A stretch of DNA of 64,000 nt from Massalongia carnosa (lineage: Eukaryota). This document shows, one piece after another, positions 1 through 64,000 of this stretch (positions are counted from its first letter, which is position 1; every line of letters begins with the position of its first letter). The stretch lies in assembly GCA_965645245.1 (NCBI GenBank), contig OZ287082.1, positions 62,001 through 126,000 of the forward strand. The letters are read 5' to 3'. A model generated the notes under the pieces. It saw only the letters and a program-made list of their open reading frames with translations. It had not been told where the DNA came from and made no database searches. The translations under genes and the position numbers were made by a program.

Positions 1-745
1 TGGAACAGCGGGGGCGATGCTGATTTCGGGAACCGGGTAAACAAGTTCAGGGTGGAGGCGACCGAGCATGCTTCGTCGTTTGTTGCTGCGATGTAAATTT
101 TTCTATCTCTTCGAAAAGGGTCCGTTTTCGATGATGGTAAGGAGAGAATCATTCGATCTTCTCCCTAGGTCCACGGATTTCCTGGTTAAATTCCATGAAT
201 CGAAGCTGGGGTCTTGCATGTCTCCTTGTTTGTAAGTAAATTCTCCCGCTCTTAAGAAGGCGGCGAATGCGATGCTATATGCCGCATGGAGTGTTGCTTG
301 GACCTCGTTAGTAGTGTCTAATTTTCGTAGCAATTTTATCAGAACGTCGCGTGTGATTGGTAGTCTTTCTCGTTTTTGGGGTTTACCGTGCATCCGTTTT
401 ATTCCTGCTATTATCCTTTCTAGGACTGGCTGATGGAAAACCTCCAGGTCCCCTAGGCCCATGTCCAATTGCTTGATCGCACCCCAGCTAGATAGTTTTT
501 GATAGTTTTGGGACGGAGTCCCCGTTGGCCTAGAGCGGCTATCCACGCCGAAAGACTTCGAATTATTGCTGGAAAGGGGAAAATTCGTCGCTAGCTGACA
601 GTGGGTCGTGTAGCTTTTTCGGGCTGCATCGTATAGTCCTCGAGTCCTAATTGCTATGCCCCACCATAGATATCTGGCTGCCCGACGATCCAGCGGGACC
701 TCATTGTACCATGTTTCTGGAGGGTCGCGGGAGTGTGTCGCCGTT
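1..745 (-). pseudogene. Tyrosine recombinase (YR) ORF of the Ngaro/DIRS element, frameshifted
   Basis: ORF 103-546 contains RERLPITRDVL and AFAAFLRAGEFTY (catalytic Arg box of DIRS/Ngaro YR); N-terminal fragment YLWWGIAIRTRGLYDAARKSY at ~610-680. Confidence 0.85.
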
Positions 746-3017
746 ATTTGTCCGATGAAATGCTCTGCAGTTTGGGGTAATTGTCAGTGATTTTCCTAAA
801 TAGTACTGGGGACAACCGATCTGCTAAGAAGTTTTCTTTGGTCGACAGCCAGTGTGGCTCGATTTCAATGTCATTTCCAGCCGCCATCATGGCGATATTC
901 CGAAGAGGGTGCATGGCCCCTCGTCGAATGGAGGTCTTTATGATCCCGGACATTACAGCGAAGCTGTCGCAATAGAGAAGAAGATGGGCTCCCTTGCACA
1001 GGGTGAGCCACCGCCGTATGGCGTGCAGGATCGCTGTCATCTCCTTCTCATTGATATGTTTGGCTCTGAGCCTAGTGGTGTATCGTTCAGACATTACTTG
1101 CTCAGCGGGCAGTGTGTGTGTGGTCTGTCCACCTAAGAGTATGTATGCCCCGATTCCGAAGTCCCCGCTGGCATCCGTCCAGAGACGGAGCAGGGGTCTC
1201 GAAGGGCTGATGATGCATATGCCGTTCCATAATGGAAGGAAGTGATGCCATCATAAAAGATCAGCTTTTATGTGGGAATTGACATGAATAAATGGGCGCG
1301 CGGGCCCGATTTTGCAGTTGAAAAGGCGCCGGAGAAAGGTTCTCGGGCACTACTACTTTGGCTGCAAAGGGGTGGTATAACGTTCAGAAACCACTTGCTC
1401 AGCGGGCAGTGTGTGTGGTCTGACCACCTTGAAGTATGTATGCCCCGATTCCGAAGTCCCCACTGGCATCCGTCCAGAGACGGAGCAGGGGTCTCGAAGG
1501 GCAAATAATGTATATGCCGTTCCATAATGGAAGGAAACGATGCCACCATAAAAGATCAGCTTTTATGTGAGAATTGTTATGCATAAATGGGCGCGCGGGC
1601 CCGATTTTGCAGTTGAAAATGCGTCGGAGAAAAGTTTTTTCCGGCACCACCATTTTGGCTGCAAAGCCCAGAAATCGCAGCAAGAGTGTCTAGCTTGTTT
1701 CTGGTTATCGTGGATTTATTCAATGTTGTTTGGACGAGATCCTTAGCTTTCTGAAGCTTTTTGGCCGGTATTCGTGCCTGCATGAGGTGTGTGTCCAGCT
1801 CGATGCCCAGGAATTCGACTACCGTGCCTTGTTTATTTTTCTTATCGTTGATTTTAGGCCGAAGGTCTGAACAATTAATCATCATCCAGTTCAGACCTTT
1901 CGCGAATATGTCAAACAAGAAGGGAGACGTCCTGAGGCCGAATGGAAGAAAGCGTTCCATCCAGTAAACCCCGTTCCAACAAAAACCCAGCAACCACCAA
2001 TCGCTTTGCGCCACTGGAACGTGGCGAAAGGCATCGGATGGATCTCGTTTGATCAGTAGGCAGTCCTTGCCCATTCTTCTGACGCCGGCGAGGGCTTCGT
2101 CGAAAGTGATATATTCCAGAGCGCCTCATTCTTCGGGAATGAAGTCGTTCACCGAATTACCCTCGGGGTGGGAGAGGTGATGAATACGGCGCCATCCTCC
2201 GTTTACTTTGGGGACCAGGCATAAAGGGGAGCATATATATCTGGCTGGTAGGGTGGGTACCTCGATCAATCGGTTCTTGGCCCTCTGGTCCTCTACGTCC
2301 ATGGTCAGAATTTCTGGGGCCGCGTTGGCCGAGGCCAGGTTGTTGCTTAGAATGAACTGAATTAGGCCGGTGTAATCAATTTTGGCCCCGTACATGATTA
2401 TATCGTGAAAGTAATTCGGCTAAGGCGAAAGGTAATGCCGGGACCGAGTGGAAGCAGGCCGCGAAACAGCCGACGAAGGCTGAAGGCCGTGGATACTCGA
2501 AGGACCGAGTGGAGGTAGGCCGCGAACAGCCAACAAAGGCCGAAGGACAAAGGAGGATGATGTCCAAAATAGTTGGACAAACAAGGGAGAGAAAGGGTAT
2601 AAATAGGTGGCCTTTTGGCACTCTTCTCCTCATCATCACCATTGATTCGGAGTTCAGCACCAAAAGGTCTTTTGCCCACCCACCCACTCCCTGAATCAGC
2701 CGCATAGGTAGATGAAGTTTTTCCCCTCACTGCTGCCAAAACAAAGCCAATATAGGAGGGGCCCTCAGCAAAACTGAGCGCCAGCAGGGCAGCAGCGAGG
2801 GGAGAGTTGCCCAAACATAGATAGAAATTATGTATATGTTCAGCTGACACGATGGAGCCCACGAATTACTGATCTGTTTGTATTTTTTTTTTTTCTGATG
2901 ACCCATGAGGTGAAGTTCCCAGCCTTCTTTTCTTAGAGGCCCTGAGGGTACGATTGCTGATTTATCTATCAGCGGATAGGGGAACCCTTCGGCGATATGA
3001 TCAAATGGGCCGGCTAG
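744..3017 (-). pseudogene. RT/RNase H ORF of the Ngaro/DIRS element, fragmented
   Basis: Fragments ICSPLCLVPKVNGGWRRIHHLSHP, DAFRHVPV, LPFGLRTSP, VEFLGIELDT, WTDASGDFGIGA, HINEKEMTAIL, ENFLADRLS. Confidence 0.85.
1073..1666. repeat. ~297-bp tandem duplication of the RT/RNase H junction
   Basis: cttgctcagcgggcagtgtgtgt...ttggctgcaaag occurs at ~1097-1368 and ~1394-1666 with scattered differences. Confidence 0.9.
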
Positions 3018-3725
3018 TCAATCTCGTCTACCCGTTGACATGAAATTTGGGTTGCTGATATGTGCCTTGAGGCAGTTGTTTTTCGTGTGATGGCCGAAAC
3101 AGAGACTGCAGACGTGAGGATACCTGCAGTCCTTGTATTCCCGCCCTGCGTTGTATCGATTGCAGAACATGGGCTTTGATTCAGTGGAGCCGCCTACCGG
3201 GAGTGATCCCGGGTGTCTCAGGTGTAGGTGGTGTAATGTAACAACAAGCGGTCCTGATAGATTTGAAAGGCCCTACAAAGACCGTCTTTTATTCCGGATG
3301 ATGCCAAATGAAGCAAGACCTGCAAATATACCCCGAGGTAGCGAATCAGGTGGGGTAGTCCCTTGATCTCTCCGTCGGGGACTGTGTTTCCTTCCCTTAT
3401 GCGCTGAATGGCCGCCAAGTTGTCGGCGATTTGTTTTTTGAATGTGACGGGTTTCCTCCTGCCTCAGGACTGTCGCCGTGGCCTCCTGCTGAGCCCTGAG
3501 ATCCAACAGCAGATCCGGGATTGATTCCGATGTTCGATGAACGTCTATCACATCGTCCCGAAGTGTTACCTCCGAACCCTGAGTGTTCGAAGGAGGCTGT
3601 GTTTCTGAAACTACGACCCCTCTTCTAGGGGATCGGGTGGAACGAGTGAAACGTTGACCGGGCCCGGAGGTGTTTTCGAAGTGAACGAAGGGCTTGATGA
3701 TTCTTTGAGGGCGATGGAAATGCAT
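3018..3725 (-). pseudogene. gag-like ORF of the Ngaro/DIRS element
   Basis: Minus strand 3170-3018 reads MFCNRYNAGREYKDCRYPHVCSLCFGHHTKNNC, a zinc-finger tail typical of YR-retroelement gag; frameshifted upstream; start uncertain. Confidence 0.7.
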
Positions 3726-4605
3726 GATGGGCTCAGTTTGGAGGGTAATATAGAATGAGAGGTGGAGGTGATTTGGAATGATGGGATTGGGGGTGAGTAA
3801 TTGATAGATGTTTTTAATTCGGGAAAGACTTTCAAAAGACTTTTTGGTGCTGAACTCCGAATCAATGGTGATGATGAGGAGAAGAGTGCCAAAAGGCCAC
3901 CTATTTATGCTTTTTTCTCCCGTCCAACATCCGACCTTCGGCCCTTTGATTACAGGAGGCTTAGTGGCAGACTGAAGGCTTTGAAAGGTGATTATATTAA
4001 TGCTATCTAGAAGGAAGGAAGTTCGAGGGGGTCCTCCCGAGGACCTTATTGACCAGATTGTTTGCTATAGCAAACACCTCCTTAACCACCTTACCGCATT
4101 AGGATTCAGGGGGCCGGCCTATTATAAGGCCGGCCTCCGATACGGCTAGGTGGACCGTCGCTATTGTCAATCCAAAGCGGCCTTCGTCGGCTATCCGCGG
4201 CTTGCCTCCACTCGGTCCCGGCATTACCTTTCGCCCGAGCCGAATTACTCTTTTTGACGAGCGAGATCAACGTGTTGTCTGCGACTCGCAAAGAGAATCA
4301 CGCCTGAGACGACGACGAAGCTAGACATGTAAAGATGATTATGGAATGATTCACAACTACATCGAGCACTTCCGAGAAATATCCCGATTCTCGGCGCCGT
4401 CATCTTCAATCCTCCCTCTCAACGCTTCGGCTTTTTCTCTCATCAGGTCTCTCGATAAGTCTGAGACGCGATGTCGGACGAAAAGATATTCGAAGAGGGC
4501 GATATTTCTGACTTTTCATTAAAGGACCATCATAGATAAGAGAAAGGGAATTGAATTTTTGCTTTGTTAACCAAAAGTCGAGAGGAGGAAAGAAAACGTG
4601 ACATT

Positions 4606-6955
4606 TTATTTCCAAAAGATATCTTTGGCGGTGTTGGAATCCGCCGGTCTCGACATTTCCGCCCCTTTCTTCCACTGAACATCTATCCGCTGATCCCTGG
4701 ATAGTTTGCGGCCGTCGCACCACACTTCGAATAAAATATCTGCCACTTCAATGTTAACCTTGACTTCATACTTGGCGATGTAGTATGCTTCGCCCCACGG
4801 GTTGTACCACGGGGCAACTTTTTCAAAGTTCTTGAGTTTCAAATGCGATGTGTCGGAGACGATTTTGCAGAGAGTCATGGCTTCTATAGGGGGCGGATTA
4901 GCTCGCTATTTTACTTTGACTAGAGAAGAAGTCTTGTTACCGTCATCCAAAGCATTCGGGAGATGCTGAGGGTCTTTCCAGCAAATCACCACAGTGCTTT
5001 CCCAATGGCTCTTTTTCAAGTTCGAGGAGGGGTCTATTTTACGCATGAAGTGATAGGTGATAGGTTTATCCTCGGACACAGAATCTCCCTAAGCCTAGTT
5101 AGTCGATCCTGTAGCTACGTGGTTTCCGGAGCCGTCACCTTTTTCACAAACCAATGAATGAGATTTATTGCATACTGTTTTCCATCATGCTCGTCTGTCT
5201 CAATTTTCAAACTAATGTGTTTGTCTTTATCGTATTGGTGTTTGCAGAGTACGCCGTAACTTGCCGGGCTCGTCCGACTCTGCAGTGTTGCATGTCCAGT
5301 CACACGCTGCTGCGATTGATTTAATACAAGGCCTTGAACAACTGCAGTTTGTCTAAGATGAATGTCAGGTGTGACCTGATGTAATATCGAAATGGACATT
5401 GCGCGTACGGATCTTCAGCTGTAATGACCTTCATATTCTTGGCATTAGAGTACATAGCTGTTCTACTCAAGTACCGCTCGACAATTTTTTTCTTGATGTA
5501 CACCGAGCTGCCAAGCCCACCGGAGAGAGCCAGATATTTCTAGGATGAATGGAATTAGAGGTTTCTGGTAAGGTTGGGACCCTCTATTACTTACTACGTC
5601 TTTAGTGGGCCTGTTTAATTTGAGATAACTCAGCTGATCATCCAAGATGGAGTATATTTCCTCCAACTGAGCGTCAAACATGGCACACATGTCCTGACTG
5701 TATGGAACGTGAGCGGCTATTCTCTTTGCGATTTTTAGCTTGAATATTACCGGGTGAACAACATATGTTTCTTCTCGACAGAGGCTTCAGGCAGGTTGCG
5801 TGCGGTAGAAAAATCTGGAATCTTGATCCTGAATTTCTCATGGGTCCCCTCAATGGTGCCAAATGCACATTTATAATACTGGAAATCGCCTTGGGCCATC
5901 TCCCAAGCTGTTCGATGGGCCCACTCTGGATCATCCTCGGAAAGGGAAGGAATTAATTCATTGGCTTTTTCGAGGCGTCCTTTTACAAGTTGGACGAAAG
6001 CCCAATCAATTTTCACAGAGCCAACGGACTTGCCTAGCACCCGAATCAGAGAGGGGAGGTTTTAAAAAGCAATCAAACACAGATTCCGTACCGAAATCGG
6101 GGCCGAACTGCTTCAACTGAGGGCTACCATGAGAGTTCTCCACTGCTTCGAGCAGGGCGGAATCCTAGAATTTTTGAGAATTGTTGAAACCCAACGAAGA
6201 TCCAAAGCGTTCTTACTGTAGTGCCTCCTCCAGCATCACATATCAGAATCATATCTTTGTGCTAACGGAGGTCAGTTAGGTCACAGGCGAGCGATGCTAT
6301 ATGACAAACCTTGATCGTACTAGCTTTTGACTTGAGTGTGTGAATCGCAGCAGCTTCAGCCTCTGTTAGGCCGATGAAAAAATTATGTCGCTTTCCTCCC
6401 GATTTGAAGCCGGCATTCTTGATGCACTCTTTGTACGTTTTAAAAACATTTTGAGTTTTCCAAGTGGTTGGAACACTAAACACAAAATCCACCTTGGCCT
6501 GCCATTCCTTTGCGTACGGACCTTGAGAGAAAGTAACTTTAATATGCTGATACAGTCTCTCAAGGAAATCCGTAAACCATTGCTTGACATCATCATGTGA
6601 AGGACCATTAGTTCCAACGAAAACATCTTGCAGGTGTGATTTATCAAGCCAGAGCTTGAAATACTGCTGACGTTTCGGGTTAGGATGCTCCGGTAGGTCT
6701 AGCCGATCGCAAAGAAAACCCCAGGACTTTAGGTTCTTGTCATGATAGATGAGAGATGTGGGGACTTTGTTCTCGGTCTTGTCTTCCTTTCCAGGCCAAT
6801 GCTGAAGCAGTTTGACCCGTTCCCGGTCGGTCTTCCCCGGGACGAAATATCCGACCCCTTGAGATGTGTGAGTTGTTTTGGTATACACGCGCAAGATCAA
6901 ACATACCAGTAAAGGTCATGCCAAGGTCAATGCCGATGATTAAATCTGCGTTCAT
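4606..6955 (-). CDS. Hsp70-like (HSPA12-type, actin-like ATPase fold) protein; multi-exon, apparently intact
   Basis: Spliced by eye across ~8 short GT-AG introns: IIGIDLGMTFTG, FSVPTTW, LTEAEAAAI, ILICDAGGGTT, GSVKIDWAF, YLALSGGLGSSVY, AVVQGLV; stop at 4606. Confidence 0.9.
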
Positions 6956-7653
6956 CTTGGCCTGTGAGAGACTTGATCCAGTTCAGCAAAAGATTGCGCA
7001 ATGCATTGCAGAAGAACCACGAATTTCTTTGTAGAAAGCCGACGCTCTTTTTTAAGAGCAGTTCGAGCTTATGATGGGACATTTTGAGATCAGGCTGAGA
7101 CGATCTGTGGCACTGCGGCTGTTGATTGATCAATAAAGCAGCGGGCTGTACAGAGGAAGTCACGCAAAGTCTTTGATTTGCGCTAATACAATGCACATGC
7201 ATGCATACACATACAATGATACCGCTCAAGACGCAGAACACCTGTTCTCTGGGCTACGTGAGGTCTATCTCTCGGTTATATTTAGGTGTCTTATCACCCG
7301 GGCATTAATGCGGTATTGTATTGAGCCTAATCGTATCAGCCGCACATACATAACTAGTAAATCAAGGTAGATTTGCACCCCCCTTTCAGACTAACCATAC
7401 AGGGCTTAATATAGGCTTTAGAGTTACCAACAATAGATTTATCAAGCCCGATCTAGTTAGTCTGAAAGTGGGGTGCCAGTTCACTAGCGAAAGGGGAGAG
7501 CGTTCAGCTGATGCACGGAGTGTCAGCCTTTTAGTGGTGGTGTCATGAATCCATAGCCTCATGACACAAGTGTGGGCATGCTGACATGCTAAGGATCAGA
7601 ACTTGAACATACTCGCTCGGTGATATTGAACGTCGCTGCAAAGATATCCTGAA

Positions 7654-8951
7654 ATGTCTTCGTATGTTCAGAACCCGCCGGATCCCCGTAATTTGAATAT
7701 AAATATTGGCAGTAATGAGCTTGACAGTCAGCAAGCCCGGACGACGACAAGTTCCTACCATGCGACTGATTTGGTAACAAGACCAATCCTCCAGGCAGAA
7801 TACCCTCCCCGTACCCGTGACCGCGACCGCGATAGATCGGTTCGCAAGGAAAAAAGGAGCTCGGCATCGGCCAGGAATAGTACTGGTAATATAAGGAATG
7901 CGCGACTCGATCGAACTCCTTCCATCCCCGTCCATAACACCGTCTCAGAAGGGTCCAGATTCCAGATCTTAGGATTCAGGGTACCATGGTCCTCAACTCC
8001 AGCACCCATGAACAAAGCCCCAGAGGCGCCACCAAAGTACCTTCACAGCAATGCAATCGATCTGGAGGATTACTTTCTTCAGCCAGTCGAAGACTCATGG
8101 TTCCACAACAGCGTGGAAGGGCTGAAACATTCTATCGATTCTCATGTCTATAATCACTATGGCGGTATCGCAAATCCTCCTTCGGAAGATGTCATAATTG
8201 GGATCCTCAAGCTTGACCATGGCGACTGGCACGCTCCCATTTCACTCCCCTCCGAAGAATCTTTTCGCTTGGCCGCAATCCGCCTCTCCATTACCCGCTT
8301 CATGCTCGAGAGAATCGCATTTGATGGGGACCCGGAGAAAACATTTTTACCACCTGATGTCGTGTCGCTGCTTGGAATGGCTTCGTCTCATCATACGGAG
8401 AAATGTGAGTTCCGAACAGGCGAAATCAGGTGAAATATGAGATCTAACTCGTGTCAGTCCGATTCGCAGCATCCGCTTTGCTACGTAGAACGGCGGCGAA
8501 TTTGCTACGGTTGAGTCAAAGGGGAGAAAGCGAGCACGCGACAAGAGAGCAAGAATCCCAGGTTGGACGTGCAGTCGATGATTTGCATGACCAATTAACG
8601 AGTTTAGCGAGCTTAGAGTCGAACGAGTCTTCACGGAAACTTCAATTAGAGGCTATCATGAAAAAAGGTGCACAAATTGGGGTTCTCCTGTTGTTACAGC
8701 CAGCAACCTACGAGTTTGATTGGTTCATGCCGCTAGAGCGCTCCTCCACCAAACATAGCGCCAGTGAACAGACAAGTCGACGAGTCAAAAAAGATCGGCG
8801 AATTATGACCTTTCCAGCCTTACTGAGAACTGGGGACCCTACAGGTCGGCAATTGCGAAAGCCGGAGGTTCTATGTAAGCCTGACTACGCGGAGGAAGAA
8901 TATGCAACGGAAAGCAGTAAGGGCGGAGACCTGGTTCGGGGCGCTCCGTGA
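7654..8951 (+). CDS. Uncharacterised fungal protein (~414 aa, two exons), divergently paired with the Hsp70-like gene
   Basis: Exon 1 7654-8404; intron 8405-8457 (GTGAGT...CTAAC...CAG) joins in frame to ORF 8451-8951; C-terminal motif LLQPATYEFDW...FPALLRTGDPTG...VLCKP. Confidence 0.8.
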
Positions 8952-9011
8952 TTGCACGTATTGTATCTCGGAAAGTAGGAATGTTCAATGACCTTTAGTC
9001 AATCAATTCTT

Positions 9012-9863
9012 TCACCTGCTATATTGCTGCATCTGTTCATACAACTCCCGCTCTGGATGTAGCCGCCCTCCTACTATCCTACGCTTAGAGTTGGGAAGCC
9101 GCTGCATCTCTTCATATAACATACGTTCTGAATGCAGTTCGATTGGTGTAGGAGCCCCTGCTTTGAAAAGCTCATTGGTGTGTTCCGCGGTATCCGAGGG
9201 ATCTCCGGGTTGAGTAGGAGAGGTGGGAGGCTTCTCGTCGACTAATAAAGCGTCAACGGTTAGAGTCATACCTATGTCATGATACGATATACCATCTCCA
9301 TCCGAAACAGAGTCAGCTTCCTCATCGACCGGTGTGTTCTGAGTGCCTTCCTCCTCGAGAAGATTTTCCATGGCTAGGTGTACATTTCCATCACTCCAAG
9401 AACCCGTCCTATACGGAGGTGGCATTTGCGCTGGGATGGTCAGAGCAGCCATTCGGAGCATCCCGATTTGACCTTGTAGAGACTGTTGGCACGCACTGAG
9501 ACTGTGTTGATATGTTGTTACTGCAGCACTTCTCCGGAATACCCAGTCAACTCGATCGGCTATATTCACTGTCCCTCTTTTGGCCACATCCCGACGGGCG
9601 GGTTCCACTTGCTTTGCGATTCTCGTCACAGCCTGTTTGGTTTCTTCTATCACCCGATCAACGCGGTGCTTCTGTGCCTCGCTCAGATAAGAACTGTGTT
9701 GATGGCGTAGGTTCACGGCTTCGACAACGTCCATCGTAATCACCTTCAGCTGCTCAATAATGATGCCAGTGTCATCCCTGACGGATGCAAGCTGCGCGAT
9801 AAATCGTCCGGCTGTGACAGCAAACCCTGCGCCTGCTGTCAATATGCTGAAGGGATCAACCAT
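9012..9863 (-). CDS. Stand-alone protein with fungal NLR-type N-terminal helical domain (HeLo/SesA-like), no NTPase
   Basis: ATG at 9863 gives MVDPFSILTAGAGFAVTAGRF..., with ADRVDWVF later; probable in-frame 51-nt intron 9242-9292 (GTATAT...CTAAC...TAG on minus strand). Confidence 0.7.
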   Translation of the reverse strand: MVDPFSILTAGAGFAVTAGRFIAQLASVRDDTGIIIEQLKVITMDVVEAVNLRHQHSSYLSEAQKHRVDRVIEETKQAVTRIAKQVEPARRDVAKRGTVNIADRVDWVFRRSAAVTTYQHSLSACQQSLQGQIGMLRMAALTIPAQMPPPYRTGSWSDGNVHLAMENLLEEEGTQNTPVDEEADSVSDGDGISYHDIGMTLTVDALLVDEKPPTSPTQPGDPSDTAEHTNELFKAGAPTPIELHSERMLYEEMQRLPNSKRRIVGGRLHPERELYEQMQQYSR

Positions 9864-10041
9864 CGATATGAACAGTTGACAGCTAAATGTTGGCGTATTT
9901 TGCTTTAAAGGCTTTGAACGAGGCGACGGGTAAAGCCAGATGGGCTGAGGTGAGAGCACGGTTACAGTATTTGTATTTAGGTATCTGTATGTTACGGGTA
10001 TCTGTATCGTATTCACCCCTATTTGCAACACACCATTGCAT

Positions 10042-11164
10042 TAAAATTCGTTAACTCTCGGCCGACTCGAGCGAGGCGTTCGCCTCTAGTCGGGGAAAGC
10101 AAAATTCGGCGGAAAGCAAAGTTCGTCTTTTCACCTTTTGCACGCAAAAAATTAATCAAATAACGAGGGAATTTTTTTCTACAAAGATCAAGCAGGAAAA
10201 GTGTTATAATAGTAGTTATACTAATAAGAACCCAACTGCTCCTGAACATTATCCTCGTCGCTGTCCTCAACATCGTCGCCTACTTTCCCTTCTATTTCAA
10301 AGGCATAAAATATTGTACTTATTTTATTATTCCAATAAACTTAAGCAAATGAAGTCTTTTTGTATACGAATAGAATCATCTTCACCTATAAATCGTAGAT
10401 TTTGATCACCTACAGTATCCATGATAAAGGTAGTCTCTGTCTCTTCCTCTTCAACATTGAATATACGAGTATCTTTTACTCCTTTCTTCGTCTTTTTTGG
10501 TCTCTTCCGTCTGCCAAGTAACGTCGCTCGCCTTCCAAATGGCCTCAGGGTCATCAATAGGAGTCAACATTTCATCGGATATGCTAACTCCTTGTTTTGC
10601 GAGGTCTTTAACATGTTTGATTCTGATCTTTTCATTCTTTCGAGCGATAACACCTTCCGCGTGTACACTATCTCTTCTCATTCGCCATATTCTCATGAAG
10701 TTGTTGTGCTCTTGTTTCTTTTTTATCTGCTCATATTTTTGTTGTCTTTCAACAATTGCTCGTTGCGCATCCTCCTTCGTGAGTCCTAATCCTCCGTCTG
10801 TCGAATAATTAGGTCTTAATCGCTTGCGAGAAGTTGCTCTCTGCAGTAATTCATTGCTTCTTCGCTCATGATGAAGTGATAATTCGAATTTCGTGAGCGT
10901 CGATTTGGCAACAACTTCCTTCGTATTACTCACGAATTCCTCTAAATCTTGTTCACGGACTGGATCACTCCATTGTGTATTATCGCGAATTTTGGGTAGC
11001 CATTCAAGTAATCCTCTTTCAACATCATCTAACGTTTTCGGTTGAAGTTGTGGCAATGTTAGTAGAGATGATGTTGAAAAAGATGAAGAATTATTCTTAC
11101 TTTGCGAAGGTACAAACTTCTTTAGCTGTTCAGTGCATTTCTCCTTATTAATAGGCCACATTCC
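10042..11164 (-). mobile_element. 3' fragment of a pogo/Fot1-like DNA transposon
   Basis: ORF 10451-11161 (MWPI...WSDPVRE...SRKRLRP...GLTKEDA) is homologous to ORFs 48746-49800; terminus shares tagtcggggaaagc with the TIR at 48454; truncated by an LTR at 11165. Confidence 0.8.
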
Positions 11165-11448
11165 TGTAATACGGATGGCGACGCCACCTTGCCAGACAAC
11201 TCCGAATTAGTTCTTACTACGTTCTAGACTGCTTACAGATCAAACACCTGTCGAGGCTGCGGTGGTAGATTGCCATGGAGTGTAAGGCGAACTCCTGTGG
11301 ACACTAGCCGGGAACTCTATATGGAATCTACTGGCCTACTCGGAGCTACTCGATCTCTTGATAGATCAAGAGTTGTAGCGGGAGGCACGGCTAGCTAGAC
11401 GCAGCTTGAGCTCGGCCTCCCCTGTGTAAACTTCAGCTTCAACCTTTA

Positions 11449-11671
11449 TGTCAACCTTTCTGACCAATCACATGGATTCAGGAAGGATGAAAAGACTGTA
11501 TTCCACATCTAGCTACCTATATAGAAGGGAAAAGGGGTCATGGCGGCAACGATATCAACCCCGGCAAATTGAGGGGTAAAGCTGGGAAAGAAATGGCGTA
11601 GTCTTAGCGGCATCTGCCGCGACAGGGAGTCGAGGATCGGCGATGAGAATCGACCGCATTCAGGTTTGACA
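11449..11671 (-). mobile_element. Solo Copia LTR (family D) nested in LTR-A
   Basis: TGTCAA...TTGACA termini, TSD CTTTA on both sides; matches 20874-21103. Confidence 0.92.
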
Positions 11672-11940
11672 CTTTATTACTACGCTGGTAGTGAGGTCGC
11701 CTGAATGAACCCACATGACTAGACCTTGTGTCTAGAGGCAGGTCCGCAGTGCAGCGCGGGATTCAGTCGGAGGTAACCTTCCACCGCTATGTGGGTAGTG
11801 GTGACGGCGAAATGAAGCTACATAGCCTCGGCGTCTAGACTTTATGTTTAGACGCAGGCTAGCAATGTAGCGAGGGATCTAGCCGGAGGTAGAACTGTTC
11901 TACCTTGCAAGGGAAGATGTAGAAGGCTGCTCGAGGCTGA

Positions 11941-12087
11941 AATAAAGTATTAATATTTATGAAATCATAAGGGAAAATATCTTTAATTACTTCAGTATTA
12001 TATGTTTCACATAGCTTTTTAAGACTATGAGGTAATATGTTATAAGAATCAACTATCTTAATAGTATAAGTTTTAGTTCTTACTTTA
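11941..12087 (-). other. 147-bp fragment of a mitochondrial/linear-plasmid-type DNA polymerase B gene (NUMT-like insert)
   Basis: AT-rich block absent from the other LTR-A copies; translates KVRTKTYTIKIVDSYNILPHSLKKLCETYNTEVIKDIFPYDF, fitting the DSYxxLPxSLxxL...KxxFPYxF pattern of organellar protein-primed polB. Confidence 0.8.
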
Positions 12088-12145
12088 CTAGATGATCCAG
12101 CGAACTCCGGGTTCATGGATGGATCCTGAGGGATGGTTGGATGTA

Positions 12146-14380
12146 TGGGTCCAACAAGCTCAGAGTGAACCTTCTGGAATAATTCCTCTGTCGTCTTCTG
12201 AGTTGACCGATTATATTGCTTTGTTGCCTTTCCTAGTTCACAGGAGGAACAGTACCAATCATCCTTGATGTCATCCAGAAACGATACGTCTAGACCTTTT
12301 AGGTATTTCCGACAGCTTGAGATGTTGAGGTGACCGAGACGGGCGTGCCATGTTGTCAATTTCACCTTGCTGGACGTGTGATAAATCGCCGTCTCAGGCC
12401 ATTGAAAGATATCGGCTTCTATTCTTGTAAGATGGATAGCCAGGTCTGGGGTGTGCAAGGTCTTCAGCATGAAGTTGGTATTGACTCTTGGTGCATAGCC
12501 TATGATGTCTCTGGTTGAAAGAAGAAACAGATTCCAGTTCAGCTTGTCAAAGTAGACCTTATGTTGATTGAGTAATCCAAGACTGACAAGATTTACTGGA
12601 CATTGTGGAATGTAAAGAACGTTATTAAGGACGAGTATTGACGAAGGTATGTCATCTTCTGATGCTAACGTTATACGAATCATTCCCCTTCCTGGCGAAG
12701 TACCATTAGAAGTAGAGCCTGCCAGGTCTGTAGAATAGACTATGTAGTCAGCGAAAGAAGATCTGTTGTTACATACGTGCATGTCTGCGGCACTATCCAA
12801 AAGCCAGGAATTTCTGCTGAGACTCGTCATGGTCATAACCTTCTGCAGCCTAGTGGTCATGACCAATGTGAGTCAACTGTTCACAGTTGGCACATTTGTT
12901 GTGGTGAGAGACATTGATGGCGTTTCAGTTTTTGAAACAGAGGTTTTTGTCCCTCTTATTTTCATAGACTTCAATGGAAATTTGGGTCGTTTCTCAGGAT
13001 ACTTTTGCCAGCATCTTTCTGGTGCATGAGCGGTTGTTCCTTTACTCACACATTCCGAAAAAGTGCAAGTTCCTGGCGGTGTCTTATCGTTTCTACTTGA
13101 AACGTTGGTATGAAATGCCTTCTTGTCAAACATATTGACAGAATAAGAGGTAATTGCTCTGCATGCAACAGTGAGATTTGATTTGCTAGTGAGCTAGTCG
13201 CGACGAAGTTGAGCTATAAGAAGTAGGTAGACATCAGAAACGTTCCGTAACAAATATCCTTGAAGAACTTGTTCTGCACCCATTTCGCTCAATTCCGAGT
13301 TCTCTTCTATCATGCCCTTTATGGAGTTTAATGCATTTTCAAATTCGGCGCAATATTTAACAGCGCTTCTATACTCCGTCTTTCTTTTAAAGCTCATGTT
13401 GTAAAGAATGTCGGTGATGCTCATAGGTGCAATATCTTGAAACTTTGTTCTCAAAGTTCTCCACATTTCACCGGCCGATTTGATTGCGAGAAGAGTATGA
13501 TGCTGTTGAGCGACTCGCATTTGGATGATCCCTTCGGCCTTGAGCATAAGATGATTCTGTTTTTCAATGTCCGCTCCGACTTTGGTGAAGATTTGTTCAG
13601 CCTTGATATGTGCATCAGTGAATCCCATTCCCAAGTATTTAAGCTTGATTATTTGATATGAGATGACTGGTATATTGTCTTGAATAGCAAAGATACAGTC
13701 TTTTTGCTTTAAAATTGCTTCCGTGTGGGTTCCCCATTGTGAATAGTCTTCAGCTTTCTCTAATAACAGGACTTTATCCTGAAGAGAATTCGTCATCGCG
13801 GGTTGATAAGTGTAAAATAGACAAATTAGATTGATATCTAAAGAGTTCTTATAACACAAGAAATATAGATGATGGATGTAGGATATGACAAGTAAATTCC
13901 TATTAAGAAAAAACTAGACAGTGATCCCTTCCTTTAATCATTTTTCATTTCTTTATTTCCCGTCTATCTGTCTCTATGCCTGCATTCGGAAGAAAAACTC
14001 ATATTCCGTAAAAAGCGGCTTAAAAAGGCTTTCGCATCCAGAAGAGAAAACCTCATATTCCGGAAGCGGCTTAAATGGTTCTCGCATTCGGAAGAGAAGT
14101 CTCATATTCCGATAGCGGCTTAAAAAGCTTTCGCAGCCAGAAGAGAAAATCTCATATTCCAGAAGCGGCTTTGAAAATTTATTGAAAGAAGTGATTAAGA
14201 CTTCAAAGAGAGAGCGGAACTCGAATAACATGAATTTATCATGTTTTTTGACAGGCTCTCGTCTTTGAGGAATGTATCTCTTCTTGCCTTGAGCTTTCTG
14301 GTTGTAGTTTTGTCTCTGATCTTCGAAGAATCTATCTTAAATAGATTCGCTCGATATTGAAGAGATCTACTAGTTTCATA
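12146..14380 (-). mobile_element. Truncated Ty1/Copia element (leader, gag, protease, GAG-pre-integrase); diverged relative of 33806-40143
   Basis: gag ATG 13796; zinc knuckle CTFSEC...HAPERC; WLLDSAADMHVCN; WHARLGH...CSSC; breaks at VHSELVGPI. Confidence 0.9.
13985..14172. repeat. ~45-55-bp tandem repeat (about 4 units) in the Copia leader
   Basis: Repeated gaagagaaaa(n)ctcatattcc...agcggctt. Confidence 0.8.
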
Positions 14381-14384
14381 ATAG

Positions 14385-14630
14385 TGAAGAGGGGTAGTCG
14401 TGGGTGGTGCATACGTGATGACCTCAAGGAGAGAAGACCGGCAGAAAGCAAACAAGGAACACACGTGAAAACAACAAATAGAACGTTGGCATTGACGACT
14501 CGGCCACTCTGAAGGAAAGAAAAATGTTGCTTGCCTGTCTGTCTAGAGGGTGAAACTTCCCCTATCTATAGAAAAATGGCCGCCTCAGCCCCGGAAAAAC
14601 CTCCCCTCCGCTCCGTCCACACCAATCCCC
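14385..14630. mobile_element. Partial LTR family C
   Basis: Reverse complement of part of the TSD-flanked solo LTR at 25464-25786. Confidence 0.8.
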
Positions 14631-14709
14631 CCACGCGGGTGACAAAATAAAATTTACACCAAAATTTTCACCCCACCAGACTTTTCATCCACCATCATAT
14701 TAAATAATC

Positions 14710-15871
14710 ATGAATCGATCCACCACTCCACTTCTTGAAATTACAGGGCCTGGAGTCGAAGTTCCTACACCTAATAAGGCAAAAATTCAAGGAGCTGTAG
14801 AATTTTGCGAAGCAATGGGAATATCTTATTATAAGGAAGACGTTTTTCGTGTGTTCAATGTTTCAAGACAACAAGGCTACAAATATCTACGCAGCGAATC
14901 TTCACGAAGACATCATAATAATCCTGATATATCAGAGCAGCGGGGTCGAAAATCTATCATAACACCTCAACAAATACGAGAAATGGAGCATATTCTTGAG
15001 ACCGAAGGCATTGAAGCACGAGCTTTAACTTGGGAACAATTGGGCTACGAAGTGGGCTTGGATTGTAGTGGTCGCACAGTTCAAAGAGCGATGGGTACGA
15101 TGGATTATCATAAGTGTGTTTCTTGTAGAAAGGGCTGGGTCAATAAGAAAACAGCAGCGCATCGAGTCAGTTGGGCAACTGTAATGCTTGAGAAATATCC
15201 TGAGCCGGAGGATTGGCATCATGTACGATTCAGCGATGAGGTTCATTTCGGCTGGGGTCCTCAAGGAAAACTACGAATCATACGAAAATCTGGAGAAAGA
15301 TATTGTCAGAATTGTATTCAAGAAGAGAATGAACTAGACGAGAAAGATAAAAAGCGTTGTGGAAGGATGAACTGGGTGGTGTGCGTGGTCTACTACTGCT
15401 AGGAGTGCAAGAGAACAAACAAACAAGAGAAGAACAGAACAATAGAATAAGAACAATAGCTAGACTGATCACTGTAAGCCTCGCGCCTCGTGCCTGATGC
15501 CTCATGCCTGTGAACTGTATGTGTTGATGCTATGTGTTGTAGTTATTGTTACGAGCATGCTTGCTCTAAAAGGAAAAGAACTATCTATAACTAAACTAAA
15601 AGAAAGACTGTCACCTGACTTCCCCGCTACCTTTACCGAGTATCAGCCGAAAGAACCAACTCCCGAACCGCTAGCAATTTGAATTTAGAGTATCACCGCT
15701 CCACCCCCCTACAGCGTCATAATTGCTGGGCTGCGATGGGACATAGTTTTAAATCAGATATCTTTTTTGATAATGTTTCGGGTAGAGTAACACCAACGGA
15801 AAGATGAGTCAAAAGGCCTATATCGAGCAGATTTTGAATCCGATTGTTCTTCCATGGCTGCAAACGAGTCA
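14710..15871 (+). pseudogene. Tc1/mariner transposase, interrupted by LTR-E and truncated by the Gypsy LTR
   Basis: WHHVRFSDEVHFG (first catalytic D); resumes after 15717 as HNCWAAMG...NGKMSQKAYIEQIL.PIV.PW. Confidence 0.88.
15358..15713 (+). mobile_element. Solo LTR family E
   Basis: TGTGG...CTACA, 4-bp TSD GCGT; further copies at 41565 and 47578. Confidence 0.9.
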
Positions 15872-16321
15872 TGTCAAGGACTGGGCAGGGGATTGAACTA
15901 ATGTTCCTAGGAATTGGATTGGGTGATCAAGATGTCTTTATTAATAAGGCTATAGCTAGGTGATGGATTGCTATACAAGACGTCGGACAAGGAGTCAACT
16001 ATCTAATTAACTTGTCCTTCCTTTATATTTGTCTCGAACCCCTTTGCATGAAGATTCGATCAGTGTTCATCTCCCCCTATTAGGAGACGTACGGCACGAA
16101 GGTTTGACGAGGTGTTTGACGATAAAAGGTGGAGATGAGGTTCTCCTGTCGTTGGTACGCTTTGATACAGCTTTGACCTGAAGCCGTTGAGAGGGGTCTA
16201 AACTCGATTTAGTTAATGAGATTCTGACTAAGCTGAATAGAGGAACGGGAGCTTAGTCAGATTCATCTGCGGGATTGATTCTGGATCGGGTTGGTTCGAT
16301 TTCATAACAGTAGCTCCCCTT

Positions 16322-19300
16322 TCAAGAGCTGAGCTCCTGCGAAGCAGTTTTATTCATGACAGCGACATCGGGAATGGAACAGGGGGTGAGATGTGGGCCG
16401 GATGCACCAGGATAGGCTTCGTGGAATTCGTCCAGAGCTTGTTGACAGTTGGTTAGTAGGTGAAATGGCTCCCAGGTGGGGGTATGTCCTTCCCAGTTGA
16501 CGAAATACTTGAGAAGCGGAGCTTGATAACGTCTGTCCAGTTTCGAGTTCAGAATGCTGTTGACATACCATTCTCGCTGTCCATCTTCGGCTATTATTGG
16601 GTCGCGAAGCTCGAGAATTTGTCCTGGGAGGGGGTCGTCTGCGTCCTGTTGTAGCAGATTTACATGAAAGACCGGATGAATTTTAACCGTGTCGGGGAGT
16701 TCCAGTTGAACAACAAGAGGGTTGGCGAACACCTTACAGACTCGGTAAGGACCGACATTTCGATCGTCCAGTTTGGCTGCCGGACGGGCTGTCTGGATAT
16801 TTCGGGTGTTCAGCCATACCATGTCTCCTACAAGATAACGAGGACAGGGACGGCGGTTCTCATTGGCGGAAGATTCGTATGAGGCCTGCGCGATCAACAT
16901 CTCTTCTCGTAGGTGAGTGTCTACGTCTCGCATCTTGTCTACGAATCGATTGGCGGCGATCAGGTTAGCGATTCCCTGGGCGGTCAGGTCTTGCGGAAGG
17001 GGCTCTTCGGGTTCGAATCCTACCCTGGGGTGTTGTCCATAATTAGCCAGGAAGGGAGAGGCGAGAATGCTGGAGGAGTCGGTGTTATTGCTGGAGAATT
17101 CGGCACCGGGTAAGTACTGGGCCCAGTCATCTTGCATGTAATTGACGTATGCCCGAAGATAGTGCTCCATGGTTGCATTAGCCCTCTCGGTTTGGCCATC
17201 TGTCTCGGGATGAAAACTGGTTGATAGCCTAGCATCAATTCTAAGCCGTTTACACATGATGTCCCAGAAATCGGAGGTGAATTGGGTGCCTCGATCCGAA
17301 ATCAAGGCGTCTGGGAGACCGTGTAATTTCCATACATTTTGGTAGAAGGAGTTAGCAGCCTCTTCTACCTCCATGGAGGTGGTGGGGACGAAATATCGCA
17401 TCTTGGAAAGGCGATCGATGAAGACGAGGATATAACGATAGGTTATACCCATGAAGGTGCTCGGAGGCAGCGGACCTACGTAGTCCATGGAAACGTCACG
17501 CCATTGACGTTCGGGTGGGGACAGAGGGCGTAGCCATCCTTGGTATCGTTGGCGGGATGGTTTGGATCGTCTACAGGTGTGACAGTTACGAATGAATCGT
17601 TTGACGGTTTGATGCATACTGGGCCACCAGTATGATCGATTCATTAGTTCGTAGCATTTGGAACGACCGGGATGGCCACCTGCTACGCTGTCGTGTGCCT
17701 GTTGAATGAGACGGAGACGGAGCCGATCCGAATTGGGTACGTATCGACGGTTTCGAAAATAAAGAATCCCTTCTTTATCTTCACATTCGGCTAGCTGAAT
17801 GCCGTTATGATATCTGACATTATTGCGAAGCATGTGTAGAACTTTCAGAGAGAATTGATCCTGTTCCAGAGCTTGTTCCCATAACAGCTGAGTTGGGACG
17901 TCGGTCGGGTCTTGGCCAGGATTGGTTTGGTCGGCAGGCTGATCCAGCTGTGGTTCAGGTTCAATGAACTCGTGATCATGTTCAACGGACTCGGGATCCT
18001 GTTCGATGAACGCGGGGGCTAGGATAATCGTGGATAAGAAACTTTTCGCCACTTCGTCGTCCAGGTTATGAGTTTTCAGGATGGTTTGATGCTGATGTTT
18101 ATGTCTTTCATCAGTTTCATCCCCCTCTTTAGGGAGGTCTCCTGAGCGACGAGTCAGTGCATCTGGTTTTCCACCAGCTTTTCCGGGTCGATAGACTATT
18201 TTAAAGTCAAATCGGGATAAGAATTCGGACCAGCGAGCTTGACGACGACTGAGTTGTTTGGTTGAAGCGAAGTATTCCAAATTCTTATGATCTGAGATAA
18301 CGCTGATGGGGTGAGCAGAACCTTCCAATTCCGGTCTCCATTCTTCGAAGCATCGGACGATGGCCATGAGTTCCTTGTCATAGATCTCATAATTGCATTC
18401 GGCCGGGTTGTGTTTCTTGGAGAAGTATGCGATGGGGCGAAGCACGTTCTCGTTGTCATACTGAGAAAGGATACCACTAGAGACGTAGTCCGAAGCATCG
18501 GTTTCCACGATGATAGGACGATCGGGATCGAAATGCATCAGTATTAGTTCCGAGGTGAAAGCTTTTGTTAGAGTTTCGAATGCCTGTTGACATTTGTCAG
18601 TCCATTGAAAGCTGACCTCCTTTTTGGTTAGATTCGTCAGTGGGCCGGCTATCTTACTAAAGCCGTATACGAATCGTCTATAGAAGTTAGCAAATCCCAG
18701 AAAGCTTTGTACATCTTTCATATTGATCGGTATTGGCCAATGAGTTACTGTTTCGATTTTAGCGGGGTCCATTTTGATTCCCTCGGTGGTTACGATTAGT
18801 CCGAGATAGGCAACTTCTGTGACATGAAATTTGCATTTGGTGATGTCTACTTGCAGCCCGGCTTCTCTCAGCTTGATGAGGATACGTTTGACGTGGATTT
18901 CATGCTCGCCTTCAATTTCGCTGTAGATGAGAATGTCATCTAGATAGGCCGTGCAAAAGTCGTCGAGATACTCTCGAAGAGTATCATTGATGAAGTGTTG
19001 AAAGGAGGCGGGGCCGTTACAGAGGCCGAATGGTAGGACCAGGGATTCGAAGAGGCCAAAACGGGTTCTGAATGCGGTGAGTTCTTCATCTCCTTCCTTG
19101 ATGCGGAGCCGATTGAACGCTGAAATAATGTCCAGCTTGGTGAATATCTTAGCCCGACTCAGGCGATTCAGGGTTTCGGTGATCAGGGGAAGCGGATACC
19201 GATTCTTAATCGTGATGGCATTGAGGCCTCGATAGTCGACACAGAAGCGAAGTCCTCCTCCTGGCTTCTTTACGAACATGACTGGGGAGGCAGCGGGGGA

Positions 19301-20737
19301 TTTACTAGCTCGGATGAAGCCTTTCGACAGGTTCTCATCAAGGTAGCGTCGGAGTTCTTCGATTTCGGTTCGACTCATGCCATAAAGAGCTTGATTCGGG
19401 ATTGGAGAGCCTTCTTTTAGCTTTATGGCATGGTCGTAGGGTCGGTGTTCGGGCAGGACGTCCGATTCTTTTTTGGAGAAGACATCCAGAAAGTCGTGAT
19501 ACTGTTTGGGTAGAAGGGGGGCTGGGTCGACGTTCTTTCGCTCACGATAAGCGTTCAGTTCTTCGGCGGTCACTGCTGATTGCAGTGTCAAGGGTTGAGG
19601 TTCGGGTTCGGTCACTGAACATAACTGTGTCAGAGCCTGGTTCATACGGAACAGGGCTAAGTGATATTTCTTTTCACTAGGGCTGGACCGGGGGTTGGGT
19701 TGGTAGGTTGGTTTCGAGTGTGCCCAGTCAGTCTCTTGACGAAGGCGAGATTCGGGTTTGGGTTCAGGCTTAGGTTCAGGTTGAGTCAGGCCGAGAAAGT
19801 GATCGATTTTTTTCAAGGAGAGAGCAAACATCTCGTGACTCTTTTTTCGTCCGAGATAGTTGAAGTTGAGGGCGCCGATTTCACAGACGTCCAAAACAGG
19901 AGGATTGCGATTCTGCTGGGCAGCATGTCGCTGAGTGGAGGTGCGATACGAAGAGGGACTTCGATATCGGATTTTCGGTGAGTCGCCCTGTTCAATCGCT
20001 TTTTCGATACGACTGATGTCCTGATTTTCGAGAGAAGTTGTCTTACTATCGCGCGGCGTGGTTTTATCGGACAGGACAGGTTTTTCGGACAGGATTTGAC
20101 TATTGGACGAGTAGTTTTCCGATTCCCATACTTCCTGACTTTCCGCAGGAGATAGGAATTTCTCGCCCGTGTAGGCCTTCACCTTGACTGGATGAGGGCT
20201 ACAATGAGCCAGGCAGAAAGAGGAAGACAGGGAGAGAGAGTTGGACTCGAAATCAGCGAGAGCTTGATGTCGTCGCAACCACGGGTGTCCCAGGACGATG
20301 GGGTAGGTTTTCAGTCCTGTTACGAAAAGGAATAATCTTTCTACATGTCCGTTTAAGTCCATGATTACCTCGGCCACATGAGTGATATTTCCAGTCAGAG
20401 CCGGCTGACCGTCGAAGCCTTCAAGGCGTCGGGCGTATTTGAGGGGATGAAGGGGGATTTGGTGAGTTTGCGCAAACTTCTTGTCAATGAATGCATAGCC
20501 AGATGCACCACAATCAATCAGATTGAGAGCTTGAATTCGAGATCTACCTAAACGTAAGATACATGATACCACTAGGTGGCTATCTCGAAACGCTTCTTCG
20601 GTTTCAAACAGCTCCAAAGCGGAGGCTGCGGAAAAACGAGTGTTTGATTGAAGGGGGGGAGAAAACGAGTTGGCTAACAGACAAGAAGAAATTAAAATAG
20701 GGCTCTGCGCGCGACGATGCGCAGAGTCTAGACGTTT
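16322..20737 (-). CDS. pol: Gypsy Pol: protease, RT, RNase H, integrase, chromodomain (open frame, normally expressed by -1 frameshift)
   Basis: LIDCGAS, YLDDILIYS, ETDASD, HDSVAGGH...CHTC, SDRGTQF, GPY, YFVNWEGHTPTWEP. Confidence 0.95.
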   Translation of the reverse strand, partial: KRLDSAHRRAQSPILISSCLLANSFSPPLQSNTRFSAASALELFETEEAFRDSHLVVSCILRLGRSRIQALNLIDCGASGYAFIDKKFAQTHQIPLHPLKYARRLEGFDGQPALTGNITHVAEVIMDLNGHVERLFLFVTGLKTYPIVLGHPWLRRHQALADFESNSLSLSSSFCLAHCSPHPVKVKAYTGEKFLSPAESQEVWESENYSSNSQILSEKPVLSDKTTPRDSKTTSLENQDISRIEKAIEQGDSPKIRYRSPSSYRTSTQRHAAQQNRNPPVLDVCEIGALNFNYLGRKKSHEMFALSLKKIDHFLGLTQPEPKPEPKPESRLRQETDWAHSKPTYQPNPRSSPSEKKYHLALFRMNQALTQLCSVTEPEPQPLTLQSAVTAEELNAYRERKNVDPAPLLPKQYHDFLDVFSKKESDVLPEHRPYDHAIKLKEGSPIPNQALYGMSRTEIEELRRYLDENLSKGFIRASKSPAASPVMFVKKPGGGLRFCVDYRGLNAITIKNRYPLPLITETLNRLSRAKIFTKLDIISAFNRLRIKEGDEELTAFRTRFGLFESLVLPFGLCNGPASFQHFINDTLREYLDDFCTAYLDDILIYSEIEGEHEIHVKRILIKLREAGLQVDITKCKFHVTEVAYLGLIVTTEGIKMDPAKIETVTHWPIPINMKDVQSFLGFANFYRRFVYGFSKIAGPLTNLTKKEVSFQWTDKCQQAFETLTKAFTSELILMHFDPDRPIIVETDASDYVSSGILSQYDNENVLRPIAYFSKKHNPAECNYEIYDKELMAIVRCFEEWRPELEGSAHPISVISDHKNLEYFASTKQLSRRQARWSEFLSRFDFKIVYRPGKAGGKPDALTRRSGDLPKEGDETDERHKHQHQTILKTHNLDDEVAKSFLSTIILAPAFIEQDPESVEHDHEFIEPEPQLDQPADQTNPGQDPTDVPTQLLWEQALEQDQFSLKVLHMLRNNVRYHNGIQLAECEDKEGILYFRNRRYVPNSDRLRLRLIQQAHDSVAGGHPGRSKCYELMNRSYWWPSMHQTVKRFIRNCHTCRRSKPSRQRYQGWLRPLSPPERQWRDVSMDYVGPLPPSTFMGITYRYILVFIDRLSKMRYFVPTTSMEVEEAANSFYQNVWKLHGLPDALISDRGTQFTSDFWDIMCKRLRIDARLSTSFHPETDGQTERANATMEHYLRAYVNYMQDDWAQYLPGAEFSSNNTDSSSILASPFLANYGQHPRVGFEPEEPLPQDLTAQGIANLIAANRFVDKMRDVDTHLREEMLIAQASYESSANENRRPCPRYLVGDMVWLNTRNIQTARPAAKLDDRNVGPYRVCKVFANPLVVQLELPDTVKIHPVFHVNLLQQDADDPLPGQILELRDPIIAEDGQREWYVNSILNSKLDRRYQAPLLKYFVNWEGHTPTWEPFHLLTNCQQALDEFHEAYPGASGPHLTPCSIPDVAVMNKTASQELSS

Positions 20738-21103
20738 TGTCAACCTTTCACATGAATTCAGGAAGGATGAAAAAGGCTGTATCGGGGTCGATGAAGGCAG
20801 CGATAAATCAGCTTACCAATAACTAAAGTTAAGACGGAGGCAGCGAAAAATTCAGCTAACCCGGGCTCATAACTGTCAACCTTTCACATGAATTCAGGAA
20901 GGATGAAAAAGGCTGTATTCTGTATGTGGGAAATGCCCACATCTAGCTACCTATATAGAAGGGAAAAGGGGTCATGGCAGCAACGATATTAACCCCGGCA
21001 AATTGAGGGGTAAAGGTGTGGAAGAAATGGCGTAGCTTAGCGGCATCTGCCGCGACAGGGGTCGAGGATCGGCGATGAGAATCGACCACATTCAGGTTTG
21101 ACA
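20738..21103 (-). mobile_element. Internally deleted Copia remnant (family D): full LTR, PBS, ~90 bp internal, partial LTR
   Basis: TSD CGTTT at 20733-20737 and 21104-21108; LTR 20874-21103; PBS GTTATGAGCCCGGG on the minus strand at 20860-20873. Confidence 0.92.
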
Positions 21104-22292
21104 CGTTTCCCGAGTCGTCAGTCTCGGGAGTGAGGGTCGAGACGACTTCCATGTTGCGAAGGCGTTTGGTAGGCTTATTTGGACAGTCGGAGGCCGACCC
21201 GAGGTGTTGCAATTTGCAATAGAAGCACAGGTTCCAATTCTCGCAGATCTTCCTTACTCCCTCGGTTTTCAACGACTGACCTTTGACAGCCGCCATGGCC
21301 TGACTTAGGTCCATGGGGTTTCCAGCTGGGGGGAAGGCGGGGGTTGGCATCAATGGGGTGACCGTGCCCGTGACGACAGTGCGGGGGAAAGGGGCAGCAG
21401 GAAGGTTGGTGCCGTTTCTTCGATTGGCGGGAGCTGATGTGGCCGGAGTCGTGGCCTTGGGTGCCAGATGACGGATCTGACGGATTTTCCGGTCCGTGCT
21501 TAACCACATTGCGACGTGCTCGTCGAAGGTGATTGGCTCCAGATTGGTGCCGGGGACTCGGTAGTGGACGGCCGCGGTTTGAACGGAGTAGTTGATGTTT
21601 GCCTTCATGGCATCAATCAACGAAGCGTCTTCCATTCTGGATCGGTCTTTTTTCTGAGAGAAGAGAGTGTTGTACTCTTCGAAACTCAGAGAGCCCTGCT
21701 TGAGGGTTTCTCGAAGGTACTTACGGGCATCCTCTTGTTCGAAGGGGTTGCCGCAGGCCAGGCGAAGAGCAGAACGCCATTCGGAGTAGGTGGTGAGTCT
21801 ACAAATGCCATCCACTCGATACGCATTCATAAGGTTGTGAGCTCGTTTCCCGATGGTGAGCCGATTCTCCGCGTATGCAATCTTGGAGGCATCGGTGGAG
21901 TATCGATCATGATTAACGTGCATCCGTTGAATCAGGCTCTGTTCCCAGGAGTCCAACTTGGCTTCATCTCCATCGTACTCGGAGATGTCGGGAAGTTTTT
22001 CGGAACGAAGATCGGTTTTGGACTCGGAATTCCGGGTCAAAAGGAGCTGCAGGAGGGCAGCTATCTGAGGGTTCATTGCCGGAACGGACGAGGGAGACGA
22101 GGTTGATGCTGGAGTGGGTATAGGGGGTTCGGGAGCTGGGGCGGCCTGCAACCGGGCCACCTCGTCTTGAAGTCGTCGTATTTCCGCGACGAATGCTTCA
22201 GGATTGGTTTGGAACTGGTTTTGAAACAACTTCACGTTCTCGTCGATGAGAGGATTTTGGGGGACGGTCATCTCTTCTGAAGACGAAGACAT
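21104..22292 (-). CDS. gag: Gypsy Gag; native stop displaced by the insertion
   Basis: SEKLPDISEYDG motif, zinc knuckle CFYCKLQHLGSASDC; ORF 20943-22292 runs on into the inserted LTR. Confidence 0.9.
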
Positions 22293-22810
22293 GATTGTGG
22301 AATATGAGGGGGGACAGGGGCTAGTGCTATGAAAGACACCTTTCGATGTAGGTCCGACGTAATGTCAAGGATTGGGCAGGGGATTGAACTAATGTTCCTA
22401 GGAATTGGATTGGGTGATCAAGATGTCTTTATTAATAAGGCTATAGCTAGGTGATGAATTGCTATACAAGACGTCGGACAAGGAGTCAACTATCTAATTA
22501 ACTTGTCCTTCCTTTTATATTTGTCTCGAACCCCTTTGCATGAAGATTGGATCAGTATTCATCTCCCCCTATTAGGAGACGTACGGCACGAAGGTTTGAC
22601 GAGGTGTTTGACGATAAAAGGTGGAGATGAGGTTCTCCTGTCGTTGGTACGCTTTAATGGTGATGGTACAGCTTTGACCTGAAGCCGTTGAGAGGGGTCT
22701 AAACTCGATTTAGTTAATGAGATTCTGACTAAGCTGAATAGAGGAACGGGAGCTTAGTCAGATTCATCTGCGGGATTGATTCTGGACCGGGTTGGTTCGA
22801 TTTCATGACA

Positions 22811-23335
22811 CGAAGACCTGACGTGGTATGATGCTGACGGCTTCGAAAATGCAGAAGAACTGGTGAAGGACTTTTATCGACGACACCCTAACAAACAACG
22901 TTAAACCGCATTTATAACTCAATCTATCACGTGATGAAACGAACGGAGGTAAAGCGGACTTTATCGCGGTCAGGTGACTCGCGATCTAAAGCGGAGGGTA
23001 GTGTCACGATTCCACCTTTCGCCTTTAGGAGCTAAACCTAATCGAGCACCTACGGGTCGGATAACGAGATTCACGAGATAGCGCGGAAAACTCTTTCGCG
23101 ACCGTACTGCATGAGGGCAAGGGAACGCGTTGGTATATAGGGACGGGTCAGACCTTCGAGTCTTTCTTTTCTCTTCAGCTTTATTGTTTTCGTTCATGGC
23201 GTCCCTATGACTAGCCTCTAGGTAGACCGTAACATGTAGCTCCAATAAACCTGCGGTACGGTAGGTAGGGAGAGGAAAGAGGGGGCAACTACGGATAAGG
23301 CCGAGATCCTTTTGGTTCGAAGCCGTTTTATGACA
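22811..23335 (+). mobile_element. 3' end of a second Gypsy element: chromodomain tail, PPT, LTR 23002-23335
   Basis: EDLTWYDADGFENAEELVKDFYRRHPNK*; aaagcggagggtag precedes TGTCAC...ATGACA. Confidence 0.82.
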
Positions 23336-23966
23336 GATGTTATGTTTGTAGAATATATTTATTTTTACTGTATTAATAATAGTTTAATATTCTACAATCG
23401 TTAAAAATTGATTTCCGATTTCGAAGCAAGAAATATAAAATTATTCTCGGATTCATACTAGAAATTATTGAACGATAATCTGCTTTAATTCTGAGAACCA
23501 AGTCTTATTTTTAAGCAGAATAATGCATCGATTTAATTTACTAAAAAAATTGAAAAATAATTCGATAAAACCGATAGAACCATTATCGATTGATTTTCTT
23601 CTGATTAAAATCTCATCTAGCACGTTTGAGATTGGCATAAAGAACTCATTTATCAGATTAATCCGAAAAATGAATCGATATGATGATAAAACTCGAAAAA
23701 TACTTTGATAAACATTTAAAAAAAGCAAAAGCTTGACACAAAAGAAAGAGTTGAAAAAATTTTAGTAAAAAGCATAAAAAAAATTGAAAATTGCATTCAA
23801 TCGAAAGAGTAATATACGAGATTTTAATAAAAATTTCAATAAAAATTTCATGTTAAAATTTATATAATAATCGCACCAAGTTTCAAGATCTCATAATAAA
23901 AACCCGATCATTAATAATTCAAAGCAGTAATAAGAATCAAAAGCTGATGAAAAAGTTGTGGGAATC

Positions 23967-24481
23967 TGTAAGAGTCAGACCTGGCGATTATCAGACACCA
24001 GGCCTAGGGATATGTGACAATGTGAAGACACTAATGATTTGCTATACTAATATACTAAAAGAAGTATATAGGTAAAGCGGAAGACTAATCGTTGAAGATT
24101 GCATCTCCCTCGAGCAGCCTCCTTATATACCCGGACCGAAGCCCTTGACCCTCTGGGCCCTTGATACTGTAACTATCTTGACCGCCCATTACTCCTACCG
24201 GATAAGCCGGCTTAACACTCTGCTGACTGCATCGTGGACACTGTGCTGACTGTATCGTAGACACTGTGCTGACTGTATCGTGGACACTGTGCTGTCTGTA
24301 TCGTACTATTCGCTCACTAATCGTACGAGCATCCTCGTATATCTCGATCGCTCGTACTATACTCTCGGCAGTAGATACCAGCCGCGTAACGCAGACCAAC
24401 TGCTTTCCATATGACTAAGCCTAGCCGTAGAACTAAGCCCCGCTTAGTTAGCTTAGCCCTTATTCCTTCTATGCCCTGACA
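23967..24481. mobile_element. Solo LTR with an internal ~23-bp tandem repeat
   Basis: TGTAAG...CTGACA, TSD GAATC; acactgtgctgactgtatcgt repeated at ~24215-24305. Confidence 0.88.
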
Positions 24482-24604
24482 GAATCTTTTGACCTGGTGC
24501 TTTATATATAGATAGATAGGTGAAAAAAATATCTTTTAAACTTTATTTATAATTATTTTTTAACTTCAATACTATCGTTACGACTTAAAGCGATTAATTA
24601 GTTG

Positions 24605-26193
24605 TGTTGAATATCCAACTCCTATCAGTACAATGAACATACAATCTAGGAAACCGTAGAAGCCGCATTAGGCCTAGTCCCAAGATAAGATAAAGATCAC
24701 CTCACTTAACAAAAGATGACCAGTAATAGGATAAAGACTGCTGAACAGCACTCTTTATCCTTAACATCACGGTTATACATATACTTATTATTACATAGTT
24801 ATATAGCTATAGTGTAATAAACTACGAGGCCAGTAAGCTTATCACGAGCGACACTGATCTTGAAAGGGGAAATGCTCAGCGTGAGAGGTGGAAGGTAGCT
24901 ACTACGTGCTGGTCTCCGAGAGTATATATGATCCAAAGAACTAATGGATGTGGAAGTGCTCAGACCAAGAGATCTCGTCCGAGACCCAAACGTAGGTTGT
25001 TCATAGAATAAAGACTAATTGCTAACGAATACTACAGGATTCGTTCTGGTATTTATCCTACTCACCCCAAGCCTATAGCCTTGGGAGCCTTGGAACCTTA
25101 GGAGCCTTGCAACCCACTTTCTGACCTTATGGCCTTACATCCAACCATCCCTCAGGATCCATCTACGAACTCGGCGTTCGCTGGGTCATCTAGTCAGCCT
25201 CGAGCAGCCTTCTAGATCTTCCCTTGCAAGGTAGAACACTTCTACCTCCGGCTAGATCCCTCACTACATTGCTAGCCTGCCTCTAAACATAAATTCTAGA
25301 CGCCGAGGCTATGTAGCTTCATTTCGCCGTCACCACTACCAACCTAGCGATGGAAGGTTACCTCCGACTGAATCTCTATCTACACTGCCGACCGGCCTCT
25401 AGACACAAGGTCTAGACCACAAGTTCATGTAGGTTCATTCAGCCGACATCACTACCAACGTAGTGTGATAGGGTGAATAGGGACAAGGGCAGGTGCTGAG
25501 GGGAGGGGGGGAATTGGTATAGACGGAGCGGAGGGGAGGTTTTTCCGGGGCTGAGGCGCCCATTTTTCTATAGATAGGGTAAGTTTCACCCTCTAGACAG
25601 CCAGGCAATCAACATTTTTCTTTCCTTCAGAGTCAGTATTCGTGTCCGAGTGACAGTGTCAGAGTTGCCGAGTCGTCACCGCCAACGTTCTGTTTGTTGT
25701 TTTCACGTGTGTTCCTTGTTTGCTTTCTGCCGGTCTTCTCTCCTTGAGGTCATCACGTATGCACCACCCACGACTACCCCTCTTCAGTAGCAATAAAGGT
25801 GGAAGCTGAAGTTTACACCGGGGAGGCCGAGCTCAAGCTGTGTCCAGCTAGCCGTGCCTCCTGCTACAACTCTTGATCTATCAAGAGATCGAGTAGCTCC
25901 GAGTAGGCCAGTAGATTCCATATAGAGTTCACGGCTAGTCTCCACAGGAGTTCGCCTTACTCCATGGCAATCTACCACCACGGCCTCGACAGGTGTTTGA
26001 TCTGTAAGCAGTCTAGAACGTAGTAACAACTAATTCGGAGTTGTGTGGCAAGGTGGCGTCGTGTCAACCTCGACGGCTATGCGACTAAGTACTACGGCCT
26101 GGCTCATGCTAGTTAATCCCGCAACCGCCGTAGGCGATCACGTATCCCTCTAGCGCCATCCGCATTACACATAGTCATATACCTATTTCAATA
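24605..26193 (+). mobile_element. Nested solo LTRs: Copia-type LTR containing LTR-A (24813-26169), which contains LTR-C (25464-25786)
   Basis: TSDs AGTTG/TGTTG, TATAG/CATAG and GTAG/GTAG; the outer LTR resembles 39908-40143. Confidence 0.85.
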
Positions 26194-26770
26194 TGTTGAT
26201 TCATATCGATCGAAATTGATACCGTTTTATCGTTATAAAAACCCGAAGTAAGATTAGTCAATTATCATTGAAATCGCAGAAAAACTTTAATTGATTAATT
26301 AATTGTTTCGATTAAAATTCTCGAGATTTAATTAATTATATTATTATTATGAAGTATGCACATTCGAATTTTTATAATTTACTGAATTCGAGAATTGATT
26401 ATCTTGATTCATGATATGAATATCTGAAAGTAATAGCTTATTTGTTTACTATCTGCAGAGGCTTTACCAACTTCACAATGTACGCTAGGTCTAAGCGGGC
26501 AGTCACAAACTGTCTGACACATTCTGATTTGACCTTCAAGCCCAAACATCAACTTTTAACAGGTGTCGAAGCGCAGGTGCATTCATCTTCTCAAGTCACT
26601 AATACTAGATGTCCTGGAAGAATATTTGATGGTTCAATAAATTGATACTCAGCTCTACTTCTCAATGATTTCTTCGATTCTGTCGATTGTGAGAACAATT
26701 CTCCAATAATTTTCTTCATAACCAACTCTCGCAGGCGTTTCTGATGAGGACAAAGTCCAAGGAGTTTTCA

Positions 26771-29700
26771 CTACCTTTTATTCACCTCCTCATTCAACTC
26801 CTCATCCAACTCTTCATCCGTATCCTCCTCTGATTCACCCGGTAGCTTGATATTAGGCTTGTGGGCTCTCCAGACTTGTCTTAGCGCTGACTGAAGCACA
26901 TCAAAATCATCATGATATAAAGTCTTTTCCCATTTTTCGATGAATGGCCACAGCATCTCTGACTCCTCGTTATTGAGGTAAGCTCTAGCTGGCTCCTGAG
27001 AATGGTTATACTGCTTGAAAGGGTAAACAATACAGACGATCTTTCTTGACGGCCTCATGACCTTGGACTCTATCGCCGCAGCGAAATCTTGAAATTCGGG
27101 AAACCCATTGAAAAGATCCTCGAGCCAAAACATCGCCGAGCAGCTAAACTCAATATTGTACATCTTCACCTGGAATTGTGCAACATTAAACGTTGGTTGG
27201 TTAGATAGGTCGATCATGTACCGGAAATTGATGTTTGCACCTTGAGCGATTAAGGCTTTAGTGGTTTTCCAAATATCATCTAAAGTTACTCGATGATCGT
27301 TGTGATCAAGATGAGTTGAGCAGTGGATTCCAAACAGGGTGCGCAGTAAAGGGTCGAGAAGCGGACCAATGTAATTGACCGAGTTGAGTCTGGCTGAAAG
27401 AAATTTAGAGTCCTTCCATGTGAGAAACATTAAGAAATCCAGCCACTTGCCCCAGAAACAAGAACGGTAGGGAAAGTCTGCTAGTCCGAACAAGCCCTCG
27501 GCCGGCTTGACTTGCACCATGGGATTCGCGCCTGCCTTTAGGAGGACTCGGACAAAAGTGAGGTTAGCTGCAGGGTTGATTTGCATGTTAAGTGGATGAC
27601 AACAAGCAAGCAGATACGTCTCGGCTAGCGCATTGGAATCCACTTGGATCTCTGTCTGCTCGGCTACTTGGTCATTTTCTTTCCACTTGAGATGTTCGTT
27701 AAGCTGTTTGTGGTAGCCGGAAGGGTGCAATTGATGATTGTTAGAAGGAACCCACGATAGGCTCTGAACGACGGTTCCATCGTTAGCATGTAATTCCCGA
27801 AGGCCACAGAAACTTGCAGGCTCGACAAGTGGGAGATCGAGCACTTCGCAAACATATCGCACCACTCCAAAGTGTGCAGCCATACCGATTAGATCAATCA
27901 AGCCCTCACGCAAACGATGAGTTACAAAAAGGTCTAACGTCGAGCTCTGCCCTTGGAGTTTTGTGTCCGCTGTGATGCGGTGCTTCGGTATGAAGGAATA
28001 GGCATGCAACGATCGCATAAACTTCGCTTGAGCAGCGCCAACCAATTCTTCTATTATCGATACTTGGAGCATTACATATTGCAGGGGCAAGTATACTGAG
28101 AACATGAAACTAAAACGCTCGAGAGGCTCGCCGTCTTTCTGGGAAAAGTAAACCAGGTGAGCAAATGTCCCTCGGGCAATAGAAAGGCGTAGATGTTGCT
28201 CCAAAATCCCTGTATTAGCCATAAATACTTTTGCGCTGTGTTGTGTAAGAGAAAATCTCGGACAGTTCTATGATGGACTTGAACTGTAGTGAATCCGATC
28301 TGGTCATAACTTTCTTTCCCAAAATACGGATAATTTTCTTTCTGAAGATTCGACTCATCAATCTCTTCGGATGGCGTAAGGTCCAACAGTCCTACAGTGT
28401 GAGAGAGCAATCGGATCTTTAGATCATGACAAGCTTTGACTATCTCATGCGCATCAATTCCATCATAGGCTAAAGGTAAATCTTCGACTACTCGCTGTGA
28501 ATCTATAAAGTATAGCTTATAGAGATCTAGACTAGACGAATTTGGAACCGGAAACTGCTGACATAGAACAATCTGGATGAGTCTTGCAGCTTCTCGTCGA
28601 TATGCAGGCTTTATCCGATCGAGCATCTTTATGTAAAGACTGTCTACTCCAGCAGGGAGCTCTTCTATCGCTCGTGCAAGCTCGTGCAAGTCGGCAAAAT
28701 CCTGCAAGCCATCGCGAACATCCCTGATGGCAATGACAACCCAAAGGAACACCCCTTCCGCCCGCCTCACTATCTTGTGTAATAAATCGTTGGCTTTTTC
28801 CTGGTTATTCGAGTCGCTTGAGAATCGCTGCTGGATCAAGTCCATGAGCTGACCATGAGCGTACGCATTAATGCTGTCGGATGTCATATCCTGTAACCTC
28901 AAACCTGGCTTGTCGGCGAAAGCTTTCTCGAAATCCAATAGCGGCCTGCTAGATAGACAGATCTTAACATGGGCTTGGTTGGCCAGGCTGTTGACTGCCT
29001 CGATAACAGCATTGTATCGTCCATCAAACTCGTCTAGACCGTCAATGAACATACAGATAGCAAGCGGGATTTTTTCCTGGGTCAATAGAGTGACAAATTC
29101 GTTTAAGAGACGCGTCTCATTCCAACTGTGCAACGGCTCGTTCTACGTTGTAATTAGAGAGGCACTATAAGGGCTTTAGATGCGAGATATCTAGCTCACC
29201 TTGAAGCAAGCAATCAGCTCGGAACACTCCTCCAGCATTTGATAGATTATTGATCGGAGGAGGCCATCTACAGTCTTTTGCTGGCGAGTACCCGCATTCC
29301 AGAAAAAGAATGTGGGAGTCAGTAGCCGCCTTTCGGCACTCCACTGTTTGAGAAGCTCATCTTTTCGATTATGATTACAAATGTAATTCATAAGAGTCGA
29401 CTTGCCCGAGCCAGCCTTGCCGTTGATCCAGTAAACTGCATTCCCAGATCTCAGCCATTCTGAAAAGTTGCTCCAACGTTGTTTCTCTTGAAACTCGTCA
29501 AAGACCCAATTATAACTATCTTCTATCCCGTCAAATTCATTCTCGATTTGTGCTTGACGGGAAGTTATGTCGGGGTAGAATAGGCTTCTGATGACATCTT
29601 GATACAAGCGCTCATTTATGTGAAGCTGCACTAGACGATCGAATCCTGCAGTGATAGATTGACGAGTTTGCTCTGACTCCTGCACGACAAGTGTGGAGAG

Positions 29701-30909
29701 ATCTGTTTGCGATCTAGCGAGACATGTGATAATGTGCTTTAGACTTTGATCTAGATCGATAAAGCGTTCATTGGCGCTCAAGCTTTGAACGTCAAATCGT
29801 TTGCTAGAAGCTCAGGTCAGTAATGGCTCTAGGTTAATTTTAAATATCTAAATTGGTGAAGAACATTGTTTGAAGAGAATTGATAACATCAGAAGGGTTC
29901 CGATAGTGCTGAGATCTAGTCTTTGCTGATCTTAAAAAATTTTAAAGGCTTGATAGACCCATTCATAAGCACTTCCGCCAATGGATGGGAAGTATGCAAA
30001 GGAATTTGCTTGTCCCTGAGCGCATTTACACACCAAAATCGTGGTAATACACCTATCTTCAATGATTCTTTCATGGGACAATAAGTCAAATCCATGAAAG
30101 GCTCTCGTGTGCAAGTCTCAAGGGGAAGAGTGAATTGAATGGAGAGATATTCTCTTGACTTCTCTGGCATAGTAAAAGTTCATTGTCGCTTGTTGTTTGA
30201 TGGAGTGCCGTTTACAGTATGCCAAAAGTACTCTATAGCGACCCGACACATTTTTCCCAACCAATTTCTTTCGTTAGGACGAGCGTGCTATCCATTTGTA
30301 AGGGGTCATGTAGAAGTGCCCATCAAGCCAAAGTAGGCGGCAACGGACTCTTTGTACAATAGGGCCGATCGCCGCAAATAAGAAAGTGCTGGCAGTCGAG
30401 ATCCAGAGCAAAAGGCATCCAAGTCCACCACAAAGAGAGCAACTAATGACAGGAACGAGCAGAAAATCTCACCTGAGTCGACAGAGTAATGAGGTCTCTA
30501 ACGTCTTTGTATAGGTACCCAATTGCTCTTGTATCTTCATGATGCTACTCTTTTTCAAGATTGAGCGAGCAGCTATACGCGCAGTTTCTAGAGCTGATGC
30601 CTGCGGTCGCGCTCGTAACTTGCGAAGTTCATACTGTAGTTTATTGGCGCAATCCTCGCATTTACGTCCAAGGTCTACAAGGTCCTTTTCTTCCTTCGAT
30701 AGCGCATCGGATTTCGTCCGTGAATGATACAGTGACTGCTGGAGTGAGCTGGTGAGGCTAGCTAGTTGACCTGCTACGTAGTCTGCATCAATATTTTCGC
30801 TCGTAAAGCCTTGCCGATAGATCTGTAGACAGATTTCAGCAGCGCTGATACCGAACTGTACGAGCTGTACGACTGATGCCGCAAGACCGATGCCTGTAAT
30901 GGGATCCAT
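26771..30909 (-). pseudogene. NACHT-domain NLR-like gene with SesA/HeLo-like N-terminus; one apparent frameshift near 28230
   Basis: MDPITGIGLAASVVQLVQF; Walker A WINGKAGSGKST; FFFWNAG; Walker B FIDGLDE; CLSSRP; AEGVFLWV; HHRTVRDFL; introns ~30473-29806 and ~29200-29143. Confidence 0.88.
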
Positions 30910-33900
30910 GATGAACTGCTGAGCAATGTTGACTGTTGATGTTAGCCTGTGTTAGCCTGTGTTAGCCTGTTTTAGCCTAACAAGATTGGGTCAGGCGACT
31001 GCGATTAGTTACCCAATTAGGCTAGCTTGAATTTTAGGAGTTCAGGTAAAATCTCTGCAGATAGTAAACAAATGAACTATCCCTTCCAAATATTCGTATC
31101 ATGCACCAAGGTGATCAATTCTCCCTCCAATATTGACAGAAGAGGCCTATTTGACGCGAGGACTGCATGGGAAGTGAAAGGCTGTTGAACGTATGTACTC
31201 GTAATACCGAGTTCGGCAGCACTTTGCGATCGTGTCAGACTTGCATACATCGTAGATAAGGTCGGATAAACTCTCATTACGGCTGACGAATTCCAAAAAG
31301 ACAATTTGAGATGTATTAGATTAACATTAAGCGTGAAAGACTTTACATATATTGAAGAATCTTGAATATGTCACACTTCTTACCAAGGCTGTGGAAGTTT
31401 GTTAACCAAAATGGATCGATGAGCAGAGAAGTCGGGACTTGATCTTTTATCACTTTTTTTATTTTTTATATGATTTAAATTCTTCGGCGGATACTAGACT
31501 GAAGAGGATTGAATAGACGGCATACTGCAAAAGAGCTTGAAATAGTTTTAAATCAACGTTTACTGAAAACTATTTGACCGAATGTACACCCAGAACCTCG
31601 TTTTCTGGATTCAAATGCTTTGCAGTAGGATGCATCCGATCCCAACATCATACTTTCTGACCAGTGTTTGCGCGATAGACTGTGAGTTCAAGATGATCAA
31701 AACCGTTCCTGAACTCTTCTTCCATGCAGATATTATCGATGTCATGATCACTAACTACCGCCCCTCTGTCGCCGGATGCTCCTCCATGATTTGTCACTAG
31801 AATGTCCGAGATGCTCTTGGCGTAAAGCACCATGGTATTGTCGTCAGTCAGTGGATTCCTTGATGTCGAAGGCCTTGCGTCGCCACTGATAATCCCGCGG
31901 TTGGAAATAGGCCCCAGTTCGCCGGATGCTTCGTCCAGCGTCCTTTCGCAAATGTCCTCGCGTCATCGAGAAGCCTTCACTCAAGGTGCCCGCTACGTAG
32001 TGAGAATTGCACGAGAAGACTCGGGACAGTCCCCCCCCCATCCCCCCAGCGAAAATCATTGCAAATTTACAAGCCACCTCCCCATACTAAATATGTGCAC
32101 GTCCACCGTCTCTCCGCAAGCTTCCTCTAGCTGATTTAGCTTAGCCTTGCATTCTGAAAAATCTGTTAAAACGGCAATCGATGCAAAGTACCGAAACCAG
32201 CTGACAAAGCAATTTGCATCTACCTCGTCAAGGAAAGGCTTGTGGCGGTGGCAAATTTGTATGAAGTCAGAAATCGCATCGGAAGCGGGAACCGATGAGA
32301 TGGAAATGGAAGCTTCTGGAATCGCTGGTGGACGGGCATAATTAGGAGCAGTTTTACCCTACGTAGTGGTAGAAAGTCAATCGTTTCTCCCAGTTTGTTT
32401 TGCATGTGCAAGAACTCGTTTGTCGAACTAGTCATATCAATTGCCCAGTGCTACCATTCCGCCTGTTGCAGTCACAGTTCCAACAAAATTCTCATCTATT
32501 CATACTACTACTATTACTACTACTCCTACCACTCATTGCGATGATCTCAATTCCGAAAATGCATCACTCAATTGCGAAACATTATCCTTTCTAGGCTTCA
32601 TAGTCTTAGTAACCTTTCTTGCAGCTGCGTTTTTCCTCTCCTCAGCCCTTGCTTGTTTGGCCGCTTGGTCGGCCCTCTGCTGAGACTCCAACTCCAACTG
32701 AGCCTTCAATTTTTTTGGCTACCACACTCCGTGACCCTCGTGTTGTTGTTGCAGACGATGTGGATGGTGTCTGGCTAGCGCGGATGTTTTTCTGACTTAG
32801 GCTATAAAGGGAAGGAGCTTTTGAAGAGGGAATTGTTTGGGAAAGAGCCTTTTGGCTATGTTTCGCCAGCACGTCATCAATATCTTCAAATGAATCGGAA
32901 GAAGATGCCGAGGATGGAGGGATAAAATCATATTCTCACTCAGAGGGAGTGGAGGATCGGGGGTAGGCTGAGTTGCTATATATTGCAGGTCATCGTCGTC
33001 AAATACGATGATAGCATCTCCGGAATCTATACCGAATATTAGCCGCGCTGCATCGATCGATTTGCTAATATCATGGGTTTTTTAACATTAATCATATCCT
33101 TGTCTTCATCACCTGCCCGCAATTCATCCTCATGCCTTCCTCTCCTTACTTCTTCAATCGAGTCCTTACGTTTAGCACGTCGCTGCTTAGCTTCATCTGC
33201 CTCAGCTGCCTCACGGCCAGTGTAAGCCCGCCGGCGACTCCCACTCTTTTTATACATGAGGTTGTCCTTCGGTCGGATTTCGTCGGAGAAAGTTGTAGGG
33301 ATAAGTGGCCTCCCCAGCTCCTTATCCTGCCATTTTTTATTGAAAATAGCAGTGAATTTGGCGAATTCACGAGCGTATCCCTCCCTTCTATGCACATTTT
33401 CTATTGATTTATGGAAATCAATAGATTGATGTGCGGCCGCATGCAGCAAATAAACACCCCCGCGACGTAATCTATCCTCAGTATTATTGTCAACTGCCTT
33501 CTCGATCTCCTCTTCCGGCCCAGATTCTTGTCTTTGTTGAGCATTCTCCCCCTCATCCGCCTCCTCATCCTGCTCTTCTGTGGTCTTCCTGTGAGCTGCT
33601 CTCCGAAACATCTCAGCGAAACTTATGGTGGGGTCGAAAACCATTCTTCACGAGATCACAAAAGGCGGGCAATCGAAAAATCAGCGGGGATTAATTAGGG
33701 AGAAAGGTATGGGGATAACATCAATGACGCAATGATACAACTAGCATCTGCACGGAATATCGTATCGTGGAGGCAAATCAAAATCATACAATCCTCATCG
33801 GTTGGTACCAGCATTGCCTAGCCGATAGATTAGATAAGATCAGATCTAATCTAATCGCATAGAGGCTCGGATAAACTATTATCATCTCGCTTAGCAGAGG

Positions 33901-34460
33901 TGACCAATATAAAGGGAACAGATTGCTCTGCACTCCGTAGCAACTCTGCATCCTTAACATCATGGTCATACAGGCCCCTATCTTTACATAGTCATATAGC
34001 CATAGTCATAGACCTATTCAACAGGTTATGAGCCCGGAAGGGCGCTATCGATCATACAGGAATCGAAGCAATTCTTATCCGCAGCATCACGATGCAAAAT
34101 CATTAGCTGAGCATCATTATCCTTTCTCGAAAAGAACTAGACGGACAATGCAAAGACTAAATCTCTACTTGTTTACAGACCTGAATCAGGCGGGATTCGC
34201 ACCCGCAAGTCTAGCTAGTTGAACAGCTTCGTGAAAGCACATCATGACAACCTCTCAATCAAATAGAGACGTTTAACAACAACGCCACCTGATCCAGCGT
34301 TCCCTACCTACAAAGGGTTATCAGAAAGAGCATGGAAATCGTCTACATCATAAGCAGAGAGGCTCTTTGCCAGACTACAAGCATCAGAAGACATTCTCTT
34401 CATCAGACCATCAGAATGCTCTCATGCCCGAATATCTGAGAGGCACTCCGGAGGATGACG

Positions 34461-35160
34461 TTGACCCAGAGGCAGACTCCAGTGGACCAATTCCATTGTT
34501 TGACCTCTGCTGCATCACCATCCATTTGACTTTTGACCCAGAGGCAGACTCCAGTGGACTAGCTCCAAGGTTTGACCTCTGCTGCATCATCACTCATTTG
34601 ACATTGACCCAGAGACAGACTCCAGTGGACCAGTTCCAATGAGTGACCTCTGCTGCATCATCATTCATTTGACTTTGACCCAGAGACAGAACTCTAGTGG
34701 ACCAGTTCCAACGATTGACCTCTGCTGCATCATCATTCATTTGACTTTGACCCAGAGACAGAACTCCAGTGGACTAGTTCCAACGATTGACCTCTGCTGC
34801 ATCATCATTCATTTGACTTTGACCCAGGAACAGACCTTTTCACTGAGGTTTGTTCAAAAACCGCGCAGCGCGGCCTTGACCACTTATGAAACTCTGATTT
34901 CTGCTGAATCATCAATTGACTGACGTTGACCCAAAGGCAGACTTCATTCTGACTTTTGCTGCATCACCACTCAACTTACTTTGACCCAGAGACCGACCAT
35001 CTAAACTATCTTTCAGGGTCCGATTTCTGCTGAATCATCAAATGACTGACGTTGACCCAAGGGCAGACTTCATTCTGACTTTTGCTGCATCACCACTCAA
35101 CATACTTTGATCCAGAGACAGACTTAGGAAATTCAGTTCCAAGGTTTGATCCTTGCTGCA
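34461..35160 (+). repeat. 71-72-bp tandem array (5 full units plus variants) in the Copia 5' leader
   Basis: ttgacccag starts at 34461, 34533, 34604, 34675, 34747, 34819; derived units follow. Confidence 0.92.
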
Positions 35161-35606
35161 TCATTCATTAACAGACTTTCTGACTAGTCTACGCGTATAC
35201 AGATGGAGTAATCAGACTTCAATTAAGCAGAACGCCTCAATCGAGAAATTCAATCCGGAAAAAACCTTATTCCATTTAACAGGCCCGGCCTATTAAATGG
35301 AACGGTCGGACCGTGGTTCCGACAGCCCCCTATCTCCATACCACCAAGTGAAAGTTTCACCATCTGAAGAGAGTTCTTTCATGAGGGTACAAGCGTTGTG
35401 GCAAAGAAAGGAACATCACAGTTTGATGACAAAGGAAGGGAAATGTTTTGTCTATAACTAGATCACATATTCCCATCTCCTCCATTCATTCCAGTGCACA
35501 TCCTACTCCTGCACCAATCTCAGAAACTTAGATACCTTTCAATCTACAGAAGTTTACTAGAGACCTCTTCTTCATCTTCATCTGACTCTCTTCATCTGAC
35601 TTCATC

Positions 35607-38600
35607 ATGTCTCTTCCTGAAATCAACAGTTCCACAGAAAAGCCTCACCTTCTAGAGAACTCGGAACACTACTCAGCATGGGCTAGTTACACCAGAGGTA
35701 TTCTGCTGAAGAATAACTGTGACACAGCCATTCTGGAAACCCAACCAGAGATCTCATTGGACTCCATCAGAGAGAGCCTCATCGTATCAGGGTTTACTCC
35801 GGCCAGTCTTACTACCAGCATCCTCGTCAAAGAACTTCGGGATGATAAGAACAGACAGAAAACCGAGATGACCAAGGCTATTGGAATCATCCATGGACTG
35901 GTTGCACCATGTCACTACAACCTCATCAATAACAAGACCGCTGCCGAGATGTGGGCCATTCTGAAGAATAGGTTCCAGGACGTGGCACCAATGAGCATCA
36001 CGGATGTCATCTTGAGGGTTAGTACGAAAAATATGAGAGACTTCGACACAGTCAGTCAATACTGTTCAGAGTATGACGGTGCCTTCAATCAGATCAAGGG
36101 CATGTTGATCGAAGAGGTCACGGTGAACGTCGACTCCATAGAGTTTGTACTTCAGGGAATGCTGCTGGGTAACTGCACAGACAAGTATGACCCGCTCATT
36201 GCACAACTCCGCAGGGACTAGACGCACGACACCACAAACCTTTCGGAAACAACAAAAATCCTCATAGCCTATGCACGAAACCTAACTGTCAAGGCTTTTC
36301 ACACTGGCGCTTGCAACAGAGGTAGAGCACCTATCGGAAGTTGCACCGTTCCAGAGTGTGTAAATAGGAACAGAACACGACATTGGCCAGATGATTGTTT
36401 CCAGAAATTCCCCCATCTAAAACGGGCGAGAGGAGACACGGCTGAATCAGGGAGGGTCAGGAGACAAAAGAACTCCAATCCAGAAGTCACCACGTCAACT
36501 CCAGACACCACAGTCACTACAACTCCCACAGTGAGCAGTTGACTCACAGTGGTCATGACTACCACTCTACAGAAGGTCATGACCATCAACCATCTCAACA
36601 GAGACACCTGGCTACTAGACAGCGCAGCGGACATGCACGTATGCAATCACAGGCCGTCGTTCATCAACTACATAACACGCTCCACAGGTCTGGCAGGATC
36701 TACATCAGATGGCACGTCTCCAGGGAGGGGAATGATCCGGAAAACGTTGGCACTACAGGACGACTCACCCTCGTCAGTGTTAATACTGAACAACGTTCTT
36801 TTCATTCCACAGTGTCCAGTGAACCTCGTCCGTCTGGCACTACTCAACCAAAACAACATCTACTATGACAATGTTAACTGGACCCTATTCAACGGGATTA
36901 GTCAGAACATCATAGGCTATGTGCCAAGAGTCAATACAAACTTTGTACTAAAGACCATGGACGCCCCAGACGTGGCTACACATCTTATGCAGACAGATGA
37001 GGGCACCTTTCAGTGGCCGAACACATCAGTCTACCACACGTCAGCCATAACAGACCTGTCAACATGGCATGCGCGTCTTGGTCATTTAAACCTGATCACC
37101 TGCCGAGCTTTTCTGAAAAGACTCGATGTGTCGTACTCAGACAACGTGAACAAAGATTGGTACTGTTCATCCTGTGAACTCGGAAAGGCCACTAAGATAT
37201 ACAACCGGACACCTCAGGAGAGAGCAACAGGCATCTTTCAAAGGGTTCATTCCGATCTAGTAGGACCCATCAAACCAGCAGGACTTCTTGAAGAACAGTA
37301 CTTCCTTACCTTCACCTGCGATGCCAGCAGATACACTCATGTGTATACAGGCATCAAGAAGAGCGAATGGTTTGATCATCTGTTGACATACTACAGTCTA
37401 GCTCAGAACAAGACAGGAAAGAGCAAGCCAATAAACATCTTTCGAACTGATTTCGGCACAGAACTTCGAAGTCTGAAATCGGATGATTGGTTCTTGAAAG
37501 AAGGGATAACGTTTGAACCCTCCGCACCGTATTCACAGGAACAAAACGGTGTGTCTGAACGAACAGGCAGAACTATCATGGACATGACTAGATGTACCAT
37601 CATTGCAGGAGGCATTCCGGACTACCTATGGACAGAGGTGGTTTTAGCTATGGTTAACACAAAAAACGTCAGACCTACAAATGCTTTATCCGGAAAGACC
37701 CCATTTGAAATTTACGAGTCAAAGTCACCTCCTCTGAATCATCTGCGAGTGTTGGGATCAACCGTGTATATCCTCATTCATGAGGAAGAACGCAAAGGCG
37801 CCAACAGCAAATCGGCCAATTTCTACCTCGGGCCCAACGCGGAGTCTTGTGTGGGTACGATGGATGCACGATCTATCGAGTCTTTCTGAAAAAGGACTAC
37901 AGGGTCATCAGGGTCAAAGATCTGCGCATTCACGAAGATGCCATCTCCAAAGACCAGACCAACGTTCCTACATACGAAGCCATCATGACTCCCGATATAG
38001 TCACTCCATCAAAATCAACAGTCATTTCATCCCCCACAACGATTCCAAAACGTGGACGTGGCAGACCCAGAAAGCATGCTCAGATAGAACACGCATTGTA
38101 TCTTCTATCAGACACAGCTTTAGATGAACTCAATCATACTCCTACATACTCCTACATAGACACAGAGGATCCACTCGTTCTTCTTGCCAGAACCTTGGAA
38201 AAAGGAAGGATCATCAGGATTGGAAGACTATGACGCACTGTCTCAACTCGACATAGCTGAACCTCAGACATACCATCAAGCTATGAAAGGTCCACATTCA
38301 GAAAGCTGGAGTCGTTCCATGGACAATGAACACAACAGTCTTCTCGAGAACGAAACATGGACTCTTGTCAGAACCGAAGATATGGAGCCCAATCATACTG
38401 CTCTCAGTGGAAAATGGGTATACAAACTGAAACGAGACGTCAATGGAAATATCACACGGTACAAATCCAGATGGGTGGTGAAAGGCTATCTCCAGCAGTA
38501 CGGAGTAGATTTCGAACAGACCTATGCCTCCGTAGTGAAACCAATGGCCTTCCGATTATTGTTTGCCATAGCAGCTCATCATGACTTGGACATCGAACAG

Positions 38601-39845
38601 CTTGATGTCGTCACAGCATTCTTGTATGGGGTAATAGATCAACTGATTTACGTCCAAATGCCCAAAGGATATGAAAAAGCGGGCATGATCTGCAAACTGA
38701 ACAAGGCTCTCTATGGCCTGAAACAATCTCCACGCCTATGGTATGAAAGGCTATCCGAATTTCTACTTACCAAGCTGGGTCTGTCCAAACTTCACGCAGA
38801 TCATAGTATCTTCTCTTCTTCGGCAGGAATAAGAGGTCCAATTGTTACCTCCTTCGTTGATGATCTGAACATCATAGATCCAAAGGGATCTCCAATGATA
38901 TCTGAAGTCAAGAAACAACTGAACATTGCGTTCAAGATGGTGGACATGGGCTCAATCAGTCATTATCTAGGCCTAAAGGTAGAACGAAATCGCGATAACA
39001 GAACAATCAAACTATCTCAATCTACCTACATCGAAAAGGTCCTGGAGAAGTTTCATATGCAGAACGTGAAAACTACCACCACCCCAATGAAAGAAGGCAG
39101 TCTATTCAGAAATGAATCCCAGGCCTCAGAATCAGACATTAAACAGTATCAAGCAATCGTCGGCTCCATCATGTTTGCTATGATAGAAACAAGGCCTGAC
39201 ATTGCCTACGCGACCTCAGCGGTCAGCCGACATGCCAAAAATCCTGGCAAATCACACATGGAGGCAGCCAAGCAGATTCTCAGATATCTCAGTGCAACCA
39301 GAAACAGAGGCATTACCTTTGGTGGCGGAGATTTTTCTATACAGGGCTATTCCGATTCTGATTGGGCCGGTGACAAGGAAGACCGCAAGTCCACCTCCGG
39401 ATACGTCTTCATGCTGAACAATGGACCGATCAGTTGGGCCTCAAAAAGACAGAAAACCGTTGCCCTCTCATCCACAGAAGCCGAATATATGGCACTCACC
39501 TTAGCTGCTAAGGAGACCATATGGATACGCTTATTGATGACAGAACTCGGCCTGATGCAGGATGATGCTACTCCGACAGTGAATGTACTTGAAAGGGAAG
39601 GCGCTATAGCATTGAAAGGTGATAATCAGAGTGCTATAGCACTGGCCAATAATCCCGTCTTACATTCAAGGACTAAGCACATCGACATTCAGCATCACTT
39701 CATACGGAATGAGGTCACAGAGGGTCGAATAGACCTTACCTATGTTTCAACAGAACACATGGTAGCGGACGGACTGACCAAACCGCTTACCCACGTCAAA
39801 TTCTTCTCCTTCATCAGACAACTTCACATGAATTCATCTAGTTGA
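35607..39845 (+). pseudogene. Copia gag-pol; in-frame stops at 36219 and 36540, frameshifts near 37820 and 38200
   Basis: WLLDSAADMH, WHARLGH, FRTDFGTE, EQNGVSER, YKSRWVVKG, FVDDL, YSDSDWAG, ADGLTKPL. Confidence 0.93.
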
Positions 39846-41564
39846 GTTCATACCCCGCAGCGCGGTTTTGATCATCAGAACAAGTACTGGCAGAACTTGA
39901 GGGAGGGTGTTGAATGTTCAACTTCTACCAGCATTGCCTAGCCGATAGATTAGATAAGATCAGATCTAATCTAATCCCATAGAGGCTCGGATAAACTATT
40001 ATCATCTCGCTTAGCAGAGGTGACCAATATAAAGGGAACAGATTGCTCTGCACTCCGTAGCAACTCTGCATCCTTAACATCATAGTAATACAGGCCCCTA
40101 TCTTTACATAGTCATATAGCCATAGTCATAGACCTATTCAAAAGTTGGTTCGATTAATGCAGTCCATTCGACTTCAAAAGAAAATTCTTGATTGAAATCT
40201 TCGGCTAAAAGTTTAGCTGCATATAACTCTCTAGATATGAGGTCAATAGCATGATGAGTTATTAAACCTATAAGGTCTTTGAACGCACTTTTATTTATTA
40301 GCCGGGGGCTGTTGATTCGTTATGATATTTCGTAATCAATCTGAACCCTTTGCACTGTTTCGCATATTTTCCGCACCGAGTCTTTAATAGATGTATGCCT
40401 ATTTGTCACATTTTTTACCAATGGATGCAAACCTTTCACCCTTTATGTGCTCTGTGCATCTAAATTAGAACTTTTTGGTTTATGCGGAAACAAACTGATA
40501 ATTTGCCTAGGTATACAACGTTCTCAGCTAGAGGAAGAGATAGTAAATGCACTTAATTATTTAGTATGGGAGGTGGCTTGTAGCTAGTCCTAATTTGGAA
40601 TGGTTTTCGCTGGGGGGACGGTAGGGGGACTGTCCCGTGTCTTCTCGAGAATTGCATAGTGAGGGAAAATAAATAGACCAATGCTTTTAATCACCGCTCT
40701 CTTTCGTCGTGGGGGTTTAATTAAACTTACTTCGAGAAGTAGATATCGAATTCATAACACCTTTCAACCTGTTATCAAAGACATCAATGTCAAGAAAATA
40801 ACTGCAAAGCGGAACGTGAAGTATCCAAAGCCTCTCTATGAAACAAAATTGAAAAGCAAATAGTCATGGAAGCTTGTTCCGAAAGGGTATAGAATTATGA
40901 CGCCAAAATATGTAAACTGTCAGTCAGAAGAGCAAAGATTGCTTCGACAGCTACGGGTAGAACTGTACTTAATAACAGGCAGGAACTTCAAAAGTGTAAG
41001 AATGAAGATAACAACGGGATATATAACGGTAGAATCATTCAAGACCAGTTTCAGAGACATTCTTGAAGCCGTTCCTTAGATATAGGTATTACATCAATAC
41101 TGAGCGGTTGATTTGATCCGTCTATACAAACGAAAATATACCTCTGAGCTTGTCACGCACGTGACGGAGCCGCGAAAAAGAATTTCAACGGCCAGTCTTA
41201 GACTTAATCCCGCGCGAATAAATAGTTCTAATGACGTACGTAACATTCAAACAAGTCCTGACTTACCGTTTCAAATCACAATCGAGGCGTCCAGAACAAG
41301 CAGAATTATTATAACGAATTCAAACATGCATTACAATATCCCAATCAATGTTTGTAGTGGGTGGAAGAGTTCAAGGATTGAATTCAAGCGGGATATATCG
41401 CCAATACAGAAAAGAAAATGTGACTAAATATGCGACGAATACACAAGTGAGGATATTTAAGGGGATTCTCGATGATACTATCTCCTTAAGAAGAAAGCAG
41501 ACGCTGATAGTATGCTGATAAGAGTGCAGGAGATAAGAGCTTGCAAGGCGAGTAAGGAAAACGC

Positions 41565-41914
41565 TATAGTGGGGTGGAGCGGTGATACTCTAAATTCAAA
41601 TTGCTAGCGGTTCGGGAGTTGGTTCTTTTCGGCTGATACTCGGTAAAGGTAGCGGGGAAGTCAGGTGACAGTCTTTCTTTTAGCTTAGTTATAGATAGTT
41701 CTTTTCCTTTTGGAGCAAGCATGCTCGTAGCAATAGCTACAACACATAGCATCAACACATACAGTTCACAGGCACGAGGCACGAGGCACGAGGCATACAG
41801 AGACCAGTCTAGCTATTGTCCTTATTCTATTGTTCTGTTCTTCTCTTGTTTGTTTGTTCTCTTGCACTCCTAGCAGTAGTGGACCACGCATACCATCCAG
41901 TTCATCCTTCCACA
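41565..41914 (-). mobile_element. Solo LTR family E
   Basis: Reverse complement of 15358-15713; 4-bp TSD ACGC. Confidence 0.9.
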
Positions 41915-42248
41915 ACGCGAGGTGAAGTAGATAGGTTTTACGGGTAATCAAGGTAGCAAGATCAAGAATTTCTTGCAGAGACTACGCATTAATGTAATAT
42001 AATAATTTGCCTTCTTATTATAAGTTTAAATAGAAAAGAGCTTGAATACTAAAGACGGGTATTTACAACGATGCTGATAAATTATCAATGTAACTTTTTA
42101 AAAAAGTGAGAATACTGGCTGCAGAGAAAGAGAGACTGCATTGTACAAACTAATTGATCGAACAATCGAAAAAATACCTGTGTGATTCTTATTCTGCGAA
42201 AAAAATGAGAAGATTCTACAAAGAGACCGCGATGAAGTTTATGTAACG

Positions 42249-42652
42249 TGTAACGGTTCGACCATGCGTGGTGGGGATGGCAGGACCGATAGCGAACATA
42301 GCAAGAGTCCCAGTTATAGTAGAATAGAGCTTGGTCTTCGGACTAAGTATTGTGCCTTTTGGTCGGGAAGGAAAGGTAGCGCAATGGTAGAAATCTATTC
42401 ACTATCTCGCTTCGTCACAGAATACTTAGTCATCAATCGGTGTACTAGTTGTTAGTTCGATTCCTGACCTGAGTTCCTCGCTTTTTAGCCTTGCTTCGAC
42501 GGACTGAAGCTAGGACGAAACGGGAAAGCGTCGGATGAAATCTCTCTCAGTCGGATCGGCGAGGGCCGTATGCTAAGAAGAGCCTATTTATCGGGGCTAA
42601 CTATAACTGGAAGCGGCTAGGGGCTAGCCGCAGCTAGACGGGCGGTGGTATA
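42249..42652 (+). mobile_element. TRIM-like mini LTR element copy 1 (LTR plus internal region; second LTR lost)
   Basis: Matches 44301-44700. Confidence 0.85.
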
Positions 42653-42769
42653 CTATGATCCCCGAGGGGTTTTTGTTAGCGCGGTACAAACAGCGGGAAA
42701 AACACGCTAATATTTCTACTAACGAGCTCAGCGCATCAGCATCAGCATTATTTTTAATCATCGTCAACT

Positions 42770-43844
42770 ATGGAGCCTGCTACTCCTAAAAAATAATGTG
42801 ATTTATCTAGAGATTAACGTCTTTAAGCTTTTATTTTGCGCGATATAGGATGGAGTTATGCATAAATTGCTGAGCATTTACAAATCACAATTCGTCAGGT
42901 CTAGTATGCATGCACCGTTGGTCGATTTACTCCACAAAAGAAATTTCGATGCGGACCTAAATCTTTAATTGATAACGCTTCTCGACAAATATTGATTGAA
43001 TTCGTTTGCGCTTCGTCAGAAAATAGCCGTATACCTTACTGTCAAATTGCCTGGAAACTCGGATGGAATGTTTCAGAGAATACTATACGAAAACCTCTTA
43101 AACATGAGGGTTTTTCTAGAAGACTAGCACGTCGAAAGCCTACCATTTCCTTAATTAATCGTGTTAAACGTCTTGAATGGGCTCGAGAGCATTTGAGTTG
43201 GAGCAAAGAGCAGTGGGAATCTATATTATGGAGTAATAAAACATGGGTAAATAGCACCCGCCATGGACGTATTTGGGTAACGAGACGAGCAGGTGAAAAA
43301 CTGCATCTAACCTGTGTCATTCCTCGTCTTCCGAGCAAGGGAGTATGGATGTTTTGGGGGTGTTTTTCAGCCAACAAAAAGGGACCTTGTTTATTTTAGG
43401 AAAAGGACAGGGGCAGCATTAATCAACAGTCATATTGTGAGCATATTATGCATTTCATTGAAGGCTGGATGAAGCTCAATCACGGACTTCATTTTATGCA
43501 AGACAATGCTTATTATAATCTACCTAGAGAAAAGTTATAGGGATACTAGAAACGACTACAATAAAGATAAAGAAGGAAAAAGACAATTGACAACCCGAAC
43601 CTGCTCTATATATCTACTATTGCTCTAGTACCCATGTAGTATTAGCGCGGTAGAATCTTCTAGTGACTGCAGGAACAAAAATCGAAGATGCGGGAAGCGT
43701 TCCATCTAATGTTTGCCCTAGGCGGTGCCGAGTTTATCCGAGTACCGAGGTCGAGCCGATTAGAATCGTGACAATGCTTCTAGTCATGCAGCTCGATTAT
43801 CTCGAGAGGAGTTTGAATATCGACGAATTTCATTCATTTAATTG
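42770..43844 (+). pseudogene. Tc1/mariner transposase with RIP-like stops, interrupted by a solo LTR
   Basis: ARRKP...RLEWAREH..WSKEQWESILWS, MFWGCF, GPCLF*EKD, MQDNA|SSHAA. Confidence 0.88.
43511..43773. mobile_element. Solo LTR inside the Tc1 QDNA motif
   Basis: TSD ATGCT; ends GTGACA; the transposase frame resumes after it. Confidence 0.82.
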
Positions 43845-44137
43845 TGTCATGGTGTGAACTGAACGCCTGAAGATTCATTGAACATCTATCTACGGTTTCC
43901 GTAGATGGACCATTAAGGTTTATCTCAGTTTCACGGACAAGCTCGAGTGTTGTCTTTTCCGTGCTCCTACAGTCTAACCATATTGAGCTTAGGATGTCAT
44001 TCAGGAGACATAGGAAATCTCTGCAAGCAAGTAATGCTTTTCTCTTCGTGTTTGTCTTGTCTAGCTATCATGTAGCATACTTCGCAATAAAAGACTGTTT
44101 GTAACATAGATAGGACCTCTTCATACCGACCGTGACA
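43845..44137. mobile_element. Probable solo LTR
   Basis: TGTCATGG...CCGTGACA inverted termini; no TSD. Confidence 0.6.
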
Positions 44138-44300
44138 ACAACGATTTTTCGTGTCGTTGAATCTATCGCGATAGATTTTCTCTTTAAAAAATTAACCACG
44201 ATTAATCACTGTTTTTCTTAAATTAATGTTAATGTGATTATAATATTCAACGAGATTTTTTTATCTTCTTTTCGTAATTTTATAGTTTATTTATCGAATC

Positions 44301-44870
44301 TGTAACGGTTCGACCATTCGTGGTGCGGACGGCAGGACCTATAGCGAACATAGCAGGAGTCCCAGTTATAGTAGAATAGAGCTTAGTCTACGGACTAAGT
44401 ATTGTGCTTTTGGTCGGGAAGGACAGGTGGCGCAATGGTAGAAATCTATTCACTATCTCGCTTCGTCATAGAATACTTAGTCATCAGTCGGTGTACTAGT
44501 CGTTAGTTCGATTCCTGACCTGAGTTCCTCGCTTTTTCGCATTGCTTCGACGGACTGAAGCTAAGACGAAACGGGAAAGCGTTGGATGAAAACTCTCTAA
44601 GTCGGATCGGCGAGGGCCGTACGCTAAGAAGAGCCCATTCTTCGGGGCTAACTATAACTGGAAGCGGCTAGGGGCTAGCCGCTGCTAGACGGGCGGTAGT
44701 GTAACGGTTCGACTATGCGTAGTGCGGACGGCACGACCTACAGCGAACATAGCAGGAGTCCCAGTTATAGTAGAGTAGAGCTTGGTCTGCGGACTAAGTA
44801 TTGTGCCTTTTGGTCGGGAAGGAAAGGTGGCGCAATAGTAGAAATCTATTCACTATCTCGCTTCGTCACA
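44301..44870 (+). mobile_element. Complete TRIM-like non-autonomous LTR element (570 bp)
   Basis: LTRs 44301-44470 and 44700-44870, 229-bp non-coding interior, TSD GAATC. Confidence 0.95.
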
Positions 44871-45439
44871 GAATCGTCTATTTTCGACTCATCTTATGCT
44901 TGCAGATGTCGATGCCAGAATAATTATTTCTGTAAGTACGTCTTAGATTAATAAATTATACTGGATCTAACTAAGATCTTATTACGATATATCGAAGACG
45001 AATCGTAACAAATTCGTACACAACTTTAGCAAAGGTAATCGCTCTGAAATCTGTTTTTTATCTTTGTCAAAGTCTTCATTCTCCTATGAAGAAAAGATAA
45101 CTCCTTAGAATTTTACAGGTTTTTTCTTCTATTCTGAAATTATTGAATTCAACTTATATATTTTTATTCCAAAATTTCACCGAAAGTCGAACAAATATTA
45201 ATAAAATAATAGAATTCTACACAATATATGCAAATTTTTTTATTCATATAATGAAAATATTTATTGATGTAATGTAATAACGTCGTTTAAAATAAACAAG
45301 TTCATTACGTTCGACTTGAAAACCGAATAACAAATAAAACGAAGAGCGAAAACAAATTTACTATATATAAATAAATTAAATGGAATATCAGGTAGGGAGG
45401 AGAGAAGACTACATGAAGGTGTGTTCTATTGAGATCTGT

Positions 45440-47400
45440 TGTAATAGGCTACGAGACCAGTGAGCTATTCACAAGCGACACTAATTGTCAAGGGACTAGA
45501 TTGGATTGTCAAGCTTTCTAATTGACTGAGTCTATAGCTACAGCTAGGCTAGATTGACTATTCAAGACGTCGGACAAGGAGCCAGAACTTTCGAGACTCG
45601 ACCCCTTCTTTTATGTCTGTTCCTCACCTCCTTACCCCTTTGTTTCCTTGATCTTCGATGTCTCCTATTGTAAGACGTATGCTTCTACTCAGAGGGCGTG
45701 TTGGTCACGTGAAGGGGGTAACTCAATAATGTATGTTATTGATCTATGCCCTTAGAATAAGGTGGGCATCGACCTCTTTATCCTACAGACGTGTCTCCCC
45801 CTAAGACTCCCTTATCGGATAGCCCCCAGCTATCTGATTGGTCCAAATGGCTCCCGGCCCCTTTGGGCGGTTAGTGCCATCCGACATGGGTTTCCAGCCG
45901 TCCCCCTCGCCAGCCGTCCCCCCTCGACGGCATGTGGCCGACAGCGGAATCAGCCCATTAGGGTCGGGCCGGGTTCGGCGGCCGAGTCCATGCTGATGCC
46001 CCTTTTCCGTATCCTTCTCCGTAGTCTCTATGGCAGGTCCTGACACCTATTCATCTCCTTTTCCTAAGTTAATACGAAGACACCTAATGGGGACCGGGTA
46101 ATTATGGTTTCGAAGATCGGAGGCGGAGCCGTACTCGATCTAACCGCATCGAGAAAGGTTGGAACAGCGCGCACTGACCAATGAAGCTGTGGTAGGTCTA
46201 ATGAACCTGCGGTAGGTCCAATGAACCCGCGGTAGGTCCAATAAACCAGCGGTAGTTCCAATGAACCTGCGATAGGTCCAATGAACCTGCCTTAGGTCCA
46301 ATGAACCCGCGGTAGCTCCAATGAACCTGCGGTACGGTAGGTAGGGACAGGATAGAGGGGGCAACTAGGGATAAGGCCGAGATCCTTTTAGTTCGAAGCC
46401 GTTTCATGACACTTATCTCGAAAGGGGAAATGCTCAGCGTGAGAGGTGGAAGATAGCTACTACATGCTAGTCTCCGAAAGTATACGTGATCCAAAGAACT
46501 AATGGATGTAGAAGTGCTTAGACCAAGAGATCTCGTCCGAGACCCAAACGTAGGTTGTTCATATAATAAAGACTAACTGCTAACGAATACTACAAGATTC
46601 GTTCTGATATTTATCCTACTCACCCCAAGCCTATAGCCTTGGGAGCCTTGGAACCTTTGGAGCCTTGCAAGCCTTGGGAGCCTTGCGAGCCTTACAGCCT
46701 TGCAATCCACAACCGACTTTATCGCATTATATCCAACCATCCCTCAGGATCCATCCACGAACTCGGCGTTCGCTGGATCATCTAGTCAGCCTCGAGTAGC
46801 CTTCTAGATCTTCCCTTGCAAGGTAGAACAATTCTACCCCCGGCTAGATCCCTCACTACATACCTCAGGCTATGTAGCTTCATTTCGCCGTCACCACTAC
46901 CTAGTGATGGAAGGTTACCTCCGACTGAGTACCTCGCTACACTGCGGACCTGCCTCTAGACACAAGGTCTAGATAACGAGGTCATGTAGGTTCATTCAGC
47001 CGACATCACTACCAACGTAGTAATAAAGGTTGAAGCTGAAGTTTATACCGGGGAGCCTAGCTCAAGCTGCGTCGAGCGAGCCGTACCTACTGCTACCTCT
47101 CTTGATCCATCAAGAGATCCAGTAGCTCCGAGTAGGCCAGTAGATCCCATATAGAGTTCCTTGGCGTCTCCACAGGAGTCTGCCTTACACTCCATGGCAA
47201 TCTACTACTACGGCCTCGACAGGTGTTTGATCTGTAAGTAGTCAAGAACGTGATAACAATAACTCCGAAGTTTCGGGGCAAGATAGCAGTGTGTCAGCCT
47301 CGACGGCTTATGCGACTTCGTACTACGGCATGGTCCACGCTAGTTAATCCCGCAACCGCCATAGGCGATCACGTATCCCTCTAGCGCTATCCGTATTACA
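45440..47400 (+). mobile_element. Nested solo LTRs: LTR-A containing a Gypsy-type LTR (45486-46411), which contains another LTR (45669-46045)
   Basis: TSDs TCTGT/TCTGT, CTAAT/CTTAT and CCTAT/CCTAT; all have TG...CA termini. Confidence 0.9.
46178..46335. repeat. 20-bp minisatellite, about 8 units
   Basis: ccaatgaacctgcggtaggt with period 20. Confidence 0.92.
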
Positions 47401-47577
47401 TCTGTCTACATGGCTATTACATACTGCTTAGCGCGCCAAGGCTCGCATGGCTGCGCTACTCCCGCAAAGGGGTTAGAGGATAATTTAACAAAATATATCA
47501 AAAATTTAATAAAATATATCAAAAGAAATGATATTCACAAAAAATATATCAGTTGTTAAAGTATCAATTCGAAACGT

Positions 47578-48272
47578 TATAGGGGGTGGAGTGGTGATTC
47601 TCAAAATTAAAATTGCTAGCGGTCCGGGAGTTGGTTCTTTTCGGCTGATACTTGGTAAAGGTAGCGGGAATTCAGGTGACAGTCTTTCTCTTAGTTATAG
47701 ATAGTTTTTTTCCTTTTAGATATAGAGCAAGCATGCTCGTAGCAATAGCTACAAAACATTGCTATTATTTATATTCTATTGTTCTCTTGCCATGCTAGCA
47801 GTAGTGGACTACGCACATCACCCAGTTTATCCTTCCGCTGTGACGAAGCGACATAGTGAGTAGATTTCTACCATTGCGCCACCTGTCCTTCCCGACCAAA
47901 AGGCACAATACTTAGTCCGTAGACCGAGCTCTATTCTACTATAATTGGGACTCCTACTATGTTCGCTGTAGGTCCTGCCGTCCGCACCACGCATGGTCGA
48001 ACCGTTACACTACCGCCCGCTTAGCTGCGGCTAGCCCCTAGCCGCTTCCAGTTATAGTTAGCCCCGAAGAATGGGCTCTTCTTAGCGTACGGCCCTCGCC
48101 GATCCGACTTAGAGAGTTTTCAACCAACGCTTTCCCGTTTCGTCCCAGCTTCAGTCCGTCGAAGCAAGGCGAAAAAGCGAGGAACTCAGGTCAGGAATCG
48201 AACTCGCGACTAGTACACTAATTAATGACTAAGTATTCTGTGAATTCACTTTTTCGCTTCGTCACATCCACA
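47578..48272 (-). mobile_element. LTR family E with nested TRIM copy 3 (47839-48266)
   Basis: Outer TSD ACGT/ACCT; inner TSD TCCGC/TCCAC. Confidence 0.85.
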
Positions 48273-48453
48273 ACCTTAAGAAAATACGTAAAAAAAACCA
48301 TCAAAAAAACATTATCGTCAATGAAATATTTGTTTTAATTCGTTTCAAAAAGTATAAAATATTAAACTTTATCAACGCAATAAAAATGAAAGAAGTAAGA
48401 AAATTTTCTTAAATAGAATAATATCAAAGATCTTATGAAGAAGTGATGGATTA

Positions 48454-51017
48454 ATCGTCGGCTCGCTTACCTCCGGGATCCGACTTGAAAAAATGTCGAC
48501 CGCATTTTTAGTCGGGGAAAGCGGTTGCATCCCGGAAAGCGGTTGCATCCCCTCAAATTCAAATTTCTTCATCTTTTTGATCATTGACCAACAACCACAT
48601 TGATTAAAAATCAGTCGCTACCGTACATAGCTTGAAAATCATCGCCGTCATCATCACCGTCGTCAAAATCATTTCCCTTGACCCCCCTGACCCCCTGACC
48701 CTCGTGATTCTCCGCTTACTCCGCATACCCCGCATACCACGCATTCTACCAATTATTCGCATCTCCTGGTTGAAAAGATGCTTCTAAATCGAATTCTTTC
48801 AATGATTCTTCCAAATCGAAAGATACGAAATCATCTCGTAGCCATGTTTCTCCTTCTAGAAGATCTGGAAGGATTGAATTATCTCCATGACCGGTGCTAT
48901 CTACGATAAACGTGACATCTTCCTTATTGACATTGTCACGCGGATTCTTTCTAATTTCCTTCTTCGCTTCCTCAGCTATCCATACCTCATTCGTGGCCTT
49001 CCATAATGCCTCGGGGTCAGGAATCTTCCCATACATCTCAATTTGAATGGGACCGAGCATTTTCTGCATTTCTTTCAGCTGTTTGACTCGATCTCTTTCT
49101 GTTTTTCGAGCAGCCAATCCCTTGACATGCATTTCATCTCTTTCTATTCGCCATAGCTTCATGAAGCTATTATTCGCTCGTTTCTCCTCAGCCTCTTGAT
49201 CCTGTTGTAGTCTGATGGCTATAGCCTGCTTTGCATCTTCCGCTGTAATTCCCAATCTTCCGGTTTCTGGTCTCAGACGTTTACGAGACATTCGTCTGTT
49301 ATTTAACTGACTTCTTCTTGATTCTCGATGCATTTCTAACTCCATGCCATCGATAATCATATTCGAAACAACTTCATTTGTATTGTCTACAAATGAGTCC
49401 CATTCCTCAGCCCGAGCGGGATCACTCCATTGCATGGATTTTCTGATTTCGGTCCCCATTGACTCAAACCATACTCAATGTCAGCTACTTTTGTCGGTTG
49501 GATTTGACGAGGTGGGGGTATAGGTAATGAGGGCTCATTATTCGTATTCAGACTGTTTAATGAATCATTGGGATCATTGGGATTGAAATTTTTCAGCTGA
49601 CGAATGCATGCCTTTGGATCAATCGGCCACATTCCCGACTTTTCAAATGCATACCGAATCGTAGAAGTCTTGAATGTAAGATTTCTGCTTTTGGTCAAGT
49701 CCTGTATAAATTGAGACAGAATACTCGACAAATGACGACGCAACGACTTCCTCAATAGCTTTGCAATGCCAATGCTTATAAGGCTGAAATACGCCCACAT
49801 CCAATGGTTGCATGCAATGAGTTAAATGCGGTATAAAGGGAAAGGGTCGGATGCGATTCTCATTGGCCAAAAGTGAAAATTCAGGGGTTGTATGACTGCC
49901 ATGATTATCAATCAGCAATAATTGCCATTCCGCATCAGGTCCTGCATTTGTATGATTGATAAGATGCTTCAAATATTTAAGTGCTATCTTATCAGATGTA
50001 AAATCACTGTTCGAGGGCACACCTTCCGAAAACCATGTGGCCATGATGTCATGACCCTGTACGATGATCATTGGAGGGGGGGATAGTCGCCGGCAGCATT
50101 GATAGTCTCAATAACTGTCGCAGATCTGCGATTTTCCGGGCTGACGGCGTAGAATTGTTTGATTTCCTCAGGAACAATGATTTCCTGACCCCTCATGCAT
50201 CCAACCCGAAAACCAGCTTCATCAAAGTTCAAAATGTTCCGACTTTTTCGAATTTTCAACTCTTTCAACACCTCTCTATATATTTCAAACCATTCCATCA
50301 CATCTGATTCTTGGGCAGCTTTATAACGAATCATTGCTAGTGGTTTTGTCTTTATTTTATGAAGTTTGTTACATTTCCACCAGCTCCGAAACCATCTTCT
50401 TGACGGGCCTACCTCGAGGGGGTTATAGGCCTTTTTCAGACTTACAATAGCCTTGAAAACCATCTGATGTGTAGGAAGAATTCCATGAATCAATAAGGAC
50501 TTAATAAAGCCTGTAATTGACCTTGCCTCATGCTCCCTCAGTATCTGATTTTGTCCTCCAATTTTCCTCCCTTCTCGTCGACGAATGGAAGACGTCAAAG
50601 TTTTAACGTTGATATTGTAGATTCTAGCTGCAGTCGTTTTACTTTCTTTGGGATGATTTGTCAGAATTTCCTTCGCCTTTTTCAATCTTTCCATGGGGTT
50701 GAGAGTGGAGACAAGGGAGGCGTCGTTATCCATGATTCGAAAGGGGAGATTGGTTCGGGGTATTGATTCGAAAGGAAAGGATTTGAATTGATAATCAGTT
50801 GGGTCGGAGAAATGATTTTCAAGCTATATACGGTATCGGCTGATTTTTAATCAATGTGGTTGTTGGTCAATGATCAAAAAGATGAAGAAATTTGAATTTG
50901 GGGGGATGCAACCGCTTTCCGGGATGCAACCGCTTTCCGGGATGCAACCGCTTTCCCCGACTAAAATGCGGTCGACATTTTTTCAAGTCGGATCCCGGAG
51001 GTAAGCGAGCCGACGAT
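48454..51017 (-). mobile_element. Full-length pogo/Fot1-like DNA transposon
   Basis: ~190-205-bp TIRs (48454-48641, 50812-51017), TA TSD. Confidence 0.95.
48746..50733 (-). pseudogene. pogo/Fot1 DDE transposase, frameshifted
   Basis: NFDEAGF, LIDNHGSH, THCMQPLDVGVF across four overlapping ORFs. Confidence 0.92.
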
Positions 51018-51472
51018 TAATTCAATCAGCAAAACGCCTTCTTGAATGAATATATCGAAAAATAGGAAAGCTTCCGTGAGCAAATCAAGTAGTAATTAAT
51101 CGTGTTAGCATTGTGAATGACCCGATGACGTTACAATTGTTGAAAAACTCAGCTAAGCTTTTGTAAACGCAAAAGCAGATCGACTGTGACGATTCAGTCA
51201 GAATGTGAAATTGACTATCTACTGGGAAGCTATGCGCTAGAAAATATCAAAGATGCAAAAAGGAAACAAGCATAAGGTACCCTCATCAGGAGTCTATTTA
51301 AATAATCGATCGACTCGATCCAATTGCTTGTGTCTTTATCATTAAGTGATTAGTTTGATCAAACAGTCTTTCGGTTCTTTGTTTCTTTCAGTCATTTGTG
51401 TTTGCTTAAAAATTGTTTCGATGCATCTTTTTCAGTTCTTTCAGATCTTCGTTGATTGTTTTTATGATTGCT

Positions 51473-52620
51473 TTATGATGATCGACATCTCGTGAATGAA
51501 AATAGAAGGCAAGCGCTTCCTGCGATCGCTTCGACGAGGCCCTCATACTCTACACTCAGTTTCTGCCATTCTTGCGCTTTCCTTGTACGCGCTAGGTCGG
51601 CCGCAGTTTTAATGCGTTGATAAAAAGCTCTAGCAGTTTTCGCGAATATTGCGACTCGGTGAAGTAGCGCTCTGCAAAGCATCCTATCACTGGATCATCG
51701 AAGATAGTCATACGGGAGCCATTGCATGCCGTATGCTAATCTTGAAGATAAGCTTGGATCTTCTGCAAACGACACATATCCTGATAACGAGGTAGTTGCA
51801 GGACATCTAGGATCTCGGGTAGAATGCCAGGATTATATTCCCTCAATAAACCAAAAAGTTTAGTGGCGCACTCATCGATTGACATCCAAAGTTCCATGAC
51901 TGTCAGAAGCATCATACACTTCTGCTCGGAGTTGGAATCATAGGCGCCCGCTACAGCACTCAAATATGTGACAATCTTCTTCGCAAGCTCCCCATACCGT
52001 CCCTCGCAGCTGGTTTTCGAGGCCGGTTCAGCCACACGACTACATTCAATTTCTGTTTCGAGTTCTGAAAGCGAGAAATAACGATTGGAGGAATTGTTAA
52101 ATATAGATCCCGTTGGTCTGCATAGCGTGGCAGAAGCAGAACTGGTCTTTGTATGGTCTTCTTGAAATCAGTCCAAGCGACTTCTATATGATTAATAGTA
52201 GTTTGTGCTCTCTTGTGGAGCAGTGGCCCAAGGGTAGTGAACATATAGTCGTAGACCGGACTGACAGTGGGTGACGCTCTATCCATGTCGACTTCCAGCT
52301 TGACAAGACGGCGACATAACTTTGCTTTAAGGAAGGCCAACACCTCCGGACAGAGATGATTCAAGGCTTTGTCTATCAGACGCGCAAGAATATGACAAAT
52401 CAGGAATTTGTAGTGTGCTCGTCCCGTTTCCACACCGAGCAGCGGACACAGATGCATCTGAATACCCACATGTAGCACCAGCCAGAATGCACATCTTCGC
52501 CACGGCCTTTTAGCTCCATCGGTCCAGGAAACACCATCTCGCACACGTTTACGCAGCAGCGGAGGAAAGATGCGGTGACCATTAGCTTCGAGTAACGTCA
52601 TTAGCATCTGCGTGATTGTA
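51473..52620 (-). pseudogene. Internal fragment of a giant fungal protein of the DUF3638/DUF3645-associated family
   Basis: ITQMLMTLLEANG...LRKRVRDGVSW...PWRRCAFWLVL and S.MLLTVMELWMSID.CA motifs, recognised from memory; broken frames. Confidence 0.6.
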
Positions 52621-52969
52621 GCGGGATTGATGTAGAAAAGAGAAAATTAGAATCGTTCACTTATCGCAAGCGAGTGATTACCCCCCCGCCTTTAAGCCTA
52701 AAAACTTATAGCTTCGGATTTGGTGGAAGACAGCAGAACATCCTCATGGACTGACAGAATGTGCGAACGGACTCTGCGACGCATATTCAATTGCCGCTTT
52801 CATTGTTGCATCTCGAACAGGTTTGCATGGTCATTCCAGCTTTGGCAGATCAGCATCAGTTTACAGGAAATCAAGACCTTTCACCCAGCAAGCGTACTTG
52901 TCCATCGGAGAGCATCCCACTAGACTCTATTAATAGGGCTCATAACGGGGTAGGCATGATACTTACTAT

Positions 52970-53720
52970 GAGCGATGACCCCAGACATTTACTAATCATA
53001 AGATGAACAAAGCTCTTGCTGCTAAGCTGAGAGCGCAAGGGTATATACCCATTAGTACCGCTAAAGGCACGAAGCTGTATGATCGGAAGGTGAAGACGCA
53101 GAACCGGCTAAACAGCTTGAAGGTCAGACTGCGAAGAAAAGGCCCGGAAGCAACATTTCCGAAAGGCAGATACAATCGCTTTTGACTCACAGTTCTCGAA
53201 TCACTCGGCCCAGAAATCACCCATGGGCGACAAACCTGTGAAGCCTCGTGAATACGACATTCCTGAGTGGGCCGAGGTTGCACGGTGGATATGCTAACCA
53301 GTGACTGGCCTCACAGATCGAGAACTGCTTAAACGAAGGATCAAGGGAGTTGAAGCCATGGCAGCTATGTGTCGTCGACAGGAGATTCGACGTCACCGCA
53401 AGCCAAAATCTCAAGTCAAGCAGGAAGAGCCAGATACACCTTTAGAGGATCCCAAAGACGACATGATAGACAGCCCCTAGGACACTGTCAAAGATATTTT
53501 TTCATTGGTATGCAAGAAATCCCAGTGGATCTTTTGTCTTGGTGATGAGCGTAAGCCTTATAGGGAGCGCATTTTTGAGTATAGCCGACGGATTAAGATG
53601 ATGAACGAGGTGGACAAGCATTTAAGGAAGTTTGCACCCAACGACAAGGTTCAGCCAGTGTCCTCATCTGATGTGCAAGTCAGCGTCAATGGTTTTACCG
53701 GGCGTCATGGCTGTGAGTAG
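52970..53720 (+). pseudogene. C-terminal remnant of a DUF3435 tyrosine recombinase (Starship captain)
   Basis: Across frames: AKGTKLY...HFRKADT...EYDIPEWAEV...RRIKGVEAMAAMCRRQE...CKKSQWIFCLGDERKPYRERIFEYSR..KMMNEVDKHL...CPHLMCK. Confidence 0.75.
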
Positions 53721-53822
53721 CTTAGATCTGTTCCATAACATTTTATGTAGTTTCTAGAATAAATCAAATACATTTTGAACCTGACCCTAAGACAAGTAGT
53801 AACGGGAGGGAGAGGCGTTTTA

Positions 53823-56339
53823 TTATCCTAAAGCTTTTTGACTGCCGAACTCACCCTTCAACGAGAGCCCGTGCGGCAGAAATTTCGACTTCTTGCCCTT
53901 TTTGGTCCTTTTATACCCACTGTCCGGAGCCTCTGGAGGGATGGCAGGAGCAAGAATTTCCTCCTCAAACACGATCTCACGCTCGGGTCTTTCAATAGTT
54001 GGGCGCCTTTCGGATTCGAATGAAAGTCTAGACGCTTCATCAGAGTCATTTGACTCATCGCTTGCAGAGTCATTGTTGAACTCGGAATCGGATTGAGTTG
54101 CGCCATCATCTACACCTATCCAGGATATAAGCAACTACTGAAATGGAACAGGCAGGGGCCTGCCTTACCAAGGAGTCTAACGCCGATGAAGCGCTTACAG
54201 GTATCAGAGCCTTTAGTGAGGACGTCAAGCTGCTTGATCAGTTGTCCACGCTGGGCACGGTTCTCCTCGGATTCACCAGCCATGCTCGTCACGAGCTCGG
54301 CTGACATAGCAGAGACAGCTACGGGAGTGAAGATACCGCCGAGTGGGGAGATGAGCTTCGCTTCGATTACTTCGATGGCGATGTCGTCGATGAAGCGTTT
54401 CAAGGCAACCTATAATCACACGATGGGGTTAGTAAGGGAGATAATGGAAGTAGGGGCAGGATAGAAATAGAGAGTCGACCTTGTAATAAGCCTCCATACA
54501 ATCTAAAGCTTCGGAACAGGCGAAGCGATTCATGTCTGGTTCTGTACGTTGCGCCAAAGCGGTGACGAGTTGGCGGAGGTCATGGTTGTTACCACAATAA
54601 TGTAAATTTTCAAGGGAAGAGACGCCAAAGAATTGTTCTACGATCTTGGAGTATTCATTCTGGTTGCGTTCGTAACGGAGCTTTTGGAGAGTTTCCGTGA
54701 AATAATGGTTGTACGTGATTGGATGGCTTTTCTGATGGGGTGTTAGCAGCTCGGTGGTCTTCTCATGCAAAGTTTTTAAGAGCTGGTTCAGAGCAGGCTC
54801 GAAGATTTTTTGAAAGAGTGCTTTGGAGGTTGTGACATCAGCGACGTAGGCGGTTGCATGGGCAAGGAATTCCTTAACGGCCTTCCAGACTTTGTCAACG
54901 TGGCTCCGAGCGATGGCTTCCCAGGAAGTTGATTGCTCCAAGAACAAATCCGACACGATCATGGGATTGAAGGTCCCTGGCAACTCTCGGCCCTTGGTCC
55001 TCTTCATCAGGTGCTGTATATGGCCAAGGAATTTATCTCTGGTGATAGGAATCACATCTTTAGAGATGTGACTTGTGTCTTTTGAATCGGTGACCTCGCG
55101 GCAGTGACCTCGTCTAGCAATGTTAACCGCAAAGTTTGAATTGAGGTTCTGCATCACAGCTCGTATACGCTTTTGATAGCCGGGTTCTGACTTGGCGTCT
55201 CCAAAGAACGGATCGTTATATGTACCATCCACAGCAGCTTTGACCAGAGATTGGAATGATTGACTTAAGTGGAATAGGTAGAGCTGCTGCTCTGCTAAGG
55301 TAGCTCGAGGGTCCCCAAACTTATCCAACCGGCTGCGGCAAGCGCCTGACTTGAGTTCAATCTCATCAATCAAACTGGGTAGCTCGGCAGCGATTTGTCC
55401 AAGCAAGACCTTGCTGAGCCTACTCCGTAACTTTTCGACGCCTAAGAGCGACCGAGACATGTCTCCCCATATCCCTTGGGAGAAGAATTCCTCTTCCTTG
55501 ACATCGCGATCCGCTAATGACCACTCTCCTGTTTCGGAGTCCATGTTTTTCAATACATGCCACCCAAGACGGAACTCCACGTCCTGGTTTTTGGCAAGAG
55601 AGACGTACATGGCTTCACTCTCGGAACCTGCAATCAAAGTATCAGGCTTTGTGATAACACCCAATGTCCGATTACCCTTTTTATCAGCTGCACGGGCGAG
55701 CTTCAACACGATTTGGTTCGAAGCATCATTCTTTGCCGAGACCACGGCGAGAATGATGCTTCTCGGTTCTTTCATATAGGATTGAACGACATCTTGCACG
55801 AGCTCAACATCGGAAGCAGACTGCTGTTTTGTTTCGGAATGGATGAGTCCAGGTAGGTCCACAATTGTCAGGTGAGGCCGATCAGGACCCGAGACCTCCA
55901 CTCGAAGGAGATCTTTCGAGAAAGCTTTGCCATGGGTTGAGATTCCCATAGCCGCTTTCGCGTTCTCAATCAAATTCGGAAGCCCTTCGAAGCACTCCAG
56001 CTCTTCGTGAAAGCTGCTGAGAGCAAGTTGTTCGGACTCACTGCGAGCTTGATGCGGGACGATCGACACGCTTACACCCATTTGCGACGTCTTGCGGAGG
56101 ACTAATTCTGTCGGAAATCGAGTGCTCAGGTTGCTTTTGACAGGAAAAGATACCCCAGAAATTGCCTCCAGCACGGAGCTCTTTCCAGACGACTGGTCGC
56201 CGCATACGATGATCTGTGGCAATGAGACATAATGACTAATGCCTTGCGAACGGAGACAGTCTACGGAGTCCAGCAAATCTAGTTGATCTTTGGAACCAAA
56301 CCCATTTAGGGCATCTGTCTGGAACGATGTCAACACCAT
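53823..56339 (-). CDS. Dynamin-family (Mx-like) GTPase, three exons, apparently intact
   Basis: G1 GDQSSGKS, G2 TRFPT, G3 DLPG, G4 TKPD, GRELPG; YYK|VALKRFID across intron 54479-54410; second intron ~54169-54117. Confidence 0.93.
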
Positions 56340-56599
56340 TTTGAATGTTGACAGTTGAGGTAGATTTGATGAAGGTAGAATTGAAGGCGGGAAGACCAGA
56401 AAGGTGATAAGCAAAGTTGCAAACGCATTAACCCGCACCGTGAAAATACAGGCTCCAACGCAAAGGTGTGGTAGCACAAGTTAGCTTCTTTCCATTCTGA
56501 TGCCGAGAAGTGAGTCATAGGAGAAGAGAATAACACGTCGCATTTAGGTAAATAGTATGGTTGGGTAGGATAATGCTACAGCTCGGCTAGATTTATACT

Positions 56600-57620
56600 A
56601 GACGTGGGTCCATGACTCTTGGAAGGGCTATCATTGGGTGCAAGCTGCACTGGGCGCTTTAGGAATATGCCCCTGTTGCTCAATTGGTTCACCGACGCGG
56701 GACCCTGAAACATCTTTCTCCTATACTTCTACACCCGCTACAACCCCTATTCAGGAGGCTTCTGGCTTCATCCAACGGAAACCACCCATTATGTTCGGGG
56801 AAGCGGATGATCTGCAATGGAGCCTGGACGAAAGTGGCAACCAATCGGTGCAGTCTTAATGACTAATTAGTTCTTAGTCATCAAGAAGTTCTTAGCATTA
56901 CGTTCTCAGCACTAGTTATTCTATTGAATTGAACTGGGACTCACCAATTCTGATACTTCCCGCTGCACTGACCAGAAAGCTTGCGCAAGTCAGCGAGCCA
57001 TGCTCGAAACCCTGCTTATGGAGATACGCGAGTCCCTCTAACACCTGCCTCGGTCAACTTGCTGGTCCAAGATAATTCATATGTAGTTACCTCTTTTCAG
57101 TCTTGACCGTAATATGCTGTACTTTGAGCGACTTTAAGGTATTGTACGATCGGGAGTACGGGGAGCAATGAATGAGCGATTAATGACCAGTGATCTATGA
57201 CAGACGCAAGGGATTCTTAGTAGCAGTCAAGCTTAGTGTTGGGCGTAAGGGTCGGAGACAATCAATAAGGTTTGACGGAATTAATTCGAGTATATTCGAA
57301 GCTGGGACACATTGAAACGAAAATTCGTTCTTGGAGTTTTGGTGGTTCTGCTTATGAGGACTAAATGTTATGGCTTGTTGCTAGAATGTGTTGAGTCGCT
57401 CCGCAAGTCACTTTGACAGGCTCTTCCTTTTCTGCCATACCAACCAAATGAGGTGGGCGTTGTGAGCTGGTTCCTGGGGCGAAACGGCGTTGGCCAAGTG
57501 CTTCGCCATTTCGGTCGTATCACCTTCCATCTGCAACCCCCTTCCTGTGCTATGTGTAGGTAGCGCCTGCATTCCGGTTTGGCATGAGGTATCAGAAGCT
57601 TTTAGAAGGACATTAACACA
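56600..57620 (-). pseudogene. Degenerate kinase-like (pseudokinase) gene
   Basis: Exon ~57044-56945 reads VLEGLAYLHKQGFEHGSLTCASFLVSAAGSIRI between CAG and GTGAGT; HGSL replaces HRD; outer limits approximate. Confidence 0.55.
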
Positions 57621-57710
57621 CGAGCTGGGCGAAATGTTTGACGAGTGTAATAAATTATTTGCGCTTGCGTCTCCTCGTTGTTTGTAAGATACAAAGAGCG
57701 AATGCCCGAC

Positions 57711-60681
57711 CTATCCCAAACTCCCCTCTCCGCTGGCTATCTTAGCTATAGCCTCATCGAAAGCCTCAAGGATAGGTTCATATAGCTTCTCCGGATCCGG
57801 CGGGGTTCCAGTAAACAATCCATCCTTATATGGGAAGAGGATACCCCGTATCTCTTGACACAAAGGCTTAAGGTGATCGAATATTGAAGAAAATTCCTCC
57901 AAAATGTCCTCAAACCCGTCAACACCCATATCGCCTCGTTTACTTCGAGCGATATCATCATAATCGCCCGTGTACCACTTCGTTAAAATGCTTTTCCTGG
58001 GTCTATCCACCAACTTGCACCCAAATTCCCTTTCCCACGCACGACGAGCGCAGATCCATAGAAGCACATAAAAGAATGACTCGAGGTCATGCCGATAGGT
58101 ATGAGCGACTCTGCGTAGCACTTCAATCGCCATAAACTCCATTGTGCCTGTCTGATGCCGTGCGCCGGTTCGCCCGCCACCGACTATTTTCGGAAGATCT
58201 ACATCGATCAGCATCCCCGTGAAGCCATTGGCCTGCTTTGGATTTGTTATTATGATATTGTTTTCCGAGATGTCTCTGTGCAGAATAGATCCTTCCAAGT
58301 ACAAAGATCTATGCGCCTTGATCGCATCACGAAGTGCCATTAACAGCTCTAGGATCGAGTAAAAGTCTTTGATTGCTCGTCCGGCCGTCGAGATAATTAA
58401 GCAGCCGAACACGCGATTGTCGAATGATCTGTCGCTTGGGCCACAGAAACTCGAGGCTTGTGTATTTTCAAGGGCTTGTGACGATTCGTTTTCTTGAGAT
58501 AGGTCTGATCTTTGGCTATTGGATCTCGACCGCTTCGAAGACTTTTCTTCGCTTTCCTCGGATTTTCGTTTCCTTGTACCGGCATTTCCCGGGGCTTGCG
58601 ACACTTCGTACTCCTTGCATGACTTCGACTTTTGACTGATGGATACGGGCTCATTAAGCAACTTTCCTTCGTGGTCCACAGACTTCGGCCCTTTGTCTGT
58701 GTAATCTTTAGGGCCTCTGTAGCATTGTGTTCTTGATGTAGCCTTGACCTTTGACTGTTGGATCTTGACCTTTTAAAAGCTTTTGCTTCGTTATCTGGAG
58801 AATTTCGTTTCTTCGAAGAGCTCCTCGAAGAGATCTGGACGATATTCGAACGTGGGAACGGACCGAAAGACCGAGAAAGTGACTGCTGTGATTGAGACTG
58901 CGAGAAAGATGCCGAGGTGTTTGGCGAGGTATTTTGGAATCGGTGAGGAGCAGGAAAGATCAATCCGCTGCGAATTTCCTCGATGCTAGTTATGCGTTAA
59001 TAGCCCAGCAATCTTGCAACTCCTTTTACACCTTTCTGATGTGCCAACTTCAGAAGATCTGCCTCCGGTGGCCGCATGGCGGATGTCCATGAGAATTTGA
59101 CTACATCTTCCAGATCCTTGGTGCGATGACAGGTTGTTCCCCGACAAACAATAGCTCGTTGCACGACAAGCGGAGTACGCTCCAGCCGAAATCTCTTTTC
59201 CTTTCCAGTAGCATCTTCCGTAATGATTATGAATAGATCTTCATCACTCCGCTCAACGAATGTGTCCAAGCCCAGCTCTTCGTCGCTCATCATAGCGTAC
59301 CCTGCAACGGCTCGAATAAATTGCTCGGGTTCCTCGTCGATATCGAATTCACCAGAGCTGTAAGGACCAGATCGATCGAACACCCACAGCTCCATGATAG
59401 TTCCGTGGAGAAAAAATCCATGAATGAAGCGGCGAGTAGGCTAGGCGGTAAATACATCACGCATGTACTTACCGAGTCGAAGGAGCAAAGTTTTAAAGTC
59501 ATGCATTGATTGCTTGTGCTCACCAATGACCCGGACGTCTTTCCACTTGTGTATCGTTCCTACCTTGTCGCTCTTCCGTTTGATGAAGAGATCGAGCTGA
59601 CGTCGTGCCTCATCACCAGTAAGATCCTTGGTACTTCTGCTTGTATAGTAGACACCTTGCGCATCGGATAGAAACTCATCCTGAAAATGGACTAACCATT
59701 CCCATACAGCATTCTGCACTGGCGGATCGGGGAAGTCAGTCCACCGGCCGTCGACATGTCGGTCCTTCACGGCATTGTATATTTCTTTGCTCCGCTCAGT
59801 CCACTGCTTGCCCTCGAAATACTTCGAGAAGAATCCGCCAACATTCCTGTATGTGCATCTCTTGATTTAATGGAAAATCGGTCCATTCAACAGCTCTTTG
59901 GTCTCCTCATCACCTTGCTGCGAGACGGAAGAATGTGTGATGGGCGTGGCGTTGAACGAGACAGGAAGGCTTGTAGGAGGGGTTATCCGGAAGAATGTAG
60001 AAACAAGATCGAAGACGGCATTCCAAATAGCGAAGTCCGATGCCTTCTTCATGACTAATTCTGATAGCGTATGATAAGATTGTATCAAGCTGGTTATCGC
60101 TTAGATATGCGTAAGCTTTCCAGCTTATTTGTTAGGCAGGTTTACGTTCTAAAAGAGACTCGTTTTGGATTTGATAAATTGATCTGGTTTATTTAGGATG
60201 GTTGTTGATGATAGAAATCATCTCTAGCGAAATATCTATTTTATCTTATCCCATCACCTTTTGTGTGTACTCGGTAGCCAGCCATTCACTAAGTGTAACA
60301 CTTGCTGACCGAGTGACACTTCTATTAGTGGTGATATTGGCAGGCCACCTACCAATTAGTGTGGTCTAATCGGTTAACAGATTGGTAGTTGAAGTCACCA
60401 CTCCGAACACGTCTGTGAAGTGTATCTAGCTCAGAAGCTATATCTCCATTTCCAGTCTTTGAACGAAGGTTAAAGGCCACGTCATGACCCTGTAAGATAT
60501 AGAGAAGCCTCGATATTGCCCTTGAACATCCTTGGTTAGGATTTTCGACAGCTCCATCGTAAGAGGAGCCCAGCCTGTAAGACTGCTCTGCTTTTCGAAG
60601 TGAATCTCGTAAATGCTCTAGGGTGTCATCCAAAGGATGCTTTGTGATGACAGTGCGATCGTCTTGCGAAAGATTGGCCAT
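57711..60681 (-). pseudogene. FunK1 (Pkinase_fungal) protein kinase with stops, a frameshift and an LTR insertion
   Basis: WVFDRSG, AIVCRGTTC, VVKFSW, LHRDISENNI, TGTMEFMAIEVL, HTYRHDLESFFYV; premature stops at 59867, 59441, 58997. Confidence 0.92.
60083..60379. mobile_element. Solo LTR inside FunK1
   Basis: TSD GATTG; termini TATCAA...TTAACA (mutated TGTCAA...TTGACA); removing it restores FNYQSYHTLSEL. Confidence 0.82.
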
Positions 60682-61033
60682 GTCAAGACAGAAGGCGCCA
60701 GGCCAGCTCTCATCGCGTATCAAGAAAACGTCTCATAAATTTCTAGGTACTTTTAGCACAGGTCATTATACAGCCTCCGGAAATAAATGATATACAGTTT
60801 GGTGAAGAAAGCCGACAGTTAAGAATTGGAGTTGGCAACAATTCTAGAAGGTATTACGTATTATTTTACTAGTACAATATAGGCTTAGTGCCTTTGAGTG
60901 GTTCTAAGCGAGGCGAACTGAGCGACAATAATCAGAGCAAGGCTACTCGTACATAACTTGATAATAACATCAGCGCAGCTACTACTCCCCCGAAACCCAC
61001 CCTCGCATCATGATAACGGTGACGGAGCTATAT

Positions 61034-64000
61034 TGTTAGATGTTAGAGGATGAGGCCACCATCAATATGGGCATCCATCATGAGCCCCGGGAGGGGCCTG
61101 GCAAAGTGCCTAAACAAGCAGATATGGGGGGACAAGGTCTGACCGTTTAGGCTCCTAGATGTGACTGTTTTGTGACTGCTACATAAAGCAGACAAATAGC
61201 CCACATAGATAATTATCTTCAATGACAATCATGCTATTTCACCTACACGTGAATTAATCATTCATCAGGTTATGAGCCCGGCTCACTTTTACTACGTTTG
61301 AATAAGCCCCCACATTGATTGTCAAACAAACTCACCTCCACCTCTTCCACCTACCTCATTCTATATTATATATATATTCCTTTTCATATCCCACTTCATA
61401 ATCCGAGCAACCGAAGGGACCCTCTTTTTTCCCCGCTCAGTAACCCCTACTCCTAAGCACGATGGCCAAAGGGGAGAGTCTATACACATTCCCAAAGCTA
61501 ATAGGGAGTGGAAACTATAAGAAATGGTCCAGAGACATGGCCTTCGCCCTGCAGGAGGCGGAACTTTGGAACTACGTGACTGGTGCTCGGAAAATGCCTC
61601 GAGAAATTCCCCCTCCACCTCAAAAAACTGATGAGACACCCCCGGAGGAAACAGAGGAACAGCTAGAAAAGCGGGACAAACGGGACCTTGAACGCATAGA
61701 GTTCTCGGAGAAACAAAGGAGAGTAGTTGGTAAAATAGGCAAGATGTGCACGGATGACGTGCAACATAAATTCTTGTCGATGAGAAACCTAGCCAATGGG
61801 GGCATCTGGGACCCGAAGGACCTTTGGGAACACCTGAAAACCCGATACACCCTCAGAAATTGGAGTGCGAAATGGAGCACATTCAACCGGCTGGAGGAAA
61901 TAAACTATGAAAAATGCAAGACCATCGAGGAGTATGGTAGCCTAGTCAGGGACATCAAGGCCGAAATCACCGACATGGCCCTGACCGTTGAGCACATTGT
62001 AGTGCTTAAACTCCTCAATGGACTCGGCAGTTCATTCAACACCTACCTGACCATCCTGAACGAACAAGCCCGGCGGAAGGACAAATTCCCGGCGTTGGAT
62101 GACTTACTAAAAACCTGGAGGACGAGGAGGCTCGTATGCGCCAGGACCCTGTCGCCATAGCTAGCATGCTGAAGACAAAGGGTAAGAAGAACCCCACCGA
62201 AGAGGGTAAGAACAAATGCAAATGCTGGGGTTATAATCACTCCGGAAAATGCAGGCATAGCAACGCTACATGTAGGAAGTGTAGTAAGATGGGCCATCTG
62301 GAACGCGTTTGTGAAAGCAAAGAAGGTAATGAAACCTCAAAACCCCAAATAGTCTGTGCAATAAGGGAATGTTTCCGGACAACGACCCAGAAAACACCGC
62401 TTATTTGCCTGGCAAATCTGTACCGAGGCCCCAAAAACACCCACGACCTGTTGATCGACTCCGGTGCCACCGCGCACATTGTTTGCAATAAAACCCTTTT
62501 TCAAGAGGGGACCTTTCGGATCGAACACAACCACCTGGAATCAGGTTCCGGAGAGGTGTTATCAACGGAAGGAAGAGGTTCCCTGGTTCTATCAGTAAAC
62601 CAATGGAAATGGAAGCGCAATGGACCTCATCCTAACCAACATCCTTTTCGCCCCCGATCTAAAATTCAACCTCATCAGCACAATACAACTCGGCAAGAAG
62701 GGCATATCAACGTACCTGATGGCGGATGACAAACCCGCCCAACTGATATACAAAGAAAGGGTGGTTGGACTGACCAAAACAATAAACGACCAATATGTTT
62801 TGCATACAACTACTACGGGCCCTCGCCACCACAAATTCGGCAAAGGCCCCTATCCAAACATGGCACGAACGACTCGGCCACCTCAGCTACCCCAACCTCC
62901 TAAAATTAAACCATTTGGCCAAAGGAGTCACCATCGAGGGACCTATACCGGAAGGAGTATGCGGCCCATGCATGATGGGTAGACAACAAAGGAAAATAAA
63001 TCGCACCCCAAGGACCCGAGCAACAGGATTTCTGGACCTACTGCATAGCGATCTTGGGGGACCATTCCCGCTGACAAGGTTTGGCGAACGCTTTTATGTT
63101 ACGATAAAAGATAATTATTCCGGGGTAGTGTGGGTTTATCTGATGAAAACAAAAGGTCAAACCTTCGAATGTTTCAAGCAGTTCAAAACATGGATAGAAA
63201 ATCAATCGGGAAAGAAAATAAAGAGTCTTCGAGCTGATGGAGGAGGGGAGTACACCAGTGGCGATTTCCAGGAATTCCTGAAGAAGGAAGGAATCCAATG
63301 GGAGGCCCGGGCACCAAATGTGCCAGAACAGAATGGGAAGGCCGAAAGGCAAAATTATACCCTCATGGTCCCCACCCGGTCCATGATGAAAGCTAAGAAA
63401 AATCCCTTTGGGGGGAGGTTTTGAAGACGGCCGGGTACATTAAGAATATAAGTCCCGGGGTCGACGAGGTCACTCCTTATGAACGCATGAACGATGCGAA
63501 ACCCTTCCTCGGCCACATGAGAATGGTCGGGGCAAGGACGTGGGTACACATCCCAAAAGAGAAAAGAAAGAAGCTGGATGACCGTTCCTGGCAGGGAATA
63601 TTTGTCGGGTACGATGGAAACAATCAATTTCGAATCTACGATCCTCTTACCGGAAAGGTCCAATGTTTGTCGCGATATCACTGTCGATGAAGGCAATGCA
63701 TATGATCTCAAGGACAAAAATGCCTGGGACCTCGCCGACATTCCATGGGAGCAGGACGATGATGGTTTATTTGATGATCCAGACGACTTCGTTGATGAAA
63801 ACAAAGTCGGACATCCAAGTTCGTTATCTCCAGTAACTCCGAGCTCTGAAATATCGAGAAGTCCGGTAGTCCAACAAGACATGGCCCCACCAGCACCACG
63901 AATAATGCTCCAACCAATTGGAGTAGATGCTTCGGGAGGAGGCCAAGCCGAGGAGAATGGGGGCGAGAATGACTCCGATGAAGTGGAGGACATTCCTCGC
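61034..64000 (+). mobile_element. Ty1/Copia element (5' LTR, gag, protease, integrase); continues beyond the window, frameshifted
   Basis: LTR to 61267 (start 61034 or 61041), PBS GGTTATGAGCCC at 61268, CRKCSKMGHLERVC, IDSGATAH, WHERLGH, LRADGGGEY, EQNGKAER. Confidence 0.93.

Follow-up and report, generated by a model that had tools for sequence, protein, structure and literature searches.

The 64-kb window (the whole stretch of DNA that was analysed, 64,000 nucleotides) carries two copies of a Ty1/Copia LTR retrotransposon family, whose features are collected in Table 1. Copy 1 is a nearly intact element of an ascomycete and is present in sequencing runs labelled 'lichen metagenome'. Its LTRs are direct repeats of 219 nt, 98% identical and spaced 6120 nt apart, and the 5-bp sequence GTTGG, found on both of their outer flanks, constitutes a short target-site duplication. 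A Copia-type gag and the placement of integrase upstream of the RVT_2 reverse transcriptase assign copy 1 to Ty1/Copia (Pseudoviridae); the Pfam domains detected in its pol product are Pol_BBD (residues 23-105), gag_pre-integrs (158-215) and RVT_2 (603-850, E 1.2e-58). Copy 2, on the opposite strand, consists of gag and a remnant of pol. The DNA of the two copies is 71.3% identical over 750 nt (blastn), and homology to copy 1 stops near position 12145. Gag and pol share one frame in copies 1 and 2 alike, as an earlier note on this DNA had stated and as the listing of ORFs and stops bears out.

Table 1. Features of the two Copia copies, by position in the window
Feature	Position	Strand	Details and basis
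5' LTR, copy 1	33806..34024	+	direct repeat 219 nt, 98% identity; LTR alignment
gag ORF, copy 1	35607..36542	+	311 codons + UGA; Pfam Retrotran_gag_2, E 2.4e-06
In-frame UGA between gag and pol, copy 1	36540-36542	+	AGT precedes, CU next
pol, copy 1 (protease, integrase, reverse transcriptase, RNase H)	36543..39845	+	gag frame; Pfam
7-nt spacer, copy 1	36543-36549	+	CTCACAG (RNA CUCACAG); sequence
5' hairpin arm, copy 1	36550-36559	+	TGGTCATGAC (RNA UGGUCAUGAC), holds AUG 36555; sequence, folding
Loop, copy 1	36560-36575	+	16 nt (14 nt if extra U-G/C-G pair forms); copy alignment, RNAalifold
3' hairpin arm, copy 1	36576-36585	+	GTCATGACCA (RNA GUCAUGACCA), holds second in-frame AUG 36579; sequence, folding
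3' LTR, copy 1	39926..40144	+	direct repeat 219 nt; LTR alignment
gag, copy 2	12876..13796	-	40% protein identity to copy 1 gag
In-frame TAG, copy 2 gag	13196-13194	-	same codon as copy 1 gag TAG
Junction, copy 2	12830..12875	-	UGA 12875-12873; spacer 12872-12866 CTCACAT (CUCACAU); 5' arm 12865-12856
Rest of hairpin, copy 2		-	loop 12855-12840 (16 nt); 3' arm 12839-12830
pol remnant, copy 2 (protease + N-terminal part of integrase)	12141..12872	-	blastn, protein alignment

Copy 1 also bears lesions that are absent from the other sequencing runs. An in-frame TAG lies inside its gag at 36219-36221; position 36220 is G in every contig of runs X1, X2 and X3, and the database cluster P0153 has Trp at that codon. 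This TAG, common to both copies, was considered as a second recoding site and rejected, the other runs and all seven gag homologs having G or W there. Part of copy 1 pol departs from the reading frame of the family (approximately residues 423-542 of P0160). The latter, a cluster of 22 members, has an intact pol ORF of 1096 aa that starts at AUG 36555, four codons past the stop; it matches copy 1 pol on either side of the frameshifted stretch with its numbering unchanged, and is open within it. Compared with copy 1 pol, the runs have an additional letter after 37817 and lack one at 38199, a pair of indels that restores the frame.

At the gag-pol junction, the arrangement described earlier (a UGA, then 7 nt of spacer and a hairpin with a perfect stem of 10 bp and a loop of 16 nt) was found letter for letter in both copies. 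The 5' arm of copy 2 is identical to that of copy 1, and its 3' arm, GTTATGACCA (RNA GUUAUGACCA), replaces one G-C pair by G-U, the single stem change that had been reported. The accompanying statement that the stem is kept while the loops diverge is correct for the stem and only partly so for the loops, which differ at 5 of 16 positions and are identical in their 3' CAGAAG. Folding gave -17.4 kcal/mol for the hairpin of copy 1 (38 nt folded; z -4.29, 0 of 200 shuffles as stable) and -15.9 kcal/mol for that of copy 2 (z -3.38, 2 of 200 shuffles as stable), and both copies thus place a stable structure within the interval of some 6-9 nt after the stop. The spacer CUCACAG, with purines at 3 of its 7 positions, does not amount to a purine-rich spacer of 8 nt. 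Consensus folding of the two DNA sequences by RNAalifold yielded 11 pairs, 9 unchanged and 2 with one-sided changes that still pair (G-C/G-U and U-G/C-G); none was broken and none of the 11 was altered on both sides, hence no compensatory double change was present in this two-sequence alignment. The stem itself is formed by a palindromic coding repeat, GTCATGAC, which encodes V-M-T twice. Perfect hairpins of at least 10 bp with loops of 3-20 nt are over-represented in the window (18 register matches at about 10 places, whereas 20 Markov simulations averaged 0.95), and we estimate the chance of such a hairpin beginning within a given 8-nt span at about 1 in 1000.

Further searches at the junction addressed known motifs, higher-order structure and other uses of the same DNA. 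Rfam covariance models gave no matches at E up to 1 across 36300-36900 on both strands. In copy 1, a crude script found no run of at least 5 bp (G-U allowed) by which the loop could pair with the ~100 nt that follow; in copy 2 it found several such runs, none of them at a position shared with copy 1. The parallel with gammaretroviral readthrough drawn in the earlier note therefore fails at the pseudoknot, which this search did not find. The Gcn4/AP-1-like heptamer TGACTCA, which overlies the stop, gave no evidence of being a factor site (9 matches against 11 expected), and an antisense ORF at 36299-36634 (111 aa) is taken as spurious, there being no ORF of at least 100 aa opposite copy 2. No tRNA genes were found in the 64-kb window, which thus offers no local suppressor candidate. 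Ascomycetes are not known to possess selenocysteine machinery.

Comparison with other sequencing runs and with database proteins supports the view that the UGA is native to this otherwise intact Ty1/Copia lineage and conserved within it, and is not a product of decay. The dominant contig of run X1 (36153-36772) has 7 differences from copy 1 and that of X3 (36195-36806) has 6; because all of those listed lie at or before 36505, the TGA and the hairpin are kept in both. These dominant contigs are free of the other lesions of copy 1, yet retain the TGA and hairpin. The run-based retention of the stop is drawn from X1 and X3, since none of the X2 contigs listed spans the junction. Four of the seven gag matches are clusters that end exactly at the junction codon, namely P0153 (96% identity, 37 members), P0156 (62%, 16 members) and P0158 and P0159 (73%; 3 and 4 members), and the other three are truncated or divergent at their ends. 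The protein database search returned no fused gag-pol of at least 546 aa for copy 1 gag, which is weak evidence. Trp occupies the stop position in two more distant homologs (P0031 and P0171) and in P0032, a fragmentary member of the copy 2 family; the codon there may be TGG. The junction is also covered by a diverged X3 contig (35984-36654, 107 differences), which adds no evidence.

Over the 244 codons that follow the UGA, copies 1 and 2 differ with pN 0.20 and pS 0.66, and by this measure (dN/dS of about 0.15) pol downstream of the stop is under purifying selection; between the gag TAG and the UGA the values are pN 0.43 and pS 0.82. At four-fold sites, 4 of 5 are unchanged between the copies in spacer and stem, 0 of 3 in the loop and 36 of 73 in the rest of pol, and the difference between spacer plus stem and pol, resting on two DNA sequences, is non-significant (binomial p about 0.18). 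An apparent suppression of synonymous change in the first 20 codons after the UGA (pS 0.36 against 0.66 in the rest of pol) was withdrawn, as the four-fold count shows no significant excess. Attempts to recover the DNA of relatives yielded only 2 loci, at 24-25% identity, among 80 pattern matches in an alignment-based metagenome scan, and confirmed none among 40 pattern matches in genome contigs or 44 in viral contigs. A distant Copia element (L001/L002) has an in-frame UGA followed by GGG, without a significant local fold (z 0.04); a hairpin is therefore no general requirement at such junctions.

Because the stop is native, pol is under selection and the UGA-CU context has been published as leaky in fungi, programmed readthrough at the UGA is in our judgement the best reading of the gag-pol junction, and a reasonably probable one. 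Most ribosomes would stop at the UGA and yield Gag, and a minority would decode it with a near-cognate tRNA, giving a Gag-Pol fusion equipped with protease, integrase and reverse transcriptase; the rarity of such events would set a low ratio of Pol to Gag. The leakiness would derive primarily from the stop context. Both copies have UGA CUC, and in Ustilago and HeLa cells alike a UGA followed by CU is reported to suffice for efficient readthrough, UGA-CU being the core motif (PMC4207609). The 10-11-bp hairpin, lying 7 nt past the stop, would lie directly against the mRNA entrance of a ribosome with the UGA in its A site, and in such a scheme would probably raise the leakiness; taken by itself, the proposition that it stimulates readthrough is a tentative one drawn from predicted folds, to which we give appreciable but less than even weight. 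Its spacing is within the range of known viral stimulators: stem-loops 7-9 nt past a UGA are reported to increase readthrough by up to about 10-fold in alphaviruses, as found by mutagenesis, and sequence-based prediction places similar ones in several genera of plant viruses (PMC3159437). The proposal of the earlier note, a programmed readthrough signal, is thus supported in part, by the native UGA, the selection on pol, the leaky UGA-CU and a hairpin at 7 nt; as to selection on the hairpin itself, the two DNA sequences show neither a compensatory double change (0 of 11 pairs) nor a significant excess of unchanged four-fold sites (p about 0.18).

Readthrough might also arise from UGA-CU alone, with the hairpin a mere by-product of the self-complementary V-M-T repeat GTCATGAC, an account that we consider unlikely although it deserves serious weight. 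UGA-CU(A) by itself is reported to be enough in Ustilago (PMC4207609), the gag-UGA-pol junction of L001 is unstructured, and the synonymous-site test in spacer and stem was non-significant. Moreover, the peptide LT(V/L)VMTT.LQKVMT is conserved between copies 1 and 2. Because GTCATGAC is palindromic, repeating it directly also creates an inverted repeat, and with the stem being this coding repeat, conservation of the peptide can account for much of the retention of the stem. The possibility raised earlier, that a VMT...VMT peptide explains stem conservation in full, holds to that extent; the two outer pairs (UG/CA) lie outside the palindrome. In the wider clade, on the other hand, the peptide at the stem is not conserved, P0163-P0166, P0009, P0012, P0096 and P0002 having unrelated residues, so that protein constraint on the V-M-T peptide seems weak. 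Both stem changes between the copies preserve pairing, and as a by-product the hairpin would have come to lie 7 nt past the stop by a coincidence of about 1 in 1000.

Other accounts dispense with readthrough altogether. Pol might be made apart from Gag, which we hold to be improbable: ribosomes could reinitiate after termination, or initiate internally, at AUG 36555 or 36579, or a subgenomic transcript could start near the junction. Two in-frame AUGs with G at -3 do lie inside the stem arms, and the pol ORFs of many relatives (P0007, P0163-P0166, P0169) start with M where the second AUG lies, though such starts are partly an artefact, as gene callers must begin at a start codon. Against separate production, the Pol of retroelements normally enters particles as a Gag-Pol fusion, and gag and pol have been maintained in frame across both diverged copies. 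The junction of the Candida element Tca2 had promoter activity in S. cerevisiae, but expression of its Pol tracked the LTR promoter, pointing to translation from a gag-pol RNA (PMC2194720). Splicing is also conceivable, and is cited in the same report as regulating Gag:Pol in Drosophila copia: an in-frame micro-intron of 42 nt at 36531-36572 (GTGAGC...CTACAG; in copy 2 GTGAAC...CTGCAG), removed from some transcripts, would eliminate the UGA and fuse gag to pol. The segment has GT...AG ends, a length divisible by three and a branch-like CTCAC/TTGAC motif in both copies; GT/AG pairs are nevertheless common by chance, copy 2 is without G at +5, and P0158 and P0159 have PTLNS at their ends, the L of which, replacing V, would abolish the GT. 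Moreover, 42 nt with 11-15 nt from the 5' site to the branch point is below the usual geometry of ascomycete introns, and we regard the micro-intron as very improbable. The same low likelihood attaches to the notion that the UGA is a decayed Trp codon of dead copies, or is corrected in RNA by A-to-I editing (UGA to UGG). Such a history would fit the Trp at the stop position in P0031, P0171 and P0032, which may however stem from gene callers translating TGA as W, and the other G-to-A lesions at Trp codons of copy 1, e.g. 36220. Decay is opposed by the majority contigs of other runs, in which the other lesions are gone and the TGA is kept, by the four gag clusters that terminate at the junction codon and by strong purifying selection on pol between two stop-bearing copies; as to editing, the fungal process prefers U before the edited A, and at the junction that position is G.

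Programmed readthrough of the UGA can be compared with several known systems. The earlier statement that Tca2, a Copia element of Candida albicans, has an in-frame UGA between gag and pol agrees with the published account, in which the two genes lie in one frame with a single UGA, followed by a short spacer and a predicted structure with an in-frame AUG downstream (PMC2194720). Copy 1 shares this organization, including an AUG inside the structure, but has a 7-nt mixed spacer, CUCACAG, and a plain hairpin; the spacer of Tca2 is purine-rich and 8 nt long, and the structure predicted there is a bulged pseudoknot. According to that account, the sequence flanking the Tca2 UGA, predicted pseudoknot included, gave no readthrough in S. 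cerevisiae, and a promoter at the junction drove the reporter; coming from the closest precedent, this result counts against the readthrough reading here. VdLTRE5, from the filamentous ascomycete Verticillium dahliae, is likewise a Copia element whose GAG and POL are split by a UGA, a layout its authors call 'very rare', and it lacks the CARYYA motif, which is absent here also (CTCACA after the stop); in contrast to copy 1, no downstream structure or UGA-CU context is reported in the available text (PMC3441728). In the fission-yeast Ty3/Gypsy elements Tj1, Tcry1 and Tosmo1-3, an in-frame TGA-CT at the gag-pol stop is strictly conserved and has been read as programmed readthrough, the Tj1 stop being essential for transposition (bioRxiv 10.1101/2022.12.06.519325). 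Those elements belong to a different superfamily, Gypsy, their 8-bp motif is GAA TGA CT rather than AGT TGA CT, and the available part of the preprint describes no hairpin.

Among viral signals, the junction resembles the 3' stem-loops of alphaviruses, furoviruses, benyviruses and others (Firth et al. 2011), with UGA-C, a spacer of 7-9 nt and a stem of approximately 10-12 bp; for benyviruses a compact hairpin is predicted that folds locally, with a stem of 12 nt closed by an 8-nt loop and set off from the stop by a 9-nt spacer (PMC3159437). The viral stem-loops differ in mostly spanning 100-140 nt and in being backed by many compensatory changes and by mutagenesis (PMC3159437), whereas the hairpin here covers 36 nt and has no covariation support. 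The gag-pol junction of MuLV is similar in its in-frame stop, spacer of ~8 nt and structure at the ribosomal mRNA entrance, but combines UAG-G with an essential compact pseudoknot (PMC3159437), in place of the UGA-C and plain hairpin of copy 1, for which no pseudoknot was found.

The general picture is unchanged by these findings, as in-frame UGA junctions, the UGA-CU context and 3' stem-loops have each been described before, and the separation of gag and pol by a UGA, although rare, is already known in fungi from the Copia elements Tca2 and VdLTRE5 and from the Gypsy elements of fission yeast. It is conceivable, though we put it forward with some doubt, that the hairpin, through its structure, truly enhances readthrough and is native to a Copia lineage found in filamentous (lichen-associated) ascomycetes, in which case it would be the first readthrough signal of a fungal retrotransposon with a simple local stem-loop. 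The palindromic arms also place two in-frame AUGs in the stem, and if this reading were true, one segment of 46 nt might adjust readthrough and, in addition, a fallback start of Pol. Among Copia elements with an in-frame gag stop, the production of Pol has been studied in one case, Tca2, whose local sequence gave no readthrough in baker's yeast (PMC2194720). The lineage described here represents a second and apparently active system, with gag and pol ORFs intact in many database copies, in which a textbook leaky UGA-CU is joined to a short, easily mutated hairpin. With protein identities in the family ranging from 40 to 96%, the DNA of its members would permit a test of covariation, and the junction bears on how the retroelements of little-studied lichen-associated fungi set the ratio of Gag to Pol.

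Two Copia copies in the window, an element on the plus strand (copy 1, 33806-40144) and a partial one on the minus strand (copy 2), carry an in-frame UGA between gag and pol, followed by a 7-nt spacer and a hairpin, and CU lies directly 3' of the UGA in each. The letters of this arrangement set out in the earlier note are confirmed in both copies, as is its claim that gag and pol share one frame, the TGA-ending frame running on into the protease motif LLDSAADMHVCN; its statement that the loops diverge holds for 5 of 16 positions, but was overstated in that the 3' CAGAAG is identical. Programmed UGA readthrough is the best reading of this junction and, from our analysis, a probable one. The UGA-CU context would render the stop leaky, permitting readthrough from gag into pol, and the hairpin, spaced 7 nt from the UGA as in viral stem-loops, would stimulate it; that the hairpin truly has this effect is quite possible, though we propose it tentatively. 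In both Ustilago maydis and HeLa cells, UGA-CU(A) is reported to suffice for efficient readthrough (PMC4207609). Fission-yeast Gypsy elements are reported to show strict conservation of TGA-CT at their gag-pol stop, in a source that also states the Tj1 stop to be essential for transposition (bioRxiv 10.1101/2022.12.06.519325). In alphaviruses, mutagenesis shows that stem-loops beginning 7-9 nt after the UGA raise readthrough up to about 10-fold; for several plant virus genera such stem-loops are a sequence-based prediction, one of them being a compact hairpin in benyviruses (PMC3159437).

Coordinates of the junctions and principal elements in the window
Feature	Position	Strand	Description	Basis
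Copy 1 junction	TGA 36540-36542; 5' arm 36550-36559; 3' arm 36576-36585	+	spacer CTCACAG; 5' arm TGGTCATGAC; 16-nt loop; 3' arm GTCATGACCA	sequence
Copy 2 junction	TGA 12875-12873; 3' arm ending 12830	-	spacer CTCACAT; 5' arm as copy 1; 16-nt loop; 3' arm GTTATGACCA	sequence
Copy 1 LTRs	33806-34024 and 39926-40144	+	219 nt each, 98% identical; GTTGG on both outer flanks	
Copy 1 gag	starts 35607	+	Retrotran_gag_2	
Copy 1 pol	ends at stop 39845	+	Pol_BBD, gag_pre-integrs, RVT_2; order as in Copia	
Ty3/Gypsy chromovirus, apparently intact	16322-22292	-	1346-aa pol ORF (RVT_1, RNase H, integrase, chromodomain); separate 449-aa upstream ORF, no Pfam match	

Copy 1, although a complete Ty1/Copia element, is slightly damaged by a TAG at 36219 within gag and by one pol stretch out of frame. 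The UGA itself could conceivably reflect decay or RNA editing, a reading to which we assign very little probability. Contigs from four public sequencing runs were compared with copy 1. Position 36220 is G in every matching contig of runs X1 (two), X2 (one) and X3 (six), and the gag TAG is therefore private to copy 1 among these; the same runs gain one letter after 37817 and lack one at 38199, so that no pol stretch is out of frame in them. Junction evidence from the runs comes from X1 and X3, no listed X2 contig spanning it: the dominant contigs of X1 (36153-36772) and X3 (36195-36806) show 7 and 6 differences from copy 1, respectively, all at or before 36505, so that the TGA and the whole hairpin are unchanged in both. 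Database protein clusters agree with a native stop. Four of seven gag homologs (P0153, P0156, P0158 and P0159; 62-96% identical, with 37, 16, 3 and 4 member sequences, respectively) terminate precisely at the junction codon, with P-T-(V/L)-(S/N)-S preceding it. The 1096-aa pol ORF P0160 (96% identical, 22 members) begins MTTTLQKVMT at ATG 36555, matches in length the interval from there to the stop at 39845, and is open where copy 1 is frameshifted; for the distant intact pol-only ORFs (P0161, P0163-P0166 and P0152; 1101-1189 aa, 43-70% identical), the start lies at most about 28 residues ahead of the protease motif. A fused gag-pol of at least 546 aa for this gag was not found among database proteins, which is weak evidence. 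Comparison of the two copies gave pN 0.43 and pS 0.82 for gag between TAG and UGA, and pN 0.20, pS 0.66 and dN/dS 0.15 over 244 codons of pol after the UGA, indicating that selection kept acting on the downstream frame while the stop was retained. Counting against a conserved stop, W is found in its place in P0032, a fragment of 144 aa that resembles copy 2 at about 93% (counted by eye), and in the more distant P0031 and P0171; they may have TGG there, or a TGA that a gene caller read as W, proteins of the latter kind being described for this collection.

Separate production of Pol, from AUG 36555 or 36579 or from a junction promoter such as that observed for Tca2 in S. cerevisiae (PMC2194720), appears unlikely to us. 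Splicing of a 42-nt in-frame GT...AG micro-intron across the UGA (36531-36572) is highly improbable: the interval is present in both copies, as GTGAGC...CTACAG in copy 1 and GTGAAC...CTGCAG in copy 2, with its 3' AG inside the hairpin loop, but it would be very short if used at all.

The alternative to which we grant most weight, while still considering it unlikely, is readthrough from context alone, with the hairpin incidental. The minimal 38-nt hairpin folds at -17.4 kcal/mol in copy 1 (z -4.29; none of 200 shuffles as good) and at -15.9 kcal/mol in copy 2 (z -3.38; 2 of 200). The window contains perfect hairpins of at least 10 bp, with a loop length of 3-20 nt, at some 10 locations (18 register hits), against a mean of 0.95 in 20 Markov simulations, and by our own arithmetic the chance that one begins within a given 8-nt span is about 1 in 1000. 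Nine of the 11 stem pairs are unchanged between the copies and two are altered on one side with pairing kept; none shows a compensatory double change. In spacer and stem, 4 of 5 four-fold sites are the same in both copies, as against 0 of 3 in the loop and 36 of 73 in the rest of pol; the excess in spacer and stem is not significant (binomial, p about 0.18). An earlier impression of synonymous suppression after the UGA (pS 0.36 over 20 codons) is not relied on. Since GTCATGAC, the core of the stem, is palindromic and V-M-T is encoded by both arms, peptide conservation explains much of the stem's retention; the failure of the wider clade to retain the peptide, however, counts against that explanation. 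P0162 reads MATRLQKVMT at the hairpin region, where, judging from the protein, the T-to-A replacement must correspond to A-to-G at a stem position facing U and would still pair. No loop-to-downstream pairing of at least 5 bp, hence no sign of a pseudoknot, was detected in copy 1, and Rfam gave no match at the junction.

Copy 2 is a distant relative of copy 1 (71.3% DNA identity over 750 nt, from about 15 nt before the stop; 40% identity in gag protein), cut off within integrase, in whose place unrelated DNA stands from about 12140 (about 11800-12140); a Tc1/mariner-type HTH transposase ORF (14710-15402) adjoins it. A TAG occupies the same gag codon, after LRRD, in both copies (36219-36221, plus; 13196-13194, minus) despite about 71% DNA identity. 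All seven gag homologs have W there, and with the G of X1-X3 the same TGG-to-TAG change thus appears to have occurred two times in a 23-kb interval; chance, a TpG-to-TpA hotspot and selection for truncated Gag are possible causes. The copy 1 leader (1.58 kb from 5' LTR to gag start) is unusually long and repetitive for a Copia element. Its tandem repeats (34456-35179) consist of a unit of about 72 nt present five to six times (34456-34820, a weaker instance lying at 35102) and a unit of 126 nt present twice (34893-35144). The stop and next four bases read TGACTCA (36540-36546; 12875-12869), the Gcn4/AP-1-type heptamer, which occurs 9 times in the window against 11 expected and so shows no enrichment. 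A different Copia lineage is represented by a third element (61444-64000), broken by several frameshifts, in which a single ORF (62103-62729) encodes zinc knuckle and protease motif and no stop separates the two, the usual Copia layout, in contrast to copies 1 and 2. The window, which also contains a dynamin gene (closest named cluster mostly Ascomycota) and a DUF7791 ORF, is transposon-rich and fungal; one run containing the element is labelled "lichen metagenome".

Gag-UGA-pol Copia elements on record include Tca2 (PMC2194720) and the Verticillium element VdLTRE5, in the description of which the layout is termed "very rare" (PMC3441728), and the copy 1 element would work like both. Two metagenome contigs with the same distant Copia (L001 and L002; 24-25% identical) likewise have gag and pol in one frame with UGA between (836-838 and 2429-2431, respectively), in a UGA-GGG context and with no significant local fold at the junction (z 0.04). 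The copy 1 signal is not of the MuLV/Tca2 type, because neither a pseudoknot nor a purine-rich spacer was found when each was sought, and would work like viral signals of UGA-C plus stem-loop. The element is of value as a second fungal Copia system, one that appears to be active and whose signal is simple and testable.

Follow-up and report, generated by a model that had tools for sequence, protein, structure and literature searches.

The primer-binding site (PBS) of a TRIM is usually complementary to the 3' end of a tRNA and starts with TGG, and a primer site has to lie directly next to U5. Fungi are known to carry TRIMs, as excerpts of PMC10886601 record, and the same excerpts relate that Kojima asked whether LTR sequence primes Helenus and found no complementarity between LTR and PBS. 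Self-priming is known for autonomous elements of the Tf1/sushi group (excerpts of PMC7175516 and PMC4600332), and Tj1 is described as self-priming likewise (excerpt of PMC4600332).

The element at positions 44301-44870 of the window, by which we mean the whole 64-kb stretch of DNA analysed here, resembles both kinds. It has in common with TRIMs and fungal Helenus a length of less than 1 kb, short LTRs, a non-coding interior that holds only priming signals, and a multi-copy state. With fungal Helenus it also shares the 5-bp target-site duplication (TSD) and, in some hosts, an excess of LTR over interior, and with several TRIMs an LTR that is unlike the LTR of any autonomous element. It differs from Helenus and other TRIMs in that its putative PBS is complementary to its own LTR and not to a tRNA. 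Helenus and TRIMp3 differ further in that the LTR of the mini element contains no tRNA-like gene; a box-A-like motif stands alone there, and a box-B-like motif lies in the interior. As in Tf1 and Tf2 of S. pombe and Tj1 of S. japonicus, a stretch of the LTR is complementary to a site just past the LTR, a tRNA-type PBS is absent, and the predicted fold of R-U5 closes on the PBS; the complement has the same length, 11 nt, as that given for Tf1 in excerpts of its descriptions. Tf1, Tf2 and Tj1 are autonomous elements of ~5 kb that encode gag and pol, whereas the mini element codes for nothing and must borrow RNase H, reverse transcriptase (RT) and integrase. Without a Ty3/gypsy pol it may work like the Tf1-type group, but it is not a member of that autonomous clade.

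Retrozymes, too, are small LTR elements that code for nothing, and their LTRs do not resemble the LTRs of autonomous ones. They differ from the mini element in their hammerhead ribozyme, for which a search of the 570 bases against Rfam with E up to 10 returned no match; that search returned nothing else either. Readings of the locus as a retrozyme or hammerhead, a tRNA or a 5S derivative were set aside, there being no Rfam or ARAGORN match for any of them. We consider it probable that the 570-bp unit belongs to the non-autonomous LTR retroelements of TRIM type, uses Tf1-type self-priming and receives its enzymes in trans.

Table 1. Positions in the window of the parts of the mini element, its further copies and the neighbouring repeats
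Feature	Position	Strand	Basis or remark
Left TSD GAATC	44296-44300		Same letters as 44871-44875
5' LTR of copy 2, 170 bp, TG...(C>T)A	44301-44470	+	Sequence, self-BLAST, alignment
TATA-like TTATAG	44366-44371	+	22 nt before putative primer; promoter role putative
8-bp hairpin with UNCG-type loop (UACG)	44381-44400	+	3' arm is first 8 nt of putative primer
Putative self-primer and start of R, GACTAAGTATT	44393-44403 (LTR positions 93-103)	+	In 4/4 LTRs
Box-A-like TGGCGCAATGG in U5	44428-44438	+	6 sites in window, 3.3 expected, 3/6 in mini-element family
Interior of copy 2, non-coding, 229 bp	44471-44699	+	Self-BLAST, ORF list
Putative PBS AATACTTAGTC	44472-44482	+	In 3/3 interiors; one base (G 44471) past LTR
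Box-B-like GTTCGATTCC in interior	44506-44515	+	6 sites in window, 1.6 expected, 3/6 in mini-element family
T5 run	44533-44537	+	After box-B-like motif
3' LTR of copy 2, 171 bp, TG...CA	44700-44870	+	Self-BLAST, alignment
Right TSD GAATC	44871-44875		Same letters as 44296-44300
Copy 1: 5' LTR (42249-42419), full interior, first 4 nt of 3' LTR (as TATA), then broken	42249-42652	+	Alignments
Tc1/mariner-like remnant, at TA break of copy 1	42653-43500		ORF 42905-43399 HTH_Tnp_Tc3_2, E 2e-13
Left duplication of copy 3, TCCGC	47834-47838		4/5 match to TCCAC
Copy 3, 428-bp insertion	47839-48266	-	Mini-element part 48243-47839, without full 5' LTR
Right duplication of copy 3, TCCAC	48267-48271		Followed by AAC, as in F repeat
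Repeat family F, ~360 bp	41559-41918, 47572-47836, 15354-15717 (inverted)		Common end ..CCTTCCACAACGC
Near-intact chromovirus, element B	15868-22810	-	RT, RNase H, integrase, SH3_Tf2-1
LTR-like unit TGTTG...TGACA	~45438-46047		Highly repeated in X1

Sequence, self-BLAST and alignments define a 570-bp non-coding LTR unit (Table 1), here called copy 2, and its extent, the 5-bp duplication (GAATC) and the pair of ~170-bp LTRs (170 and 171 bp) given in the preliminary description were all confirmed. No open reading frame of at least 90 aa overlaps it. The two LTRs of copy 2 are 93.5% identical, and its interior is 94.3% identical to the other two interiors. TG...CA ends are found in three of the four mini-element LTRs, the 5' LTR of copy 2 having TG...TA. 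The three copies counted earlier stand as three interiors and four LTRs; copy 2 alone is complete. A sequence resembling a polypurine tract, AGACGGGCGGTAG (44687-44699, plus strand), abuts the 3' LTR, a position that suggests its function; it is interrupted, with purines at 10 of 13 positions, and as a candidate polypurine tract it is poor, which counts against the reading that we favour.

The hairpins that the preliminary description had named were located in the 229-bp interior. As a whole, the 229 nt fold no better than shuffled sequence (MFE -76.2, shuffles averaging -72.7, z -0.74; 45 of 200 shuffles did equally well), and a structured interior is not supported. The further suggestion that it forms a minimal packaging signal found no support in a fold at z -0.74, and three copies with ~94% identity are too alike to reveal covariation; a role of the interior in packaging is a guess.

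Next to the 5' LTR, over 11 of 11 nt, AATACTTAGTC is the exact reverse complement of GACTAAGTATT inside the LTR. When each LTR was subjected to 5000 dinucleotide-preserving shuffles, a complement of at least 11 nt within 6 nt of the LTR end was reached once in 5000 for copy 2 and never in 5000 for copy 1, and the complementarity noted earlier, matched by no more than 1/5000 shuffles, lies beyond chance. In the copia element of the window, which served as a control, a complement of at least 6 nt between LTR and PBS is absent. The 11-mer has seven exact sites in the 64-kb window, all of which belong to the mini-element family (4/4 LTRs, with the complement in 3/3 interiors), and there is one site with a single mismatch, at 26083, where 0.9 sites with at most one mismatch are expected in the window. 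Both arms are therefore kept in all copies, as had been stated, and we estimate that unchanged arms at 7/7 sites are weakly informative at the observed divergence. In the predicted RNA fold of 44393-44490, an 11-bp helix closes R-U5 at -27.5 kcal/mol (z -2.83) in copy 2 and at -29.7 kcal/mol (z -3.59) in copy 1, z-scores that partly restate the complementarity and apply to a folded stretch whose start was chosen.

The primer site reads G followed by AATACTTAGTC, and TGG is absent. ARAGORN found no tRNA in the 64-kb window, and Rfam found nothing on 42000-48500 except two chance-level sRNA matches, in agreement with the earlier remark that the site is not tRNA-like. The gap that separates the LTR end from the complementary 11-mer is too short to hold another primer site. 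This lack of room, the missing TGG, the absence of tRNA and Rfam matches, the closing fold, the precedent of Tf1 and Tj1 and the upstream TTATAG are the grounds on which we chose Tf1-type self-priming. The TTATAG had been placed ~25 nt upstream of the LTR arm; the motif is present, at a spacing of 22 nt.

We posit that transcription would start inside the 5' LTR at or near 44393, ~22 nt after TTATAG, which would make this position the putative 5' end of the mini-element transcript. The leading 11 nt of the RNA would then loop back across 78 nt of R-U5 to base-pair with the 11 nt beginning one base past the LTR. RNase H of a helper would cut after nt 11, and the freed 3' end would prime minus-strand DNA. 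Protease, RT/RNase H and integrase would be supplied in trans by an autonomous self-priming Ty3/gypsy chromovirus, and integration would make the 5-bp duplication. The first 8 nt of the putative primer can also pair, across a four-base loop, with the 8 nt that precede them; where the RNA repeats this sequence in its 3' LTR, they could be held in such a UNCG hairpin of U3, which might prevent competition for the primer site.

This hairpin reaches -10 to -11.2 kcal/mol in three of the four LTRs (z -3.45 to -3.99), the remaining one giving -7.1. Its loops in the four LTRs are UUCG, UACG, UGCG and UACG, the second base being the sole loop column that varies. If transcription started at 44393, the hairpin would form in the 3' LTR copy of the RNA only and could mask the primer sequence there, whereas with a start further upstream it would compete with priming. 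The U3 hairpin also fits an upstream start, in which case the primer would not be the very end of the RNA.

Contigs of four public runs were aligned to 43000-46100 at a likeness of at least 85%; X1 to X3 represent one organism (A), X4 another, and X5 is labelled a lichen metagenome. The aligned contigs numbered 5317 in X1, 183 in X4, 428 in X5 and 1 in X6. Before 44301, homology stops exactly in 27 X1 contigs, whose flanks are unlike one another (agreement 0.38), and 10 contigs of X5 have unlike flanks at the same place (agreement 0.48). Behind 44468, 23 X1 contigs continue with CA and then unlike letters (agreement 0.46), as do 6 contigs of X4, and behind 44870, 12 X1 contigs run into unlike sequence (agreement 0.44). 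The flanks beyond the LTR edges are AT-rich. The mini element is a mobile family with many insertion sites, and its copies have the same interior in 3/3 cases. Among the 15 of 25 joints listed for the public contigs, there was no empty site for copy 2. In one X1 contig two LTR starts (44303/44702) meet head to head, perhaps as a related oddity, perhaps through misassembly, and 8 X1 contigs share a minor variant of the LTR whose difference lies immediately upstream of 44408.

The family is highly repeated in two organisms (that of X1-X3 and that of X4) and in the lichen metagenome X5, and the mini element is among the most repeated sequences of the runs that carry it. In X1, the summed word depth over the element is 0.43-1.1 million vs 723-996 in the nearest unique bins, a measure that does not equal copy number. 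The depth of the LTR exceeds that of the interior ~2.2-2.6-fold in X1, ~6-11-fold in X4 and 14-17-fold in X5. These ratios suggest that organism A holds mostly whole elements, and X4 and X5 many solo LTRs or LTRs with other interiors. Scans of JGI metagenomes with a 23-mer of the interior yielded 0 loci, and those with a 21-mer of the LTR two (L001 and L002), which match over the 21-mer alone and are put down to chance. Viral contigs gave 0 matches to the mini element.

The copies in the window are old, with no sign of present activity. The LTRs of copy 2 (93.5% identity) are no closer to each other than LTRs of different copies (92.4-94.7%). Comparison of the window with X1 contigs over 43000-46100 gave 25 A>G and 20 T>C vs 9 G>A and 8 C>T differences, so that the window has A or T for G or C of the contigs more often than the reverse, and this base bias together with the LTR divergence fits old copies with RIP-like decay.

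Copies 1 and 3 are both rearranged. In copy 1, insertion of a TA-targeting transposon at TG-TA-AC, with later loss of the distal part, would explain the break, and the HTH_Tnp_Tc3_2 frame of the Tc1/mariner-like remnant begins ~250 bp beyond it; inverted ends are absent from 42653-44300. The remnant (42653-43500) is moderately repeated in X1. A single L-I-L-I-L tandem of copies 1 and 2, split by the transposon, was rejected on account of the GAATC that flanks copy 2, the many contigs that end at 44301 and the missing inverted ends. Split repeats of the DIRS/Ngaro type and simple inversion models were also tried for copies 1 and 3, and neither reproduced the observed order of parts.

Read on the minus strand, copy 3 opens with 23 nt of U5 end in inverted orientation, followed by the terminal 5 nt of an LTR, the interior and a full 3' LTR. 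On the plus strand this becomes an inverted LTR, an inverted interior, TGTGA and 23 nt of the LTR 3' end in plus orientation, of which 21/23 match. The insertion interrupts an F repeat, while the other two F copies run uninterrupted to ..CCTTCCACAACGC; one F copy lies 330 bp upstream of copy 1. Given its own 5-bp duplication and the interrupted F repeat, copy 3 is a single integration of DNA with two U5 ends, probably an aberrant cDNA. Minus-strand synthesis may have extended to the PBS and through 5 nt of U5 before it jumped to the 5' end of minus-strand DNA, at a point 23 nt short of the tip, and ran off this template; integrase would have inserted the resulting cDNA, with its two U5 ends, with a normal 5-bp duplication. 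The mechanism is uncertain, since the switch point has no microhomology and the junction is a palindrome, GTGAATTCAC. If copy 3 did arise in this way, it is a rare genomic record of an integrated aberrant product of reverse transcription.

Three other explanations have to be weighed against self-priming in trans. The least improbable of them, though still unlikely, is a TRIM that is primed, in the manner of fungal copia-type elements and fungal Helenus, by the internal part or anticodon loop of a host tRNA, with the 11-mer in the LTR being incidental or serving another fold. Excerpts of PMC10886601 report that most fungal Helenus PBSs complement tRNA anticodon loops, that these elements are apparently mobilised by copia and that copia elements also make 5-bp duplications, and the window does contain a copia element. 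Against this stand the exact 11-nt complement one nucleotide past the LTR, reached by no more than 1/5000 shuffles, and the lack of TGG. Under general tRNA rules, moreover, no placement of the complement would give a canonical anticodon loop with U33, a purine at position 37 and a flanking stem. The excerpted finding that Helenus has no LTR-PBS complementarity (PMC10886601) bears on the same point: since it is absent there, TRIM structure does not in general bring such complementarity with it.

A small-RNA-derived, pol III-driven element similar to TRIMp3, with box A in U5, box B in the interior and a short RNA that ends at T5, appears even less likely. Box A, box B (78 nt on) and T5 follow each other in tRNA-gene order on one strand, and the motifs are kept in 3/4 LTRs and 3/3 interiors. 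They were sought with the general box A and box B consensus and noticed post hoc. The conserved core letters of that consensus agree with those in excerpts of PMC10886601, where Helenus has both boxes inside the LTR, whereas in the mini element they straddle the LTR edge. Neither a covariance model nor ARAGORN finds any resemblance to a tRNA, and a transcript that stopped at T5 would be no template for retrotransposition, since R, U3 and the polypurine tract would be missing from it. The box-like motifs and T5 raise the suspicion that another transcription unit overlaps this region, and it is possible that they are the relic of a small-RNA-derived ancestor and not a working promoter. Very improbable, finally, is a dead deletion derivative that was spread by duplication of DNA and is not a retrotransposing 570-bp family. 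All three copies lie within 6 kb, two of them rearranged; at alignment column 42 both 5' LTRs have T and both 3' LTRs have C; and the two LTRs within copy 2 have diverged as far as those of different copies, all of which would suit such a history. It is contradicted by the contigs with unlike flanks that end at the exact LTR edges in three runs, by an interior depth in X1 of about half the LTR depth, as expected for whole elements, and by the separate 5-bp duplications of copies 2 and 3 at different targets.

Tf1-type self-priming in trans calls for a helper, and the neighbourhood offers a candidate for the class. The window is a transposon-rich fungal stretch, with ORFs matching Pkinase_fungal, DUF7791/NPHP3_N, DUF6606 and dynamin and with transposon proteins of the copia, Ty3/gypsy and Tc1 types. 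In element B the gag-like frame (473 aa) and the pol frame (1496 aa) are both open, and the LTRs of ~445 bp are 98% identical; its Chromo match (E 8.2e-5, 22.9 bits) lies under the cut-off of 25.1, and the 5-bp flanks of its two LTRs mismatch. It carries a 9-nt complement of the self-priming type two bases past the 5' LTR (PBS 22352-22360, LTR 22471-22479, LTR position 332), which was reached by 32/5000 shuffles. The LTR stretch lies ~38 nt after TATAAAAG, and the RNA fold closes on the complement (z -2.99). Element B thus resembles the mini element in being part of the same genome, in its LTR/PBS complementarity, in the TGT...ACA ends of its LTRs and in a G-rich tract that ends in TA plus C/G before the 3' LTR. 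It differs in having no sequence beyond chance in common and a different primer motif, and there is no specific tie between the two.

When the LTR and interior of the mini element were compared with the ends of elements A and B, local alignments stayed within shuffles in 8/8 comparisons, and no autonomous element with the mini-element LTR, primer motif or interior was found within the 64-kb window. Of the self-priming chromovirus that had been proposed as helper, what stands is that one with such a PBS lies in the same window, 22 kb away; a link by common sequence does not. Element B may serve as an example of the helper class and is a candidate at most. The LTR-like unit at 45438-46047 and element B have in common a ~19-nt stretch around the 9-mer self-primer motif GTCCGACGT, and nothing else. 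The primer and start region seems to be conserved between LTR families that are otherwise unlike. As both element B and this repeated unit carry the same 9-mer, self-priming chromoviruses appear to be present and abundant in the genome.

Further repeats lie in the same window. A copia element (33806-40144) has 219-bp LTRs that are 98% identical and the duplication GTTGG, and the sequence behind its 5' LTR looks like what we take to be the complement of the anticodon arm of the initiator tRNA. Its leader contains five tandem 72-bp units (34456-34820), a weaker sixth at 35102 and a 126-bp pair (34893-35144). At 46158-46354 there is a 20-bp tandem array (CCAATGAACCTGCGGTAGGT-like, at least 7 copies), which adjoins a repeat that is also found at 23236-26190 and, inverted, at 11179-14632. 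The segment 48447-51024 is bounded by ~200-bp terminal inverted repeats, 89% alike, and holds several broken minus-strand frames with no Pfam match; it is probably a decayed DNA transposon. A ~295-bp tandem duplication at 1114-1636, with 228-nt cores that are 92% alike, lies over minus-strand frames and is not LTR-like.

A miniature non-coding element and self-priming are each known separately, and their combination was not found described in the literature searched: a published self-priming TRIM is missing among the matches listed in full-text literature, while a consensus in Repbase or Dfam may exist. We can go one step further and suggest, very tentatively and with the balance clearly against it, that the family lives as a specialised parasite of self-priming chromoviruses and, with a primer/PBS pair of its own, needs no host tRNA, that the UNCG hairpin masks the 3' copy of the primer and leaves the 5' copy alone to reach the PBS, and that copy 3 is a by-product of this chemistry. 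Annotation pipelines that seek tRNA-type PBSs will miss or misclassify families of this kind. The R-U5-PBS region of ~90 nt would provide a compact natural substrate for studying how the enzymes recognise such a structure. TRIMs are normally matched to their helper by a common type of tRNA primer or by sequence, and where both halves of the priming duplex lie in the TRIM itself, any helper with an RNase H and an RT that accept the self-primed structure could serve it.
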